Assembly: GCA_040390065.1 (NCBI GenBank)
Contig: JAZJZE010000005.1
Span: 128,001 to 192,000, forward strand
Direction: 5' to 3'
Length of the DNA stretch: 64,000 bases
Origin: a bacterium
Lineage (GTDB): Archaea > Thermoplasmatota > E2 > JACPAO01 > JAHFTW01
The position numbers were made by a program, and so were the translations under genes. This document shows positions 1 through 64,000 of this stretch, one piece after another (positions within the stretch are counted from its first letter, which is position 1; every line of letters starts with the position of its first letter). The notes beneath the pieces are model-generated. The model worked only from the letters and a program-made list of their open reading frames with translations, did not search any database and was not told the origin of the DNA.

Positions 1-192
1 GAGGACGGCTTGCCCCGTGCCGCAGTTCTGGGCGGCCGAGCCGCTCGTGCAGGCGGGCGCGCCGGCCTGGACAAGGATGGCTCCAAGCGCGAGGGTCGCG
101 GCGAGCGCGCCCAAGGCGATCAAGGTGAAGTGGAGGGCCCGCGGACTGCGGCGCTCGCCCTGGCCTGGCTCGTAAACGTAGCGGATTCCCAT
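1..192 (-). CDS. 5' part of a secreted protein running off the window edge, possibly a further member of the PKD surface-protein array
   Basis: Manual translation from ATG at 192 is open to position 1: MGIRYVYEPGQGERRSPRALHFTLIALGALAATLALGAILVQAGAPACTSGSAAQNCG. Signal-peptide-like. TATA-like TTGAATA on the minus strand near 229-235. Same orientation as the array. Confidence 0.6.
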   Translation of the reverse strand, partial: MGIRYVYEPGQGERRSPRALHFTLIALGALAATLALGAILVQAGAPACTSGSAAQNCGTGQAVL

Positions 193-303
193 GCGACCTA
201 CCAACCCTACCCGGAGTCGGACTGGGCGTATTCAAGCCTTCCCCACGGGCGCCGTTGACGCGGATGGGGGCCGCAGGCACGGTGGAGGGGGCGCGCCGGG
301 CGA

Positions 304-3015
304 CTACTTGCCCTGGCGGTGCCGGAACGCCCACACGAACAGACCGGCCACCAGGACGGCGCCGATGCCCGTCCCCAGGAGCATTGCCCAGAGGGGCATG
401 CCGGAAGCGGGCTGCGCCTGTTGCCCGATGGACGACGAGACGGGGACCGTCGGGGTCACGTCCTGGCTCACGGGGTCGGCGTCGCGGCCGAGGCGCAACT
501 CGACGGTGTAGGTCCCTGCCGCCGTGTACTTGTGCGTCACCGTGGGCGAGGCCGTCGTCTTGGTGTCCATGTCGCCAAAGTCCCAGACGTATTCGTCGGC
601 GGCGCCATTGGCGGCAAACAGCACGGAGCCGTCGGGTTGCGGGATGGCCTTGAAGGACGTGGGAGGCGGCGGCGCACCTTGGAGCCAGATCCGGACGGTG
701 TCCACGGAGCGGTAGTAGCCGTCGGTGGCCGTGACCTGCAAGTCGACGAAGGACGAGGGCGTGTCGGCCGGGATGTCGAGCGACAGCTTGGCGCCGTTGG
801 CCGGCAGGCCCGGGAGGGGCAAGCCGCCGGTCTGCGTCCAGGCGAACGTGAGGGCGTCGCCATCGGCGTCCGACGAGGCGCTGGCGTCGACCGAGACGCG
901 GTTGCCCTTCGTCACGGTGACGTCCTTGCCTGCAACCGCTTGTGGCGGGTGCTGGTTCTTCGTGACGACGCTGACCTGCACCGTGTCCTCGAGCGAGTCC
1001 ATCGTCCCGTCCGAGACCTTGGCGGCAAAGACCAGGACGACGGGCTGCAGCGGGTTGGCCGCCGCCGGCGCCGTGAATTCGGGTTCGGAGGTGTCGGTGC
1101 GCGTCATGGCGACCGTCGGGCCGCTCACCTGGCGCCACATGTACTGCAGCGCGCTCGTGGAACCGCTTGCACTGGCCGAGAGCTTGACGTGCGAGCCGTC
1201 GGGGACGGCCTGGTCCTCGCCGGCATCGACGGTGGGTGGGCTGTTGCCCGGTGTGCTGCCACCCTCCGGCGCCGGCGGCGGGTTCGCCGAGCCCGGTTGG
1301 CCCACGACCACGGTCTGGTCGAGGAAGGAGGCGCAGCTCACGGAGTCGAAGACGCCGAGGCGGACCTTGTAGTCGCCCGCGGCGAGGAACGTGTGCGACA
1401 GGCTTTGCGTGGTCGACGTCTGGCCGTCACCGAAATCCCAAGCCCATTTCTGGATGGTCGCGCCGCCGCCGTCCGTGCTCAAGTCGGAGAACGACACGGG
1501 CTCGCCGGCTTCGATGGCGCCAGTCGTGAACATGAAGTTGGCGTGCAGGAACGGGCATCCCGAGCCGTCCTCGATTGTCACGGCCGGGCAGTCGACGGCG
1601 GTGCTCCAGGCGCCGCCGTTGTCGCGCACCCGAAGCGTCGGAGTGTACGTGCCGGGGGTGGTGAAGGTGATGGCCGGGCTCTGCACGGACGAGGTGGAGG
1701 GCGAGCCGCCGGGGAAGTTCCAGTCCCACTGCACGACGGTGCCGTCGGAGTCTGCCGAACCGGTATCGGAGAAGGTGACGGGGAAGCCGGTGACGTAGGG
1801 CGCCACCGTGGTCGCCGCGCAGGCCGCCGTGGGGCTCTGGTTGCCCGGAGCGCCGCATGCGTCGACCGTGAGGGTGACGGTTGCCGTGCCGCTCTGGAAC
1901 GCCGTGCCGGGGGAAACCTGGTAGGCGCCCATCGGGTCGTCGACCTTGTACGTGAACGTGGTGGATCCGCCGCAGAACGTACCGGGGTCGTACGTGAAGC
2001 CGCCGTCGGTGCCGAGGGTGAGGGTGCCCTTGCCCGCCGGCACGTCCGTCACGAGGACGGCCGTCTTCTGCGCGCAGGGGAGTTCGTCCTTGTCGTTGGC
2101 AAGCACTCCGTCGCTGGAGATGTAGAACGGGATGCCAATCTGGGCGCCAGGCTGCGTCCCTCCCGCGACGGTCAGCGGCGTTCCCGCGGCGACCGAGTAC
2201 GAGTCGTCGGCCGCGACCGGGGCGGCGTCGAAGATGGGGGTGAAGCGGACGCCGTAGTTGGACAGCGTGGTGCTGCCGAAGTCGCGGTAGATGCCGCCCT
2301 GCCAGCCGAAGCTGCCGTCGTAGGCGCTTTCGATGCCGAGGATGCGGCCCAAGCCGCCCCACGCCGTGCCGACGTTGCCGTTGGAATTCTGGACGTGCAC
2401 CTCGACGACGGAGCCGGCTTCGTGGAGTTGGATCTCGAACTGGTGGCCGGGGTAGCTGAAGGCGAAGCTGCCGGTTGGCGGCGCCTCGGGGCTCTTCTCA
2501 AGACCCTCCCATGCGAACGTGTAGACGCGGTTGCCGGCCGCGCCGGTGACGCCCGAGACCAGGGCGCCGCCGTCGGAGGGGTCCCAGTCATACCACAAGC
2601 CGGCGACGACGGTGTTGGGGGCTCCCGCGTTCGGCATCTGCTGACCCTGGTAGCCGGTCGTCGACAAACCGGCCGGGTCGAGGGTCATGATGCCATTGTC
2701 CGAGGCCATCATGGTGGAATACGGTTGGCCGAAGTACGTCATGGTGAAGCCCAAGGGATCCTGCTGGGTCGTGACCTCGTCGATGGCGGGGACCCAGTTG
2801 GAGTCGCCCGGTTCGATCCAGCTGTAGACGCCCACGTTCGTGTAGTCGTAGCGCAGCTTCTTGGCGGCGTCGCACCACGTGCCTGTACCGGACGACATCA
2901 CGGTGGCGCTGACCGGGTGGGGGGCCACCACGACGAGGGCACCCACGACGAGGAGGGCGCTCAGCCAGGCCGCCGCCATCCATGACTTGTTCTCCGGAGT
3001 GGATCGTCCCGACAT
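304..3015 (-). CDS. PKD-domain cell-surface protein (NIDO-like head, Ig/cadherin-like repeat, PKD, two Ig-like modules, PKD, C-terminal TM)
   Basis: Likely start MSGRSTP at 3015 within ORF 304..3921. Signal peptide ..LLVVGALVVVAPHPVSA; WDFGDG PKD motifs; PVAADDSY..GVLAND..GGFTYDP Ig repeat; C-terminal TM followed by RHRQGK. Confidence 0.85.
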   Translation of the reverse strand: MSGRSTPENKSWMAAAWLSALLVVGALVVVAPHPVSATVMSSGTGTWCDAAKKLRYDYTNVGVYSWIEPGDSNWVPAIDEVTTQQDPLGFTMTYFGQPYSTMMASDNGIMTLDPAGLSTTGYQGQQMPNAGAPNTVVAGLWYDWDPSDGGALVSGVTGAAGNRVYTFAWEGLEKSPEAPPTGSFAFSYPGHQFEIQLHEAGSVVEVHVQNSNGNVGTAWGGLGRILGIESAYDGSFGWQGGIYRDFGSTTLSNYGVRFTPIFDAAPVAADDSYSVAAGTPLTVAGGTQPGAQIGIPFYISSDGVLANDKDELPCAQKTAVLVTDVPAGKGTLTLGTDGGFTYDPGTFCGGSTTFTYKVDDPMGAYQVSPGTAFQSGTATVTLTVDACGAPGNQSPTAACAATTVAPYVTGFPVTFSDTGSADSDGTVVQWDWNFPGGSPSTSSVQSPAITFTTPGTYTPTLRVRDNGGAWSTAVDCPAVTIEDGSGCPFLHANFMFTTGAIEAGEPVSFSDLSTDGGGATIQKWAWDFGDGQTSTTQSLSHTFLAAGDYKVRLGVFDSVSCASFLDQTVVVGQPGSANPPPAPEGGSTPGNSPPTVDAGEDQAVPDGSHVKLSASASGSTSALQYMWRQVSGPTVAMTRTDTSEPEFTAPAAANPLQPVVLVFAAKVSDGTMDSLEDTVQVSVVTKNQHPPQAVAGKDVTVTKGNRVSVDASASSDADGDALTFAWTQTGGLPLPGLPANGAKLSLDIPADTPSSFVDLQVTATDGYYRSVDTVRIWLQGAPPPPTSFKAIPQPDGSVLFAANGAADEYVWDFGDMDTKTTASPTVTHKYTAAGTYTVELRLGRDADPVSQDVTPTVPVSSSIGQQAQPASGMPLWAMLLGTGIGAVLVAGLFVWAFRHRQGK

Positions 3016-3086
3016 ACCGACCAAGCGGGGACCAAGTCTCCTACGATTAAAGCGTTCCCGAGTCGGCCGTCCACTGTCGCCCGGAG

Positions 3087-6029
3087 TTAGCGGACGTTGC
3101 GATGGCGGATGGCCCACACGAACAGGCCGGCAAACAGGACCGCTCCAACCGCAAGACCCGCCCAGAGGGCCCACGCCGCGTTGCCGCTCCCCGTGGGCTC
3201 GACGTGGGCGACAGGCGTCGCCTGGGGCACGGTCGGGGTCACGTCCTGCTGGACCGGCGTCGCATCGGCGCCGAGGCGCAGTTGCACCGTGTACGTTCCA
3301 GGCGACGTGTACTTGTGGCTCACGGAGGCGCCCGTTGACGCCGCCGTCGCCGTGTCGCCGAAGTCCCAGATGTACTCGGCCGCTTGCGCGTTGGCGGTGA
3401 AGCGCACCGAGCCGTCCGCCTGCGGCGCGGCTGAGAAGCCTGAGGCAGGTGCCGGCGCGGCCTGCAGCCAGATGCGAACCGTGTCGGCTGCGCGGTAATA
3501 CCCGTCGGTGGCCGTCAGCGTCACGTCGACGAAGGCCGCCGTCGTTCCCACCGGAATGGCCAAGGTGAGCGTCGAACCGGACGCGGGCAGGCCCGGGATG
3601 GCGTCGCCGCCGTCTTGGGCCCAGGCATAGGAGAGGGCATCTCCGTCGGGGTCGGATGAGGCGCGCGCGTCGAGCGTGGCCGTGCCGCCCTTGGCGACCG
3701 TGATGTCCTTCCCCGCCACGGCGATGGGCGCGTGCTGGTTCTTGGTGACGATGGTGATCTGCACGGTGTCTTCCTGCGATTCCATGGTCCCATCCGAGAC
3801 CTTCACACCGAAGGTCAGTGGCAAGGGCTCGAGCGGGCTGGCGACGGCAGGGGCCGTGAACTCCGGCTCCGCAGTGTCGGCGAATGTCAGCGTCATGGCG
3901 GGACCGGCCAGCTGGCGCCAAGAATACGTGAAGGACGCCGTGGAACCGCTGGCGCTTGCCGCGAGCTTGATGTGGGCTCCCTCCGGAGCCGTCTGGTCCT
4001 CCCCGGCGTAGACCGTGGGCGGAGCGTACCCTGGTGTCTGCCCGCCTTCGCTCGTGCTTGGCGGCTCAGATTGGCCGGTCACGGTGACGTCGACGGTCTG
4101 CTCGGCGATGTCCGTGCACGGGAGGTCGTCGACGATGCCCAAGCGCACCTTGTACTGCCCCGCCGCGAGGAAGGTGTGCGACAGGCTCTGCAGGTTCGAC
4201 GAGTATCCGTCGCCGAAGTCCCAGGACCAACTCTTGATGACGTGGCCGCCGCCGTCCTTGCTCACGTCGGAGAAGGAGACGGGCTCACCGGCCTCGATGT
4301 GGCCCGCCGTGAAGATGAAGTTCGCGTTGAGGAACGGACACGCGCCGTCCACGACCTCGACCGTGCAGGTGGCCGTCTGCGTGGCACTCGTCACGACGAC
4401 GCTCTTGGTACCCACCGACGAGAAGGTCGTGGCAAACGAGGCGCCCGAACCCGTGGCTGGCGAGTCGCCGCCAGTCCATGCAAAGGTGCCGTCGCCGCCG
4501 GCGGCGTTGACCGTCGCGGGCAGACCCAGGGCCACGAATTGCGAGGCCGGCGTGCAGCTTGGCGCTCCGGGCAGGCTGATGGTGACGATGCACGTGCCGG
4601 TTTGCGCGTTGCTCGTGACCACCACGCTCTTCACGCCAGCCGTGGAGAACGACGTGGAGAAGGACGCGCCGGAGCCCGTCGCGGGCGAGCCGCCGCCAGT
4701 CCACGCGTACGTGCCGTCGCCGCCCGTCGCCGAGAAGGCCAGTGTCTGGCCGGTGACGCCGGTTGCGGGCCCCGAGCACGCCGTCGGCGTGGGTGGCGTC
4801 GTGTCGACGATGTTGACGTTCACCGTGATGGTCGGGTTGTCGTAGCCGTCGTCGAGCCGGTACGTGAAGCTGCAGGTGCCGACGTACGTGGCCGGCGGCG
4901 TGTAGGTGAGGCTCTTGCCGCCGTAGTAGTAGAGGGGGCTGTAGGTCGGCGACGCCGTCGGCATGAATCCGGCAAGGCTGCCGGCGCCGCCGCACGCAGC
5001 GCTCGGGTTGCTCACCCAACTGTACCGCTTGGGGTCGTTGGAGTCGAGCGACCATGCGAGTGATGTTCCCTTGTTGATGGTGACCGTCGTGCTCACCGCG
5101 CCCGTGCATTGCGGGTACGGGGACGTCGCGGGACATGCGGGTTCAGCCCCGTTCTGGAAGAAGCGCCAGCCCTTCGAGATGCATTCCATGTTCTGGCCCG
5201 TGGGGCAGTTCGGCCAGCCATCGGCGCTGCACGGCCCAGCCGCCCACGCATCAATGAGGCCAGGGCCGCCTGGACCTGCGTTGCCGACCACAAACGGATG
5301 GCATGAGATGACGGCCTGCGACTTGACGTCGCCCGCGTCGGCGCATTTGAGGTGGAATTCGAAGACGTCGGAGTTCGGGATGAGCTTCAGTTCGAAGGTG
5401 CTGCCGTACACCGTGCTGGTGATGGATTCACACCGCGCCTTGGTGGTGCACTCGCCCCCCTCGCCGTACCCGGAGACATGGTTGAATTCCATGAAGTACG
5501 CCGTCGAATCGTCGGCGGCCGCCGGCGACAACGTGGCCGAGCCGACCAGGACCTGGCCAGTGCTCGGGTCGTCCGGGTCGGCGGACGCACCGCCCGGGCA
5601 CAGGTCGCCCCAGAACGGCGCGATCATGGCCGAATTGGGCCAGAAACTTGGCACGTTGCTGGGCGCGTAGCTCTGCCCGGTGCCGGAGAACGAGAGGAAG
5701 CCGTTGGCGGAGACGTAGCCCGAACTGTACGATCCGCCGTAGTAGTTGAACGCGGGAAGGTTGACGAAGCACATGTCCTCGTCGAACGCGCACCCGGTCT
5801 GCACGAGGTCGGTGATGCCGGACCCCGCGACGTACTGGAAGCTGTACAGGTTGCCTTGGACGTTGTCTACGCCGACGTAGTTCGCCGAGTCGGGGCCGGC
5901 CACGACGCTGGCATCGGCATTGGTTGCCGTCCACGTCAAGACAGCGACAAATCCCGCCAGGGCCAGGATGGCAATGCGCCAAACGCGCGGGCTTCGTACA
6001 AGCTTCGCAGGACCACCGAGGACTCCCAT
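3087..6029 (-). CDS. PKD-domain cell-surface protein (NIDO-like head, two tandem Ig-like repeats, shared PKD stalk, C-terminal TM)
   Basis: ORF 3087..6050, start at 6050 or 6029. FNYYGGSYSSGYVSANGFLSF..IAPFWGDL NIDO-like motif; WDFGD motifs; C-terminal half closely similar to the 304..3015 product. Confidence 0.85.
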   Translation of the reverse strand: MGVLGGPAKLVRSPRVWRIAILALAGFVAVLTWTATNADASVVAGPDSANYVGVDNVQGNLYSFQYVAGSGITDLVQTGCAFDEDMCFVNLPAFNYYGGSYSSGYVSANGFLSFSGTGQSYAPSNVPSFWPNSAMIAPFWGDLCPGGASADPDDPSTGQVLVGSATLSPAAADDSTAYFMEFNHVSGYGEGGECTTKARCESITSTVYGSTFELKLIPNSDVFEFHLKCADAGDVKSQAVISCHPFVVGNAGPGGPGLIDAWAAGPCSADGWPNCPTGQNMECISKGWRFFQNGAEPACPATSPYPQCTGAVSTTVTINKGTSLAWSLDSNDPKRYSWVSNPSAACGGAGSLAGFMPTASPTYSPLYYYGGKSLTYTPPATYVGTCSFTYRLDDGYDNPTITVNVNIVDTTPPTPTACSGPATGVTGQTLAFSATGGDGTYAWTGGGSPATGSGASFSTSFSTAGVKSVVVTSNAQTGTCIVTISLPGAPSCTPASQFVALGLPATVNAAGGDGTFAWTGGDSPATGSGASFATTFSSVGTKSVVVTSATQTATCTVEVVDGACPFLNANFIFTAGHIEAGEPVSFSDVSKDGGGHVIKSWSWDFGDGYSSNLQSLSHTFLAAGQYKVRLGIVDDLPCTDIAEQTVDVTVTGQSEPPSTSEGGQTPGYAPPTVYAGEDQTAPEGAHIKLAASASGSTASFTYSWRQLAGPAMTLTFADTAEPEFTAPAVASPLEPLPLTFGVKVSDGTMESQEDTVQITIVTKNQHAPIAVAGKDITVAKGGTATLDARASSDPDGDALSYAWAQDGGDAIPGLPASGSTLTLAIPVGTTAAFVDVTLTATDGYYRAADTVRIWLQAAPAPASGFSAAPQADGSVRFTANAQAAEYIWDFGDTATAASTGASVSHKYTSPGTYTVQLRLGADATPVQQDVTPTVPQATPVAHVEPTGSGNAAWALWAGLAVGAVLFAGLFVWAIRHRNVR

Positions 6030-6118
6030 GGGTTCCAACCACGCGGGCATCCGACTTGGCCTACTTAGCAGTTGCGCGGCCGCCTCCTGGAGGGGGGCCT
6101 ACGGTGGTCCTCGTCTGT

Positions 6119-8806
6119 CTACTCGGGGCGGTGGCGCAAGGCCCAGACGAGGATGCCCCCCGCCACGAGGGCCGCCGCGACGGCCGCGATGCCGGCGCCG
6201 AGCATCCAGTCCAGTCCACCCGTGGGCTTGGCCGCGTTGCCGCCGCCGGTGTGCGGCACGACGGGCGTCACGGACTGCTGGTAGGGCTCGCCCGCATCGC
6301 CGAGGCGCAGGGTGACCGTGTACGTTCCCGCCGCGGCATACGTGTGGCTGACGACCGGTTGGTCGCTTACCTTGGTCTGGTTGTCACCGAAATCCCAGCG
6401 GTACTCGGCCGAGACGCCGCTCGCCGCAAACGTGACGGTGCCGTCCTTCTGCGGGGTGGCCTTGAAAGCGATGATGGGCGCGGGCGGTGCCTTGAGCCAG
6501 ATGCGCACGGTATCGGCCGACACGTAGCCGCCGTCGGACACGGTGAGCTGCACGTCGATGAACGTCTCCGTCGTGGACACAGGGGTCGTGAGCGTGATGG
6601 TGCGGCCATTGCCGGGAAGTTCCGGCACCTGTGCGCCGCCAACGTGGGTCCAGGCGAAACTCAGCGAGTCGCCATCCGGGTCGCTGGACAGCACCGCGTC
6701 GAGGGTGACGCGGTCCCCGCGCTGCACGGTCGGGTCGCGCCCCGCATTTGCGACCGGCGGCCGCTGGTTCTTCGACACCACGGTGACGAGCACGAAGTCG
6801 TCCTCGGAGTTGCTGGTGCCGTCCGAGACGTGCACCGCGAAGATGAGTCGCGTCGCCTCGCCGGGCTTCGTCACGGCCGGCGCCGTGAACTCGGGCTCCG
6901 CGCCGTCGACCTTCTGCAGGTTGACGGACGGCCCCGACACCTGACGCCACGACCAGAGGAAGCCGCTGGAGGATCCGCTGGCGGTGGCTCCAAGCTTGAC
7001 CGGGGAACCTTCCCTCGTCGTCTGGTCCTCGCCGGCGTTGACGACGGGCGGGATGTAGCCGCTCGGGTCCCCGCCTTCCGACGTATTGGGCGGCGTCGTG
7101 CTGCCGGGGGCGGAGACGCTGACGGTCTGCTCGAAGACATCGACGCAGCCGCCGGAATCCGTGACCGTGAGGCGCACGACGTAGTTGCCCGACGAGTAGT
7201 ACGTGTGGGTCAGGCTCTCGAAGTTGGAGGTGAATCCGTCGCCCAAGTCCCACGTCCAGCCGTTCTTGGTGGCCATCGTGTCGGTGCTGAGATCGGAGAA
7301 GGTGACCGGGTCGCCCTTCTCGGTGGCGCCGCTGGGGACCTGGAAGAACGCTTGCAAGGTGCAGGCCGAGGGCTCGACCTCGCCGGGCTTCAGCGTCTTG
7401 CGACAGCTCTCGCCCGTTGCCGGGCTGAGGTTGGGCAGTGGCGGGCCCGGCGGGACGGCGCCGAGGTATCCGTCGTACGCCACGATGTAGTAGCAGTATT
7501 GCGTGTCCGACGCCAATGCCGGCGTGTCGTCGACGAAGGCGCACGCGAGCATGCTGCAGCCCGTCAAGTCGACCGTCTGCAGGAAGGTTTCGGCGCCGCT
7601 CGGGCCACGGTAGATTGCAAAGCCCTGCACGCCGCTCGCACCAGAGCCGACGGGTGTGCAGCCCGAAGCGGCCGGGCAGTCATCCGGCTGCGTCCACGTC
7701 AGGGTGAGCGACGTCGTGGTCGCCGAGCCGACGCTGAAGCCGGTCGGTGTTCCGGGGCGGAAGTCCGGCGTGATGTCGACCGCCGTGCCTTGCAGGCTCT
7801 CGCCGCCACCGACGGCGCCCGGTTGGATGTCGAGTTGCGGGCAGTTGACGGACGTGACCGCGTAGGTGTACGTCGTGCCGGTGACCAGGCCGGTGCCTGC
7901 GTCGTCGTCGTCGTAGAACACTTCGGTCGCATCCGCCGTCGTGTGGATGGCCGTGTACGTGGCGCCGCCGTCCGTGCTGCGGTAGACGATGAACTTGGTA
8001 ACGGGTTGAGCGTTGTTCGCGGGCGCCGGCGTCCAGGCGATGCGCACGGTGTTGTCGCCATTGGCGGTCACGGAATCGATGGTCGGGGGGTCCGGCCACA
8101 TGGGCCCGTTGACGCCGACCGTCCACGTGCCGATTCCAGGGGGTGTTCCGGATGCGCCTGCATCGGCGGTGTCCCAGGTCGTGCCGCCGACACCGTTGTA
8201 CGCCGTGCCCATGATGTTGGTCCACGGGTCGCCGTTGAGGGGCGGTACGTCGAAGGCGCCGCGCGGGATCGTGTACTTCAGTTCGTTGCAGACCCACGTC
8301 GAGGTGATTGCCGTGCCGAGGGTGCCGCCGGCCTCGGAGGTGCCGTGCCACATGAGGTTGTTCGACCAGCCGCCGGCCACCGTGTAGTACGTCATCGCGT
8401 ACATCTGCACGTTATGCGCCTCGACGAAGTCGATCGGGTAGCGGATGATGACTGGGTGGCATCCGGCGACCGTCGGGTCATACATCATCGTGCTCGCGCT
8501 GTAGCATGTGCCGCCGTCGCCCACCTGGAGCCAGAAGTAGATGTTGTTGGAGTCGGACGATGCCGCAAGGCGCAGGATCTCGGTGTCGAGTCCGCCGTTG
8601 GGCGCCAAGATGCGGTCGGTTGGGGGATCGGCGGCGATGAGGAAGCCCGTTCCCACCGCGTCGGCGTGGTGGGGCAGGAGCACGACGACTGCGGCGGCCA
8701 TGGCTAGGACGGCCAGTGCGGCGACGCGGGGCCAGGCAGGAGAGTCGCGATGCATGGTGGACGGTTCCTTCGAGGCGCGAGGGCGGTACATAACGGTTCG
8801 TTCCAT
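6119..8806 (-). CDS. PKD/fibronectin type III cell-surface protein with C-terminal TM
   Basis: Signal peptide ..VVVLLPHHADA; FN3-like segments (IAWTPAP..FIVYRS..YTYAVTSVN); shared PKD/Ig stalk; TM then RHRPE. Start uncertain (8806, 8791 or 8755). Confidence 0.85.
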   Translation of the reverse strand: MERTVMYRPRASKEPSTMHRDSPAWPRVAALAVLAMAAAVVVLLPHHADAVGTGFLIAADPPTDRILAPNGGLDTEILRLAASSDSNNIYFWLQVGDGGTCYSASTMMYDPTVAGCHPVIIRYPIDFVEAHNVQMYAMTYYTVAGGWSNNLMWHGTSEAGGTLGTAITSTWVCNELKYTIPRGAFDVPPLNGDPWTNIMGTAYNGVGGTTWDTADAGASGTPPGIGTWTVGVNGPMWPDPPTIDSVTANGDNTVRIAWTPAPANNAQPVTKFIVYRSTDGGATYTAIHTTADATEVFYDDDDAGTGLVTGTTYTYAVTSVNCPQLDIQPGAVGGGESLQGTAVDITPDFRPGTPTGFSVGSATTTSLTLTWTQPDDCPAASGCTPVGSGASGVQGFAIYRGPSGAETFLQTVDLTGCSMLACAFVDDTPALASDTQYCYYIVAYDGYLGAVPPGPPLPNLSPATGESCRKTLKPGEVEPSACTLQAFFQVPSGATEKGDPVTFSDLSTDTMATKNGWTWDLGDGFTSNFESLTHTYYSSGNYVVRLTVTDSGGCVDVFEQTVSVSAPGSTTPPNTSEGGDPSGYIPPVVNAGEDQTTREGSPVKLGATASGSSSGFLWSWRQVSGPSVNLQKVDGAEPEFTAPAVTKPGEATRLIFAVHVSDGTSNSEDDFVLVTVVSKNQRPPVANAGRDPTVQRGDRVTLDAVLSSDPDGDSLSFAWTHVGGAQVPELPGNGRTITLTTPVSTTETFIDVQLTVSDGGYVSADTVRIWLKAPPAPIIAFKATPQKDGTVTFAASGVSAEYRWDFGDNQTKVSDQPVVSHTYAAAGTYTVTLRLGDAGEPYQQSVTPVVPHTGGGNAAKPTGGLDWMLGAGIAAVAAALVAGGILVWALRHRPE

Positions 8807-8815
8807 GGCGAAGTC

Positions 8816-11800
8816 CTAGCGCTTGCGTGGGCGCAGCACGACGAAGAGCAGGCCGGCCACGACGACGGCTCCAATCACCGCTGCGGTCACGCCGAGCATG
8901 AGGGACGAGCCTGATGGGACGTTGTCGCCGCTTGCCGTGGCCTTCGGGGGCTCTGCCGTCGTCACGTCCTGCGTCACCGGGGCGGCGTCGGCGCCGAGGC
9001 GCAGCGACACCTTGTAGGTGCCAGGCGTCGCATACGTGTGCTGGATTGTGGCCTGCAGGCTTTGCTGCTGTTCGCCGTCGCCGAAGTCCCAGAAGTAGGA
9101 GTCGGCCGGCGCGTTGGCGCTGAACAGGACGGAGCCGTCGCGCTGCTGTGCGGCGTGGAAGCCCGGCGGGACGATGGAGGGCGCCTGCAGCCAGATGCGC
9201 ACCGTGTCCGTGGCGCTGGCGGACGCGTCACTCACGGTGAGTTTGACGTCGATGTAAGCCGCGGTGGTGTCCGAGGGCGTCGTGAGGGTGACGGTCTTGC
9301 CGCTTGCCGGCAGGCCTGCGACGGTTGCACCGCCGATGTTGCTCCACGCGAACGTGACTGCGTCGCCGTCCGGATCGAGCGAAGCGGCAGCATCGAGCGT
9401 GACGGTGTCGCCGCGCAGGATGGTCTGGTCCCGGCCGGCGTCGGCGATTGGCGCGTGCTGGTCCTTGCCGATGACCGTGACGCGCACGAAGTCCTCGATG
9501 GAATCGGCCTGACCGTCGAAGCCCTTCACGGCAAACAGCAGTTGCAGCGGCGTGTCGGCCTTCAAGAGGTTGGGCGCAACGAAGTCGGGCGAGGAGGTGC
9601 TTGGATTCTTCAGGTCGATGACCGGACCGGCTGCCTGGCGCCAGGAGTAGACGAGGCCGTCCTGGGCACCGGACCTGGACATGGCCAGAAGCTTGACCTG
9701 TACGCCTTCACGCACGACTTGGTCCTCGCCTGCGTCCACGACCGGCCGCGCGAGACCGCCGCCGGGGCCGCTGGTCCCGCCGTTGCCGCCGGTGGGCGGT
9801 GCGTTGGGGTCCTGCGAGTTGCCGGAGAACGTGCCCGGCGGCAGCATGCTCAGCCGGACGTCCTTGAACGCAGCGCAGCCGCCGGTGTCGACGACGACGA
9901 GGCGGACCAGGTAGTCGCCGGGGCTGGCGTAGGTGTGCTGCGTGTTGGTGTCGGTGGAGGTGAACCCGTCGCCGAAGTCCCAGCTCCACGAATGCACGGT
10001 GCCCGCGCCGGCTGGCAGGTACGTGAAGGAGATGGGCTCGCCGGATTCGAGCGGGTTGCCCGTGATGGAGAAGTCGGCGCTGAGGCCGCCGCAGTCGCCG
10101 CCGCAGGTGGGGTCGTCTTGGCAGGCCCCGGGATCCATCACGGTGATGGAGAAGCAGACTTCGTTGACGCTCGTGTCGATGCCGCCTAGGGCGGTGCCGC
10201 CGTTGTCTTTGGCGCGGAAGCAGATGTTGCTGTAGGTCCCGACGATGTTGCCGACGAACGACAGTTTGGCCGTATTTCCGGACGTAAGACCGCCGGAGCG
10301 GGTCAACGTCGGCCCGCTCGAGAACGCGCCCGCTGGTGGCGATGAGACCATGGGGAAGTCGATGGCCTGCGTGACCTCGTCGACGGCTGTTGCCGGCCCG
10401 GCGGCGATGCCCGTCGCGAAGTTGGAGTACGTGACGAGGATGTGCGCCGGCCCGCTTGGCGTCGTGCTCGGCGTCGGGTTCAAGGTCGGTGCATCGTTGA
10501 TGCAGGTGACGTCAACTTGGCCGTTTGCGGCAAATGGTGGCGTCGGCGTGTTGAGCGGCGCGAGGCCGACGTTGTCCGTGATCTTCATCGGAATCTGCAC
10601 AGGGGAGCCGAGCGCGTAGGTCGTGCAGTAGTTCGGCGCAGGCGTGAAGGCCCGTACGCAGGAACCGGGTGCCGTGTTGGGGCCCAGGCCGGGAGTCAGC
10701 GTCCCCACCGTGGCCGCCGGCAACGACTGCACGTTGCAGTACACGACGTCGCCGTCGACGATGGCGGTTGGCGTGGGACAATATGTTGGCGCTGCGCAAT
10801 TCTCGTCGATGGCGAGCATGACGGTCGGCGTGCCGGTCGAGTCTTCGTTGATGAGCTGCACCGGGCCGCCCTTCGGCAGGCGGTTGGGGTAGTAGAGGAC
10901 CGCGCGCTGGTTGAAGCACACGTTCGTGTCGAGGCTGTAGGTGTTGCAGCAGTTGCCCGGCGGGCCGTACTGGCAGTAGGGGCCGAAGCGGTAGTTCAGG
11001 CCGTACACGGAGCCGCCAAGGAAGGGGCTGTTGATGCCGAGCGAGGCGTAGTTCGGGATGGGGGCCGCGTTGTCCGGCTTCTGGTCCGGTGTGCGCACGT
11101 CCTTCAGCATGACCTCGACGAAGTCGTACCGGGGGATGGTCGCCACGGGGTCCGTCGCTTCGACGAGTTCGATCTCGAACGTCGCCCAGTAGCATTGGGC
11201 GTGCGGCGGGTTGGCGCAGGTCGGCGTCCCCGGCGAGGGCGGGTCCTGGCAGGTCGAGGCGGGCGCGTCGCCGGAGTGCACGAGGGCGCCGTTCCATTCG
11301 ACGATCCAGCGGCGGTTGGGCGCAACGCCGATGAGCCGGGTGTAGACGCCCATGTCCGTGAGGGCAGGGGAGACCTTCTGGCATGCGGGGTCCGTCGGGT
11401 TCGCCTCCATGTCCTTGACCCAGTAGCCAGCGATCATGGCGCGCGGGTACTTCGTGCCGTCCGTCTGGGGCAGCCCGCACGCCGTCGGTGTCGCGCACGC
11501 TTCGGGGAAGGGGCATTGCTTGGGCGGGCCCGCGACGCAGGCGACGCCAGGGGCCACGGAACCGACGTTGTCGAGTTGGATGAAGCCGTTCGAGTTCACC
11601 CAGGCGCAGTCGTAGGTGTTGCCGTAGAACTTGAAGGCGAACGAGCCGGCGCCGCCCGTGTCGAATGGGATGCATGTGCCGGAGTTGTACTCCTGCCGGC
11701 CGAGCTTGCCAGCGGTCGTCCCGGGGACCGGTGTGCCTCCGGTGGAAATCTCCGTCCAGCTGTAGGTGGGCTTGACATGGTAGGCGGAGAAGTCGGCGCT

Positions 11801-12028
11801 GTCAATCCAGCGGTACTTGTTCTGGTCATACGTCGTCGGCGCGCCATCGCTGGCCTTGTAGCATACCGGACTGGAGGGCCCGATGGGACCGCACGAGGAA
11901 GCCGTGCCGGCCGAGGCGGCGTGTGGTAGAAGCGCCAGCACCGCGGCGCCGGCGACCAGGAGGAGAGCCACCGTCGTCCAGGAAGGGAGGGAAGGGCTGT
12001 TGCGTTCGACCGTCGCGTTTCCGTACAA
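8816..12028 (-). CDS. PKD-domain cell-surface protein (Cys-rich NIDO-like head, cadherin-like repeat, shared stalk, C-terminal TM)
   Basis: Signal peptide ..LALLPHAASA; FAFKFYGNTYDCAWVNSNGFI..IAGYW; INDAP..DNGGTALGGIDTS cadherin-like repeat; WDFGDG motifs; TM then RPRKR. Confidence 0.85.
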   Translation of the reverse strand: MYGNATVERNSPSLPSWTTVALLLVAGAAVLALLPHAASAGTASSCGPIGPSSPVCYKASDGAPTTYDQNKYRWIDSADFSAYHVKPTYSWTEISTGGTPVPGTTAGKLGRQEYNSGTCIPFDTGGAGSFAFKFYGNTYDCAWVNSNGFIQLDNVGSVAPGVACVAGPPKQCPFPEACATPTACGLPQTDGTKYPRAMIAGYWVKDMEANPTDPACQKVSPALTDMGVYTRLIGVAPNRRWIVEWNGALVHSGDAPASTCQDPPSPGTPTCANPPHAQCYWATFEIELVEATDPVATIPRYDFVEVMLKDVRTPDQKPDNAAPIPNYASLGINSPFLGGSVYGLNYRFGPYCQYGPPGNCCNTYSLDTNVCFNQRAVLYYPNRLPKGGPVQLINEDSTGTPTVMLAIDENCAAPTYCPTPTAIVDGDVVYCNVQSLPAATVGTLTPGLGPNTAPGSCVRAFTPAPNYCTTYALGSPVQIPMKITDNVGLAPLNTPTPPFAANGQVDVTCINDAPTLNPTPSTTPSGPAHILVTYSNFATGIAAGPATAVDEVTQAIDFPMVSSPPAGAFSSGPTLTRSGGLTSGNTAKLSFVGNIVGTYSNICFRAKDNGGTALGGIDTSVNEVCFSITVMDPGACQDDPTCGGDCGGLSADFSITGNPLESGEPISFTYLPAGAGTVHSWSWDFGDGFTSTDTNTQHTYASPGDYLVRLVVVDTGGCAAFKDVRLSMLPPGTFSGNSQDPNAPPTGGNGGTSGPGGGLARPVVDAGEDQVVREGVQVKLLAMSRSGAQDGLVYSWRQAAGPVIDLKNPSTSSPDFVAPNLLKADTPLQLLFAVKGFDGQADSIEDFVRVTVIGKDQHAPIADAGRDQTILRGDTVTLDAAASLDPDGDAVTFAWSNIGGATVAGLPASGKTVTLTTPSDTTAAYIDVKLTVSDASASATDTVRIWLQAPSIVPPGFHAAQQRDGSVLFSANAPADSYFWDFGDGEQQQSLQATIQHTYATPGTYKVSLRLGADAAPVTQDVTTAEPPKATASGDNVPSGSSLMLGVTAAVIGAVVVAGLLFVVLRPRKR

Positions 12029-12124
12029 ACTGAACCACCGGTCCTCAGGAGGACTACGTGTTTCAAGCCACCCGTTTTACTTGAGGTTTCCGGCCAGGTC
12101 CGGTGGAAACCGTCCCGGCCCCGC

Positions 12125-13381
12125 CTAGCGCGGCGCTGCGAGGAAATAGTAGGCCAGGTAGACGCCGGCTCCAGCCATGAGGAGGCCAGCCAACCGCTGA
12201 ATCGCGGGCGTCCATTCCAGCAGACGGCGGGCCTTCGTCATGGCGCCTTCCGCGACGATGGCCGCGATGAGAACGACCACCAGCGCGACGGCGGTGGCGT
12301 ACAGCACAAACAGCAGGATGCCTGTCGCGGTGCTCTCGAAAAAGCCGGCAAGCAGGAGCGGCAGGAACAGCGGGGCCGTGCACCCGAAGCCGGCCAGGGC
12401 GAAGGCGAGGCCAAAGACGAAGAAGCCACGGCGCCCGTCCACGGCGCGACTGGCCCTGCCGAGACCGGGAACACCGCGGCCGAGCATGGCCATGATGCCG
12501 AAGGCGACGAGCGCGATGCCGACGGCCGGTCCGAGATACGGGATGGTAGCCCGCAAGGGAGCGCCGGCCAAGGTGAACAGGATGCCCAGGAGCGCGTAGA
12601 GAATGACGATGCCGGCCGCGGCCGACAGGCCACCCAGCAGGCTGCGCCGGATGCGCACGGCGGGCGGCGCGGCGCGGACCTCCTCGAGGAGCATGCCGAG
12701 GTAGGCGGGAATCATGCCGGCGCTGCATGGCGTCAGGACGGAGGCGGCGCCCGCGACGAAGGCGAGGCCGCCGAGCGACAGACGCAGGAGCGGCACCGGG
12801 ATGGCCGAGCCGACCATGGAGGCACGCACGGCGCCGTCGACGTCCCCGAGGGCGGGCTCGCCCGCGTAGTCGTAGGCAAGCTGGCCGGTAGGGGTCACCA
12901 CGATGACGCGGGGCAGGCCCGTGACGGAGTACTTGCGCCAGACGTGGTCGGTGTCGAGGGCGTGGCGCCACGGGACTCCGGACTCCTTCTGCACGGCGAG
13001 GACGTCCGCCGTCGTCTCGCCCGCGAAGCCTTCCACGGCTGCAGGGTCAGCCCAGGCGTCGATCGAGAGGATGGCGAAGTCCGTGTCGTTGCCGTAGCGC
13101 TGCCACAAGGGCCGCAAGACGTCCGCCGTCACGTAGCGGCAGGACGTGCATGAACGCGCCATGAGGTCGAGCACGACCGTCTTGCCATGGTAGTCGGCAA
13201 GGGTGAAGTTCAGGGGCTGTCCCTGCACGCCGTCCTCGTAGCCGGTGGAACGCAGCGCGAAGCCGGGGGCCGGGGCGTCCACGTGCGCGGCCGACCACAG
13301 GCTTGCCACAAGTGGGGCGCCCACCGCAAGGCCGAGAAGGAGCCACATCCCGAACGTCCCGGGGCGGACCTGGTCAGCCAC
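12125..13381 (-). CDS. TlpA/redoxin-CcdA (cytochrome c biogenesis / DsbD TM domain) fusion protein
   Basis: GKTVVLDLMARSCTSC thioredoxin-like CxxC, followed by CcdA motifs AFVAGAASVLTPC..IPAYL and GFGCTAP in a multi-TM domain. GTG start at 13381 overlaps the upstream stop. Confidence 0.8.
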   Translation of the reverse strand: MADQVRPGTFGMWLLLGLAVGAPLVASLWSAAHVDAPAPGFALRSTGYEDGVQGQPLNFTLADYHGKTVVLDLMARSCTSCRYVTADVLRPLWQRYGNDTDFAILSIDAWADPAAVEGFAGETTADVLAVQKESGVPWRHALDTDHVWRKYSVTGLPRVIVVTPTGQLAYDYAGEPALGDVDGAVRASMVGSAIPVPLLRLSLGGLAFVAGAASVLTPCSAGMIPAYLGMLLEEVRAAPPAVRIRRSLLGGLSAAAGIVILYALLGILFTLAGAPLRATIPYLGPAVGIALVAFGIMAMLGRGVPGLGRASRAVDGRRGFFVFGLAFALAGFGCTAPLFLPLLLAGFFESTATGILLFVLYATAVALVVVLIAAIVAEGAMTKARRLLEWTPAIQRLAGLLMAGAGVYLAYYFLAAPR

Positions 13382-13940
13382 GACGCCTCCAGGACAGAAG
13401 GGAGAGGGCGACAATCAGCACGGCAAGCGGCGCGGCTGGGGTGCCGTGCGATTCGTCCACGACGCGGAAAGCGAGGTAGTGCTGCTCTTGGCAGGCGAAT
13501 GCTGCGGAACCCGCGCACGCCGGGTCGTCCGCGGCCGGCCCATCGGGGAAGAGGGCGGTGCGAGCCGATGCGCCGGCACCCTCCGTGAGGACCCATTCGA
13601 CGCCGAGGTGCCAACCGGGCTGGAAGTCGACCGGGTGGCCGCCGGCAAGGTACGATGACGTGTTGAAGCGGAACGTGTCGCCGTCGCGGACGGCGGGCAT
13701 GGGCGGTGCGAAGCACGAGGCGCCGACGCGGCAGATTTGGAACGCGGCTGCGGTCACGTTGCTGCCGGGGCGCATGGTCAGCCAGCCGGACCAATGCGTG
13801 TGGGGCGCGACCAGGGCGGGCTCGTGCCCGGCGGAAAGGACGTCAGGCCGCAAGGTCGGGGCCTCGGCCTCGTCGTGGGCAGCCGCGGGGGCCCAGACAA
13901 CCAACATCACCACGGCGGCGATGAGGACGAGCCGGGCCAT
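13374..13940 (-). CDS. Secreted hypothetical protein with C-terminal PGF-CTERM-like anchor
   Basis: MARLVLIAAVVMLVVWAPAAA signal peptide; C-terminus TPAAPLAVLIVALSLLSWRRRG. This is the 3' part of ORF 13374..15308. Confidence 0.7.
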   Translation of the reverse strand: MARLVLIAAVVMLVVWAPAAAHDEAEAPTLRPDVLSAGHEPALVAPHTHWSGWLTMRPGSNVTAAAFQICRVGASCFAPPMPAVRDGDTFRFNTSSYLAGGHPVDFQPGWHLGVEWVLTEGAGASARTALFPDGPAADDPACAGSAAFACQEQHYLAFRVVDESHGTPAAPLAVLIVALSLLSWRRRG

Positions 13941-14063
13941 GTTGGTCCCCGCAGGCTGGAACGGCAAAAGCGTTGTTGTGCGTGGGCCGAAGGATTGCGC
14001 GCCATGGGCGTCTTTCATCGGTGCTCCAATCTCCTCATACACCCCCGCCGCCTCGCCGCCCCC

Positions 14064-15125
14064 ATGCGCTTCGGCGTCGCCCTCCTTGCCCTGCCCATGA
14101 TTGCCTTGGCCTTCTCCGGCTGCGTCGGCGGCGGCGAGATGGCGGCCCGCGGCGGCTACTCCATCGCCCTCGACCGCGCGCACGAACGCGACGCAAACGC
14201 AGTGCTCGTCGACGTGTCCGGCCTCGAATTGTCCGACACGAAGCCGTTCGAGGACGCAATCGCGCAGGCCGGAGGTGCCGACGAGGAGGGCATGGCCGCA
14301 ATCAAGGCCCTCGTGCCCCGCTCGGACGGCGCCGTCGGCGATGGCCAGGCGCCGGCGTGGGGCTACGTCTTTGCGGGCCCCCAGGGCGTGACGGCGGTCG
14401 TCGTGGACGCAAGCGGGTCCATCACGTACGCGCGAGAGGCACCGACGTCGAAGTCGATGGAGTCCAGCCTGGATGGTGCCAGCTTCTCGGAGTGGACCAT
14501 CGATTCGGACCGCGCCGCTCAGGTCGTGGCTGACCACGACGCCGGCTTCCGCGCCCTCAGTGCGTCGGCCAACGGCGCCGTCAGCTACGAGTTGTCGCGC
14601 AACACCGGACGCCTGGTGTGGGACGTGCGAGGTGGCGACGCCGATTTCACCGGCTCCGCAGGCCCTTCGAACTCCTTCAGCTATCAGGTCGACGCGATGA
14701 CGGGCGAACTCGTCAACCGCACCATCACCAAACCGCCGGTGCCCACCATCCTGCCCCGTGAGGCCGGTGCCGAACAGGGGAGCCTCTCGGTCATCGACTC
14801 GACCCGGCACTCGACCTTCTCGGTGAAGGACGGCCACGACACGCTCGAACTGGTGCTGAGCCGCAACGATGTCGTGGGCGCGGCGAACGACCTCCAAGCC
14901 AAGGTGACCTCGCCCGACGGCACGGCCTACGACCTCGAAGTGAACACGATCCTCAGCGTCGTCAGCCACCTCAGCGACTCCACCTCGGCGCCCATGCCGA
15001 CGGGTGGCAAATGGACCGTGGACGTGACCCTCGCGCAGGGCGCGACGTCGGACTACGCGTTCTCGTGGTGCACGGACGGCATCGGCAACGCCGGCGGCGA
15101 CAACGAAGCCTGCCAGCAGATCTAG
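14064..15125 (+). CDS. Putative lipoprotein (hypothetical)
   Basis: MRFGVALLALPMIALAFSGC lipobox-like signal; host-like codon usage. Confidence 0.75.
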   Translation: MRFGVALLALPMIALAFSGCVGGGEMAARGGYSIALDRAHERDANAVLVDVSGLELSDTKPFEDAIAQAGGADEEGMAAIKALVPRSDGAVGDGQAPAWGYVFAGPQGVTAVVVDASGSITYAREAPTSKSMESSLDGASFSEWTIDSDRAAQVVADHDAGFRALSASANGAVSYELSRNTGRLVWDVRGGDADFTGSAGPSNSFSYQVDAMTGELVNRTITKPPVPTILPREAGAEQGSLSVIDSTRHSTFSVKDGHDTLELVLSRNDVVGAANDLQAKVTSPDGTAYDLEVNTILSVVSHLSDSTSAPMPTGGKWTVDVTLAQGATSDYAFSWCTDGIGNAGGDNEACQQI

Positions 15126-18100
15126 ATCGGAATGCGCTGCGGTCCCGCGTCGCAGAACAGCAGGAAGCCCATGTGCAGCACGAGGAGAAGGAGCGCGAGC
15201 CAGAGGATGCCGAGGCCGGGGAGGTCGACGGCGTGGACCCGCACCTGGTCGATAGGGTCGCCTGAACAGGCGCGGCTGGGGGAGCCGGCCTTGTACGCCT
15301 CGATCCACGCGCCATCCGGATGGCCGGGGCCGAGGCAGGTGGCGCCGGGGGCGATGTGGACCGCCTCCACGTCGACGTACAGGTCGCCGTTCCAGCGATG
15401 CAGGGTCGCCGGCGTCGGATAATGCGCCTGCGCCACCTCTTCCCAGTGCAGCCGGCCTTCCACGTCGCCTTGCACGGCGGCGCCCGAGCGCACCGTGAAG
15501 TGTGGCGCGATGGTGTCCAGCGGGCCCGGCGGTCCGCTCGCCGCGCCGTCGAAGGTGACGGTCTGGCCGCCGATGGTGAGCGCGTCCCCAAGATGCGGCT
15601 CGGCGTCAGCGGTCGTCTTGTAGTACGTGGTGCCGGCGTAGCCGAGGACGGCGATGGCCATGGCGAGGTGGACGCCGTAGAGGCCGACTTGCCCCAGGCG
15701 GGCGCGGGCCTTGCCGTCCGGGGGCGATACCGTCGTTTGGCGGCGCCGCAACCACCAGGACAGCGCGGCAAGCGGCGCTGCAACGTAGAATCCAGCCAGC
15801 GCGCCGACCAGCAGGTGGAGGCTGCCGGACCCGCGGGACGGGCCGCCCACCATCGACCACGTCGCCCAGGCAAGGGCCGCCAGGGCGATTGCGATGATGG
15901 GCAAGGTGACAAGGAACGGCACGTGCAGCGAGCCGCCGCCGATGTTGATTGCGGGAGGCGTCACCCAGAACAGGACGTCCGCGAGGGCGGCCAGCCAGAG
16001 CAGGAGGTCAGCCATGCGGGTACGGCGGCTTGCGCCGGGGACCCATGCTGCGCGGCGGACGCGGTCCAGGCTGACGGCGACCAGCGCGGCGGAGAGGACG
16101 AGGAGGAAGGGTCCGCCACGGTGGCCCACGAACATCCATTGCGCAACGGACCCGGCGAGGAGGGCGGCCACGGCAATCCATAGACTGCGGCGTCGCCCGT
16201 GCACTTGGTGCGCCTGCAGCACGATGAGGCCGAGGAGGACGGGTGCTGCGAGATACGGGAAGCGCGCCTCGTAGAACGCCGTCGACCAGCCGTTGGCTGC
16301 CATCATGTGGAAGAGGAAAAGCACGAGGAGCGCCATGCCGAGGACGAGGACGGCGTACGCGTTGAGGGTCCGGAGGGTGATGCCCTTCACGAATGCCTGC
16401 AGGAATTCGACGCACGCTGCGTAGACGCTGCGCTTCTTGGCCATGCGAGGCACCTCGACGGCGGCGCCCAGGACCTGCGGCTCGAACAGTGCGGGAGCGG
16501 CGGCCACGGCGACGGCGGCGAAACCGAGAAGCAGCAGGCCATACCCCGTGGACCCGGTGGCACGGTGCGCCCCTTCCAACAGGAGAGAGAAGGCGCTGGT
16601 CGGGGCGCAGATGACGTACGCCGCGTAGACGCCGAAGACGGCGGCGATGGACCATGACAGAGCGTTCATTCGCCCCGTGTCGCGCGCCAGCCGCCGGGCC
16701 CACAGCGCGAGGAACACCGCCAACGTGGTGAGGAACATCGCGACATGGAAGCCGAGGCTTGGGTCGGCCGCGAGGATGTCGAGGAAGCGGCCCGCCGCAT
16801 CGGGGTTGAAGCGGTTTGTCGGGTCCGTGAAGGCGTGCACCGACACCCAGAGGCCGCTGCGGGTCGAGATGGTCGAGAAGACCGTGAGCATGAACGGCAG
16901 GATGGCAAGGAGCGGGCCGACGCGGGCGTACGAGCCGTGGCGCCGGTGGTGCAGTTGCGCGTGCAGGTACACCGTGAAGGCGAGCCACGGCAGGAGGTTG
17001 GCGACCTCGACCGGATCCCACGCGAAGTAGCCGCCGAAGCCCAACGTGTAGTACGCCCACATCGCGCCCAAGCCCAAGGCGAACGTCATGACGAGCCAGC
17101 CGGACCGCGCCCACGCCATCGCGACGGTGCTCCATTTGCCGGTCCCGGATGCGACGTGGCCGATGGCCGACGCGGCCGGCACGGCTGCCAGGCCGTAGGC
17201 GAGGAACATGAGCGGCGGATGGATGAGGATGAATCCGGATTTCAGCGTCGGACTCAGGCCGTTGCCGCGCAGCGCGCTGTTGAGGAGGTCCGGACTCGTC
17301 GGGGAGAACGGCGAGTCGGCAAGCACAGCGAGGATGAACAGCAGCAGCCCCGATGCCAGCACGAGGCGCGTCCATGAGCGAGCCCGCGCCGTGACGAGGT
17401 CGGCGTGGACGGTCCGGCTTCGCCAAGCAAAGAGTGCCGTGACGCACGCCAGCATGACGGTCCACAGGAGAAGTGAACCCTCCCGGCCGGCCCACGCTCC
17501 CGCCACGCGCCACGGCCACTCGACGTCGGCGCGGGTGTAGAATAGGACGGATTGGTACGTCAGGTCGACGGCCAGGAAGCGGCCGATGAGGAAGAGGAAT
17601 GTCCCCGTGACGGCGACGGCGGCGCCTCCAAGCAGCCACGAACCGAGGCGGCCAGCTTGGACGGACGGTTTGCGCACGTCGCGCGCGGCGACGACGATGG
17701 CCCCGGCGACCGCCATGGCCGCAGCCAAGAGGACCCACTCGGCCCCCGCCATCGGTTCCCCCAAGTGCAAGAGCCGGGCCCCGACCCCATGGTACGGCCC
17801 CGGTGCGCGGAAGTAGCCCTCGCGCGACGGCTCCACGGACGAGGTCGCGTTGGCGTAGCGGATGGCCAGTTGTTCGACGGCGAGGTCGCCATACAGGCAC
17901 GGCGGACACCAAGTGGCCGAGTACAGTTCGACGAGCGGCGCCTTGGCCGTCTGCGTCACGTCGATGCCATCGACGGCGGCGCTCGTCGCCTGCAGGACCT
18001 CGTGCGGAGCAAAACGCCCGCCGGACCCTCCGGCTTGGACCCAGATAGCGATGCGCAACTGGTCGCGGTGCCAGTTGGCGGGGATGGCAAACGCCGTCGC

Positions 18101-18694
18101 AAGGCCAATGCGGTTCCCCGGCGCCAAGTCGACCGGGCCAAGGTCGTGCAGGCCACGCACGGTGAAGCGCTGGTCCGAGATGCCGTTGGAAGCGCGCGGG
18201 TCGGGCGCCGTGTACGCGATGTGGTCCTCGGTCACCGCGGCCCAGGCATGAAACGATGCCGTGCCCGACGGATCGGCAAGCGGCGCCAGCGGCAAAAGCG
18301 ACGCGTTGACCAGAAGGTCCGGCCCCTGAAGCCAGGCGCGCAGGGAGATGGCCAGCGGGGCGTCCTGCGTCATGCGCCGTTCGACGGTCGCCGTGTAATT
18401 CTCGAGCGTGCCCTCGTACGGCACGTTCGGGTTCGGCTCGCCGTACACGGAGGCGATGCCGTCGACGACGAGAGTCGGGAAGGGGAACACGCCGCCGATG
18501 GAGGCCGGCGCCGCGTACCTTGCGGTGAACGTGTCGCCGCCGCCAAACGGCACACCGAACGGGTCAGGGTCCGCCATCGGGTGATGCATGATCACCACGG
18601 CCCGGTCCGCGGCCTGCGCCGGCGCGGCCAGCAAGGCCAGGAGGAGCACGGCGGCGGCGACCCGCATTGCCGGCGACCAGGCGCGCGCGGTCAT
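15122..18694 (-). CDS. ccmF: CcmF-type cytochrome c heme lyase with N-terminal Omp28/thioredoxin-like domain
   Basis: CcmF motifs WAGREGSLLLW, LIHPP, WWD-like GFGGYFAWDPVEVANLLPW, YLH, RSG..SVHAF, and YGVHLA before the C-terminal soluble domain. Extra N-terminal ~300 aa with VELYSATWCPPC. Confidence 0.8.
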   Translation of the reverse strand: MTARAWSPAMRVAAAVLLLALLAAPAQAADRAVVIMHHPMADPDPFGVPFGGGDTFTARYAAPASIGGVFPFPTLVVDGIASVYGEPNPNVPYEGTLENYTATVERRMTQDAPLAISLRAWLQGPDLLVNASLLPLAPLADPSGTASFHAWAAVTEDHIAYTAPDPRASNGISDQRFTVRGLHDLGPVDLAPGNRIGLATAFAIPANWHRDQLRIAIWVQAGGSGGRFAPHEVLQATSAAVDGIDVTQTAKAPLVELYSATWCPPCLYGDLAVEQLAIRYANATSSVEPSREGYFRAPGPYHGVGARLLHLGEPMAGAEWVLLAAAMAVAGAIVVAARDVRKPSVQAGRLGSWLLGGAAVAVTGTFLFLIGRFLAVDLTYQSVLFYTRADVEWPWRVAGAWAGREGSLLLWTVMLACVTALFAWRSRTVHADLVTARARSWTRLVLASGLLLFILAVLADSPFSPTSPDLLNSALRGNGLSPTLKSGFILIHPPLMFLAYGLAAVPAASAIGHVASGTGKWSTVAMAWARSGWLVMTFALGLGAMWAYYTLGFGGYFAWDPVEVANLLPWLAFTVYLHAQLHHRRHGSYARVGPLLAILPFMLTVFSTISTRSGLWVSVHAFTDPTNRFNPDAAGRFLDILAADPSLGFHVAMFLTTLAVFLALWARRLARDTGRMNALSWSIAAVFGVYAAYVICAPTSAFSLLLEGAHRATGSTGYGLLLLGFAAVAVAAAPALFEPQVLGAAVEVPRMAKKRSVYAACVEFLQAFVKGITLRTLNAYAVLVLGMALLVLFLFHMMAANGWSTAFYEARFPYLAAPVLLGLIVLQAHQVHGRRRSLWIAVAALLAGSVAQWMFVGHRGGPFLLVLSAALVAVSLDRVRRAAWVPGASRRTRMADLLLWLAALADVLFWVTPPAINIGGGSLHVPFLVTLPIIAIALAALAWATWSMVGGPSRGSGSLHLLVGALAGFYVAAPLAALSWWLRRRQTTVSPPDGKARARLGQVGLYGVHLAMAIAVLGYAGTTYYKTTADAEPHLGDALTIGGQTVTFDGAASGPPGPLDTIAPHFTVRSGAAVQGDVEGRLHWEEVAQAHYPTPATLHRWNGDLYVDVEAVHIAPGATCLGPGHPDGAWIEAYKAGSPSRACSGDPIDQVRVHAVDLPGLGILWLALLLLVLHMGFLLFCDAGPQRIPI

Positions 18695-18698
18695 AGCG

Positions 18699-19727
18699 TT
18701 AAGCCTTCAAGCGCGCGGCGCGCAGCGCCTTGCGGGCAGCCACACTGAGCGCTGCGTCCGGCAACTTTGCGAAGGCCACCCAGCGCGCGTCGCGGGGCAG
18801 ACGCGCCGGTGCCGCGCGCACGACGGCGGGATGCACGCGCATGTCCCAACGCACGTGGGTGAAGTCGTGCCGGACCGACGCGATGGAGGGGCCCGCCGTG
18901 ACGAGGACGCCGGTCTGTTGCTCGACGGCGCGGGCCAGGCCCGTGCGGTCGGCGTCCGCCGGCGGCGCCCACAGGCCCGCGAGCAGGCCGGCAGACCGGC
19001 GCACCAGCAGGACTTTGCCGCGGCGCTGCACGATGGCCATGCGCACCGTCAGACGGCGCGGCACTCGGCGGGCCTTCGCGGCGGGCAGTTCCTCCTGGCG
19101 GCCCGTGCGGCGAGCGTTGCACAAGTCGGCAAGCGGGCAGCGCGCGCAGTCGGGCTTGCGCGGCGTGCACCTCGTCGCTCCAAGTTCCATCATGGCTTGG
19201 TTCCAGTCGCCGGGTGAAGATTGCTTGAGCCATTCCTGCGCGACGGTCCACGCTTGGCGGCGCAGGGCCGGGCCCGCGGCACCGCTTCCGCAGACGCGGG
19301 CAATCACGCGCTCGACGTTGCCGTCGACGCAAGCCACCGGCTCGCCCCACGCAATCGAGGAGACGGCGGCCGCCGTGTACGCGCCGATGCCGGGCAGGGC
19401 GCGCAGGCCTGCGGCCGTCTGCGGCAGGCGCGACGCGGCGAGGCGGGCTGCCGCGTGCAGGTTGCGCGCCCGGCGGTAGTAGCCAAGGCCGCTCCAAGCC
19501 TCGAGGACTTGCTCCTCGGAGGCGGCTGCAAGGGCGGCCATCGTCGGGAAGCGCGCCATCCATGCGAGATAGAAGGGAACGACGACGTCGACGCGCGTCT
19601 GTTGCAGCATGACCTCCGACACCCAGATGGCGTACGGGTCGCCGGTGCGCCGCCAGGGGAGGTCGCGCCGGTTCGCGCGGTACCACCGCAACACGCGGGC
19701 CTGGATGCGGGAGTCCATTACGGCCAC
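18699..19727 (-). CDS. mutY: A/G-specific adenine glycosylase MutY
   Basis: RDLPWR..DPYAIWVSEVMLQQT, WSGLGYYRRARNL, HhH LPGIGAYTA, VDGNVER, [4Fe-4S] motif C-X6-C-X2-C-X5-C, C-terminal NUDIX-like HDFTH. Confidence 0.95.
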   Translation of the reverse strand: MAVMDSRIQARVLRWYRANRRDLPWRRTGDPYAIWVSEVMLQQTRVDVVVPFYLAWMARFPTMAALAAASEEQVLEAWSGLGYYRRARNLHAAARLAASRLPQTAAGLRALPGIGAYTAAAVSSIAWGEPVACVDGNVERVIARVCGSGAAGPALRRQAWTVAQEWLKQSSPGDWNQAMMELGATRCTPRKPDCARCPLADLCNARRTGRQEELPAAKARRVPRRLTVRMAIVQRRGKVLLVRRSAGLLAGLWAPPADADRTGLARAVEQQTGVLVTAGPSIASVRHDFTHVRWDMRVHPAVVRAAPARLPRDARWVAFAKLPDAALSVAARKALRAARLKA

Positions 19728-19760
19728 GCTTCGCCCACGTTGTCCCGCCTCTTGGCCTTG

Positions 19761-21362
19761 TCAGGACCAGACGGGCTTGTGGACAGGCAAGTAGGTGTAG
19801 CTGACGAACACTTGGTATTGAACCCTGGTCGACACACCGTTGTCGGGCAGGAAGCGCAGCGACCACTGGCCGGGCGTGCCCTGCGGCGTGATCTGCATGG
19901 ACACCGAACTGGAGACCGACTGCGAATCCACGACGATGCCGGCGCCGTCGCGCAGTTCCATCGTGCCGCTCGTCGAGATGAACGAGACGTCGGACACGAA
20001 CGCGTAGACGTACAGCTTGCCTGCGCCGCCCTTGAGGGGGAAAGCGAAGTCCGGACAGGACCCCGTGGAGCTCCCGACGGGCGGGTTGGCCGTGGGCGTT
20101 GCACACTGCACGGTGCCGGACTTGTCGAGGGAGGCCGCAATGGGATACTCCCACGACGCAAGCACGCGGTCACCATAGGTCGCTTCGGCGCGCACGATGT
20201 AGGAGCCCGATTCGATGCTGAGTTTGTAGTACGGCGTCGTCCAGTTGGCAAGAACATGCGCTTCGCCGTCGACCAGCATTGCATGGACGCTGGCCAAGGG
20301 CACGTCGTTGGGAAGAATCGTGACATTGTACGTCGTCGAGGTCAGGTGCCGGACCGACAGGACGACGCGTCGTCCATGCAGGCCCAAGGCATCGTAGAGG
20401 TCGACTGGGCCGGCGGCTGGCTGAGGCTCCAAGGCGGCCTCGACGAGGATGCGTTCGACGGTGCCATTGTAGGTGAAGTCGTCGCCCCCGGTCTGCACCT
20501 CGGCGAAGTACGAGCCCAACTGGTAGACGATGGCGCGGTGGTCCGGGGAGTAGTCGGTCTCCCAGACGATGTGCAGCACACCCTCCTCCTTGGGCCCGGA
20601 GATCGTGTAGTCCCCCGTCGTCGTGACATGGATGGTACGCGTGGGCCGGCCAACGACGGACATGTTGCCGAAGGCCGTGACCCTCGACTCGCCGGACCCT
20701 GACAGGTCGCCGGCCTCCGTGAGGACGCTCCAGTGGCGACCTGGCGCAAGGGGGAACTGCAAGGCCGGCGCATCCATCGTCGCATTGGGGGCCGCGAAGC
20801 GCAAGTCACAGGTCGCCGGCTTGGCTTGGCATGCGTGCAAGGCAGGGATGTCGTAGAGCCGCTTCGTCAGGAGGCTTGCCGGATCGATGAGTTGGGCCCC
20901 GTTCGACTTCGCCGTGGCAAGGGGGACGACGGTGTACGACGAGACGTAGGAGCCCAAGGCGAGTGTGCGGTTGTCGGTGCTCGAGACGTTGGCCAGGAGG
21001 CGCGCGCCTTCCCAGCGCGTCCACTGCTGGGTCGCATCCTCGCCGCCGCCCACCATGGTCGACGATTCGGTGATCTTCCACATCCAGGCCTGGCCAGGCA
21101 GAAGCACGGGCGCGGCGACGGAGGTCGAGACTTCGAGGGCGCCGGTCGCAGGCGACACGGTGGTCGGCACGGCGCCCGGCAGATACGTCGGCGTCGAGTC
21201 GATGACCGGGGCGGCGGCGTGCACGGACGTCGGCCCGGGGCCGGAGGTCGTGGCTGCACCAGGCGCCTTCGACCCGCCTGCGCATCCCGCGATGCCGCTC
21301 GCGAGGAGCAGCATGGCAATGAGGAGGGCGACCCGGGCCACGACGGACAAGCAGCGGGGCAC
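19761..21362 (-). CDS. Putative lipoprotein (hypothetical, beta-rich)
   Basis: Lipobox-like LLASGIAGC after a hydrophobic stretch; 533-aa open frame. Confidence 0.7.
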   Translation of the reverse strand: MPRCLSVVARVALLIAMLLLASGIAGCAGGSKAPGAATTSGPGPTSVHAAAPVIDSTPTYLPGAVPTTVSPATGALEVSTSVAAPVLLPGQAWMWKITESSTMVGGGEDATQQWTRWEGARLLANVSSTDNRTLALGSYVSSYTVVPLATAKSNGAQLIDPASLLTKRLYDIPALHACQAKPATCDLRFAAPNATMDAPALQFPLAPGRHWSVLTEAGDLSGSGESRVTAFGNMSVVGRPTRTIHVTTTGDYTISGPKEEGVLHIVWETDYSPDHRAIVYQLGSYFAEVQTGGDDFTYNGTVERILVEAALEPQPAAGPVDLYDALGLHGRRVVLSVRHLTSTTYNVTILPNDVPLASVHAMLVDGEAHVLANWTTPYYKLSIESGSYIVRAEATYGDRVLASWEYPIAASLDKSGTVQCATPTANPPVGSSTGSCPDFAFPLKGGAGKLYVYAFVSDVSFISTSGTMELRDGAGIVVDSQSVSSSVSMQITPQGTPGQWSLRFLPDNGVSTRVQYQVFVSYTYLPVHKPVWS

Positions 21363-21441
21363 CTATTTGACCACATTTGCTGGCTCGTTGGAACGACCTG
21401 GAGTGACGGCAACCGTCAAAGCGACGCCGTGTGTGCCCCGC

Positions 21442-21906
21442 ATGATGCAGGCCGACCAGGACCGGTATGCCCCTCATTCCATCTGTTTCGGTTGCGGCCC
21501 GGCCAACAAGGACGGCCTGCAGATCAAGAGCCAGTGGGAGGGCGAGGTGTTCGTCATGACCTTCACGCCCGAAGTCCGGCACCAGGCCTTTCCCGGTGTC
21601 GTGAACGGCGGCATCCTCGGCACCCTCTTGGACTGCCACAGCAACTGGTGCGCGGCCACGGCGCTCATGCGCAAGAACGGATGGGACAGGCCCGACTGCA
21701 CGGTCACAGCCGACTTCCACGTTCGACTCAAACGGCCGACACCTGCGGGCAAGGTCATCCGGTTCGAGGCGAAGGTCGGATCCATCGAGGCCGACCGGGC
21801 GACCATCCACTGCGATGCCATTTGCGATGGCAAGGTCACGGCCACCTGCGACGGCCTGTTCGTCGCCGTCAAGGAAGGCCACCCCGCCTACCACCGGTGG
21901 GGATGA
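21442..21906 (+). CDS. PaaI-family (hotdog-fold) thioesterase
   Basis: CFGCGPANKDGL, HQAFPGVVNGGILGTLLDCH, VTADFHVRLKRPTP. Confidence 0.9.
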   Translation: MMQADQDRYAPHSICFGCGPANKDGLQIKSQWEGEVFVMTFTPEVRHQAFPGVVNGGILGTLLDCHSNWCAATALMRKNGWDRPDCTVTADFHVRLKRPTPAGKVIRFEAKVGSIEADRATIHCDAICDGKVTATCDGLFVAVKEGHPAYHRWG

Positions 21907-22718
21907 TGGAACCGCGACCATTCGACCCCGCGACGGGCAACTGGCATCCACCCGCGGGAGCCGGGGCCGCGCCGGGGGCGGTCACCGACCCAACGGCCGC
22001 TCGAAGTGACCGACGCGCGCGAGTATGGAACGCAGTCCTGTTTGCGGACTTCGCCATCATGGGCCTGATTCTGCTCCTTCTGGCGGACCTCGCCGTTCAA
22101 TCCTTCCTCCACCCTCAGGCAAGCGAACAGCAAGTCTCGTTGTCCGCCATCCGCGTCGTCATTGCGGCTGAGGCTGGCGTCAACCTCGTCCTCATGGGGA
22201 TCGTGCCGCTCTTGTGGGCCTGGCAGACCCGCGTCGGTGGCTGGGACGGCGCCGTGCGCTACCTCGGTCTCGAAACCCCGGGTCGGGGCCTCGTGCGGGG
22301 GCTCGGATGGGGGTTGGCTGCCCTGGGCGCCCTCATCGCGCTCGGCATCGTCCTCAAGGCCATCGGTGTCCACGAGGCTAGCGAGCAGACCGCCCTCATC
22401 TCGAGCGCACTGACCTGGCCACTCGCGTTGGCCTTGGCCCTCGGCGCTGCGATCGGCGAGGAGATCTTCTTCCGCGGCATATTGCAGAAACGCATCGGCT
22501 GGATCTGGCAGGCCGTCGTCTTCGGCCTCGTCCACCTGAGCTACGGCACGGTCCTGCAGATCGCCTTCCCGCTCGCACTGGGTCTCTTCTGGGGCTGGCT
22601 GCGCAAACGCGGCGAAAGCCTGTGGGCACTCATGGCGGCGCATTTCCTGTTCGACTTCGTGCAGTTGGCCCTGGCCATCTACGCCAACGAACACCCCGAA
22701 CTCATCCCACAAGGATAG
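21903..22718 (+). CDS. CPBP/Abi (CAAX-type II) intramembrane glutamic endopeptidase
   Basis: EEIFFRG, FGLVH and AHFLFD motifs in a multi-TM protein. ATGA overlap with the upstream gene. Confidence 0.9.
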   Translation: MMEPRPFDPATGNWHPPAGAGAAPGAVTDPTAARSDRRARVWNAVLFADFAIMGLILLLLADLAVQSFLHPQASEQQVSLSAIRVVIAAEAGVNLVLMGIVPLLWAWQTRVGGWDGAVRYLGLETPGRGLVRGLGWGLAALGALIALGIVLKAIGVHEASEQTALISSALTWPLALALALGAAIGEEIFFRGILQKRIGWIWQAVVFGLVHLSYGTVLQIAFPLALGLFWGWLRKRGESLWALMAAHFLFDFVQLALAIYANEHPELIPQG

Positions 22719-22742
22719 AAGCGCCGGCGGCATGCGGCACGC

Positions 22743-23177
22743 GTGCCCTTCCGCCTCGTCGAGCACACGGCAGACCTCGGCATCGAGGCAACCGGTCAGA
22801 GCCGCGAGGAGGCGCTTGCTGCGGCAGCCGACGGACTGACCGCGGTTCTCACAGGCAGGACGGGGACCGTGCACGGCATGCCGGAGCGCGAACTCACCTT
22901 CAGCGTGGAAGCCCCCGACGCCGATGCCCTCGTCGTCGCATTCCTGTCAGAACTCCTGTGGTCGTTCGAGTCAGAGGACCTCCTCTGGATGGGTGGCGGC
23001 GTCAGCCTGGGCGCGAGCCGCGACGGCATCCTGCGCTTGGAAGCAAGGGGCAACGTGACGCGCTATGACCCATCGCGCCACGGCCGCGGCGTCGAGGTCA
23101 AGGCGGTCACCTACCACGACGTCGCATTGCGCCGAGACGGTTCCGGTTGGCTGCTTCGCGCGCTGCTGGACATCTAG
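22743..23177 (+). CDS. Archease (RtcB cofactor)
   Basis: EHTADLGI N-terminal motif and EVKAVTYH..LLDI C-terminal motif; immediately upstream of rtcB. Confidence 0.93.
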   Translation: MPFRLVEHTADLGIEATGQSREEALAAAADGLTAVLTGRTGTVHGMPERELTFSVEAPDADALVVAFLSELLWSFESEDLLWMGGGVSLGASRDGILRLEARGNVTRYDPSRHGRGVEVKAVTYHDVALRRDGSGWLLRALLDI

Positions 23178-23213
23178 CCCGAGCATGGCAGCAAAGGCCA
23201 AGCGCGCGACGGC

Positions 23214-24707
23214 ATGGCGACTCCCGTGACCTGGTCCGGGCCCCTCAACGATGTCGGCGGGGCCGTGCATGAGATTCCCGCTTCGTACACGGGCCGCGAC
23301 GGCACGCTGCGCATGCGCGTCCCTGGCCGCATCGTGGCGTCACCGCAACTGCTGTCCCACATCAAGGACGACCAGGCGCCCGAACAGGTTGCAAACGTGG
23401 CCAGCCTCCCGGGAATCGTCGGCTATTCGCTCGCCATGCCGGACATCCATTGGGGCTACGGCTTCCCCATCGGCGGCGTCGCCGCCTTCGACCCCGACCA
23501 AGGGGGTGTCGTCTCCCCCGGAGGCGTCGGCTTCGACATCAACTGCGGGGTCCGGCTCCTTCGCACGGACATCTCGGAGAAGGAGCTGCGGCCACGCCTG
23601 CCCGAAGTCGTCGATGCCTTGTTCGACGCGGTTCCCTGCGGCATGGGTTCGCGCGGCGGGCTCGACCTGTCGGAAGGCGATTTGACGGCCATCCTTGACA
23701 GCGGCGCGGCCTGGGCCGTGGACCATGGCTGGGCAACAAGCCGGGACCGTGAACACATGGAGGAGCGGGGCGCAATCCCCGGCGCCGACGCGTCGCAAGT
23801 CCACGAGCGGGCCCGCACGCGGGGCCGCCGCTCGTTGGGCAGCCTTGGTTCTGGCAACCATTTCCTGGAGCTGCAAGTCATCGATAAGACCTGGGACACA
23901 GCCGCATGCAAAGCGTACGGCGTGGACATCGGCCAAGTCGTGGTCATGATCCACACGGGAAGCCGTGGCCTCGGCCATCAGATCTGCGAGGACCACGTCC
24001 GGGACCTCCAGGCCGTGACCAAGCGGCATGGCATCGTCCTGTCGGACCGCCAGTTGGCCTGCGCACCGCTTGACACGCCGGAAGCTACACGCTACCTCGC
24101 AGCCATGGCCGGGGCCGCCAATTTCGCCTTCGTCAACCGCAGCGTGATTACCACACTGGCCCGACGCACGCTTGCCGGCCTGTTCGGCCGCGACGGCGAC
24201 GGCATCGAAGTCGTGTACGACGTCTGCCACAACATCGCGAAGATGGAGGAACACATCGTTCCGGCTGGGCCAGATGCGGGCAAGCGCCGGAACTTGTGCG
24301 TCCATCGCAAGGGCGCGACACGCGCGTTCGGCCCAGGCCACCGCGACGTGCCGGATGCCTACCGGAACGTCGGCCAGCCAGTCATCGTGCCGGGCGACAT
24401 GGGGCGCATGAGCTTCCTGCTTGCCGCATCGGAAGGCGCAGAGAAGACCACCTTCGGCTCAAGCTGCCACGGTGCTGGCCGCCGGCTGAGCAGGACGGAG
24501 GCGAGCAGGACGTGGAGCGGGGCTGCGCTGGTGCGAATGCTCTGGGAACGCGACGGCATCCGCGTCCGCGCGGCGACCCCGGAGGTGGCAGCGGAGGAGG
24601 CTCCGGAGGCCTACAAGGACGTCAGCGAGGTCGTGGATTCCGTCGAGATGGCGGGTCTGGCACGCAAGGCGGCGCGCATGCGGCCGCTTGGCGTCGTGAA
24701 GGGCTAG
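23214..24707 (+). CDS. rtcB: RtcB RNA 3'-phosphate/5'-OH ligase
   Basis: MPDIHWGYGFPIGG, GVGFDINCG, GSLGSGNHF, HTGSRG, HRKGATRA, SCHGAGR, EEAPEAYK, C-terminal VVKG. Confidence 0.97.
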   Translation: MATPVTWSGPLNDVGGAVHEIPASYTGRDGTLRMRVPGRIVASPQLLSHIKDDQAPEQVANVASLPGIVGYSLAMPDIHWGYGFPIGGVAAFDPDQGGVVSPGGVGFDINCGVRLLRTDISEKELRPRLPEVVDALFDAVPCGMGSRGGLDLSEGDLTAILDSGAAWAVDHGWATSRDREHMEERGAIPGADASQVHERARTRGRRSLGSLGSGNHFLELQVIDKTWDTAACKAYGVDIGQVVVMIHTGSRGLGHQICEDHVRDLQAVTKRHGIVLSDRQLACAPLDTPEATRYLAAMAGAANFAFVNRSVITTLARRTLAGLFGRDGDGIEVVYDVCHNIAKMEEHIVPAGPDAGKRRNLCVHRKGATRAFGPGHRDVPDAYRNVGQPVIVPGDMGRMSFLLAASEGAEKTTFGSSCHGAGRRLSRTEASRTWSGAALVRMLWERDGIRVRAATPEVAAEEAPEAYKDVSEVVDSVEMAGLARKAARMRPLGVVKG

Positions 24708-24872
24708 AGGCTCGGGATCACCACGGACCCATTCATGCAACCGGGGTGGATGATCCATCCCCACGGGTCGCTGAAATCGCACGGTGGCTGGCCTTGCCGC
24801 TGTACCTGTCCACCCGGTTTCCCGCAACCGGCCACAAGTCTTATCCTCGAATCGCGGGCCTTGCGCAAACCA

Positions 24873-26219
24873 GTGCGAACCACGCTGGCTCTCCTCGCAA
24901 TCGCGGCAGTCTGCCTTCCGGTGGTCGACGCGGCACCCGGTCTGCAGAATCCCGCCGGCCCGTCGCCGCTGTCGTTGTTCTTCCACATCGCGGACTTCCA
25001 GGACTTCCCGATCAACACGCAGGAGCCGGCCAAGGATTTCGTCGCGGAATCCGGCGCCGGCATCACGACTTCGAGCACGAGCTGCCTTCCCCCCTCGCCT
25101 GGGGGGACCGGGCAAGCCTACCACACGCTGCACGGCTTCTCGACGCCCGGCTTCGTCGAATACCAGTACATCGAGAACAACCGGCCGCGCTTCCACCCGG
25201 AACGCGGGCTGTCCTACGACTTGGAGCTTGCCGGCGACACGATGACGATGCACTGGTACCTCTCGACGCAGACCGGGGCGCCATCTGCGGGCGGCCAGGA
25301 CCCGGATTCGGCGCCGATTGTCATGCCTCAGGTCGTCGTGGCCGCCACGATGCGCACCGGCGAGGCCATCCAGATCGACGGCGGCGGCTACGACACCGGG
25401 GCCCTCATCGCGTCCGGCCAAAGTGCCCCCGCCCTGCTTGCTGGACCGGCGTCCCCGATGGTGAGCCCACAACTCAACTGGACGACTGTGGATGGCGCCA
25501 ACGTGTACGAGGTCACCGTGCCGCTGCACATCGCGCAACACACCATCCCGAAGGAAGGCGGCTTCGCCTTGCGCGTCGACACCTACCTCATGGTCCCCGG
25601 CCCGTGCTCCGACCCATCAGCCGGCTACCTCATGCCCAACGTGGTTCGCGTCCATTCCAGTCCCGGTTTCAGGCCGCGCCTGCAACTGCAGCTCATGCAG
25701 CCCATCCGCATCGAGTACCTGCACCCCCAGTTCGTCGGCGAACAACTCTACCTGCACACGTCTGCCAACAGCCCTCTCGGCAACTACGACGTCGATGCGA
25801 ACCACACGACCATCGCCATCTCTGGCCCGACCGCCGCTTCCTCCGTGTACCGCGGCGCCACCGTGCAGCGGACGCATGACCACGGCGCGCACACGCAGCC
25901 CGTCGACATCACGTTCGTGTGGCCTTTTGCGCACGACGGCGGCGCCCCCGGGGATTACGTCGTCACGATGGAGACGTGGAACGACCAGCACACCGCCGTC
26001 GCCCGCGCCGAGGCCCGCTTCACCCTCGGAGACGAATTGCAGGTGACGCGGTGCGGTGGCCTCAACGCGACGGAGTACGCCGCCTCGCATGACGGCTGCA
26101 AGACCGAATACCAGGACTCCCAGGGCAACGCGATCACGCCGACACAGAAGGCACCCTCCGCCGGCGTCCTGGTCGTGGCCCTCCTGGCCGGCCTGGCAGC
26201 ACTTGCGCGCCGCCGGTAG
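24873..26219 (+). CDS. Secreted hypothetical protein with PGF-CTERM-like anchor
   Basis: GTG start VRTTLALLAIAAVCLP signal peptide; C-terminus KAPSAGVLVVALLAGLAALARRR. Confidence 0.75.
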   Translation: MRTTLALLAIAAVCLPVVDAAPGLQNPAGPSPLSLFFHIADFQDFPINTQEPAKDFVAESGAGITTSSTSCLPPSPGGTGQAYHTLHGFSTPGFVEYQYIENNRPRFHPERGLSYDLELAGDTMTMHWYLSTQTGAPSAGGQDPDSAPIVMPQVVVAATMRTGEAIQIDGGGYDTGALIASGQSAPALLAGPASPMVSPQLNWTTVDGANVYEVTVPLHIAQHTIPKEGGFALRVDTYLMVPGPCSDPSAGYLMPNVVRVHSSPGFRPRLQLQLMQPIRIEYLHPQFVGEQLYLHTSANSPLGNYDVDANHTTIAISGPTAASSVYRGATVQRTHDHGAHTQPVDITFVWPFAHDGGAPGDYVVTMETWNDQHTAVARAEARFTLGDELQVTRCGGLNATEYAASHDGCKTEYQDSQGNAITPTQKAPSAGVLVVALLAGLAALARRR

Positions 26220-26274
26220 CGCATTCAAGCCGCCTGCCCACAACAATTATGGCAGCAACGGCGTCGGGTGGGGC

Positions 26275-26877
26275 ATGCGCCGGGCACTCGCTCCCCTGAT
26301 TCTGCTTTTCGTCCTGCCCCCGGTGGCGGCGGGGCCAGGCGACATGCCTGCAACCTTCATGCTTTCCACGACGAACACTCCGACCTCGGCGCTCGAACCC
26401 GGCGGGGCACCGATGCTCGTCAACATCACGTGGGTCTACTCGATGTCACAGGCCGCCGCGGCCGAAGCCTCGGCGCAAGGATCCACGACGCTGCACTGGG
26501 CACCGGCACCAACCTGCAGTTTGGCCAACGTCACCGTCACCGGGGAACTCACCCACGTGATCCAGTTCTCCTCCGCCAGTCAAGTCCCCCAGACCCAATT
26601 CAGTGGACGCTCGACCTTCAACGTGGCCGCAGGGTCTACAGCCGACCGGGGCGCGAGGGGAACCTGTCAATTCACGGCCTATGTCGATTCGGCCGGCCCG
26701 AACATCCCGGCAACGACGCCTTCCACGACACTCGCGCCCGTCACGGTGGCTGCAAGAAACGGCGATGACGTCCGAGCGGTTGGCTCGGGAATCGACGAGA
26801 AACCCGCGCCGGGATTCGGCCTATGGGTCGCCCTTGGCGCCCTTGCGGTCATCCTCCTCGCGGCGCGCCGCCGCTAA
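26275..26877 (+). CDS. PGF-CTERM sorting-signal surface protein
   Basis: Signal peptide MRRALAPLILLFVLPPVAA; C-terminus KPAPGFGLWVALGALAVILLAARRR (PGF, TM, basic cluster). Confidence 0.8.
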   Translation: MRRALAPLILLFVLPPVAAGPGDMPATFMLSTTNTPTSALEPGGAPMLVNITWVYSMSQAAAAEASAQGSTTLHWAPAPTCSLANVTVTGELTHVIQFSSASQVPQTQFSGRSTFNVAAGSTADRGARGTCQFTAYVDSAGPNIPATTPSTTLAPVTVAARNGDDVRAVGSGIDEKPAPGFGLWVALGALAVILLAARRR

Positions 26878-27653
26878 CCGAAACGCCCCAGGCTCGCCTG
26901 GCCCGACCGTCGCATCTCCTCGACTCTTGGCAGGATATCGTCCCAGTCGATCTCCTTCCATTCGAGGCCGTGCTCCTCGAGCATCTTGCGGGCCTTGTCC
27001 GCGACCCGGGGTGCGATGAGGATGCCGCGGACGGCCTCGTTGTTCTTGCGCAGGCGCTCCACGTAGCGCCACAGTTGCTGCGCCTCCGACACGCCGGCCG
27101 TCGTGCGCTTGCACTCCACGATGAGGCGGCCGCCCTTCGCATCATGGCCGTCGAGGTCGTAGAAGCCGCGCGCCGAGTTGCGTTCGCGGCGGGCAGGCAC
27201 GAATCCCGCCTCGACCAATGCGGGCTGTTCGAAGAGCAACTGTTGCAGGTCGTCCTCCGTGCCGACGAGGTCGAGGTCCATGCCGTCGCGCAAGGGCAAA
27301 CTCGACAGCATTGAGATGGCGTCAAACGTCACTTGCACGATCTCTTCCGGCTTGAGGCGGTGGCTCGTCAACACGACTTTTCCGGCCTCGACCGCGACGG
27401 AGAACGCGGCGCCCGGAGGCTGCCAGTTGACGGGCTTGGCCTTCGCCGCGGTGTGGATCAGCAGCGTCCCATCGGGCTTGAGGACCAGAAGGCGCTCGCC
27501 CTTGTGCAGGTCGCTGCGGGCGCGGCCCTGGTACTTCACGATGCAGGAGCCGACGGCGAGGAGAAGGTGGCCGCGGCGCTGGGCGAGGCCGGCGAGTTCG
27601 TTCTGGAGGAACTGCAGCGCGGCCTCCGTGTCCGGGTCGCGCAGGATGTTCAC
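26874..27653 (-). CDS. nucS: Mismatch endonuclease NucS/EndoMS
   Basis: CIVKYQGRARS..GERLLVLKPDGTLLIH..PVNWQP; GTEDDLQ; DLDGHD..IVECKR; QLWRY; RGILIAP. Confidence 0.93.
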   Translation of the reverse strand: MNILRDPDTEAALQFLQNELAGLAQRRGHLLLAVGSCIVKYQGRARSDLHKGERLLVLKPDGTLLIHTAAKAKPVNWQPPGAAFSVAVEAGKVVLTSHRLKPEEIVQVTFDAISMLSSLPLRDGMDLDLVGTEDDLQQLLFEQPALVEAGFVPARRERNSARGFYDLDGHDAKGGRLIVECKRTTAGVSEAQQLWRYVERLRKNNEAVRGILIAPRVADKARKMLEEHGLEWKEIDWDDILPRVEEMRRSGQASLGRFG

Positions 27654-27701
27654 GTGAATTGCGACGAGGGCGTCAGGCTTGAGGTTTGGCGGGTGGTTTC
27701 A

Positions 27702-27830
27702 GGTCGAGATTGGGTGTGGGCGGCCTGGGATTGCGGGGATGAAACGGCGATTCTTGGGACTAGGCTGCAATCCCCAGAGTCGCCGTCCATGTTCCCAGAA
27801 ATCCCAGGCCTCCCACACTTGGCCTCGACC
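27702..27830 (+). repeat. About 129-nt long imperfect inverted repeat (rod-like hairpin) in an intergenic region
   Basis: GGTCGAG..GTGTGGG.GGCCTGGGATT pairs with AATCCCAGGCC.CCCACAC..CTCGACC; inner ACGGCGATTCTTGGGA pairs with TCCCCAGAGTCGCCGT. Confidence 0.8.
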
Positions 27831-27913
27831 GATTGCTCGCGCGCGTCGGCGCCGCCGGGGGCCACATCACAATCGCTTGCGAGGACTTTGAAAAGCAGGT
27901 TTCCGGGCCCGAC

Positions 27914-28336
27914 TCACTTCAAGGCTTCCTGGATCTCTTTCCGCATGTCGACATCCGAGATGCCGCCGTCGCGTTCCTTCTCCGCTTCAATCTCGGCCAG
28001 GAGCTCCGCGAACTGGGCCCGGTACTCGGGGTCGTCGCGCACTTCCTTGGCGAGCTTCGTTGGCAGCAGGTGGTCGAAGACGTCCTTGTGGCCGCCACGC
28101 AGGTTGACGGCGTTGAACTGCTTCTGGCGCACCGTCGCGATGACGGCCGCCTCGACGTTCTTCGTGCCGAAGCCGGGTGTGGCGAAGCTGCGCACGATTG
28201 CGTCCTCGTCGACGTCCGGGCACTCCGACTTGAGCTGGGCGAAGAGGGCGCGGCTCTGGGCGTCGTTGGCGATGACCTTGCGGCCGGCCGCCAACTGCTT
28301 CTCCATGTGTTCCGCGACGGGGATCTCGCGCGCCAT
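27914..28336 (-). CDS. Hypothetical protein (alpha-helical, charged)
   Basis: MAREIPVAEHMEKQ.. 140 aa with host-like codon usage; 3' part of ORF 27914..28534. Confidence 0.7.
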   Translation of the reverse strand: MAREIPVAEHMEKQLAAGRKVIANDAQSRALFAQLKSECPDVDEDAIVRSFATPGFGTKNVEAAVIATVRQKQFNAVNLRGGHKDVFDHLLPTKLAKEVRDDPEYRAQFAELLAEIEAEKERDGGISDVDMRKEIQEALK

Positions 28337-28415
28337 CAGTTGCGGCGACGAGGCACCTGGATAAGAGGGTGGCGGGCAGCGCAATCCTTTCAGACATGGC
28401 GGGCTGGCCCAGCCC

Positions 28416-28805
28416 GTGCACCGGTTCGCTTTGGTCGTCCTTCCAGTCTTCCTCCTGTCGGGCTGCTCGTCGACGCCCGGGACGCAAGAGGCAGCCTTCG
28501 TCCCGGATGCGACCCACGTCGAGCGCGACGTCACGGGGCCGTTCAGCCATGACTACCACTACGTCGTCGGCCCGGGCGGCTGGATGAACGCCACCCTGTC
28601 GTGGACACACAAGGACCAGGCGATGAACGTCAACATCAAGGCCTCCGGCCTGGGCTACGTGTGCAGCAACAGCGGTGGCACCGGCTCCGGCAAGTGGTTC
28701 TCGCATTGCACGGCGGATGCCGGTTCCAAGGTGACGGTCACCGTGAAGTCCGACGCGCTTGCCACGACCGACCGGTACTCGCTGGACGTGCGGACCGGGG
28801 CTTAG
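28416..28805 (+). CDS. Small putative lipoprotein
   Basis: LVVLPVFLLSGC lipobox-like; beta-sandwich-like remainder. Confidence 0.7.
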   Translation: MHRFALVVLPVFLLSGCSSTPGTQEAAFVPDATHVERDVTGPFSHDYHYVVGPGGWMNATLSWTHKDQAMNVNIKASGLGYVCSNSGGTGSGKWFSHCTADAGSKVTVTVKSDALATTDRYSLDVRTGA

Positions 28806-29512
28806 GCCGCGGCCGGGAAGTTCAGGTAGCGCATCAGGTGCACGGGCTCGTCCAGGCCCTTCACGTAGACGTCGGCGGTGAGGTTGAACTGGCCCCACGC
28901 CCGTGTCTTGAGCTGGAAGTTCGTACGCCTGTCGCGCACTTCCCGATCGGGGTCGGGGAAGGTCGGATGCAAGTGGTACACGACGCGGTCCACGCGGGAC
29001 AAGAGTTCGTCGACGTCCGCGTCGAGGGCGACCGTGATGTCGCGCCGCTGTTGGCCGTCGCGGTCCTTCGTTGCGGCTCCGACGGCGTGCACGAGGTAGA
29101 GCGATTGGCCGACGATGTCCTGGCGCTCGATTTGCGTCGTGGCCATGCCAGGCATCTCCATCTCGGACGCCATGCCTGGCGACACTTGGCCGACGAAGAT
29201 GCCGGGGCCCTTCTTCGGGGCGCCGCTCAGTGCTGCCGGCGGCTCGGCGGTGGGTGCGTTGGCAAACGAGGCGACGCTTCCGCTGATGGCCTCCTTGATG
29301 CTGGCGCGCTTCTCGTCAGGCAAGGGAATCTTCTCCCCGCCCGTGAGGCTCACGCCATCCTTGCCGAGCGTCAGGCTGGCTCCGTAGCGCACGCGTTCGA
29401 GGACCGTGGTGTAGAGCGACCGCGTCGGCTTGCGCAGGATCAGCACCAAGGCCAGGACCGTGACGGGCCAAACCAGCGTCTGCAGCAGTGGGATCCAGTC
29501 GGCGACGACCAT
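28802..29512 (-). CDS. Membrane-anchored prokaryotic YEATS (pYEATS) domain protein
   Basis: N-terminal TM LVWPVTVLALVLILRKP; C-terminal VDRVVYHLHPTFPDP.REV....NFQLKTRAWGQF.L.ADVY matches the YEATS V.(F/Y).LH.(S/T)F..P...F.....GWG.F signature. Confidence 0.8.
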   Translation of the reverse strand: MVVADWIPLLQTLVWPVTVLALVLILRKPTRSLYTTVLERVRYGASLTLGKDGVSLTGGEKIPLPDEKRASIKEAISGSVASFANAPTAEPPAALSGAPKKGPGIFVGQVSPGMASEMEMPGMATTQIERQDIVGQSLYLVHAVGAATKDRDGQQRRDITVALDADVDELLSRVDRVVYHLHPTFPDPDREVRDRRTNFQLKTRAWGQFNLTADVYVKGLDEPVHLMRYLNFPAAA

Positions 29513-29581
29513 GGGAGCACCGGGGAAAGCCGATGCCCTCGATGCGCTTTCAATGTGCCGTCGCGGCGTCTTTCTGCCGCA

Positions 29582-31810
29582 TCACTTGAACGCCACGGAA
29601 TCCTGCATCGTGAGGGTGCGCAGGTCGTGCGACGTCACACCGAGGTCGCTGATGGAGAACACGGACGCCACGCCGACGTTGGGGAAGCCCTGGAAGTAGC
29701 TGCGCTGGACCTGCGTGCCCCAGGGAACGTCGCCGCCGGCCAGGCTGTCCTGGTCGACGACACCGCGCGAGGACAGCGCCATCTTGCCTTGGTCGAGGGT
29801 CACGAGTTGCAAGCCCACGTGGGTCTTCTGCAGGGGATTTCCGTTGGTGTCCTTGGAGCTCTCTGTCGTCGTCAAGGGCACGGCGAGGAGGCCAGCTTCC
29901 GGCCAGTAGGTGAAGGCCTTGTGCTCGGCGACGGCGCCGCTCCACGTCCGCCCACTGCCTGGACCCAGGTCGAGGAAACTCGTGCGCGTCGGCTTCGTGA
30001 GGTCACTGATGTCGAACAGGTTGACCTCGATCTTGTTGCGGTCGAGGCCGTTGTTGTTCGCCCCCGGCCCGTAGCCGATGGAGAGCAGGGTCTTGTCGTC
30101 CACCGGGTGGATGTACGTGGAGACGCCGGGGATGTCGAGCTGGCCGAGGACTGTAGGCACGGTCGACTTGAGGTCGATGACCCAGAGCGGGTCGTGCATG
30201 ATGAGGCGCACGGGGTCGGGGTACGTGACGAGGTACGCGCGGTCGGCGGTGAAGCGGGCGCTCCAGATGCGTTCGCCGGGCGCGATTCCGGTCACGGTGC
30301 CGGTCGGGACGAGCACGCCGGCCTGCGGCGCAAACAGCGTCACCTGCGTCATGAGAGAGGCGGCTGCGCCGACGGTGCCGCGGGACTGGACCTGCACGGA
30401 GGTCCCCAGGGTCGTGGCCACCCGCAACTGGTCGCCTTGCACGTCGAGGCTGAAGGAGTCCAAGAGAAGGCCCGGGGCTCGGCCGCTGGCGCGCGGCGTC
30501 ACGTCCAGACCCTTCACGTCGAACCAGTTGAGGTCCGTCGTCGCCTCGACCTTGGCCTGCGCGTCGAGCCACCACAGATCCTGGCTGGGCGCCGCAAGGA
30601 CGAGGGCCTTGTCCGATGCGTACAGGATGGCCGACGTGCCGACGACTTGCGTCGTGGAGGTGGGGATGGCTTGGTCGGAGACGGCCATGGCGAAGATCGT
30701 CGAGAAGCCGCGACCCGTCGACGTGGGCGCGGCCAGCACGTGGTGGCATGCTGCATCGTCGAGTGGCGGCACTGCGGGCTTGCCGGCCGGCCCCGTGGCG
30801 ACGAGCGGCAGGTGGTCCGACAGCGACGCCTTGCCGATGAGGTCCTGGTTGTGGTGGTCGACGCGGACGGCGACCTGCTTCACGACGTCGTCGCGGTCGG
30901 CGCGCGACAAGTCGCTGTACGATTCCCAGTCGAGGCCGAGGCCCCTGAGGTCGTCGGCGTTCGGGTAGGCGTACGTGCGCAGGCCGAGGGTGGGCTCCCG
31001 CGTCGAGAGGACAATGTACGCGGTGCCGTCGATGAGCCGAGCCCCGATGGAGTCACCCTCGATCCACGTGTCGGTCTCGATGGAGGGCTTCGCGCGGTCG
31101 GCGAGGGACAGGACGGCGATCCGGGTCATCGATGCGCGGGACACCGGTGGCATGGCGCTCGCGGCGACGGCGCCTTGGACGGACGCGGTCGGCGAGCCCT
31201 GGCCAGACAGGAGCACGACGAGGCGGTCGTCGCCCTCGCCGGGGCCGCGGGGGACAAGCAGGAGTTGCCCGCCAGTCCAGGAATTGCTGAGCGCCAGGCG
31301 GCCTGTCTCTTCGATCTCGCCGAGGTGCTTGCTGTTGAGGACATGCAGCGAGCCGTGGGCAAACACGTACGTCCAGGTGCCGTCGGTCTTGACGAGATCG
31401 GCCTCGTCTGCGCCCTGTTCCTGGTTGTTCGTGCCCGTGGCGGGCGGCATCCCAGGAGCGGCACTCGAGGCGGAGTGGACACTGCCGCCGTCGGATGCGG
31501 CACTGGCGGGTGCGGCGGAGCCGGACATCGTCATGCCGACGGGGGCGGCCATGTCGTCGACCATGACGCCGCGGCCGCTGTGCGAGATCTGGGTCACGAC
31601 GTCGCGGTCGAGAAGCACGCGGCTCTCGCGCAGGGCTCGCTCCTTGAGGGTGTCCAAGAGTTGGGCGCAGTTGGCCATCGGCACGGGGGTGGGGTCGCCG
31701 GCTTCCATCTCGGGGATGACGAAGAGTCCGGAGACGGAGACGTTATGCACGGAGGCGCAGCCGGAGAAGGCGGCGGCCAGGAAGAGGCCAGCAAGGACGA
31801 AGGCTCGCAT
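29582..31810 (-). CDS. Beta-propeller domain lipoprotein (Beta_propel / PF09826-like)
   Basis: Lipobox AFSGC; TNNQEQGADEADLVKTDG; LRVATT; GIAPGERIWSARF..AYLVT..DPLWVIDL..LGQLDIPGVSTYIHP; EHKAF. Confidence 0.88.
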   Translation of the reverse strand: MRAFVLAGLFLAAAFSGCASVHNVSVSGLFVIPEMEAGDPTPVPMANCAQLLDTLKERALRESRVLLDRDVVTQISHSGRGVMVDDMAAPVGMTMSGSAAPASAASDGGSVHSASSAAPGMPPATGTNNQEQGADEADLVKTDGTWTYVFAHGSLHVLNSKHLGEIEETGRLALSNSWTGGQLLLVPRGPGEGDDRLVVLLSGQGSPTASVQGAVAASAMPPVSRASMTRIAVLSLADRAKPSIETDTWIEGDSIGARLIDGTAYIVLSTREPTLGLRTYAYPNADDLRGLGLDWESYSDLSRADRDDVVKQVAVRVDHHNQDLIGKASLSDHLPLVATGPAGKPAVPPLDDAACHHVLAAPTSTGRGFSTIFAMAVSDQAIPTSTTQVVGTSAILYASDKALVLAAPSQDLWWLDAQAKVEATTDLNWFDVKGLDVTPRASGRAPGLLLDSFSLDVQGDQLRVATTLGTSVQVQSRGTVGAAASLMTQVTLFAPQAGVLVPTGTVTGIAPGERIWSARFTADRAYLVTYPDPVRLIMHDPLWVIDLKSTVPTVLGQLDIPGVSTYIHPVDDKTLLSIGYGPGANNNGLDRNKIEVNLFDISDLTKPTRTSFLDLGPGSGRTWSGAVAEHKAFTYWPEAGLLAVPLTTTESSKDTNGNPLQKTHVGLQLVTLDQGKMALSSRGVVDQDSLAGGDVPWGTQVQRSYFQGFPNVGVASVFSISDLGVTSHDLRTLTMQDSVAFK

Positions 31811-31888
31811 GACCTCAGCCAACCGCCTGGGAGGCATAAGGCCACGCGATAGGTTGGCAAAATCCCGAACAAAAGGCGGCCCTTGCCG

Positions 31889-33028
31889 CTACTTCGTCGC
31901 CCTTGCCACGTCGGCGATGAGGTCGTCGATGTCCTCGATGCCGACGGAGATACGCACCAGGCCGTCACCGATGCCCAGCGCCTCGCGTTCTTGGGCCGTC
32001 TGATAGGCGTGGCTGGTCTCGATCGGGAGGCTCACCAGGGACTCGACGCCGCCGAGGCTTGCCGCGGGAGCGATGACCTTGACCTTGCGGCGGAAGCGCT
32101 GCGCGGCCTTGAGGGTCCCGAGGTCCAGCGTCACGACGCCGCCGCAGCCGTCGGGCAGCACGCGCTTCGTCGTCGCCCGGTCGGGGTGGTCGGACAGGCC
32201 AGGATAGTGGACGGCGCGTACGCCGGGCATCTCGCCTGCCGCTTCGGCGAGGGCTTGGGCGTTGTCGCAGTGGCGCCGCATCCGCAGCGCAAGGGTCTTC
32301 ATGCCGCGCCCCAGGAGGTACGCGGCATGCGGGTCGAGGCTCGGGCCCCAGTTGCGTCGGACTCGCCACAGGGCGTCGCGGACCCCGGCCTTCTTGCGCC
32401 ATGAAAGGGCGCCGGCGATGAGGTCGCTGTGGCCGCCGAGGTACTTCGTCGCACTCTGCATGACGAGGTCGGCGCCCAGTTCCAGGGGGCGCTGCAGGAT
32501 GGGGCTTGCGAAGGTCGCATCCACGCACAGGCGGGCTCCGGCTTCGTGGGCGGCGGCGGCCCATTCGGGGACGTGGGCGACGCGCAGGAGCGGATTCGTG
32601 ATGGATTCCATCCAGACGAGCTTCGTGCCCCGGGGGACTTTCGGTGTCGCGGCCTCGGGCAGCATGTGCATGCGGATGCCGAAGCGGTCGAGCTCCTCGC
32701 GCAGGAACGCGGTGGTCCCGCCGTAGATGCCCTGCTGCACCGCAATCGTGTCGCCTGCCTGCAGGAGTCCGGTGCATGCCGTCATGATGGCGCCCATGCC
32801 GGAACTGAACAACAGCGACCCTTCGGCGCCCTCGAGGGCTGCGAGCTTGGCCTCCACGGCGTCGACGCTCGGGTTCGTGTAGCGGCTGTAGATGTACTGC
32901 GACTTGCCGCCGTCGGGAAGTTCCGGGTACCAGAACGTGCTCGACATGTGGACGGGCACGTTGACGGCGCCGGTGCGGGGATCGGGGACTTCGCCCGCGT
33001 GGACGGCGTTGGTGGAGGGGCCTGGCAC
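31889..33028 (-). CDS. PLP-dependent Cys/Met metabolism enzyme (cystathionine gamma-synthase/lyase family)
   Basis: YSRYTNPS, FSSGMGAI, WMESITNP, VDATFASP, QSATKYLGGHSD, ASLGGVESL, LVRISVGIED. Confidence 0.93.
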   Translation of the reverse strand: MPGPSTNAVHAGEVPDPRTGAVNVPVHMSSTFWYPELPDGGKSQYIYSRYTNPSVDAVEAKLAALEGAEGSLLFSSGMGAIMTACTGLLQAGDTIAVQQGIYGGTTAFLREELDRFGIRMHMLPEAATPKVPRGTKLVWMESITNPLLRVAHVPEWAAAAHEAGARLCVDATFASPILQRPLELGADLVMQSATKYLGGHSDLIAGALSWRKKAGVRDALWRVRRNWGPSLDPHAAYLLGRGMKTLALRMRRHCDNAQALAEAAGEMPGVRAVHYPGLSDHPDRATTKRVLPDGCGGVVTLDLGTLKAAQRFRRKVKVIAPAASLGGVESLVSLPIETSHAYQTAQEREALGIGDGLVRISVGIEDIDDLIADVARATK

Positions 33029-33150
33029 GCAGAGCGAGACGGGTCGCCTTGGCTTAAGGAAATCTCAGGGCTGCGGTGGGGTGGGCAGGGTTGGTTTTGC
33101 CGAGGGAAAACGGGGATGACGCTTGGTGATGACTCCTCTGCGGCCATCTG

Positions 33151-34746
33151 TTACGCATTGCGATGGTTTGGGGCGCCTTCCCGGGAGCGCCGCTTGGTCG
33201 CCGCGAACAGCGTGCATACAAGGAATACGACCGGCAACGCCCCGGCGGCAGCCGTGTGGGGCGCAGCGGTAGATTCAGAGGGGTTTCCCCCAGCGATTGA
33301 GACGATGTGACCGTCTGTGCCGCCGGCGCTTCCCACGACGCTGGCTTCGCCGCCTGCCCCCCCGTTGACGCCGGCACCACCCGCGCCCCCCTTGGCATTC
33401 ACCCTAGCGGTGTCGGGTGATGGTGCGGGGCCACCCCGGGCCGGGCCGTCGCCCCCATCGCCGGCCTTCCCTCCGTACGCACGGGCGGTGCCACCTTGTC
33501 CACCAAAGGGCTCCACGCTGGCATACGGCTCAAAAGATCCACCCTGCCCCCCGACGGCGGTGGCCCAGCCGGGTGCTCCACCTAGCCCGCCGCGGCCGCC
33601 GGCAATGCGCGCGTCGCCGCCCCTTCCTCCCGCGCCGCCGCGGGCCGTGGCATTTCCTCCGGTTCCGCCGGTTCGCCCGCCACTGCCTCCGTATCCGCCT
33701 TGCGCGTTTGCCGCGCCGCCGGAGCCGCCATCGGCTGCCGTCGGCATCTCGTCATTGCTTGTGAACCGGTACGTCCTATTCTCGATGACGCCGCCGGGCC
33801 CTCCGGCCCCGGCTTCCGCGATTGCATCACCTCCAATTCCCCCCTGGTCGCCGCCGAGACCACCGTTGCCGCCAGTTGCCTGGGCTCCACCGCCCTGGGC
33901 GCCGTATGGATTCTGGTCTAGCCTCTCGACGTGGCCTCCCGGGCCGCCGCGTCCCCCACGGGCGTAGGCGCAACCTCCCTTGCCTCCAGTCAAGGCACCC
34001 TCGCCACCCATCCCACCTTGGGCCTGGGCAATCCATCCCGAGATGCCATGGTGAGAAGCGCTTGTGCCTCCATCGTGGGTCGTCGCATTGGCGTCCTGGC
34101 CGTTCGGGCTGGTGGTCGTGCCGTCGGCGCCGCGGGCAAAGGTCGTGTTTCCATCGCCAGCATCAACGCCCTCTGCGGCCGCGACGGTGCCACAACCGCC
34201 GCTTCCGGCCTTGCCTCCCTTGACAACGACCCCGTGGTCCCGCACGTGACCGTGCAAGTGAAGCATTCCTGACCGGCCGCCGTCGCCTCCGCGCGCGACA
34301 GCGCTAAGGCATCCTGGGAACGCAAAAATGGTTTGCCCCTGGCCATCCTGACCATCGCCAAGCACAATAGTTCCGCTCAACACGATTTGCGGTGAGAAGA
34401 TGTCGATGTCACCCGCCGCCATGCCATCTCGGCCAAGGGCCGCAACGGAACTCCGAGTCTGGCACTCGGTCCGACCGGCGGCCATGGCGGCCCCCGGGCC
34501 AGACGATTGCAGGACCGCGCGGCGCGTCATCGTGAAGGCGGGGGCGTGAATCTCCATGCCTCGCGGGCCTGTCCCACATGAGGGGGCCAGTAGGCCGTCG
34601 AGCGTCAAAGGCTCCTCCGACCACATTACGAATGTGTTCCCCTGGCATTGCTCTCCTGCGGATCTCGCGTCCGCAACGGGCGTTCCCGAACCCACTGGCG
34701 TTAGGCTAAGCAGGACTATCGCCGCTGCCATGACGTGCGTCGCCAT
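33151..34746 (-). CDS. Glycine-rich (GGxGGx, PGRS-like) secreted protein with C-terminal TM
   Basis: Start at 34830 or 34746; signal-like MAAAIVLLSLTPVGSG; many GG.GG repeats; C-terminal LPVVFLVCTLFAATKRR. Confidence 0.7.
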   Translation of the reverse strand: MATHVMAAAIVLLSLTPVGSGTPVADARSAGEQCQGNTFVMWSEEPLTLDGLLAPSCGTGPRGMEIHAPAFTMTRRAVLQSSGPGAAMAAGRTECQTRSSVAALGRDGMAAGDIDIFSPQIVLSGTIVLGDGQDGQGQTIFAFPGCLSAVARGGDGGRSGMLHLHGHVRDHGVVVKGGKAGSGGCGTVAAAEGVDAGDGNTTFARGADGTTTSPNGQDANATTHDGGTSASHHGISGWIAQAQGGMGGEGALTGGKGGCAYARGGRGGPGGHVERLDQNPYGAQGGGAQATGGNGGLGGDQGGIGGDAIAEAGAGGPGGVIENRTYRFTSNDEMPTAADGGSGGAANAQGGYGGSGGRTGGTGGNATARGGAGGRGGDARIAGGRGGLGGAPGWATAVGGQGGSFEPYASVEPFGGQGGTARAYGGKAGDGGDGPARGGPAPSPDTARVNAKGGAGGAGVNGGAGGEASVVGSAGGTDGHIVSIAGGNPSESTAAPHTAAAGALPVVFLVCTLFAATKRRSREGAPNHRNA

Positions 34747-34813
34747 TGCCCAGCGCCGCCGCGAAGCCTGCGCGGACACAGCAGCCAAACGCCCAGTGTA
34801 CGAGACCGATGTA

Positions 34814-37351
34814 TTATTCGGCATCATCATATTCCGTCCATTGGCCAGGATTGCCCGGCGGCTGTTGTTGGGGATCCGGCGCCTCCCCGGCTGTAGCGCC
34901 GCCGGGGTTGGCCGAACAGTTCGACGCGATACCTGGTTGGCCCCCGGTTGGCACCGCATCGCCGGCCCTGCCCGGCCAGCCGTTCGTGCCGGCGGCTCCC
35001 GGGTCGCCATGGTCGTCGGCTGTGTCAGGCTCGCCATTGCGGGTACCTTTTCCTCCCGTTCCCCCCTGGCCGCCGTAGCCGGCGCGCCCCTTGTTTGCAG
35101 TTGCATGCCCGCCGTCACCTGGACACGATAGGAGCGAGTCGCCACCCTTACCGCCCTCAGAGGTGGCCAATTGGCCGTTGCCGCCGTGTCCTCCCGGGCC
35201 TCCCTTGCCCCCGTGGCCCCACTCGTCCATTGGGTCGCACGGTGCCCCGGCACCGTAGCATTGGCCGTTGTCACCGTCGTAGAGCGCCCCATTGCCGCCA
35301 GTCTGACCGATCGCGCCGTTTCCGCCCCGGCCGCCGGTGGCGTTTGCAGAGCCGCCTGCCCCTCCCTTTTGCAGGGAGTTGCCGCCGTCTCCGCCCTGCG
35401 CGTCAGCCGCTCCGGTGGCGTTTAGGCCATTTTCGTACTCGGAATGTGCCGCGTCGAAGCCATGGATTGTGGCGGGGGAATACTCTGTGCCATTGGTGGC
35501 TTGTTTGGGATTTCGGAAGCCATCCGGGCCTTGTGACGTTCCGTGCTGCTGCCCGCCCGGGTCGGTCTGGCCGCTGGCGATGCAGACGGTCGGGTCGGGT
35601 GCATTTATTGTGCATTCGAACAGGATTTCAACGGTCGCGGGACAGTCCTTGGCGACCGGCTCGCAGCCGGGGGACGTCTTGGCGTCGCCGCCCTTGCCGC
35701 CATTTCCGTTCGAAATCAGGAGTCCCGCATTCGTCAGGATTGGGCTGCCCGCGGCGTTCGTGATGAATCCCGATGCGCCGCCGCTCCCACCTCGCGACGT
35801 GGGGAACGAAACGAGGACGGAGAAGAAGTTCATGGCGGCGCCGCCGTGGCCGCCGTTGCCGATGTCGAATCTGGCAGCATGAGGGGAGAGGGAGATGGAT
35901 GTCAACACGACACTGCCCCCATGGCCACCCGAACCGCCGGCGGCACTGGATGCACCGGATTCAGCTTCTGAGCCTCCGGCGCCTCCGCTGCCCGTCGTGA
36001 GGCTGCCGCCCAATGAAAGAGTGGGCGCGGCAATCTTGATTGGTGCACCGTTTCCGGCGGTCGACGGCGATACGGGGCCCATGGGCACACCAGAGCGCAG
36101 GACGGAGCCTGCATCGCCCCCGGACCCACTGGAGATGGCGCCAGCACTGGTGACCAGCTGGCCAGCCAAACTGACGGCTCCAGCGTCGCCGCCCCCGGCC
36201 GAGTGGAATGTTGGCGGCGACATCGCAGGGACAAGCTCCGCGACCAGGTTTCCTCCACGACCGCCAGCCCCTGAAACAAGGGCGCCCGTGTTGGTCAATG
36301 AGCTTGCCGTGGCGGCCAAGGCGCCGCCCAACCCTCCTGACCCAGCGGAAAGCACAGTTGCTGGCAGGCTTGGATTCGTGGTGCTGAAGTCGACCATCAG
36401 GCTTCCGCCGTTGCCCCCCTGCCCGGCCACAATCGAGCCGGCGAGAGACATGGCCGGCGCAGACATGACAATCGGCCCGCCGGCTCCGCCAACCCCGCTG
36501 ATTAGAGGCAGGGTTGGCAGAGGTGGATTGTTACCAACTGGGCCGATTTCTTGGTAGCATGGAAAAGCTCCTTGCAATGGGCCCGGCAGCGGCAAGGGAC
36601 TAAGAGAAGTAATGTTCCCGACAATGAGGCACGGGGTGGTGGCATTTGCAGCAGACCCGTCGGGCCCAAACCATGCCCTGCCGGCCAAGACGCCCGGCAC
36701 TCCCGCCCAGGCGCCGCCGGCGGCCTGAATCTCGTACCGGACGTCTGTGCCCGGGCTGCCCTTGCCTGTGGCAATGCAGCTGCCGACATCCGCCGTTACC
36801 GTCGTGGCCTTGAGGGTAATGGGGCCACCAGCTGCGGACTGTGCAAGCGTCGCATCAATGGACGCCCAAGCCAAGGCTTGGGGCGTTTGATCCTGGTGTA
36901 CCAATACCCGGATGGACATGCGGCCGGACGGCGTGGCAATCGTCCCGGTGGACGTGACGTGAATGCTTGGAGCAATGATCGAGATGGGGCCACCGTCTCG
37001 GTTCCCGGACGTAGCCGTCGGGGGCACCGTAATCAACAAGCCATCAATGGTCAACGGCACCGACGAGACCACAGTGAGACCACCGCGAGCGAAACCTTGG
37101 AAGTGATCGGGCGACGGGAGCAGGGCAGATCCCAAGGAAGCAGGATAGGTGACCACGCTTGGCAACTCAGTGAGACTTGCCGTCGACGCCCCGTCCGAAG
37201 GACCGCAGGTCCCGGCCGTGGCCGAAACAATCGGCGCCTGCACGACGACTAGGGCGCCGATAACGAAGATTCCAGCCAGGGCCACAGCATTCCTTTTCCC
37301 TCTGCGAACGGGCCTTGATTGATTGATTGATGGGGGACTCTTGACCTGCAT
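34814..37351 (-). CDS. Glycine-rich (GGxGGx, PGRS-like) secreted protein
   Basis: Signal peptide RRGKRNAVALAGIFVIGALVVVQAPIVSA; 845-aa ORF with repeated GxGGxGG blocks separated by beta-like segments. Confidence 0.75.
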   Translation of the reverse strand: MQVKSPPSINQSRPVRRGKRNAVALAGIFVIGALVVVQAPIVSATAGTCGPSDGASTASLTELPSVVTYPASLGSALLPSPDHFQGFARGGLTVVSSVPLTIDGLLITVPPTATSGNRDGGPISIIAPSIHVTSTGTIATPSGRMSIRVLVHQDQTPQALAWASIDATLAQSAAGGPITLKATTVTADVGSCIATGKGSPGTDVRYEIQAAGGAWAGVPGVLAGRAWFGPDGSAANATTPCLIVGNITSLSPLPLPGPLQGAFPCYQEIGPVGNNPPLPTLPLISGVGGAGGPIVMSAPAMSLAGSIVAGQGGNGGSLMVDFSTTNPSLPATVLSAGSGGLGGALAATASSLTNTGALVSGAGGRGGNLVAELVPAMSPPTFHSAGGGDAGAVSLAGQLVTSAGAISSGSGGDAGSVLRSGVPMGPVSPSTAGNGAPIKIAAPTLSLGGSLTTGSGGAGGSEAESGASSAAGGSGGHGGSVVLTSISLSPHAARFDIGNGGHGGAAMNFFSVLVSFPTSRGGSGGASGFITNAAGSPILTNAGLLISNGNGGKGGDAKTSPGCEPVAKDCPATVEILFECTINAPDPTVCIASGQTDPGGQQHGTSQGPDGFRNPKQATNGTEYSPATIHGFDAAHSEYENGLNATGAADAQGGDGGNSLQKGGAGGSANATGGRGGNGAIGQTGGNGALYDGDNGQCYGAGAPCDPMDEWGHGGKGGPGGHGGNGQLATSEGGKGGDSLLSCPGDGGHATANKGRAGYGGQGGTGGKGTRNGEPDTADDHGDPGAAGTNGWPGRAGDAVPTGGQPGIASNCSANPGGATAGEAPDPQQQPPGNPGQWTEYDDAE

Positions 37352-37504
37352 GACAACCTACCCATCTGGAAGGAAGAACGCCTAGGCGATAAGGCCTGTC
37401 GTGCCACGTCGTTCGCGGCCGTTCAGGCCTCGGAAGCCGGAGCCGAGCATGGCGAGGCCGTTTCGTCGTTTCACTCACCCCCCGGCCTGACCTATAGCCC
37501 TCAA

Positions 37505-38713
37505 ATGCCGTGGACAGCCTCCATGGACATGATGAGCCTGGTCGAATCGGAGTTGGGCGGGCCGACGGTCTTCCGGGACTTGTCGAAGCTCGACTTCGAC
37601 TACGTGCCCCCCGACCTGCCTGGCCGCGAGGCGTCCCTCAAGTGGCTCTCCGGCGTCTACCGCCCGATGACGATGGGCGCCCAACGCGAGCACGCTTTCC
37701 TCTGGGGCCCCGTCGGCACCGGCAAGACGGCGCTCGCCAAGCGCTTCGGCTACGACTTCAAGGCCGCGTTGTCGAAGCAAGGCCGCACCCTCGAGGTCGT
37801 GCACGTCAACTGCCGCAAGCGCAAGACCGCCGGCCTTGCCATGCTCGGCGTCCTCAACCACTTCGACGCGAACTATCCGGAACGCGGCTTCTCCGTCGGC
37901 GAGATGCTGCGCGATCTCCGGAAGCACCTGGAGCGCAAGCAGGCGCACCTGCTCGTCATCCTCGACGAAGTGGACGCTCTTCTGCGCAGCGACGGCTCCA
38001 ACCTTGTCTACGACTTGACGCGCTTCAACGACGAGTCCGGCCCGTCCTGGACCGGCGTCAGCCTCATCCTCGTCAGCCAGGAGAACGTCCTTGGCGGCCT
38101 CGATCCCGCCGCACTCTCCACCTTCAAGGCCACGAACGTCCACCACATCGAACCGTACGGTGTGGCGGAACTCGAGAAGATCGTGCAGCAGCGCGTCCAG
38201 CTCGCCTTCCAGTCCGGCGCCGTCGCCGAAGAGGTCGTGACGCTGGTCGCGGACATCGCATCGCAGGAAGGCAACGCCAGACTTGCCATCGAGATCCTGC
38301 AGAAGGCCGGCCAGAACGCCGACGACGAGCAGCGCAAGGAGGTCCTGGCCGAGGACGTGCGCACCGCTAAGGCCGACTCGTTCTCCTACATCACGACGAG
38401 CAAACTCTCGGCCCTGCCCCGCCACCCGCTGCTGGTCCTGCTCGCCATCGCGCGTCGCCTCCGCAAGGACGGCGCCTACGCCACGACAGGCTCCGTCGAG
38501 AAGGCCTACGCCCTCGTCTGCGAGGAGTTCAGCGAGGAGCCGCGCGCCCACACGCAGTTCTGGAAGTACCTCAACCAACTCAAGGACGGCGGCTTCATCC
38601 TCAGCCGGTTGTCCGGAAAAGGCCAGGCGGGCACGACGCAGCTTCTCTCCATCCCGGACGCCCCGGCGCATGCCGTCGAGGCAAAACTCCTGGAGCTTCT
38701 GCAGAAGCCCTAA
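37505..38713 (+). CDS. cdc6: Orc1/Cdc6 replication initiator AAA+ ATPase
   Basis: LDFDYVPPDLPGRE, Walker A GPVGTGKT, VHVNC, Walker B VILDEVD, PY...ELEKI..QRV, GNARLAI, C-terminal winged helix HTQFWKYL..G.GTT. Start may be at 37523. Confidence 0.95.
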   Translation: MPWTASMDMMSLVESELGGPTVFRDLSKLDFDYVPPDLPGREASLKWLSGVYRPMTMGAQREHAFLWGPVGTGKTALAKRFGYDFKAALSKQGRTLEVVHVNCRKRKTAGLAMLGVLNHFDANYPERGFSVGEMLRDLRKHLERKQAHLLVILDEVDALLRSDGSNLVYDLTRFNDESGPSWTGVSLILVSQENVLGGLDPAALSTFKATNVHHIEPYGVAELEKIVQQRVQLAFQSGAVAEEVVTLVADIASQEGNARLAIEILQKAGQNADDEQRKEVLAEDVRTAKADSFSYITTSKLSALPRHPLLVLLAIARRLRKDGAYATTGSVEKAYALVCEEFSEEPRAHTQFWKYLNQLKDGGFILSRLSGKGQAGTTQLLSIPDAPAHAVEAKLLELLQKP

Positions 38714-38772
38714 AAACCGCTCCCTTCCAGGTGGGCCGTTCCTTTTACAAACCTTTTCAGGGGGTGCACGAC

Positions 38773-39471
38773 ATGGTAGGAGCAATGCAGGAGCCGCCCA
38801 AGGAACGCCTCCAGGAACGCGAGGCGATGCTTGCCGAACTCGAGTCGGGCGGTTACCTCAACGATCCACGGCTCGAGGAGGCGATGCTGGCCGTGCCGCG
38901 GCACCTGTTCGTCCCAAAGGAACTGCGCGAGGCCGCGTACGAGGACCGGCCGCTGCCAATCGGCTTCGGCCAGACGGTCTCGGCGCCGCACATGGTCGCC
39001 ATGATGACCACGGCGCTGCAACTCGAAGAGGGGCAGCGCGTGCTCGAGGTCGGAACGGGTGTCGGCTACCATGCGGCCATCGTCAAAGCCATCGTCGGCG
39101 ATGCCGGCTCCGTCGATTCCGTCGAGTTCCTCCCCGAACTTGTCGAACTTGCGCGAAAGAACCTGAAGACCGCACACATCGCCGTGGACGTCCACGAGGG
39201 CGACGGCGCGGAAGGGTGGCCGACCAAGGCCCCATACGACGCCGTCTACGTGACGTGCGCCATCCCGGACATCCCAGACGCCATCGTCGACCAGCTCAAG
39301 GAAGGCGGCCATTTCATCGCCCCGATCGGCGTGACGCGCTGCCAACTTCTCGCCGGTCGCAAGGTCGATGGCGAACTCGACCTCGAGGACCTCGGGCCTT
39401 GCCTGTTCGTCAACGCACAGGGCGCGCTCGGCCAGTCGGAAGGCGACGGCGATGCGCCGTCGGCGGAATGA
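38773..39471 (+). CDS. pcm: Protein-L-isoaspartate O-methyltransferase
   Basis: VPRHLFVP..AYEDRPLPIGFGQTVSAPHMVA, VLEVGTGVGYHAA, GDG.EGW...APYD. Confidence 0.93.
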   Translation: MVGAMQEPPKERLQEREAMLAELESGGYLNDPRLEEAMLAVPRHLFVPKELREAAYEDRPLPIGFGQTVSAPHMVAMMTTALQLEEGQRVLEVGTGVGYHAAIVKAIVGDAGSVDSVEFLPELVELARKNLKTAHIAVDVHEGDGAEGWPTKAPYDAVYVTCAIPDIPDAIVDQLKEGGHFIAPIGVTRCQLLAGRKVDGELDLEDLGPCLFVNAQGALGQSEGDGDAPSAE

Positions 39472-39532
39472 CGGAACCCCTTCACTGACCCCGGGCGAAC
39501 AACGTTAAGCCCATCGGGGGCCTCGGCGCCGC

Positions 39533-42500
39533 GTGGCTGCCCTGCTGAACCTGTCCAACAGCCACCTCTTCTGGCAGGGACGGGAGCCGGAACCCATCGA
39601 GCCCCTGCACCGCCCGTCGTTCCTTGCATTTCCGCAGGACCCTCGCGAGCCCATCCACAAGGCCCACGCGCGGCTTGCCGGCCTCATCGCCGGAGCGCAG
39701 GGGCAAAGCAGCGAGGAGAACGCCCTTGCCAAGGCCCTGGAGGTCCGCGAGCCGGTGCGCTACAAGTCGTTCTGGAACCACGGCCAATCCCGCGAGGTCA
39801 TCCCCGTCGTCGCCAAGCGTAGCTACTGGGTCCCCGACATCTCCGACGAGCTGTTCTTCCGCCACGGCTTCTACACGATGGAGCACGACATCCCGTACAC
39901 GGAGCGCGCCGCCGCAGACCTGTCCGCGGAGAAGGGATGGTGGCTTCTCGACACGCAGGGCCATCCGAACAAGCTGAACGTCCTGACCTACGACATCGAG
40001 ACGACGCAGTACGGCAAGGGGCCGGCCATGACGGACCCGATGCAAGGCGAAGCGTCGGCCGTCACAGCGCCGGGCGGACGCACGCGGGGGGCGGCCGGGT
40101 CGGCCCCCTCGCTGCCCATCGACATCATCGGATACGCTGAATTCGACGTCGAGTATTCGGCGCAGAAAGACCTCGACACGGAGCAGTTCGACTTCCAGTT
40201 CCGCCACATCCCCGGCGACTGGGCGAAGCGGGAGGTGCACCAACTCGTCGCCCGCAACGTCGACGAGGAGATGGACAACCTGATGCAGTTCACGCAGCAT
40301 GCGGTCTCCAAGGACGTCATCGCAGGCCACAACATCCTGGGCTTCGACAACAAGCAGGTGCACGACCGGATCCTCGACCTGCTGGCCCGCGACCAGCGGC
40401 GCCAGACGATGTCGCCGCGCATGCGCGAGTGGTTCCAGCGCTACACGTCGGTGTTCTCGCGGCCCGACAAGTCGTTCCACTGGGGCGAACGCCAGGATAC
40501 GGCGGTGCTCCATCCCATCAGCCTGGACACGTTCCACGCGGCGCGCAAGTTCTACTTCTTCCACGACGACTTCACCCTCAAGGGTCTGGCGCCGTGGCTG
40601 GGCATCGACGTGCCCGACCGCGTCTACCTCGACCCGCATGAGATGGGCCTCGACCCCAAGACGCTCCTCTACAACAAACACGACATCCAGGAGCAGGTCG
40701 GCATCACGCAGATGCTCATCGCACAAGCCCTTCCGCTCTGCTTCACCGTCAACCTGCCGTTGGATGACCTGCTGACGGGTGGCAACACGAAGATGTGGGA
40801 CCACATGGCGTTCCTGCGGGCGCGACGCAACCGGAAGATGATGCCGGCCACGGCGCGGGCGCAAGGCATCGCGCGCAGCATCCAACGGTTCGTGTCGAAG
40901 CCGTTCCCGACGCGCGACGAGATTGCCGCCGCCGTGCGGGATTGGCCGCCGGAGGAACGCGCCGCCGCGGCGAACAAGGAATTCATCCGCGTCGCCAAGC
41001 AAGGCCCCGAGATGCCGTTCTGGTGCGAGCACCCGTCCGTCATCGTCAAAGCCGACGCGAGTGCAAGCGGCGACCCCGACGACCCAAACGGTTACGCCAT
41101 CCCCGGCGGCATGACACTGAAGCCGGATTCCGAACTGAAATCGCACTTCGTCCCGTGGTACCACGTCGTGGCCGCCGACGTCGGGGCGATGTACCCGACC
41201 ATCCTGAAAGCGCGCAATCTCACGGCGGACACGGTCGTGCCAGCCCGGAAGGGCGAGACGCCGGACGACTGGATCTGGCTGTTCGAGCTCGACGCCGACT
41301 TCATCGCGTCCGACAAGTACGTCGTCAAGAAGGCCGACCCGGCCGACACGCTCACGAAAGGCAAGGGTTGGCTCATCGGTGTCAAGCACAACCCGGAGCC
41401 CGGCATGGTGAACCTCGCCATGACGGGCATCCTGTCGACCATCCAGAAGGTGAAGACGAATCGTGCCCGGGCCAAGAAGGACAACCGCGGCAAGGACGAG
41501 ATCCGCATCCTCGACATGACGTACGCGAGCCTCAAGGCCGCACGCAATGCCGGCACGCACGGCATCCTCGTTGCCGTGAACGTCTCCTGCCGCCAGTTCA
41601 ACGTCTGGGGCGGCGCCAACATCACGACCATCGGCCAGCGCATCCTGCAGGAGTCGCTCGACGACTTCCAGGCCAAAGGGATGCGGGTCGTCTACGGCGA
41701 TACGGACGGCATCTACATCGGCTGCAGCAAGTCCGCCGGCAACTTGCCGCATTTCGCCGCCGCACTGGATGCCGACGTCGAGCCCGAGACGGACAAATGG
41801 ATCACCATGCCAGCGGACGCCTTGACCGCCATCGCGGCAGCGAACCGCAAGTGGCGCGACGCCCTCAACTACGAGGGCTTCGAGTTGGAAGCCGAAACGC
41901 ACGACGCCATGGTGTTCGTCGTGCACAAGAACTACCTCATCTTCGACACGGACCCCAAGGGTGGCGTGCGCCTCGAGACGAAAGGCAACAACTTCAAGGC
42001 GAGCGACAAGGCGCCGCTGACGCAACAGGTCCTGCGCGACATCATGGCCAAGGCCCTCAAGGACGTCGCGTCGTGGACGAAGGAGGAGGATGCCCGCGAG
42101 GCGATGAAGGTGGCAATCAAGAAGGCCACGAAGGAGGTCATGGCGTCGGTGCAGGTCGCGAAGACCGACTGGGCCGACTTGATCCTGCGGCAATCCGTCT
42201 CGCCCATCAAGTCCTACGAACCCAACCCGGACGGGACCCTGCGCAGTCAAGCGGTACGCACCGCGGCCCTCGAGGACCTTCTCGGCGAGGCCATCACGGC
42301 GACGCGCAAGTTCAAGTTCATCGTCTGCCGCGACCCGCTGCCGCTCTACAAGGAGAAGGAGCGCCAGGAGCGCAAGGTGCACGAACTCAAGCGCAGCGGC
42401 CACCAGCTCATCGTCAAGGAGCCGAAGAACCGCGGCCTCAAGCCTATCGAGTACATGTGGCCCGTGGAGAAGGTCACGCCGGGGCAGGTCGATTGGGCCT

Positions 42501-42595
42501 GGTACAAGTCGATGGTCGAGGACTACGTCAAGGGGGCCTTCGGCTTCGATTCCCTTGAGTTGGCGACACAGCGGGACCTGTCGAGCTGGTTCTAG
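39533..42595 (+). CDS. polB: Family B DNA polymerase (divergent), with 3'-5' exonuclease domain
   Basis: ExoI YDIETT, ExoII GHNILGFD, ExoIII YNKHD; polymerase motif A DVGAMYP, motif B KAARNAGTHG, motif C YGDTDG; KKNY-like HKNY; C-terminal PIP-box-like QRDLSSWF. Confidence 0.88.
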   Translation: MAALLNLSNSHLFWQGREPEPIEPLHRPSFLAFPQDPREPIHKAHARLAGLIAGAQGQSSEENALAKALEVREPVRYKSFWNHGQSREVIPVVAKRSYWVPDISDELFFRHGFYTMEHDIPYTERAAADLSAEKGWWLLDTQGHPNKLNVLTYDIETTQYGKGPAMTDPMQGEASAVTAPGGRTRGAAGSAPSLPIDIIGYAEFDVEYSAQKDLDTEQFDFQFRHIPGDWAKREVHQLVARNVDEEMDNLMQFTQHAVSKDVIAGHNILGFDNKQVHDRILDLLARDQRRQTMSPRMREWFQRYTSVFSRPDKSFHWGERQDTAVLHPISLDTFHAARKFYFFHDDFTLKGLAPWLGIDVPDRVYLDPHEMGLDPKTLLYNKHDIQEQVGITQMLIAQALPLCFTVNLPLDDLLTGGNTKMWDHMAFLRARRNRKMMPATARAQGIARSIQRFVSKPFPTRDEIAAAVRDWPPEERAAAANKEFIRVAKQGPEMPFWCEHPSVIVKADASASGDPDDPNGYAIPGGMTLKPDSELKSHFVPWYHVVAADVGAMYPTILKARNLTADTVVPARKGETPDDWIWLFELDADFIASDKYVVKKADPADTLTKGKGWLIGVKHNPEPGMVNLAMTGILSTIQKVKTNRARAKKDNRGKDEIRILDMTYASLKAARNAGTHGILVAVNVSCRQFNVWGGANITTIGQRILQESLDDFQAKGMRVVYGDTDGIYIGCSKSAGNLPHFAAALDADVEPETDKWITMPADALTAIAAANRKWRDALNYEGFELEAETHDAMVFVVHKNYLIFDTDPKGGVRLETKGNNFKASDKAPLTQQVLRDIMAKALKDVASWTKEEDAREAMKVAIKKATKEVMASVQVAKTDWADLILRQSVSPIKSYEPNPDGTLRSQAVRTAALEDLLGEAITATRKFKFIVCRDPLPLYKEKERQERKVHELKRSGHQLIVKEPKNRGLKPIEYMWPVEKVTPGQVDWAWYKSMVEDYVKGAFGFDSLELATQRDLSSWF

Positions 42596-42711
42596 CCCTG
42601 TGGGCCCGTCCGCATCCGACGGTCGCCCGCCGTTCGGCAATTCGCCTCCGTCCCGCCATTCTTATCGCCGAGCAGGCATGCCGTGGCGGTCCCTCCGACC
42701 ACGTGAACCCC

Positions 42712-43134
42712 ATGCGCCTTACCCTGCTTGCCGCCGCCGTCCTTGCCCTCGCCGCCGTCCCGACGCTGCCCGCCTCGTCCGCCGGCCTGCCTGACCATGT
42801 CTGCATCCCGCCTGGCACGCTCAACCAGGCATGCGTCGGCGACTACGGCAACGGCGACCTGTGCGCCTGGCCCAACGGACCTTCCAGCTTCGGACCCGTT
42901 TGCGTCGGCATCCAGACGACGCCGCTCCTTCCGGTCTGCTTCCCGCCTGCCTCGGACAACCACTCCTGCATCGGCCTGCGCAACGACGGCGCCGCTTGCG
43001 TCTGGATCTATGGCGGCCCGTTGTACCACTACGCGTGCGTCACGCCGACCGGCAAGATCGAATCGTGCTCCACGAACCTTTACTCGGCCATCTACGGCCC
43101 CGGCTGGCACTGCCTCGGCGAGCCGTTACCGTAG
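42712..43134 (+). CDS. Small secreted protein with 10 regularly spaced cysteines
   Basis: MRLTLLAAAVLALAAVPTLPASSA signal peptide; a Cys about every 10-15 residues. Confidence 0.7.
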   Translation: MRLTLLAAAVLALAAVPTLPASSAGLPDHVCIPPGTLNQACVGDYGNGDLCAWPNGPSSFGPVCVGIQTTPLLPVCFPPASDNHSCIGLRNDGAACVWIYGGPLYHYACVTPTGKIESCSTNLYSAIYGPGWHCLGEPLP

Positions 43135-43192
43135 AAAGGACGCGGTCTGCGCATTGCGGAAGACTCAATGCCACCAAGTCGGTGGCTTGCGC

Positions 43193-43513
43193 ATGACGCG
43201 CTGGCCGTCCAAACTCCTGACCATCATCGGATTCGTTCTCATGGCCGCCGGCCTGTACGAGGCCGGCATCGCCAAGGACGCGACGTTCCTGCTGGCCATA
43301 TTCCTGCCCGGCACCCTCATGGTCACGGCCGGCCTCCTCGCCCTCCAGTTTGCATCGTCGGGATGGGGCTGCGGCTACTACTGCGATGACGACGAGGGAT
43401 GCGGCTGCGGCCACTGCGACGGCTGCAAGGGCGGCGAATGCTGCGGCCACTGCGGCTGCGACAACGAAGTCGCCCACGAGCACGGCGAAGGCCACGAAGG
43501 CCATTCGCACTGA
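43193..43513 (+). CDS. Two-TM membrane protein with metallothionein-like Cys/His-rich tail
   Basis: Two hydrophobic helices, then CGYYCDDDEGCGCGHCDGCKGGECCGHCGCDNEVAHEHGEGHEGHSH. ATG at 43193 is in frame with ORF 42728..43513. Confidence 0.75.
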   Translation: MTRWPSKLLTIIGFVLMAAGLYEAGIAKDATFLLAIFLPGTLMVTAGLLALQFASSGWGCGYYCDDDEGCGCGHCDGCKGGECCGHCGCDNEVAHEHGEGHEGHSH

Positions 43514-43516
43514 GCC

Positions 43517-44335
43517 CTATCGGCCGGTGACGCTGGACTTGTAGATGCGGTAGTTGAGCAACCCGAAGAGGACTGCGGCGATGGCGGCAGCACCCATCAC
43601 GACGCCAATTTTGTCCCACGGATAGTTCTCGACCATGGCGCCGTGCCCGTTGTTGACGCCGATCATGAGTTGCCGCAAGACCTGCACCAAGTAGTCGACG
43701 GGGTTGAAGTCGATGATGTGCTGCAGCGTCTTGTTCGTGATGGCTTCCTTGGCGTTGAAGGCCGTGCTCAGGAACATGGCCACGAAGAACAACGGGAACG
43801 CCGACTGCGTCGCCTGGTCGGACTTGGTCTTCATGGCAAGCGCCATGACGCCCATCCCTGCAACGCATGCGGAGAAGACCGTCGCGATGAGGATCATGAA
43901 GATGGCGCCCAGGAAGCCGGACTTGACAGAGGCGCCGATGCTGATGGCGATCAGCAGCACGAGCGTTCCTTGCAAGGCCACGCGAGTCATCTCGGCGAAC
44001 ATGCGGGCGACGAAGACCTGCCAGGGGCGGGCCGGCGTCGTGCGCAGCTTGTCGAAGTAGCCCGTGCGCAGATCCACGATAAGGGCTGCACTCGAGTTCG
44101 CCATGCCCACGAAGATCGTGAACAAGAGCACGGCGGGGACGATGTACGATTGGTAGTCGACGCCGGGATAGCCCGTCTTGTATGCCGGAAGTTCCGTCAC
44201 GCCAGAAAACAGGTTCCCGAACAGGAGGAGTTGGATGACGGGCATCACGATGCCGAAGACCAGGACAATCGGGATGCGCGGGAACTGCCGCATGTTGCGC
44301 ATGTACATGAGCCCGAAGTTTCGCAGCTCGCCCAT
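43517..44335 (-). CDS. ABC-2 type transporter permease (DrrB-like)
   Basis: Multi-TM; YQSYIVPAVL, DLRTGYFDKLRTTP, FLSTAF, NPVDY. Confidence 0.9.
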   Translation of the reverse strand: MGELRNFGLMYMRNMRQFPRIPIVLVFGIVMPVIQLLLFGNLFSGVTELPAYKTGYPGVDYQSYIVPAVLLFTIFVGMANSSAALIVDLRTGYFDKLRTTPARPWQVFVARMFAEMTRVALQGTLVLLIAISIGASVKSGFLGAIFMILIATVFSACVAGMGVMALAMKTKSDQATQSAFPLFFVAMFLSTAFNAKEAITNKTLQHIIDFNPVDYLVQVLRQLMIGVNNGHGAMVENYPWDKIGVVMGAAAIAAVLFGLLNYRIYKSSVTGR

Positions 44336-45361
44336 CTAGGCACCGCCGCGCGCCTTGCCGTCGGGTTTGCCACGAGGTCCGGGGCCCTTCGCGCCGGGGG
44401 CCGCCTCGGCGTCTTCGACGTCCAGCCGCGTGCCGGTGTAGTGCAGGTACGCGTCCTGGAGCGTCGGCGACAGGACCTTCGTCTCGCGCACCTGGATGCC
44501 GGCGTCGCCGATGATGCGCAGGGCCGGCAGGAGCGCGCGGCCGCCGTCGGTCACGCGCAGGTTGATGGCGCCGTCGACGCGGTGGGCGTTGGCGGGGCCG
44601 AAGGCGCGCTGGACCGTCGCCCACTGCGCCGGTGTTGGCTCGCTCGAAAGGACCACCTTGAGCGTGTCGGAGCCGACCGACCGCTTCAGGCGTTCCGGCG
44701 TGTCGATCGCGGCGATCACGCCCTTCGAGATGATGGCGATGCGGTCGCACAGCACGTCGGCTTCCTCCATGTAGTGCGTCGACATGAGGACGGTGATGCC
44801 GTGGTCCTTGCGAAGGCGGCGAAGAACGGCCCAAAGTTGCGCGCGGCTCTTGGGGTCCAGACCGGTGCTGGGCTCATCGAGGAACAGCACGTCTGGCGTG
44901 TGCACGAGGGAGACGGCAAGGTCGAGGCGGCGCTGCATGCCACCGGAGAAACGCACGACGCGGCGGTTGGCGTGTTCCACGAGGTCGAAGGTCTTGAGGA
45001 GTTCGTCTGCTCGGGCTTTGGCTTCCCGGGAGCCCATGCCGTAGAGCTTGGCGTGCAGGATGAGCATCTCGCGGCCGGTGGCAAGGTCGTCCATGCCGAC
45101 CTCCTGCATGGCGAAGCCTATCTTGCTCTTGATCTGCTTGGCCTGCTTGGCCACGTCGAAGCCCAGGACAGACGCGGAGCCGCCGGAGCCGTCCAGCAGC
45201 GTACCCAGGATGCGCATCGAGGTCGTCTTGCCGGCACCGTTCGGACCTAGAAAGCCGAAGATCTCGCCCTTGCGGACTTGGAACGAGATGCCCTTCACGG
45301 CGGCGGTGCCGTCGGGATACGTCTTCGTGAGGTTGCGCACGTCGATGACCGCGTTGTCCAC
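44336..45361 (-). CDS. ABC transporter ATP-binding subunit (DrrA-like)
   Basis: GPNGAGKTT, FSGGMQRRLDLA, LFLDEPSTGLDP, STHYMEEAD. Confidence 0.95.
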   Translation of the reverse strand: MDNAVIDVRNLTKTYPDGTAAVKGISFQVRKGEIFGFLGPNGAGKTTSMRILGTLLDGSGGSASVLGFDVAKQAKQIKSKIGFAMQEVGMDDLATGREMLILHAKLYGMGSREAKARADELLKTFDLVEHANRRVVRFSGGMQRRLDLAVSLVHTPDVLFLDEPSTGLDPKSRAQLWAVLRRLRKDHGITVLMSTHYMEEADVLCDRIAIISKGVIAAIDTPERLKRSVGSDTLKVVLSSEPTPAQWATVQRAFGPANAHRVDGAINLRVTDGGRALLPALRIIGDAGIQVRETKVLSPTLQDAYLHYTGTRLDVEDAEAAPGAKGPGPRGKPDGKARGGA

Positions 45362-45468
45362 GCCGGCGCGAAGCGGGAGACCCGTTTAGGCTTGATGACG
45401 TGGGGGCCGCATGTCAACCCGTCATAGGACGGGCCAATTCCTATCCCTTTTCGCTGCACTGGCCTGCT

Positions 45469-46833
45469 GTGGGCTTCGACCTGCGTCGCATCCGCGCCGA
45501 CTTCCCCATCCTGCAGCGCCGCATCGCGACGGCCGATGGCAAACGCATGCCTTTGGTCTACATGGACCACGGCTCCAGCACGCACGCGCCCACACCCGTG
45601 CTGCAGGCCGTCCAGAAACTTTGCAGCGAGAGCTACGCCAACGTGCACCGCGGCAACCACACGCTATCGCAGGAATCAAGCCAACTCTTCGAGGACGCCG
45701 TGGAGACATTGGGCCGCTTCGTCGGCGCCAACCCCGAGACCCAGCCCGTCGTGCTCGGCTCGAACACGACCAGTTCCCTCGACCTCGCGGCGCATCTCGT
45801 CGACCACAAACGCGGCCGCACGCTCACCACCCTGTCGGAACATCATTCGAACGACCTCCCGCACCGCCGCCGCGGGGACGTACTGCACGCGGAGGTCGAC
45901 GAAGACGGCCACATCCTCCTCGACGACGTCGAAGCCAAGCTGCACAAGCGCTTCGCGCGAAAACCGGTCAAGCTCCTGGCCGTGACGGGCGCCAGCAACG
46001 TGACGGGCATCATGCCGCCTGTGCACAAGCTCGCCCGCCTCGCGCACGACCACGGCGCCCGCATCCTTGTCGACGCGGCACAACTCTACGCTCACGCGCC
46101 CATCGACGTCAAGTCCGCAGACCATCCCGAACACATCGACTTCCTCGCCGCCGCAGGCCACAAGTCCTACGCCCCGTTCGGCGCGTCCTTCCTCGTGGCC
46201 CCGCGCGACGTGCTCGACGCCGCGCCGCCGTACATGCCGGGTGGCGGCACCGTGCAGTGGGTGACGCAGGACAGCGTGCTCTTCTCCAAGGGGCCGGACC
46301 GCCATCAAGGCGGCACGCCCAACATCGTCGGCACGGTCGCATTTGCTGCAGCGACGCGATATCTTGCCGCGGCGGGGATGGAGAACGTGCGCGACCACGA
46401 AGAGAAGCTCGTCTACCAAGCGCTCCGCCGCTTCGCCGAACTCGAGGAGACCCACGGCGTGCACCTCCTCGGCCCACGCGACTCCGGCGCGGCAGGCGAG
46501 AAAGTCGGCGTCTTTGCCTTCCTCATCCCCGGCCGGACGCACGGCGAATCGTCGCGCCTCCTCGACCGCCAGTACGGCATCGCCACCCGGAACGGCTGCT
46601 TCTGCGCCCACCCCCTCCTGCACCGCCTCCTGAAACTCGGTGACACGCCGCAGTGGACGGACAAGATCACGCGCGGCGAACCCGTGGAACTCCCAGGCGC
46701 CACACGGGCGACGTTCGGCATCTACAACACGGAAGCCGAGGTGGACTTTCTCGCCAAGGCAGTCGCGGCAATCGCGCACGGCGACATGGCGCACTCGGCG
46801 CCCCACGCGGCCATGGTGGCAGAGGTTTCGTAG
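45469..46833 (+). CDS. Class V PLP aminotransferase, SufS/cysteine desulfurase-like
   Basis: IRADFPIL, YMDHGSST, ANVHRG, EHHSN, ASNVTG, VDAAQ, GHK, GGG, GGTPN, catalytic RNGCFCAHP, RATFGIYNT. Confidence 0.9.
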   Translation: MGFDLRRIRADFPILQRRIATADGKRMPLVYMDHGSSTHAPTPVLQAVQKLCSESYANVHRGNHTLSQESSQLFEDAVETLGRFVGANPETQPVVLGSNTTSSLDLAAHLVDHKRGRTLTTLSEHHSNDLPHRRRGDVLHAEVDEDGHILLDDVEAKLHKRFARKPVKLLAVTGASNVTGIMPPVHKLARLAHDHGARILVDAAQLYAHAPIDVKSADHPEHIDFLAAAGHKSYAPFGASFLVAPRDVLDAAPPYMPGGGTVQWVTQDSVLFSKGPDRHQGGTPNIVGTVAFAAATRYLAAAGMENVRDHEEKLVYQALRRFAELEETHGVHLLGPRDSGAAGEKVGVFAFLIPGRTHGESSRLLDRQYGIATRNGCFCAHPLLHRLLKLGDTPQWTDKITRGEPVELPGATRATFGIYNTEAEVDFLAKAVAAIAHGDMAHSAPHAAMVAEVS

Positions 46834-46839
46834 GAGATT

Positions 46840-46961
46840 GCGCGGCAAAACCGCGCATCGCCGCGCGTAAAGAACAGGCTTCGCCCAACACCCAAAGGCT
46901 CGCGCGGCAAAGCCACGCATCGCCGCGCGTAAAGAACGGGCTTCGCCTTCGTTCTTTACGC
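46840..46961. repeat. Two 46-bp direct repeats (43/46 identical) plus a 12-bp-stem hairpin between convergent genes; REP-like or terminator-like
   Basis: Copies at 46840-46885 and 46902-46947, each with an internal GCGCGGC..GCCGCGC inverted repeat and GGCTTCGCC; GCGTAAAGAACG (46927) pairs with CGTTCTTTACGC (46950-46961). Confidence 0.8.
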
Positions 46962-47105
46962 TGTCATGAACCACTGCGGGTCAAGCCACAGCTCGAAGGT
47001 CGCCTTGCACTCGGGGCACGATACTGGATAGTCCGTCCGGCCCGCCTGGCGCGCTGGGACGTCGTGCGTGGTGACCACGTTGCACTTCGGGCAATCGACG
47101 TCCAT
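46956..47105 (-). CDS. 49-aa zinc-ribbon microprotein (CPKC...CPEC)
   Basis: Manual translation MDVDCPKCNVVTTHDVPARQAGRTDYPVSCPECKATFELWLDPQWFMTA*; below the ORF-track length cutoff; fills the gap downstream of the DMT gene. Confidence 0.7.
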   Translation of the reverse strand: MDVDCPKCNVVTTHDVPARQAGRTDYPVSCPECKATFELWLDPQWFMTA

Positions 47106-47133
47106 GTACACAAGGCGGTTTCAGACTGCCGTG

Positions 47134-48036
47134 CTATTTTGGGCTTGGGGTGCGAGACTGGACCCACAGGTACGCCGTGACGCTGACGAGCACGAGGCCC
47201 AAGCCGCCGACCTGCGCCGCGGTGAACGGCTCTGCAAACAGCAGGGCTGCGAAGAGCGCCGTGAAGCCCAACTCGGCGCCGACGAGCAGATTGACGAGGC
47301 TGGCTGGCGCCCGCTGCAACGCCGCATTGAACAGGATGAAACTCGCAAGCGTCGGGACCGCCACGTACACGGCCATCCAGCCCCACGACGCGGCCGTCTG
47401 GTGCAGAAGGGCGGGCGGACCTTCCAACACCAAGGCAGGCACGCCGTACCACGCGGCCCCGAAGATGAATGACGCGCCCATCAGGGGGGCCAAGGGCACC
47501 TGATCGGCAAACCGTCGCAGCGCCACGGAATAGAAGGCCCACACGAGTCCCGACGACACGGCGAGGGCCATGCCCCAGGCACCGACGGCCTGTGGCGCCT
47601 GCAGCCCGAAGAGCGCGACGTAGCCGCCCAGAAGCAACCCGGCAGCCGCGGGTGCGAACCATGGCCCGACCCGTTCGCCCAGGGTGACGTGCGCCAGAGC
47701 CGCCGTCCAAAGCGGCGCCGTGTAGAAGCCGAGTGTGGCGTAGGTGGCGTGCGGCAGCGCCGCCAGACTGTAGAGAAAAAGCGTCAAACTCGCGTTGGCA
47801 AGGACGTTGACCCAGAGCACGTCGCGACGCAGAAGCAGCCGCATGGACTCGCGCTGCACCGAGGGCTTGAGGCACGCGATGAACAAGACGGCGGCAAGGG
47901 CGAAGCGCACGGCGTTCAGGCCAAACGGCAAGTACGCCCCGGTGGCGAGGAAGTGCTTGCCGACGGGAGACAGCAGCCCCCAACTCGCGTAGGCGAGGAA
48001 CGCGAGCGCGATGCCGAACCTTGCCTTGGATGCCAA
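47134..48036 (-). CDS. DMT/EamA family transporter
   Basis: About 10 TM helices in two repeats; SWG, RF, YTAPLWTAALA..LGER, LFAEPFT..QVGG. Confidence 0.88.
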   Translation of the reverse strand: MASKARFGIALAFLAYASWGLLSPVGKHFLATGAYLPFGLNAVRFALAAVLFIACLKPSVQRESMRLLLRRDVLWVNVLANASLTLFLYSLAALPHATYATLGFYTAPLWTAALAHVTLGERVGPWFAPAAAGLLLGGYVALFGLQAPQAVGAWGMALAVSSGLVWAFYSVALRRFADQVPLAPLMGASFIFGAAWYGVPALVLEGPPALLHQTAASWGWMAVYVAVPTLASFILFNAALQRAPASLVNLLVGAELGFTALFAALLFAEPFTAAQVGGLGLVLVSVTAYLWVQSRTPSPK

Positions 48037-48072
48037 CGCAGGGCAGACCGCACGCGCCCGGAAAAGGCCCGC

Positions 48073-48456
48073 CTACGGCGCTGAGCGAACGACGCGACCG
48101 ACGTCGCGCCGGCTCAGGCCCAACCGCTTCGCCAGGCGGGAAAGATGCGACGTCTCGCTCCAGCTCAGCATCCGGTCGTCGCCGGCCACGACGCAGGCGA
48201 CGCGCAGGGCAGTGACGCGGGCCGAGTGGCCAGAGAGAGCCGCAAGCGCCTGGGTGAGCACGTCTTCCTCGCCGCGTTGCGCCACGTCCTCTTGCCCGGC
48301 CGCGACGAGGCGCCGCACCTGGGCGTCCGTCATGCCCTCGAAGGCATGCGGCACGCGATGCCACGGGGACGGCCCCTGGCCTGATGCCGGTGGGCGGCCG
48401 GCTCGCATGGTGAGGGCGACGATGCGCGCCAGCGCTTCCTCCTGCGTGAAGCCCAT
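48073..48456 (-). CDS. TerB-like protein
   Basis: ALRVACVVAGDDRMLSWSETSHLSRLAKRLGL resembles the TerB C-terminal motif; paralog of the adjacent gene. Confidence 0.6.
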   Translation of the reverse strand: MGFTQEEALARIVALTMRAGRPPASGQGPSPWHRVPHAFEGMTDAQVRRLVAAGQEDVAQRGEEDVLTQALAALSGHSARVTALRVACVVAGDDRMLSWSETSHLSRLAKRLGLSRRDVGRVVRSAP

Positions 48457-48482
48457 ACGCGCCGATGGCACCGCCCAGCGGT

Positions 48483-48935
48483 TCAAGGTTTGCGTGGCGG
48501 CCGCGGCGGCCAATAGGTGTGCAGCACTTGTGTGACGTCGGAGCGCGACAGGCCCAATGCGTCGGCGAATTCGAGGACCTGCCGCGACTCCTGCCACGCG
48601 AGCTTGCGGTCCGCGATGGCCACTTGGCAAGCAACGTGCAGACCTTCCACTGCTCCGGCGCGGTCCCCAAGGCCGGCGCGCACACGGGCCAACACATCGC
48701 CCTGCGGCTTGGTGTTGACATCCGCAAGCGCCTCGCCCACGATGCGCTCGACGTCCGGGCGCGGCACGCGCGCAAGGCGCTTCTTGAGGGCCGCCGAGGC
48801 GCTGGCTTTCTCGATGGCGGTCTCCACGCCATCGGCGCGGGCGACGAGCATCGCCAGGCGAAGCAGGGCCGCCTCGGCTTCAAGGGGCTGGGGCACGCCG
48901 GCGCATGCAGCGAGGCGGCCCTTCAAGGTTTGCAA
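48483..48935 (-). CDS. TerB family protein
   Basis: LAMLVARADGVETAIE and VAIADRKLAWQESRQV..FADALGL (two ADG/AD..E motifs). Confidence 0.75.
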   Translation of the reverse strand: MQTLKGRLAACAGVPQPLEAEAALLRLAMLVARADGVETAIEKASASAALKKRLARVPRPDVERIVGEALADVNTKPQGDVLARVRAGLGDRAGAVEGLHVACQVAIADRKLAWQESRQVLEFADALGLSRSDVTQVLHTYWPPRPPRKP

Positions 48936-48944
48936 GCAAACCCG

Positions 48945-49517
48945 CTACAGGAAGGTCGAGGAGCGGGGCAGGTGCTCATAGAGCACCTCGATGTCAGACA
49001 AGCGGTGCAGGCCCTGCAGGTCGAGGCGGACCTCGGATTGCCGGGCCGTCAGCTTGGGCTCGATGCGCAGACGCAGCGCGGGGCGGCGAAGATGGGGCGT
49101 TGCAGGAGGCTTCTCGAATGGTACATGCAGGTCCGCGACGGCGCGGTCGACCTTCCAGTCGATGGCCGCCCGGCCTGTCTTGGCGTAGATGAAATGCACG
49201 CGCTGGATGTCACGGTACGCGAGCTTGCGGTCGATGCCGAACATGGTGCCGATCACGATGCCGGTGCCGTCGACGACGATGCACAGTGCGACCCAGCGCC
49301 AGACGGCAACGCCGGCCAGCACGAGGAGCCCGAACGTCCCCGCCAGCCAAGTGATGGAACGCAGCGAGAGGGCAGCGCAGAGGGTTGCGCCTGCCAGGAG
49401 GAGATTGGCCATGAGAAGGGTCCCTTGCCCCATGTGGATGACGGCGCGCCGCTTTGGCACGGACACGGGAGACGGCAAGGAGTGGGCAAACGAGCCATCG
49501 AGGACGGCCGGCGGCAT
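48945..49517 (-). CDS. Hypothetical membrane protein (two TM plus PH-like soluble domain)
   Basis: Two hydrophobic helices followed by IVVDGTGIVI..LAYRDIQRV. Confidence 0.55.
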   Translation of the reverse strand: MPPAVLDGSFAHSLPSPVSVPKRRAVIHMGQGTLLMANLLLAGATLCAALSLRSITWLAGTFGLLVLAGVAVWRWVALCIVVDGTGIVIGTMFGIDRKLAYRDIQRVHFIYAKTGRAAIDWKVDRAVADLHVPFEKPPATPHLRRPALRLRIEPKLTARQSEVRLDLQGLHRLSDIEVLYEHLPRSSTFL

Positions 49518-49580
49518 GGCCCTCTTGATTGCGGCCGCTGGGCCTTCAAGATTCCTGCGCGGTCCTGCAATAGCGAACCG

Positions 49581-51980
49581 CTACGAGGGCTGAAGCTTGT
49601 GCATCTCGCGCAACTCGCTGGCCATGCCCGTGAGGCCGTCCGGAATCGGGGCAGCGGTCTCCGGAATCGGGGCTCCAAGGCTGAGGCCCTTCTCCTGCTT
49701 GGCCTTCCACACGAGCGAGTTGAACGCGACGATCTGCGTCGTCGCCTCGGGGTCATGAGGATGGCCGCCCGGCTGGGGGAACAAGCCGCGGTGGACGTCG
49801 GCGCCGTGGATGCCGTGCGCGTAGTAGTGGCTGGCAAACGGCGTGATGGGAGCAAGCAGATGCAGGACCGCGCCGAGGACATGGTGTAGGGTCCAGCAAG
49901 CGGCCGGGTCGCCGGCGTACGCGCGGCCCTTGACCATCTCCACGTAGTGCGGCGCAAAGACGTTCCAGACGAAGGAGCGCACATTGTTGGCTGGCGTGAA
50001 GAAATCGAGGGTGTCGTAGCCTGCCCGGGCGGATGCGATGACCGCGTCGAGTTCGCCCAAGATCCAGGCGTCCGCCGGGCGCAGGTGCGCGGGCCTCGCT
50101 GCCTGCGGGAACTTGCCGACGAAGGACGCTACGTTGGCGAGTTTCTGCATGAACTTGCCCGCACCCGCGATCTTCTCCTCGTTGATGCGGAAGTCGTCGC
50201 CCACGAGGGATTCGCCTGCGATCCACAGGCGGAAGGCGTCGCTGCCGACTTTCTGGATGATGAGGTCCGGGTCGATGACGTTGCCCAGCGACTTCGACAT
50301 CTTGCGGCCCTGTTTGTCCATCCCGAGGCCGGTGATCCAGGCATGGTCGAAGGCGGCCTCGCCGCGCAGCAGCCACGTCTTCAGGACCGTGTAGTAGAGC
50401 CAAGTGCGCACGATATCGCGGCCCTGCGGACGGACCGAGCAGACGTGGTCTTTGCCCCACGACGTGCCACGGAAGCCCTTGAGGATGTACAGGTTCGAGA
50501 CGGAGGAGTCCATCCAGGTGTCGAACACCTTGGTCTCGCCGTGGATGTGGGACTTGTGCTCGCGGATGAACGTCTCGAGAGGTCCGAGGTCCTTGCGGGT
50601 GGCGCGGTGCAGCACGCGGCATCCGGCCGGCGGCTCGTGTCGCCACGGCTGGTGATAGGCGCCTTTCGGGGGGACGACCACGAAATCGGTCTCCTCGTCC
50701 TGCGGGCCGCGTAGGAACCACAACGGAATCTCAGTGTGGTACCAGCGGCGGCGTGAGATGGGCCAGTCGATGGTGACGGTGTCGATCCAGTCGAGCAGGA
50801 GCTGGCGGTGCTTGGCCGGGTGGAACTCAATCCTGTCGGAGACCGCGCGCAACTCGTCGCCGACGTGCGTCTGCTTGACGTACCACTCCTTGAGGAGGAT
50901 GATCTCGACGGCGGCGTTGCTGCGTTCCGAGATGGGGAACTTCTGGTCGACGACCTGGTGGCCTTCCATGAGTCCGGCAGCCTCGAGGTGCTCGATGGCT
51001 TTCTTGCGGGCCTCCTCGACCTTGAGGCCGGCGAACGGGCCGGCGACGTCGGTGAGCTTGCCGTCAAGGCCGATGGCGGCAATCGGTTCCAGTTTCAGTT
51101 CGCGAAACAGGTTGACGTCGGCTTGGTCGCCGTAGCTGCACACCATCATGATGCCGGAGCCGAAGTCCACTTTCACGTACGGGTGGGCCAGAATCTTGAC
51201 CTCCCGGCCATAGACGGGCAGGATTGCGGTCTTTCCGATGAGATGCTTCGTCGCCTCGTTGTCGGGATGGACGAGCACCGCGCGGCAGGCGCAGATGAGT
51301 TCCGGCCTGGTCGTGGAGATGAGAACCGTCTCGCCCGTCTCCATGACCTGCCACTTGACGTGGTTGAGCCGCGTCTTGCGCTCCTCGTAGAAGATTTCGG
51401 CATCGGCGATGGCGGTCCCGAGCTTTGGGTCATACGCGTTCGGGCGCAGGTCCTCGACGATGAGGCCTTTCTCGAAGAGTTCCAGGAAGCAAGCTTGCGA
51501 GAAGGCGCGGTATTCCGGGGAGTCCGTGGCGTAGCTCAGGGGACCCGTGTACGCGGCGCTCAGGCCGACGCGTTGGGCGATGCGCACCATGTCGTCCGAG
51601 TAGACGGCGATCTCCTTGGCGCACGCCTCGTTGAACGCGGCGCGCCCGCCGGGCCAGTCCTGCATGCGCTTGCCAACCTTCTTCTCGAGGGCCAGTTCGA
51701 TGTTGATGCCGTTGCGGTCGACGCCCCACGGGAACAGCACGTCGTACCCGAGCATGCGTCGGCTGCGGGCGATGACGTCGATGAGCGAGTAGCCGGCGAC
51801 CGCACCGATGTGCCATTTTCCTGAGGGATATGGGGGCGGCGTGTCGATGGACCAGACCGGCTTGTTGCCGTCGCCCTTGAACTCGATGGGATGCGCAGCG
51901 AGGTCGGCGGCGATGCGGGCCTCGAGTTCCACGGTCCACTTCTCAAGGGCCGGGCTGGAGGGGGCCGTCTCGTCGGACAT
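49581..51980 (-). CDS. valS: Valyl-tRNA synthetase (short archaeal type)
   Basis: IDTPPPYPSGKWHIGA (HIGH), STTRPEL, FGSG..M.CSYGD, DWPISRRR, DTWMDSS, RPQGRDIVRTW, KMSKS; lacks the bacterial C-terminal coiled coil. Confidence 0.95.
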   Translation of the reverse strand: MSDETAPSSPALEKWTVELEARIAADLAAHPIEFKGDGNKPVWSIDTPPPYPSGKWHIGAVAGYSLIDVIARSRRMLGYDVLFPWGVDRNGINIELALEKKVGKRMQDWPGGRAAFNEACAKEIAVYSDDMVRIAQRVGLSAAYTGPLSYATDSPEYRAFSQACFLELFEKGLIVEDLRPNAYDPKLGTAIADAEIFYEERKTRLNHVKWQVMETGETVLISTTRPELICACRAVLVHPDNEATKHLIGKTAILPVYGREVKILAHPYVKVDFGSGIMMVCSYGDQADVNLFRELKLEPIAAIGLDGKLTDVAGPFAGLKVEEARKKAIEHLEAAGLMEGHQVVDQKFPISERSNAAVEIILLKEWYVKQTHVGDELRAVSDRIEFHPAKHRQLLLDWIDTVTIDWPISRRRWYHTEIPLWFLRGPQDEETDFVVVPPKGAYHQPWRHEPPAGCRVLHRATRKDLGPLETFIREHKSHIHGETKVFDTWMDSSVSNLYILKGFRGTSWGKDHVCSVRPQGRDIVRTWLYYTVLKTWLLRGEAAFDHAWITGLGMDKQGRKMSKSLGNVIDPDLIIQKVGSDAFRLWIAGESLVGDDFRINEEKIAGAGKFMQKLANVASFVGKFPQAARPAHLRPADAWILGELDAVIASARAGYDTLDFFTPANNVRSFVWNVFAPHYVEMVKGRAYAGDPAACWTLHHVLGAVLHLLAPITPFASHYYAHGIHGADVHRGLFPQPGGHPHDPEATTQIVAFNSLVWKAKQEKGLSLGAPIPETAAPIPDGLTGMASELREMHKLQPS

Positions 51981-52004
51981 GTCGGTGTCGCGACGAAGAT
52001 ATGG

Positions 52005-52012
52005 TTTTTAAG
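52005..52012. promoter_or_regulatory. Candidate shared TATA box between divergent valS and a lipoprotein gene
   Basis: TTTTTAAG island in a 60-bp GC-rich intergenic region, about 25-30 nt from both start codons (51980 on minus, 52041 on plus). Confidence 0.55.
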
Positions 52013-52040
52013 GGCCGGGTCTCCGTGGGTCGTGAAGCCC

Positions 52041-52910
52041 ATGCGCGTCGCCATGCTTGCCATCCTCATCCTGTCCCTCGCTCTCGCCGGCTGCGGCGGA
52101 TCCTCCGACGACTCGTCGACGACCACCGGCGGCTGCTCCGACACCGCGAGCGACGGCTCGCCCTCGTGCACCACGACGAACGGCAACACGACGCCGCCGA
52201 CGCCGAACGTGCCTCCCGTGCTCGTCTACACCATCAAGGTCGCGGGCGTTGCGGGCAACGTCTCGAACCCCGGCACGAACGTGACGATCGAGGCCACCGG
52301 CTCCGTCGACAACGATGGCGACGGGCTCGACGTCATCGCGGTGGCGGCGAAGGACTCCAACCGCACCTACCCGTCGCAACTGCTCTACTTCAACGGCGAT
52401 TTCGCCGTCGCGAAGTTCAAGTTCGACCTGCCGGGCGTCGTGAACGTCACGATCGCGGCGGCGGACAAGCGCGGCGACACGACCGTCAAGACCGCGAAGA
52501 TCTTCGTGGACGAGAAGACCACGGTGTCCAACAGCGCGGCCATGACGCTCGCCGTACCGACGGCCCAGACGACGGTCACACCGACGTCCTGCAAGGCCCC
52601 CAGCGGCCAATCTTCGGACACCCCGATTGACAGTGCCTCCGCGTTCAAGGGGACCTTCCGTGTTCTCGCAGGCACCCAGTATGTCGTTGCCAAGGTCGCC
52701 GCGGGCATGGCCAACATCGCCCTCTGCGATTCGACCGGCACGAAGATCTCCACTGCGTCCACCGACACCGTGACGAGCACGAAGGGAACGGTCTTCATCG
52801 TCCCCGCAGGAACGGCGAGCTACTACGTGGAAGCGTACAGCACGGCCCCCAACCAGGCGGTCGGCGTCATCAAGATCGACGTGACCGTGCACTACGAAGC
52901 CCAGCCGTAG
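52041..52910 (+). CDS. Putative lipoprotein with Ig/PKD-like domain
   Basis: MRVAMLAILILSLALAGC lipobox; Ser/Thr linker; NVPP..SVDNDGDGL Ig-like motif. Confidence 0.75.
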   Translation: MRVAMLAILILSLALAGCGGSSDDSSTTTGGCSDTASDGSPSCTTTNGNTTPPTPNVPPVLVYTIKVAGVAGNVSNPGTNVTIEATGSVDNDGDGLDVIAVAAKDSNRTYPSQLLYFNGDFAVAKFKFDLPGVVNVTIAAADKRGDTTVKTAKIFVDEKTTVSNSAAMTLAVPTAQTTVTPTSCKAPSGQSSDTPIDSASAFKGTFRVLAGTQYVVAKVAAGMANIALCDSTGTKISTASTDTVTSTKGTVFIVPAGTASYYVEAYSTAPNQAVGVIKIDVTVHYEAQP

Positions 52911-53081
52911 CCGGGAAACGCGGGAAACCCCGGAAAACGGGAAAACCCATGGCAGAGCGCCCGCGACGTCCGCCCAGCGCCAGGAACGCATCGCCTCAGC
53001 CGTCCAGGGCAACTTTCTCCTGTCGCCTCCTGCCAACCTTTTCATAGCGGTGGTCATGGCCGGATTCACTTAGGTGACCCT

Positions 53082-54953
53082 ATGGGACGCGTCTCTGCAA
53101 TGATTGGCGGCGAGGCCGGCTTCGGCATCATGTCTTCGGGCGAGCTTCTGGCCAAGTGCCTGACGCACGGCGGCCTCTGGGTCTACACCAACATCGAGTA
53201 CCCGTCCTTGATCCGCGGCGGCCACAACGCAATCCACGTCACGGCCTCCGACGAGCCCATCGTCTCCTACTACCCCGAGCTGCAGGTGCTGATTGCGCTC
53301 AACAAGGAGACCATCGACATGCACATCAAGGACGTCGTGAAGGGCGGCGTCATCGTCTTCGACGCCGAGGACCCAGCCTTCGCTGGCGCTGGCGCAGAAG
53401 TCGCCTCGACCTACGCCGACCACGTCAAGCGGGGCGTCTTCTTCCTCAACGTGCCCCTGAAGAAGCTGTCCGAAGCTGCGGGCGGCGTCATCACGAAGAA
53501 CACGGTGGCCGTCGGCGCGATGCTGGCCTTCATCGGCTACCCGTTCCACTTCATCGCCGAGGGCCTGGAGGACATCTTCGGCAAGAAGGGCGGCGACATC
53601 ATCACGATGAACGTGACGGCCGCCAAGTCCGGGTACGAGACGGTGACGGCGAACTTCGCCGACAAGATCGTGAAGCTCGTCAACGTCCACAAGGAAGCGC
53701 CCAAGCGCATGCTCATCACGGGCAACCAGAGCACGGCCATCGGCTTCATCCAGGGCGGCCTCAAGTGGTATTCGGCGTACCCGATGACGCCGGCCACGGC
53801 CATCCTGCAGACACTCATCCAGTACGGCGAGCCCTACGGGGTCATCGCCAAGCAGACCGAAGACGAACTCGCCGCCGGCCTCATGGCCATCGGCGCGAAC
53901 TACCAGGGCCTGCGGGCGGCCTGCGGCACCTCCGGCGGCGGTTTCTCGCTCATGGTGGAAGGCCTCGGCCTCGCCGCCATCGCGGAAGTCCCCATGGTCT
54001 ACGTCGACGTGCAGCGCGCCGGCCCCGCGACGGGGCTTCCGACGTGGAGCGGCCAGGGCGACCTGCGCTTCGTCCTGCACGCGAGCCAAGACGAGTTCCC
54101 GCGCTTCGTCATCGCGCCCGGCGACACCGAGGAGTGCTTCCGCGCCGCCTTCGATGCGCTCAACCTCGCAGAGATGTTCCAGGTCCCCGTCATCGTCATG
54201 ACGGACAAGAACCTCGCCGAGCACCACCAGACGTGGGAGCCGTACAACACGAAGGGCCTCGTCATCAACCGCGGCAAGCTCCTCAAGCACGGCGAAGCCC
54301 AGGTCGACCCGACGTACCGCAAGTTCGCGCGCCTCGAGTTCACGGCCGACGGCGTCTCGCCCCGCGTCGTTCCCGGCCAGCCCGGCGGCGTCCACACGAT
54401 GGCGTCCGACGAGCAGGACCGCTTCGGCGACATCACGGAGGACCCGACCAACCGGACGAAGCGCCACCTCAAGCGCTTCGCCAAGATGGAAGGGATGGCC
54501 GCCGTGTGCCCGCCGCCCAAGTTCTACACGTGGGCCAACGGCAACGTCGTCGAGGACAAGCACCCCGAAAGCGCGGACATCACGATGATCTGCTGGGGCG
54601 GCACGAAAGGCCCGGCCATCGAGTCCCTCAAACTCCTGCACGCCGCCGGCATCAAGGCCAACGTCCTGCACGTCATCTACATCTGGCCGTTCCCCAAGGT
54701 CGCGCTGGAGGAGATGCTGGAGAAGTGCAAGCACACCATCATGGTGGAGGCCAACTACCTCGGGCAACTCGAGGGCCTCATGCGCGAACACCTGCTGCGC
54801 GGCTGCGACGCGCGCATCCACAAGATCGACGGCCGGCCGTTCAACCCGATCCAGTTGTACCGCGATGTCGTCAAGATCGCGAAGCAGAACTTCACCGAGG
54901 TCACGTCCATCGCGACGGACTCGTACGCCACCCTCGAGGAGATGAAGGCATGA
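53082..54953 (+). CDS. korA: 2-oxoacid:ferredoxin oxidoreductase alpha subunit (fused gamma)
   Basis: IGGEAGFGI, EYPSLIRGGHN, YPMTPAT, QTEDELAA, TSGGGFSLM, QRAGPATGLPT; SD-like AGGTGA upstream. Substrate specificity cannot be determined from sequence. Confidence 0.93.
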   Translation: MGRVSAMIGGEAGFGIMSSGELLAKCLTHGGLWVYTNIEYPSLIRGGHNAIHVTASDEPIVSYYPELQVLIALNKETIDMHIKDVVKGGVIVFDAEDPAFAGAGAEVASTYADHVKRGVFFLNVPLKKLSEAAGGVITKNTVAVGAMLAFIGYPFHFIAEGLEDIFGKKGGDIITMNVTAAKSGYETVTANFADKIVKLVNVHKEAPKRMLITGNQSTAIGFIQGGLKWYSAYPMTPATAILQTLIQYGEPYGVIAKQTEDELAAGLMAIGANYQGLRAACGTSGGGFSLMVEGLGLAAIAEVPMVYVDVQRAGPATGLPTWSGQGDLRFVLHASQDEFPRFVIAPGDTEECFRAAFDALNLAEMFQVPVIVMTDKNLAEHHQTWEPYNTKGLVINRGKLLKHGEAQVDPTYRKFARLEFTADGVSPRVVPGQPGGVHTMASDEQDRFGDITEDPTNRTKRHLKRFAKMEGMAAVCPPPKFYTWANGNVVEDKHPESADITMICWGGTKGPAIESLKLLHAAGIKANVLHVIYIWPFPKVALEEMLEKCKHTIMVEANYLGQLEGLMREHLLRGCDARIHKIDGRPFNPIQLYRDVVKIAKQNFTEVTSIATDSYATLEEMKA

Positions 54954-55855
54954 ACCCCGACCCCGCCCCGGCCGGCGCGCCGCAGACCCTCAAGCTCACG
55001 ACGAAGGACTTCACGACGGAGAACAAGCCAGACTGGTGCCCAGGCTGCGGCGACTTCGGCATCCTGAACGCGCTGAAGAAGGTCCTCGTCGACCTACAGA
55101 AGCAGCCGCACGAGGTCACGGTCGTGGCCGGCATCGGCTGCTCGAGCAAGCTGCCGCACTGGCTCAACACCTACGGCTTCCACACGCTGCACGGACGCGC
55201 GCTGCCCATCGCCACGGCCGTCCGCCTGGCCAACACGAAGAACGACGTCATCGTCATCAGCGGCGACGGCGACGGCTACGGCATCGGTGTCGGGCACCTG
55301 GTCCACGCGGCCCGGCGCAACGTCAACATCACCATGCTGGCGCACAACAACCAGATCTACGGCCTCACCACCGGGCAAGCCTCGCCTACGACGGACCTCG
55401 GCCACAAGACGAAGACGACGCCGAAGGGGAACTTCGAGGCGCCCGTCAACCCGCTGGGCCTCGCGATTGCATGCGGCGCCGGATTCGTCGCGCGCAGCAG
55501 CGCCGGCGACCCGAAGCACCTTGCCGAGACCATCAAGGCCGGCATGGAGTACAAGGGGTTCGCGCTCATCGACATCCTGCAACCGTGTGTCACGTTCAAC
55601 AAGGTGAACACGTACGCCTGGTACAAGGAGCAGAGCCGCAAACTGCCCGCCGACTACGACGTCACGAACAAGGCGAAGGCCTTCGAGACGAGCCTCAACT
55701 GGGGCCACAACGACATCGAACTCGGCACCCTCTACCGCAACGACAAGCTGCCCACGTTGGAGGACTTCTACCCGCAAGCGACCGGCGCGACGCCGTTGTA
55801 CATGCAGGACATCAGGAATATTGACACAACGCCGACCTTGAACAAATTCGTTTAG
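54950..55855 (+). CDS. korB: 2-oxoacid:ferredoxin oxidoreductase beta subunit
   Basis: WCPGCGDF, GIGCSS, HTLHGRA, TPP-binding GDGD..NNQIYGLTTGQASPT, QPCVTFN; ATGA overlap with the alpha subunit. Confidence 0.95.
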   Translation: MNPDPAPAGAPQTLKLTTKDFTTENKPDWCPGCGDFGILNALKKVLVDLQKQPHEVTVVAGIGCSSKLPHWLNTYGFHTLHGRALPIATAVRLANTKNDVIVISGDGDGYGIGVGHLVHAARRNVNITMLAHNNQIYGLTTGQASPTTDLGHKTKTTPKGNFEAPVNPLGLAIACGAGFVARSSAGDPKHLAETIKAGMEYKGFALIDILQPCVTFNKVNTYAWYKEQSRKLPADYDVTNKAKAFETSLNWGHNDIELGTLYRNDKLPTLEDFYPQATGATPLYMQDIRNIDTTPTLNKFV

Positions 55856-55862
55856 GTGTAGC

Positions 55863-56087
55863 ATGGGCTGGGACGAGATCGGGGCTATTGCTACGGTCGT
55901 TGGCGTTGTGCTCGCAACGCTCGGCGCAATCGGGACGGTTTTCGCCTTCACCTGGCGCCGGATTGACAAGGTTGAGGAGCGCCTCCGAAATATCGAAGAT
56001 GACAAGAACTATCTCACAGGCGTAGAACATAGTCGCGCCCAAGCCTTGGAGAAAACCAAAGAGATTGCGAGAAGGAAGGGACGATGA
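55863..56087 (+). CDS. Small single-TM protein with coiled-coil tail
   Basis: 74 aa; TM then RRIDKVEERLRNIE; A/T-richer codon usage than the host genes. Confidence 0.6.
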   Translation: MGWDEIGAIATVVGVVLATLGAIGTVFAFTWRRIDKVEERLRNIEDDKNYLTGVEHSRAQALEKTKEIARRKGR

Positions 56088-56287
56088 GTCTAACGCCATG
56101 GGAAAGAGAGCGGCTTGCAGAATTGGTCGGCCGTCAGAATATGTGGGGACTCAGCCCTGGCGAGGAGCAGGAACTTCGCGCCCTCATGGCCAAGGAGTTT
56201 CCAAACGAGGCGCAAACCCTCGCCATCGGTGCCCTGGCTGCGATCGCGCTTGGATTCCTGGCTTACTGGCTTCTGCGGGAAAAGTGA
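56084..56287 (+). CDS. Small protein with C-terminal TM
   Basis: 67 aa; ATGA overlap with the previous ORF; LSPGEEQELRAL then a hydrophobic C-terminus. Confidence 0.6.
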   Translation: MSLTPWERERLAELVGRQNMWGLSPGEEQELRALMAKEFPNEAQTLAIGALAAIALGFLAYWLLREK

Positions 56288-56367
56288 CCCGGGAAGGTCG
56301 CCCCCGTTGCAAGTGTTGGCGAGGCAAGCATCGACAAGACCACGGCGGGCGTGGCGTCGGTCGGCCT

Positions 56368-56569
56368 GGGCGGCCGCTCGTGAGCGAAGCGAGCAGGCGC
56401 TCCGCGGCGCGCTGCGGGAGGCGCGCCGGAGCGCGGGAACACGCGCGGCGACGAGCCGCGCGGTGTGAGCGGCCGCCCTTTCCTTCCGGGGGTGCGGGGG
56501 GCGAAGCTCCCCGCGAGGGGCGCGCTATCGACCGGCGAAAGGGGTGAGCGAAGCGAACCCGTTTCGCCG
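56368..56569. repeat. Multi-hairpin palindromic element with three GCGAAGC mini-hairpins (REP/MITE-like)
   Basis: GGGCGGCCGCTC (56368) pairs with GAGCGGCCGCCC (56467-56478) around inner stems; GCGAAGC at 56384, 56501 and 56548; CGGCGAAA..TTTCGCCG stem. Confidence 0.7.
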
Positions 56570-56615
56570 TCCGATTTCACCAACCTCTAAGTAGGTATAA
56601 TCACCATCATTAGCC

Positions 56616-56885
56616 ATGCGCAAGATCGTGCTCCAGGCCAAGGCGCTGAAGTGGGGGAACTCGTACGGCTTCCGTATCACGAAGGCGGACTTCGAGCGGG
56701 CCGGGCTGCACATCGGCCAGGAGGTCCAAGTGGACGTTGTCGGCCGCCCCGGCAAGTTCGACCTCAGCCAGGTCCCGTCCTTCCGCCTGGGCTCACTGAC
56801 CCGTGAAGACCGGGACGCGGCCGCGGAGGCGCGCTGGGCTGAGAAACAGGCCCGATCCCGCGGTCCAGGCCGGGAGAAGGAATGA
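56616..56885 (+). CDS. vapB: AbrB/MazE-type antitoxin (VapB-like)
   Basis: KWGNSYGFRITK..GLHIGQEVQV swapped-hairpin motif; overlaps the PIN gene by ATGA. Confidence 0.85.
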   Translation: MRKIVLQAKALKWGNSYGFRITKADFERAGLHIGQEVQVDVVGRPGKFDLSQVPSFRLGSLTREDRDAAAEARWAEKQARSRGPGREKE

Positions 56886-57253
56886 AGGCCGTCGACACGA
56901 GCTGGCTCTTCGCGTTCTTGTCAAGCACAGACGAATTCCACACCCAAGCGCGGCGGCAAGCGGCGGAGCCGGACACCATCCTGGTCAACTCAATCGTCCT
57001 TGTGGAGACCTTGGACCTGGTGCGCGGCCGCAGCGACCGCGCCACGTCGCTGCACGCTCTCAAGACCGTGGCCAGCCTCCAGAATGTCCGCCTCACGAAT
57101 TCGCCGACGGCCGCGAACATGGCGCGCCTCATGGAGAGACACGGCGGCATCTCGTGGCACGACGCTGCTGCGATCTGCACGGCCCTCGACGAAGGCGCGG
57201 GGCTGCGTACGTTTGACCAAGCCCAAGCAAGGGCGTTCAAGGCCATGCTCTAA
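56882..57253 (+). CDS. vapC: PIN-domain toxin (VapC-like)
   Basis: VDTSWL..DEFH..A, LVET, ISWHDA, TFD conserved acidic residues. Confidence 0.88.
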   Translation: MKAVDTSWLFAFLSSTDEFHTQARRQAAEPDTILVNSIVLVETLDLVRGRSDRATSLHALKTVASLQNVRLTNSPTAANMARLMERHGGISWHDAAAICTALDEGAGLRTFDQAQARAFKAML

Positions 57254-57305
57254 CGTCGCCGGGCTCAAGCGAAAGGCTCCAAACGCCCCTTCGGGTTCCC
57301 GCCGC

Positions 57306-57725
57306 ATGGCCATACCCCCGCTCCCCTGGGGCCCACTGCGCTTCCTCTACGTCGGCACCAAGGACACGTCGGCTGGCGTCAAGTTCTGGACCGAGAAAGG
57401 TGCGCGCAAGGTCTGGCACTTCAAGGCGTTCGGCGCCGAGGTCGCGGCCCTCGAGATTGGGCCCGGCCCGCTCTTGCTTCTGGCGGACCATCGGCCGGCC
57501 GGGCACGTCCTGCCCATCTACGAGGTTCCGGACATGGAGAAAGCCCGAAAGTCGCTCGTGGCGGCGGGCTGGAAACCGGAAGGCCCGACGTTCGAGGTGC
57601 CGCATGGGCCGGTGCTGATGCTCAAGGATCCCTCGGGCATCGAGGTGGCAATCCTGGAGGACCGTCGGCCTGGCGCGATGGAGTCGTCGTACTCCGCCGA
57701 GAACCCGAACGCGCAACTCGACTAG
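57306..57725 (+). CDS. VOC/glyoxalase family protein
   Basis: FLYVGTKD...VKFW, PIYEVPDM, FEVPHG...LKDPSG.EVAI. Confidence 0.8.
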   Translation: MAIPPLPWGPLRFLYVGTKDTSAGVKFWTEKGARKVWHFKAFGAEVAALEIGPGPLLLLADHRPAGHVLPIYEVPDMEKARKSLVAAGWKPEGPTFEVPHGPVLMLKDPSGIEVAILEDRRPGAMESSYSAENPNAQLD

Positions 57726-58138
57726 CGGCGCGTGACCTTCGTCAACTTCGGCTTCTTCGTGGGCGGCGCGATGCGCGGGGCGGCGATACCGAGTTCGCCC
57801 TCGCCGACCGGCTCGGAGCCCGTGAACAGGCGGTTCCATTCAGGGCGTTCCTGGTTGAGCTGTGCGAAGACTGGCTTTTCGTTCCGCAGGAGGTCGATGT
57901 ACCACGGGTAGTACTCGGCGGGCACGAAGCTTGCCGCCCAGTCCTCGCGGGGGTCGTAGAAGTTCTCGACGGACTGCGAGTCCGGGTGGAGGAAGTAGAC
58001 CGTGTAGCGCTCGCCCTTGGCGCCTTGGCAGATGATGTAGCCGTGAAAATGCGCGACGTCGCCGACGCCGCTGTGCATGTTCATCTTGCGGCCCAGGAAC
58101 ACCTGGTAGCTCTTCACTTCGAACGCCTTGGTTGCCAT
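57722..58138 (-). CDS. Hypothetical protein with IDLLRNEKPV..TGSEPVGEGE motif
   Basis: ATG at 58138; TTAAAG TATA-like motif on the minus strand near 58174-58179; host-like codon usage. Confidence 0.75.
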   Translation of the reverse strand: MATKAFEVKSYQVFLGRKMNMHSGVGDVAHFHGYIICQGAKGERYTVYFLHPDSQSVENFYDPREDWAASFVPAEYYPWYIDLLRNEKPVFAQLNQERPEWNRLFTGSEPVGEGELGIAAPRIAPPTKKPKLTKVTRR

Positions 58139-58212
58139 GGACCTACCTCGGACTCGCGATGGCCCCATTCCGGCTTTAAGGTTCACCTTTGCAGGGCAAT
58201 CCCCGAGCTGGG

Positions 58213-58977
58213 TCAGGCCGCAACGAATTCGCGTTCGCGGCCAGCCATGAGGATGAGGACGAGTGCCGTGGCGGCCAGAAGGGGGCCGATGATGACCAGG
58301 CCCATCGACAGGGCGGCCACCCCCGCGGCGACGAAGCCGGTCCACGGCTTGCGCAAGTGGTAGATCTGCCAGGAAGCGTAGGCGCACCAGCCGCCTGCTG
58401 CCAAGTCGAAGAGGCCCTCGACGACGGCGGCGCCCTGCCCGAGGATGGCGCTGTACGCGCCGGCGAGGATCAGCGAACCCTGGAGGACGGCAAGGACTCC
58501 GGCTACGAGGAGGAACAGACTCGCGGCCAGCGCCTTGTCCGGCCACTCGTGCTTCTGGAACCCTTTGCGGGTTCCTGTCATGTCTTCGCCTTCGCGGTGC
58601 GCTTGGACGAGGAATCCGACAGCAATCAGGGACAGGATGGGCACGAGCCCGACGAAACCGAGCGAGCCGATACCGGTCAGGCAGCCAACGTAGGCGAAAC
58701 GCTTCTGCCGCGCCCGCAGGCTCACGACGCCGAGCACGAGGGTCGCAAGGGAGAGGACCAACTGCAGGAGCTGCGTCTGCGTCGTGAGGAATGCTGGCAG
58801 TTCATGAACGGTGCAGGGCGGTGCCGTGCCGCCCGCGGGCGCCGGAGGGCAGGACGGAAAACTGACGACGCCCTCGATGCCGGCAAACAAGGTGCCCATC
58901 GTCCCGGCGAGGATGAGCATGATGGAGGCGAACATCGCCTTGTCCGGCCAATGGGGATGGTGTCCTTCGGCTGCCAT
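58213..58977 (-). CDS. Multi-TM membrane protein with internal duplication (two HxWPDKA repeats)
   Basis: HPHWPDKAMFASIMLILAG and KHEWPDKALAASLFLLVAG each begin a similar TM block ending ..REGE / ..REREF. Confidence 0.7.
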   Translation of the reverse strand: MAAEGHHPHWPDKAMFASIMLILAGTMGTLFAGIEGVVSFPSCPPAPAGGTAPPCTVHELPAFLTTQTQLLQLVLSLATLVLGVVSLRARQKRFAYVGCLTGIGSLGFVGLVPILSLIAVGFLVQAHREGEDMTGTRKGFQKHEWPDKALAASLFLLVAGVLAVLQGSLILAGAYSAILGQGAAVVEGLFDLAAGGWCAYASWQIYHLRKPWTGFVAAGVAALSMGLVIIGPLLAATALVLILMAGREREFVAA

Positions 58978-59072
58978 GGCACGCCAAGCCGGCTCCAAGG
59001 ACTTAGACGTTGCCTCTGGCGTCCCGCCCCAAGGCCCAAAACGATTCACGGACTCGATGGAATTCGGCCGAC

Positions 59073-60251
59073 CTAGCGGACCTGGACCTTTGCCGCGAGC
59101 CGTTTGGCCTTGTTGCGGGCCTCATCCGTGGTCTTCCCGCCGACCACGACGACGCCCATGCGCCGCTTGGGATGGGCCGTCGGCTTGCCGAAGATGCGCA
59201 GGATGGCGCCGGGTTCCGCCAGCGCGGCCTCGACACCCGTGTACGACGGAGGGGTTGCCTCGATGGTCGAGAGGATGACGGCGCTGGCGGTCGGCCCCGT
59301 GTGCCCGACGTCTGGAATCGGCAGGCCCGTGATGGCCCGGACGTGCAAGGCGAACTCGGAGAGTTGCTGCGAACCGAGCGTCACGAGGCCGGTGTCGTGC
59401 GGGCGCGGGCTGACTTCGGAGAACCACACATCGTCGCCCTTCACGAACAATTCCACGCCGAAGATGCCGCGGCCTCCGAGGGCGTCCGTGACCTTGCGTG
59501 CCATCTCTTGGCTGCGCGCCAACGCCTTCGCACTCATGGCCATGGGCTGCCACGATTCGCGATAATCGCCGTCAATCTGGACGTGGCCGATGGGCGGGCA
59601 GAACGTCGTCCCAGCAGCGTGCCGGACCGTCAGCAAGGTGATTTCATATTCAAAGTCGATGAAACTCTCGACGATGACGCGGCCGGTCTTGACTCGGCCC
59701 TTCATGGCATGATCCCACGCCTTTGCGACGTCGGCGGCGGTGCGCACGACGCTCTGGCCCTTGCCGCTGGAGGACATGGTTGGCTTGATCACGCAGGGCA
59801 TGCCGATGGCCGCGACGGCAGCCTCGAACTCGGCCTGCGATCCTGCGAAACGGTACTTGCTCGTCGGCAAGGCAAGTTCCTCTGCCGCAAGCTGGCGGAT
59901 CCCCTCGCGGTCCATGGTGAGGCGGGCGGCCCGTGCAGTCGGGATGACGGTGAAGCCCTCCTTTTCCAGTCTTTCCAGTTCCGCCGTAGCGATGGCCTCG
60001 ATTTCCGGGACCACCCAGTCCGGGTCCTCCTCCTCGATGACCCTGCGAAGCGCCGCGGCGTCGGTCATGTCGATGACATGGCTGCGGTGGGCCACCTGCA
60101 TGGCCGGCGCATTGGCGTAACGGTCGACGGCAATCGTCTCGATGCCGAGCCGCTGGGCCTCGATGACGACTTCCTTGCCGAGCTCTCCCGAACCCAGAAG
60201 CAGCATCCGGCGGGCATTGGGCGACAAGGGCGTGCCCCAGGCGGCGTCCAC
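59073..60251 (-). CDS. purT: Formate-dependent phosphoribosylglycinamide formyltransferase
   Basis: [76 protein letters not shown]. Confidence 0.96.
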
Positions 60252-60396
60252 GGGCGCGGCACCCCGGCCGCCATGAAGAAGGGTTTGCTCCTGGGAATTG
60301 GGTCCATCCGGGGCCGGACAAGCCATGCCGTTCCAGAAGGCGTGCACGAAAAACTCTATCTGCCACCAGGTTCCTCCTTCAGGTGGTGGCCGTCTG

Positions 60397-62121
60397 ATGA
60401 GGACCCTCGTTGCTTTCCTGTTGGTCGGGGCGACCCTGACGATTGTCCCGGGGTCCGCCGACGCCGCGACCAGTTGGTGCGGCACGCAAGGCGTCACGTT
60501 GTTCTGTGACGACTTCACAACCAACCAGGGCTGGACGAAGTCCGGCTATGGCCTGCAGCCCTGCGGCAGCGACATCGGCCAATGCTACAACCCCACGGAC
60601 TGGCTGAAGTCCACCCGCGGCTGGGACTACGGCGTGTGGACTCCCAATGGTGACAGCAACTCGTGGTTCGTGGGCGTGCAGGGCGGCGGCCAGGATCTCG
60701 GCTACCTCGCGCCGCAGCCCTTCGGTCTCTTCCTGGGCGGCATTATCGCCGGCAAGGGTGCGGCTTGGTACGACGTGCGCAACGTTCTCACCTCCCCGCT
60801 CATCGACGCCACCGGCGCACAACTCACGACCATGAGCTATGCCGTGAAGGGCAGCTCCGAAGGCAGCCTGTACGACCGCCTCGAGGTCTGGGTGCAGGTC
60901 GCGGGCGGCGGCACCACGATGCTCGGCTCCTACGCTGGCAACCAGATCCAGGGCGACATCTGCAACTGCTTCTACACGTTCCCGTTCTCGGCGGCCTGGC
61001 TGTCCGGGCAGAAGTTCCAGTTCCTGTTCATCTTCATCGAGGATGCCAACACCGACAGCGTCACACCTCCGCCATGCCTGGCCGTGTCCGTCCCGACCGG
61101 TCAGTCGCCGCCGATTCCGCCCAACGCCGGGTGCCCCGTTGGAGCAACGGTCTGCGCGCCGGCGCTCTTCAGCGGCTCCGGCTGCCTGTACGGCGGCATG
61201 GGCTTCTGGGTTGACGACGTCATCGTACGCAAACTCACGAAGGCGCCCATCGCCCAGTTCGTCTACAAGTACAAACCCGTGTGCGAAGGCGGCTTCCACG
61301 TGGACTTCACGGACGGCTCCGTCGACACCGACGGCACCGTTGCAGCCTGGAACTGGGACTTCGGCGACAAGACGACAAGCAACCAGCAGAACCCGTCGCA
61401 CGACTACCAGTCGGAAGGCACGTACAAGGTCGTGGAAGACATCCAGGACAACGAGGGAAATCCTGCCCAGTACATCTTCACGATCATCCTGAAGTACACA
61501 AAGTGCCCCGAGCCGGGAAGCACTCAGGAACCAATCCCCATGACGGTGTCCGAAGGCAACCAAGCACAGACGCGGCCACCGCATGATGGCACGGACCCCG
61601 CCGCTGCAGGCCTCGACACCGACGGCGACGGCGTGCCCGACGCGATCGACCTCTGCCCCGCGCAGGCGGACGACCAGGCGGACTCCGACGGCGATGGCAT
61701 CGGCGATGCTTGCGACGTCGACGCGGACAACGACGGCATCATCAATCCACGTGACAACTGCGCGACGGTCCCGAACCCCGGCCAGGCCAACCTCGACGGC
61801 GACGAAGAAGGCGACGCGTGCGACGCCGACATCGACGGCGACGGCGTGCCCGACGCGGCCGACAACTGCCCGAGCTTGACCAACAAGGACCAGGCGGACC
61901 TCAACGCGGACGGAGCCGGCGACGCGTGCCAAATCGTGCGCAACGCCGCGGAGGACAAGACCTCCGAAGTCGGCGCATCCGCCGGCACCCGCACCGACTC
62001 ACAGGCCGGCTTGCCCAGGACGGTGCCGGCGGGATCCCCCACGGCAGGCATTGGCGCAATCGTCCTCGGCCTCGGCCTGCTCGCCGTCGCGCTGGTCGTG
62101 GCGCTGCGCCGCCGTAGCTGA
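60397..62121 (+). CDS. Surface protein with jelly-roll/adhesin-like head, PKD domain, thrombospondin type 3 Ca-binding repeats and C-terminal TM
   Basis: Signal peptide; LTSPLID..GFWVDDV; WNWDFGD..QNPSHDY PKD; repeated DxDGDGxxDxxDxCP; TM followed by RRRS. Confidence 0.88.
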
Positions 62122-62145
62122 ACGCCGGTCAAGCGTCAACAACCC

Positions 62146-62202
62146 TTGAATACCGAGGGGGTTTGCCCGCGGACGCAGAAGGACATTCTGCCTCAACGGT
62201 GA
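62146..62202 (+). promoter_or_regulatory. Candidate promoter of the MNIO operon: TATA-like TTGAATA, inverted repeat GCAGAA-N5-TTCTGC and SD-like GGTGA
   Basis: TTGAATA at 62146-62152; inverted repeat at 62175-62191; GGTGA at 62198-62202, 5 nt before ATG 62208. Confidence 0.5.
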
Positions 62203-62207
62203 ACACA

Positions 62208-62507
62208 ATGGCAATCTTCGGATGGAAAAAGAAGAAGGCAGAGGCAGGCACCACGACCACGGCCGCCACGGCGAAGGCTGGAGCCGACATGAGTTGCGGC
62301 TCAGCGAAGGGCGGCGACATGTCGTGCGGCTCGGCAAAGGCCGAGGGCGGCGCGGACATGAGCTGCGGCTCGGCGAAGGGCGGCATGCCCACCGTCAAGG
62401 CGTCCGCCAAGATGACGCAGAAGGCGCCCGCCAAGAGGGCCAAGACGCCGGCAAAGACCAGCGTCAAGGCGAAGGTCGCGGCCAAGCCTGCATCGAAGAA
62501 GAAGTGA
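62208..62507 (+). CDS. Putative RiPP precursor for the adjacent MNIO enzyme (3x DMSCGSAK, Lys/Ala-rich tail)
   Basis: 99 aa; the only Cys residues lie in three identical DMSCGSAK repeats; 6 nt upstream of the DUF692 gene. Confidence 0.8.
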   Translation: MAIFGWKKKKAEAGTTTTAATAKAGADMSCGSAKGGDMSCGSAKAEGGADMSCGSAKGGMPTVKASAKMTQKAPAKRAKTPAKTSVKAKVAAKPASKKK

Positions 62508-62513
62508 CACGGC

Positions 62514-63359
62514 ATGGGCCGCCTTTCCCCCTCCTCCCTCCCTTTCCTTGGCGCCGGCATCGGCTACCGCGGTGACCTCGCCAGGTTCTTTCGTCGGCAC
62601 GATGCCCGCATCGGCTTCTTCGAGGTCATGCCTGAGCACGTCGTCCACGGCGCTGCCGAACGGCGCGCCCGTTTGTTCGAGCACGTCGCCGGCAAGCCCG
62701 TCGTGACGCACAGCGTCAGCCTCAGCGTCGGCACGGCGACCGGGGCCGACCTGGTCTTCGCACGCAGCATGGCACGCATCAACCGCAAGCTCCGCGCGGC
62801 GTGGTGCAGCGACCACCTTTCGTTCACGCGCATCGGTGGGCAGAACATCGGCCAACTCACGCCAATCCCGTACACGGACGAGGCGCTTCGCCGCGTCGTC
62901 GCCAACGTCAAGGCAGTGCAGGCTGCGGTCGGCCTACCGTTCCTGCTGGAGAACATCTCGCAATACTTCCGGTACCCGCGCACGGACATGACGGAGCCCG
63001 AGTTCTTCCGGGAGGTGACCGCGCAAACGGGCTGCGGCATCCTCCTGGACGTCACCAACCTGCGCAACAACGCCGCCAACATCGGCGTCAAAACCAAGGC
63101 GTACCTCGAGGCCTTCCCGCTCGACCAAGTGGTGCAGCTCCACCTTGCCGGCTCCGAGTGGATTGGCGGCAAGCTCCTCGACACGCATGGGGCCGCAATC
63201 CACCGGGACGTCTGGCGCATGGCAGACGACATCGTGCAGGCGCATCCCGTGCGCGCCCTCCTCATCGAGCGCGACCAGACATTTGGGCCACTTCCGCAAC
63301 TGGCTCGCGAGATCCGCCGCGGGGCCACGACCATGCGCAACGCCATGGGGGCTGCCTGA
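62514..63359 (+). CDS. DUF692 family multinuclear non-heme iron-dependent oxidative enzyme (MNIO; MbnB/TglH/HvfB/BufB-like)
   Basis: GIGYR, FEVMPE, THSVSLS, SDHLSF, LLENIS, LLDVTN, QLHLAG, DTHG, LIERD: the family's iron-ligand motif set. Confidence 0.93.
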   Translation: MGRLSPSSLPFLGAGIGYRGDLARFFRRHDARIGFFEVMPEHVVHGAAERRARLFEHVAGKPVVTHSVSLSVGTATGADLVFARSMARINRKLRAAWCSDHLSFTRIGGQNIGQLTPIPYTDEALRRVVANVKAVQAAVGLPFLLENISQYFRYPRTDMTEPEFFREVTAQTGCGILLDVTNLRNNAANIGVKTKAYLEAFPLDQVVQLHLAGSEWIGGKLLDTHGAAIHRDVWRMADDIVQAHPVRALLIERDQTFGPLPQLAREIRRGATTMRNAMGAA

Positions 63360-64000
63360 TGGGACTTGCATCCGTGCAGCAGGCGGTCGCGACTCTCCTC
63401 ATGGAGGACACCGTCCGGGAGGCTTGGGTCGTGAATCGTTCCGCCTTTGCGCGCAAGTGGCGCCTGGCGGGACGCGACGCACGCCTAGTGGCCGGGTTGG
63501 ACGCACGCGACCTGACGTACTTCGCCGCGCACCGCCGCATCGACCGCATGGCGATGCTCGCGGCCGAGATGCCCCGCAGCGCAAGGACGCTGGGCGAACG
63601 CGGCCTCGGCTCGTATTTCCAGCGTCATCCATACGCCCTCGAGGCGACGGCCGCCGAGACCGCGCGCTTTGCCGCATGGGCCGCGCGCCATGCGAAGCCG
63701 GCCGTCGCGGACCTGGTCCGCTTCGAGATGGCGCAAGCGCGCTTGCGACGCGCCCGCCCCCGCGCCGCCGCCGCGTCCGTCCACCCGACGCGCGCGCCCG
63801 GGGTCGTCCTGCTGCGCCTTGCGCACAGGGTCGACGGCACGCGTCTCCGGCCGGCCAGCCCGACGTTCTATGGATTGCGGCGACTCTCGGACGAAGTCGC
63901 CTGGTTCCGGTACGGCGCCTTGGAGGAAACGCTGCTGCGGACCGCCAACGGCCGGACCGGCGAAGCGGCATGGTTGCGGCGCGCGGCGAGTGAATGTGAC
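63359..64000 (+). CDS. Putative MNIO partner / RiPP-recognition protein (DUF2063/HvfC/BufC-like), truncated by the window end
   Basis: TGATG coupling to the MNIO gene; manual translation MGLASVQQAVATLL..EMPRSARTLG....YFQRHP...RFAAW....ADLVRFEMA, open to 64000. Confidence 0.7.
   Translation, partial: MGLASVQQAVATLLMEDTVREAWVVNRSAFARKWRLAGRDARLVAGLDARDLTYFAAHRRIDRMAMLAAEMPRSARTLGERGLGSYFQRHPYALEATAAETARFAAWAARHAKPAVADLVRFEMAQARLRRARPRAAAASVHPTRAPGVVLLRLAHRVDGTRLRPASPTFYGLRRLSDEVAWFRYGALEETLLRTANGRTGEAAWLRRAASECD

What the first reader, a model, noticed from the sequence alone, without database searches (positions are those of the whole stretch)
62208..64000. Archaeal MNIO (DUF692) RiPP cluster with a novel DMSCGSAK-repeat precursor
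Seen in sequence: a tightly coupled three-gene operon of a small Cys-repeat peptide, a DUF692 enzyme with intact iron-ligand motifs, and a translationally coupled DUF2063-like partner. The three DMSCGSAK cores (62286, 62316, 62355) are identical in protein, yet the Ser before Cys uses AGT, TCG and AGC, which suggests selection on the peptide rather than DNA slippage. Established: MNIO plus partner pairs oxidatively modify precursor Cys residues (methanobactin MbnBC, Haemophilus HvfBC on EGKCG repeats, Caulobacter bufferins), often giving copper-binding products. Inference: this is a thiooxazole/oxazolone-type metal-binding RiPP in an archaeon with a new core motif (MSCG; the Met could be an extra Cu(I) ligand). 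I know of no characterised archaeal example, but could not search.
Basis: partly seen in the sequence, partly recalled or inferred. Interest (0 to 1): 0.9.

Follow-up and report, generated by a model that had tools for sequence, protein, structure and literature searches.

The report
Archaeal iron-enzyme cluster with Cys-repeat peptide
An uncultured Thermoplasmatota archaeon carries a compact three-gene cassette (a lysine-rich peptide with repeated Ser-Cys motifs, an iron-dependent peptide-modifying enzyme and its helper protein) that looks like an undescribed archaeal cousin of the bacterial copper-binding peptide systems.

Summary
At 62208-64000 (+) lie a 99-aa peptide with three DMSCGSAK units, an MNIO enzyme (PF05114, E 8.4e-75) 6 nt later, and a partner gene whose ATG overlaps the MNIO stop (TGATG). 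The genome and the 449-kb contig are archaeal, and relatives' record titles say Thermoplasmatota.

New here: the peptide belongs to a family. All 14 loci with a closely related MNIO and readable upstream DNA (9 genomes, 5 metagenome contigs) encode a peptide with an MG[ILF][FIM]..FG.KK head, 2-15 copies of [K/M]-S-C-[G/S]-[S/T] and a Lys-rich end. None has a signal-peptide-like hydrophobic stretch.

The partner has no DUF2063 Pfam hit. Its model (pLDDT 91.5) matches TglI (Z 14.9) and NGO1945 (Z 14.0) and ends in a peptide-recognition (RRE) fold, so it fits the published "PME-type 2" class.

All nine TglH iron ligands are conserved. The enzyme scores best against BufB/HvfB models but below their cut-offs.

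Most likely reading: O2-dependent oxidation of every Cys, plausibly to 5-thiooxazole, giving a cytoplasmic multi-site metal binder. Chemistry and function are untested. I found no archaeal MNIO peptide system in print.

The parts
62208..62507 (+). Precursor peptide gene (99 aa plus stop): MAIFGWKKKK head, three DMSCGSAK units, Lys/Ala/Pro-rich tail ending in KKK. 20% Lys, pI 10.2.
   Evidence: Orthologous peptides lie upstream of 14 of 14 related MNIO genes.
62208..62237 (+). Conserved N-terminal head (residues 1-10), family pattern MG[ILF][FIM](..)FG.KK. Proposed leader or recognition segment for the partner's RRE domain (inference).
   Evidence: Alignment A3: F4 and G5 invariant, M1 in at least 90% of 14 rows. 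Binding was not shown.
62286..62309 (+). Core unit 1, DMSCGSAK (Ser codon AGT, Cys30).
62316..62339 (+). Core unit 2, DMSCGSAK (Ser codon TCG, Cys40).
62355..62378 (+). Core unit 3, DMSCGSAK (Ser codon AGC, Cys53).
62514..63359 (+). MNIO enzyme (281 aa) with all nine tri-iron ligand positions and an ERD motif.
   Evidence: PF05114 E 8.4e-75. BufB 215.6 and HvfB 180.1 bits, both below their cut-offs. PDB sequence matches 3bww 1.6e-32, TglH 4.2e-22, MbnB 1.5e-12. Ligand mapping.
63359..64000 (+). Partner protein (245 aa, continues to window-equivalent 64096). Helical TglI/DUF2063-like N-domain (about residues 1-131) plus a C-terminal RRE-type winged-helix domain (about residues 141-239). Its start overlaps the MNIO stop (TGATG).
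   Evidence: Model pLDDT 91.5. TglI E 5.9e-7 and 3dee E 1.5e-3. Z 14.9 and 14.0, RRE domains Z 6-10. No Pfam or NCBIfam hit.
62129..62560 (-). Antisense 143-aa ORF over the peptide gene. Judged an artefact of the repeat in a GC-rich genome, not part of the system.
   Evidence: The conserved features (start motif, S-C motif, stop just before the MNIO) all belong to the + frame.

Best explanation
This is a self-contained three-gene peptide-modification (RiPP-type) cassette of an aerobic Thermoplasmatota archaeon.

Proposed mechanism:
- The small gene encodes a Lys-rich substrate peptide with a short N-terminal recognition head, 3 (in relatives 2-15) Ser-Cys-containing units and a basic tail.
- The partner forms a complex with the MNIO, as TglI does with TglH. 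Its C-terminal RRE domain holds the peptide's head.
- The tri-iron MNIO uses O2 to oxidise each Cys in turn.
- The enzyme's nearest named models are the 5-thiooxazole-forming BufB/HvfB group, so the most likely product carries one 5-thiooxazole (or a closely related Cys-derived heterocycle) per unit. That would make it a multi-site soft-metal (copper) chelator.
- The conserved neighbourhood holds no signal peptide, protease or exporter. The product therefore probably stays full-length in the cytoplasm or at the membrane's inner face, unlike the periplasmic bacterial captophorins/bufferins.

Shown: gene order and coupling, family membership of the enzyme, ligand conservation, the partner's fold, co-conservation of the peptide, archaeal host.

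Inferred: the complex, leader binding, which residues are modified, the chemistry, metal binding, localisation.

My odds: the peptide's Cys are modified by this enzyme pair, about 0.8. The modification is 5-thiooxazole, about 0.45. The role is copper handling, about 0.35.
For: 1. Tight operon: a 6-nt gap, then a TGATG overlap.
2. MNIO membership and all nine ligand positions.
3. The partner matches TglI over 235 of 245 residues (Z 14.9) and NGO1945 (Z 14.0). Residues 141-239 match RRE domains of lasso, thiopeptide and lanthipeptide enzymes and PqqD (Z 6-10). Of 146 profile relatives, 14 hit PqqD, 8 NGO1945_C and 4 DUF2063.
4. The peptide-MNIO order is kept in 14 of 14 loci with a related MNIO (48-75% identity among the nine genome copies; 51-64% for the five metagenome contigs). 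The partner follows in 9 of 9 genomes.
5. In the 14 aligned peptides nearly every Cys sits in S-C-[G/S/A]-[S/T]. Unit number varies from 2 to 15 while the motif is kept. All differences between this window's units are synonymous.
6. The best HMMs are BufB (215.6 bits) and HvfB (180.1), well above ApyH, MbnB and ChrH. MNIO-PME1 pairs are reported to install 5-thiooxazoles on repeated Lys-Cys-Gly 5-mers, with a preference for a small residue after Cys (PMC12668002: abstract and sections 6, 12, 13).
7. Signal-less precursors are reported to go with partners that lack the Pfam signature (PMC12452194: sections 18 and 19 passages), as here.
8. The genome has a haem-copper oxidase subunit I. It therefore uses O2 and has a copper-dependent enzyme.
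Against: - No experiment and no transcript data.
- The enzyme is below the curated cut-offs of every named MNIO equivalog, so its chemistry cannot be read off by membership.
- The partner's best structural match is TglI, whose enzyme excises a Cys beta-carbon rather than making a heterocycle.
- The characterised captophorin/bufferin/oxazolin systems described in the papers I read use Sec-exported precursors and DUF2063-signature partners. This system has neither, so the copper-buffering analogy may not carry over.
- No copper gene (CopA, CopZ, DoxX or similar) is in the conserved neighbourhood.
- A strongly basic tail is not a known feature of metallophores.
Confidence: 0.7

Rival explanations
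1. The same cassette with different chemistry. The MNIO modifies the Cys residues in another way: beta-carbon excision as TglH does, oxazolone plus thioamide as MbnB does, cross-links between units, or a reaction not yet described. The product would then not be a thiooxazole metallophore.
For: - The enzyme fails every equivalog cut-off.
- The partner is closest to TglI.
- The invariant Ser before Cys and Ser/Thr two positions after it are not part of the motifs reported for captophorins (Lys-Cys, Cys-Lys). They could take part in the chemistry.
- MNIO subfamilies are known for very different reactions (abstracts listed).
Against: BufB and HvfB models score 2-5 times higher than ApyH, MbnB and ChrH. 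TglH acts on a C-terminal appended Cys, not on internal repeats (abstract listed). The Cys-Gly or Cys-small dyad resembles the FonB preference.
Confidence: 0.3
2. A multi-core precursor. The repeats are not one polydentate product. Each modified unit is released by cleavage at the flanking Lys residues, using a housekeeping protease, to give many copies of a small Cys-derived compound.
For: Unit number varies freely (2-15) while unit sequence is kept, and every unit is bounded by Lys. This is typical of multi-core precursors (general knowledge, recalled).
Against: No protease or exporter is conserved beside the cassette. The spacing between units is irregular. The characterised EGKCG-repeat relatives act as whole peptides.
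Confidence: 0.12
3. The peptide is not the enzyme's substrate. It is a small basic Cys-containing protein (metallothionein-like or nucleic-acid-binding) that is merely co-transcribed, and the MNIO acts on another substrate.
For: The Lys/Ala/Pro-rich tail looks like a polyanion-binding segment. Complex prediction gave no verdict, so substrate docking is unsupported either way.
Against: 14 of 14 co-occurrence directly upstream of the enzyme across three families. This is the canonical precursor-MNIO-partner order. The partner has an RRE domain that implies a peptide substrate. No other small Cys ORF is in the cassette. In the f32-family relatives the tail shrinks to a few Lys.
Confidence: 0.06
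4. The small ORF is not a real gene. It is a chance or antisense ORF in GC-rich DNA.
For: An antisense 143-aa ORF overlaps it. Gene callers rarely report the peptide: only 3 called proteins among 5.8 billion.
Against: Start motif, S-C motif, stop position and synonymous-only variation are conserved in the + frame in 14 loci at 29-58% peptide identity. GC3 is 0.82.
Confidence: 0.02

Closest known systems
Captophorins (bufferins Buf1/Buf2, oxazolin/HvfA, fontiphorin): MNIO plus PME-type 1 partner, 5-thiooxazole copper-binding peptides of bacteria
   Same: Precursor-MNIO-partner gene order. The best HMM matches are BufB and HvfB. Both have short repeated units, each with one Cys followed by a small residue and with Lys close by (EGKCG there, KSCGS here). 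Each Cys is the presumed site of oxidation.
   Different: - Below both equivalog cut-offs (215.6 vs 310; 180.1 vs 360).
- The partner lacks the DUF2063 Pfam signature.
- No Sec signal peptide or DoxX/DUF2282 context.
- The host is an archaeon, whereas the described systems are reported mainly from Pseudomonadota.
- An invariant Ser precedes Cys and the tail is strongly basic.
- The product is unknown.
TglHI (3-thiaglutamate / pearlin pathway, Pseudomonas syringae; PDB 8hi7)
   Same: The partner's whole-length fold is closest to TglI (Z 14.9, 235 residues aligned). The MNIO aligns to TglH at E 4.2e-22 with all nine iron ligands. The precursor has no signal peptide.
   Different: TglH works on a single Cys at the C-terminus of a scaffold peptide (TglA-Cys; abstract listed), not on internal repeats. 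Sequence identity is low (14% for the partner). No other pearlin genes are present.
PME-type 2 partner class with signal-less precursors (adjamnio-1, -2, -I families; Antoine et al. 2025, PMC12452194)
   Same: The partner has no Pfam signature but an NGO1945/TglI-like fold of about 250 residues with both domains. It is paired with a precursor that lacks a Sec signal, which is the reported correlation.
   Different: The described families were drawn from bacteria (the abstract speaks of the 'eubacterial phylogenetic tree') and carry other Cys patterns (8-21 Cys in 122-293 residues, CxxC, CxxCC). I could not see the supplementary tables, so I cannot exclude that some archaeal entries are listed there.
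Methanobactin MbnABC
   Same: An MNIO with a helper protein modifies Cys of a small signal-less peptide into a copper ligand.
   Different: The MbnB model scores only 52.5 bits against a cut-off of 325. MbnC matches weakly (Z about 5). There are no transport or processing genes. The precursor is a long repeat peptide, not a short leader-plus-core peptide.

Membership tests
MNIO superfamily (Pfam PF05114, MbnB_TglH_ChrH) | Profile match above the gathering score | tested here: met
   251.8 bits against a cut-off of 25, E 8.4e-75, covering profile positions 1-258 of 263. It is the only such gene in the genome.
MNIO superfamily (Pfam PF05114, MbnB_TglH_ChrH) | The nine residues that ligate the three irons in TglH (H71, H107, E151, D184, N187, H216, D229, H231, E258) | tested here: met
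   They align to H66, H101, E146, D179, N182, H210, D223, H225 and E252 (alignment; residue list from PMC10880893). All are invariant in 9 of 9 orthologues.
MNIO superfamily (Pfam PF05114, MbnB_TglH_ChrH) | Proposed catalytic base Asp (FonB-Asp249) | tested here: inconclusive
   An invariant Asp254 lies in the ERD motif two residues after ligand E252 and aligns to the ERD of 3bww. I had no FonB sequence to align, so equivalence is inferred.
BufB bufferin maturase (NCBIfam NF050167, equivalog) | Score at or above the curated cut-off | tested here: not met
   215.6 bits against a cut-off of 310.
HvfB maturase (NCBIfam NF003818, equivalog) | Score at or above the curated cut-off | tested here: not met
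   180.1 bits against a cut-off of 360.
Captophorin-type cluster (MNIO + PME1 + Cys-rich Sec-exported precursor) | Partner with the DUF2063 Pfam signature (PME-type 1) | tested here: not met
   No PF09836 hit at E <= 0.1 or 0.01. Only 4 of 146 profile relatives hit it.
Captophorin-type cluster (MNIO + PME1 + Cys-rich Sec-exported precursor) | Sec signal peptide on the precursor | tested here: not met
   No signal-peptide predictor was at hand. By hydropathy, the highest 9-residue Kyte-Doolittle mean is 0.50 here and at most 0.92 in all 14 peptides, so there is no hydrophobic core. The N-terminus is MAIFGWKKKKAE.
Captophorin-type cluster (MNIO + PME1 + Cys-rich Sec-exported precursor) | 5-thiooxazole at Cys and Cu binding | not testable with these tools
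   Needs MS, NMR and metal titration.
PME-type 2 partner (Antoine et al. 2025) | No DUF2063 Pfam signature, but a fold like NGO1945 (3dee) / TglI (8hi7), encoded directly after the MNIO | tested here: met
   Foldseek E 5.9e-7 (8hi7_A) and 1.5e-3 (3dee). Z 14.9 and 14.0, with the next unrelated row at 9.8 covering only the C-domain. Definition taken.
RiPP recognition element (RRE, PqqD-like) | Three-strand sheet plus winged-helix fold | tested here: met
   Model strands 149-185 and helices 187-229. Residues 141-239 match MibB, TbtB, lasso B1, TbiB1 and PqqD RREs at Z 6.1-9.8, rmsd 2.2-2.7. 14 of 146 relatives hit Pfam PqqD.
RiPP recognition element (RRE, PqqD-like) | Binds the precursor's leader | not testable with these tools
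   Needs a binding assay. The one complex job gave no verdict (see Tried and rejected).
Methanobactin system (MbnB TIGR04159 / MbnC) | Equivalog score; MbnC-type partner | tested here: not met
   MbnB 52.5 bits against a cut-off of 325. MbnC chains only reach Z 4.9-5.0.

The most novel reading that the evidence does not exclude
This would be the first archaeal MNIO-made natural product, and a new class. It is an intracellular, strongly basic peptide carrying up to 15 Cys-derived heterocycles. The invariant Ser-Cys-x-Ser/Thr context is not shared with any characterised MNIO substrate, so the chemistry may itself be new. The host would use it for cytoplasmic copper (or other soft-metal) buffering or delivery to its haem-copper oxidase, not for periplasmic detoxification. 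That would make it a cytoplasmic counterpart of the bufferins in aerobic Thermoplasmatota.
Probability: 0.3. Interest if true: 0.8.

Novelty: new variant of a known kind. Interest (0 to 1): 0.6.

Why it matters
MNIO enzymes are among the largest and chemically most surprising families of peptide-modifying enzymes. In the papers and searches I could reach, the characterised or surveyed systems are bacterial, and the big copper-binding group is Sec-exported.

This family is well defined: 14 loci in three GTDB families of one archaeal phylum, plus two further called peptides without genomic context (P0152, P0153). It has a simple, repetitive and easily synthesised substrate, a minimal three-gene layout and no export signal. 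That gives three things:
- A tractable case for asking what decides Cys selection and reaction outcome in MNIOs outside the BufB/HvfB equivalogs.
- A test of whether such peptides also work inside cells.
- A concrete entry point into post-translationally modified peptides of uncultured Thermoplasmatota.

It also shows that gene callers miss these peptides. Only 3 were called among 5.8 billion proteins, all without a family name (two labelled 'hypothetical protein'). Protein-database surveys will therefore undercount them.

Tried and rejected
- **Complex prediction (MNIO + partner + peptide residues 1-60, peptide scored):** 'no answer', score 0.02 against a mark of 0.32, controls not run. Not evidence either way.
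- **The look-up of sequencing runs:** no RNA holder listed. The only holder is a DNA run that may be the source of the assembly. No statement on expression is possible, and read laying was not used.
- **Peptide searches in the 5.8-billion protein set:** the single-sequence search found 1 hit and the profile search found 3. The partner's single-sequence search found only itself. These word-indexed searches are weak for such sequences. The full HMMER profile search of the partner did work (1401 representatives at E <= 0.001).
- **Profile of the partner against PDB sequences:** only noise-level hits (best E 0.012, unrelated proteins). The link to TglI/NGO1945 appears only by fold.
- **Rfam and tRNA scans of the window:** nothing found.
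- **GC3-based automatic picking of partner ORFs:** failed for 7 of the 11 loci handed to it. Redone from frames and coordinates for five of them. L011 was dropped from the partner alignment because its frame holds a stop. For the window's own locus (L005) I used the L002:1360-2094 reference instead.
- **Bacterial loci:** the 8 bacterial loci found with the MNIO alignment (31-38% identity) have other neighbours and no K-S-C repeat ORF. That scan used only two peptide patterns, so it says little about bacteria at large.
- **Downstream FIST and PAS-GAF histidine kinase as part of the system:** considered and rejected. They follow the cassette only in this genome and its closest relative. A kinase lies upstream in two other loci and none is seen in the rest.
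- **Papers:** the MNIO review PMC11806912 is not held. A search with 'bufferin' matched 'buffering' and was useless.
Full report
**What is there**

- A 99-aa ORF runs from 62208 to 62507. Three DMSCGSAK units start at 62286, 62316 and 62355.
- The Ser before Cys is AGT, TCG and AGC. The three 24-nt units differ pairwise at 5, 2 and 4 positions, and all differences are synonymous.
- A GGTGA lies 5 nt before the ATG.
- A 281-aa ORF (62514-63359) follows six bases after the stop.
- The ATG of the third ORF shares one base with that ORF's stop (TGATG at 63357-63361).
- The window is G000:C5:128001-192000. Fetching the continuation (L002) shows that the third ORF is 245 aa and ends at window-equivalent 64096.

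**Host**

The contig is 449,520 bases and all 50 contigs have 63-69% GC. There is no GC break across the locus.
- The genome has an archaeal SSU rRNA (1451 bits, full length), a tRNA in the spacer and an archaeal LSU rRNA.
- The window itself holds an Orc1/Cdc6 gene (37505-38713) and a valine-tRNA ligase whose best model is PRK13208 (720 bits).
- The same contig, downstream, holds a ribose-1,5-bisphosphate isomerase/eIF-2B-family gene (TIGR00511 is the best model, at 215 bits below its 314 cut-off; the eIF-2B_rel subfamily model is above its cut-off). Beside it lie a RuBisCO large-subunit homologue closest to the type III model (384.6 bits, below its 497 cut-off) and a DUF531 protein.
- Loci elsewhere with the most similar enzyme carry record titles naming Thermoplasmatota or Thermoplasmata archaeon MAGs. 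Two are titled Halobacteriales archaeon.

The 'bacterial or chimeric contig' refutation therefore fails.

**The enzyme**

- It matches PF05114 at E 8.4e-75.
- Among NCBIfam models the order is BufB 215.6 bits, HvfB 180.1, ApyH 109.3, MbnB 52.5 and ChrH 39.6. All are below their curated cut-offs.
- Among solved structures by sequence: 3bww (1.6e-32), TglH (4.2e-22), MbnB (1.5e-12).
- The TglHI paper (PMC10880893; passages) names the iron ligands H71, H107, E151, D184, H216 and E258, plus N187, D229 and H231. In the printed alignment they fall on H66, H101, E146, D179, H210, E252, N182, D223 and H225 of this protein.
- All nine are invariant in nine orthologues, as is D254 of the ERD motif.

It is a bona fide, apparently active MNIO, nearest to the thiooxazole-forming group but not a member of any named equivalog.

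**The partner**

There is no Pfam or NCBIfam hit. An alignment of ten partners (A1) gave an AlphaFold model with mean pLDDT 91.5 and pTM 0.80. It has eight helices up to residue 131, then three strands and three helices.
- Foldseek ranks TglI first (8hi7_A, E 5.9e-7) and NGO1945, the DUF2063 prototype, third (3dee, E 1.5e-3).
- VIA-align gives Z 14.9 (235 residues aligned) and Z 14.0 (176 residues).
- Residues 141-239 alone match RRE domains of MibB, TbtB, lasso-peptide B1 proteins, TbiB1 and PqqD at Z 6-10. MbnC reaches about 5.
- A full HMMER profile search found 1401 representative relatives (E <= 0.001; 41 at E <= 1e-30).
- I scanned 146 sequences (145 of the 150 listed hits plus the window's own partner; five were dropped, four very long or fused and one by oversight). 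Pfam hits: 14 PqqD, 8 NGO1945_C, 4 DUF2063.

This is what Antoine et al. 2025 (PMC12452194; abstract, sections 17 and 18, and passages) call a PME-type 2 partner. They report that this type goes with precursors lacking Sec signals.

**The peptide is a family**

Search of 60 relatives found the enzyme in 8 of 12 other genomes of the genus and 2 of 3 of a second genus. It was found in none of the 45 others searched. A sample of 400 other genomes of the phylum gave 13 with PF05114 (14 of 401 counting G000), in four GTDB families.

Two enzyme types appear. 'Type A' is 48-75% identical to this one in the nine genomes. 'Type B' is 34-40% identical.

Every type-A locus has an upstream peptide gene of the same design, ending 6-12 nt before the enzyme's start:
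- nine genomes;
- five of five metagenome contigs with readable upstream DNA. A sixth contig lacks the upstream part and a seventh is only 33% identical and different.

The design is:
- a head MG[ILF][FIM](..)FG.KK;
- 2-15 units of [K/M]-S-C-[G/S]-[S/T], usually followed by A/M/G and K;
- a Lys-rich end.

The peptides have 16-27% Lys, pI 9.5-10.2 and no hydrophobic stretch (highest 9-residue hydropathy 0.92). One genome has a second, shorter copy after the partner (L017:3174-3278). The partner follows the enzyme in 9 of 9 genomes.

Met before Ser-Cys occurs only in this genome, its closest relative and one database peptide (P0153). Elsewhere it is Lys.

In this genome the clustered motif is unique. 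Protein databases hold just three called members, none with a family name. The eight bacterial loci recovered (31-38% identity) have unrelated neighbours.

**Neighbourhood**

- Upstream here is a PKD/thrombospondin-repeat surface protein and then PurT on the other strand.
- Downstream are a FIST protein, a PAS-GAF histidine kinase and a DEAD-box helicase.
- In relatives, a gene whose product closely resembles this window's PurT lies directly upstream in two loci. One resembling this window's DEAD-box helicase follows directly in two others. This is read from the translations; no family scan of those ORFs was run.
- The FIST/kinase pair and the surface protein are seen only in this genome and its closest relative.

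No DoxX, transporter, protease or copper gene is conserved beside the cassette, so the system is the three genes.

**How it most likely works**

The order precursor-MNIO-partner, the RRE domain and the TglI-like fold argue that the partner binds the enzyme and presents the peptide, probably by its conserved head. The tri-iron site then oxidises each Cys with O2.

The genome encodes a haem-copper oxidase subunit I, so the host lives with oxygen.

For the chemistry I rely on likeness only. The nearest models are BufB and HvfB. The Mitchell-lab preprint (PMC12668002; abstract, sections 6, 12, 13) reports that MNIO-PME1 pairs install 5-thiooxazoles on repeated Cys units, that the most frequent repeat motif is the EGKCG 5-mer, and that FonB prefers a small residue after Cys. 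It also revises oxazolin to thiooxazole.

K-S-C-G-S resembles that substrate. It adds an invariant Ser before Cys and a Ser/Thr after, which could matter.

Without a signal peptide, exporter or protease, the product should stay inside the cell as a basic, multi-site chelator. Copper handling is the obvious guess but rests on analogy alone.

**Comparison and novelty**

It works like a captophorin/bufferin system but fails three of that class's defining features: equivalog score, DUF2063 signature and Sec signal. It fits the PME-type 2 pattern.

Searches for MNIO or DUF692 with archaea, multinuclear non-heme iron with Thermoplasmatota, thiooxazole with archaea and bufferins with archaea found no description of an archaeal system. 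The landscape paper included archaeal genomes in its database but frames its results as eubacterial.

I rate it a new variant of a known kind: a known enzyme-partner logic with a new substrate family, a new domain of life and probably a new cellular location.

Noticed in passing
L011-L015, L021 (type-B loci); L013:3319-3633; L021:3121-3216: A second, distinct MNIO cluster type (34-40% identical enzyme, its own partner subtype at 17-22% identity) occurs in other genomes of the same genus and family. No K-S-C peptide lies upstream. Two loci have a small Cys-containing ORF after the partner, starting MSYIKPL or MTYSKPL, which could be its precursor.
   Followed up: partly
L016 (G152, reverse strand), oriented 1-777 and L029: In one genome a partial second MNIO and a type-B-like partner lie directly upstream of the type-A cassette, so two MNIO clusters sit in tandem.
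   Followed up: no
L017:3174-3278: A second, 35-aa precursor-like gene (MDFLKKLFGKK..., two Cys units) lies after the partner in one genome. It is followed by a hydrophobic multi-helix ORF.
   Followed up: no
P0068, P0087, P0101; L038:317-2458: Some bacterial relatives of the partner are fused to the C-terminus of a large N-terminal domain (434-705 aa proteins). The Pseudoalteromonas locus has a 714-aa protein with a similar N-terminus directly before its MNIO. The N-terminal domain looks like a glycosyltransferase to my eye, but I did not scan it.
   Followed up: no
window 63359-63500 (partner residues 1-47): The partner's first ~45 residues resemble the LigA/SonA/Frankia_peptide/Nif11-type leader domains of other RiPP precursors. 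Evidence: weak PDB profile hits to SonA, SonA chain Z 5.7, and 16 of 146 relatives hitting Pfam Frankia_peptide and 5 hitting LigA. The meaning is unclear.
   Followed up: partly
window 60298-62121 (+): A 607-aa protein with a PKD domain, thrombospondin type 3 repeats and a hydrophobic stretch before a basic C-terminus. It is probably a cell-surface protein and is also present upstream in the closest relative only.
   Followed up: partly
L002:2126-3268 and 3353-5218 (window-equivalent 64125-67217): A FIST-domain protein lies 29 nt after the partner, followed by a PAS-GAF histidine kinase. A similar kinase lies upstream of the cassette in L008 and L048. A regulatory link is possible but the arrangement is not conserved overall.
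   Followed up: partly
L002:10638-12796: A ribose-1,5-bisphosphate isomerase-like gene lies next to a type III-like RuBisCO (the archaeal AMP pathway pair). Both are closest to those models but below their equivalog cut-offs.
   Followed up: partly
window 37505-42595: Orc1/Cdc6, a protein-L-isoaspartate methyltransferase and a 1020-aa protein with only faint DNA polymerase B matches (about 25 bits). This could be a replication-origin region.
   Followed up: no
L011 (oriented about 2290-3100): The type-B partner frame in this genome is interrupted by an in-frame stop. This is either a pseudogene or an assembly error.
   Followed up: no
window 56616-57253: Two small overlapping ORFs (89 and 123 aa) that look like an AbrB/SpoVT-type antitoxin with a PIN-type toxin. 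This is from reading the translations only; no family search was done.
   Followed up: no
L030, L036 record titles: Two of the eight archaeal MAGs with type-A clusters are titled 'Halobacteriales archaeon', while the other six are titled Thermoplasmatota or Thermoplasmata. This is probably a labelling inconsistency in the public records.
   Followed up: no
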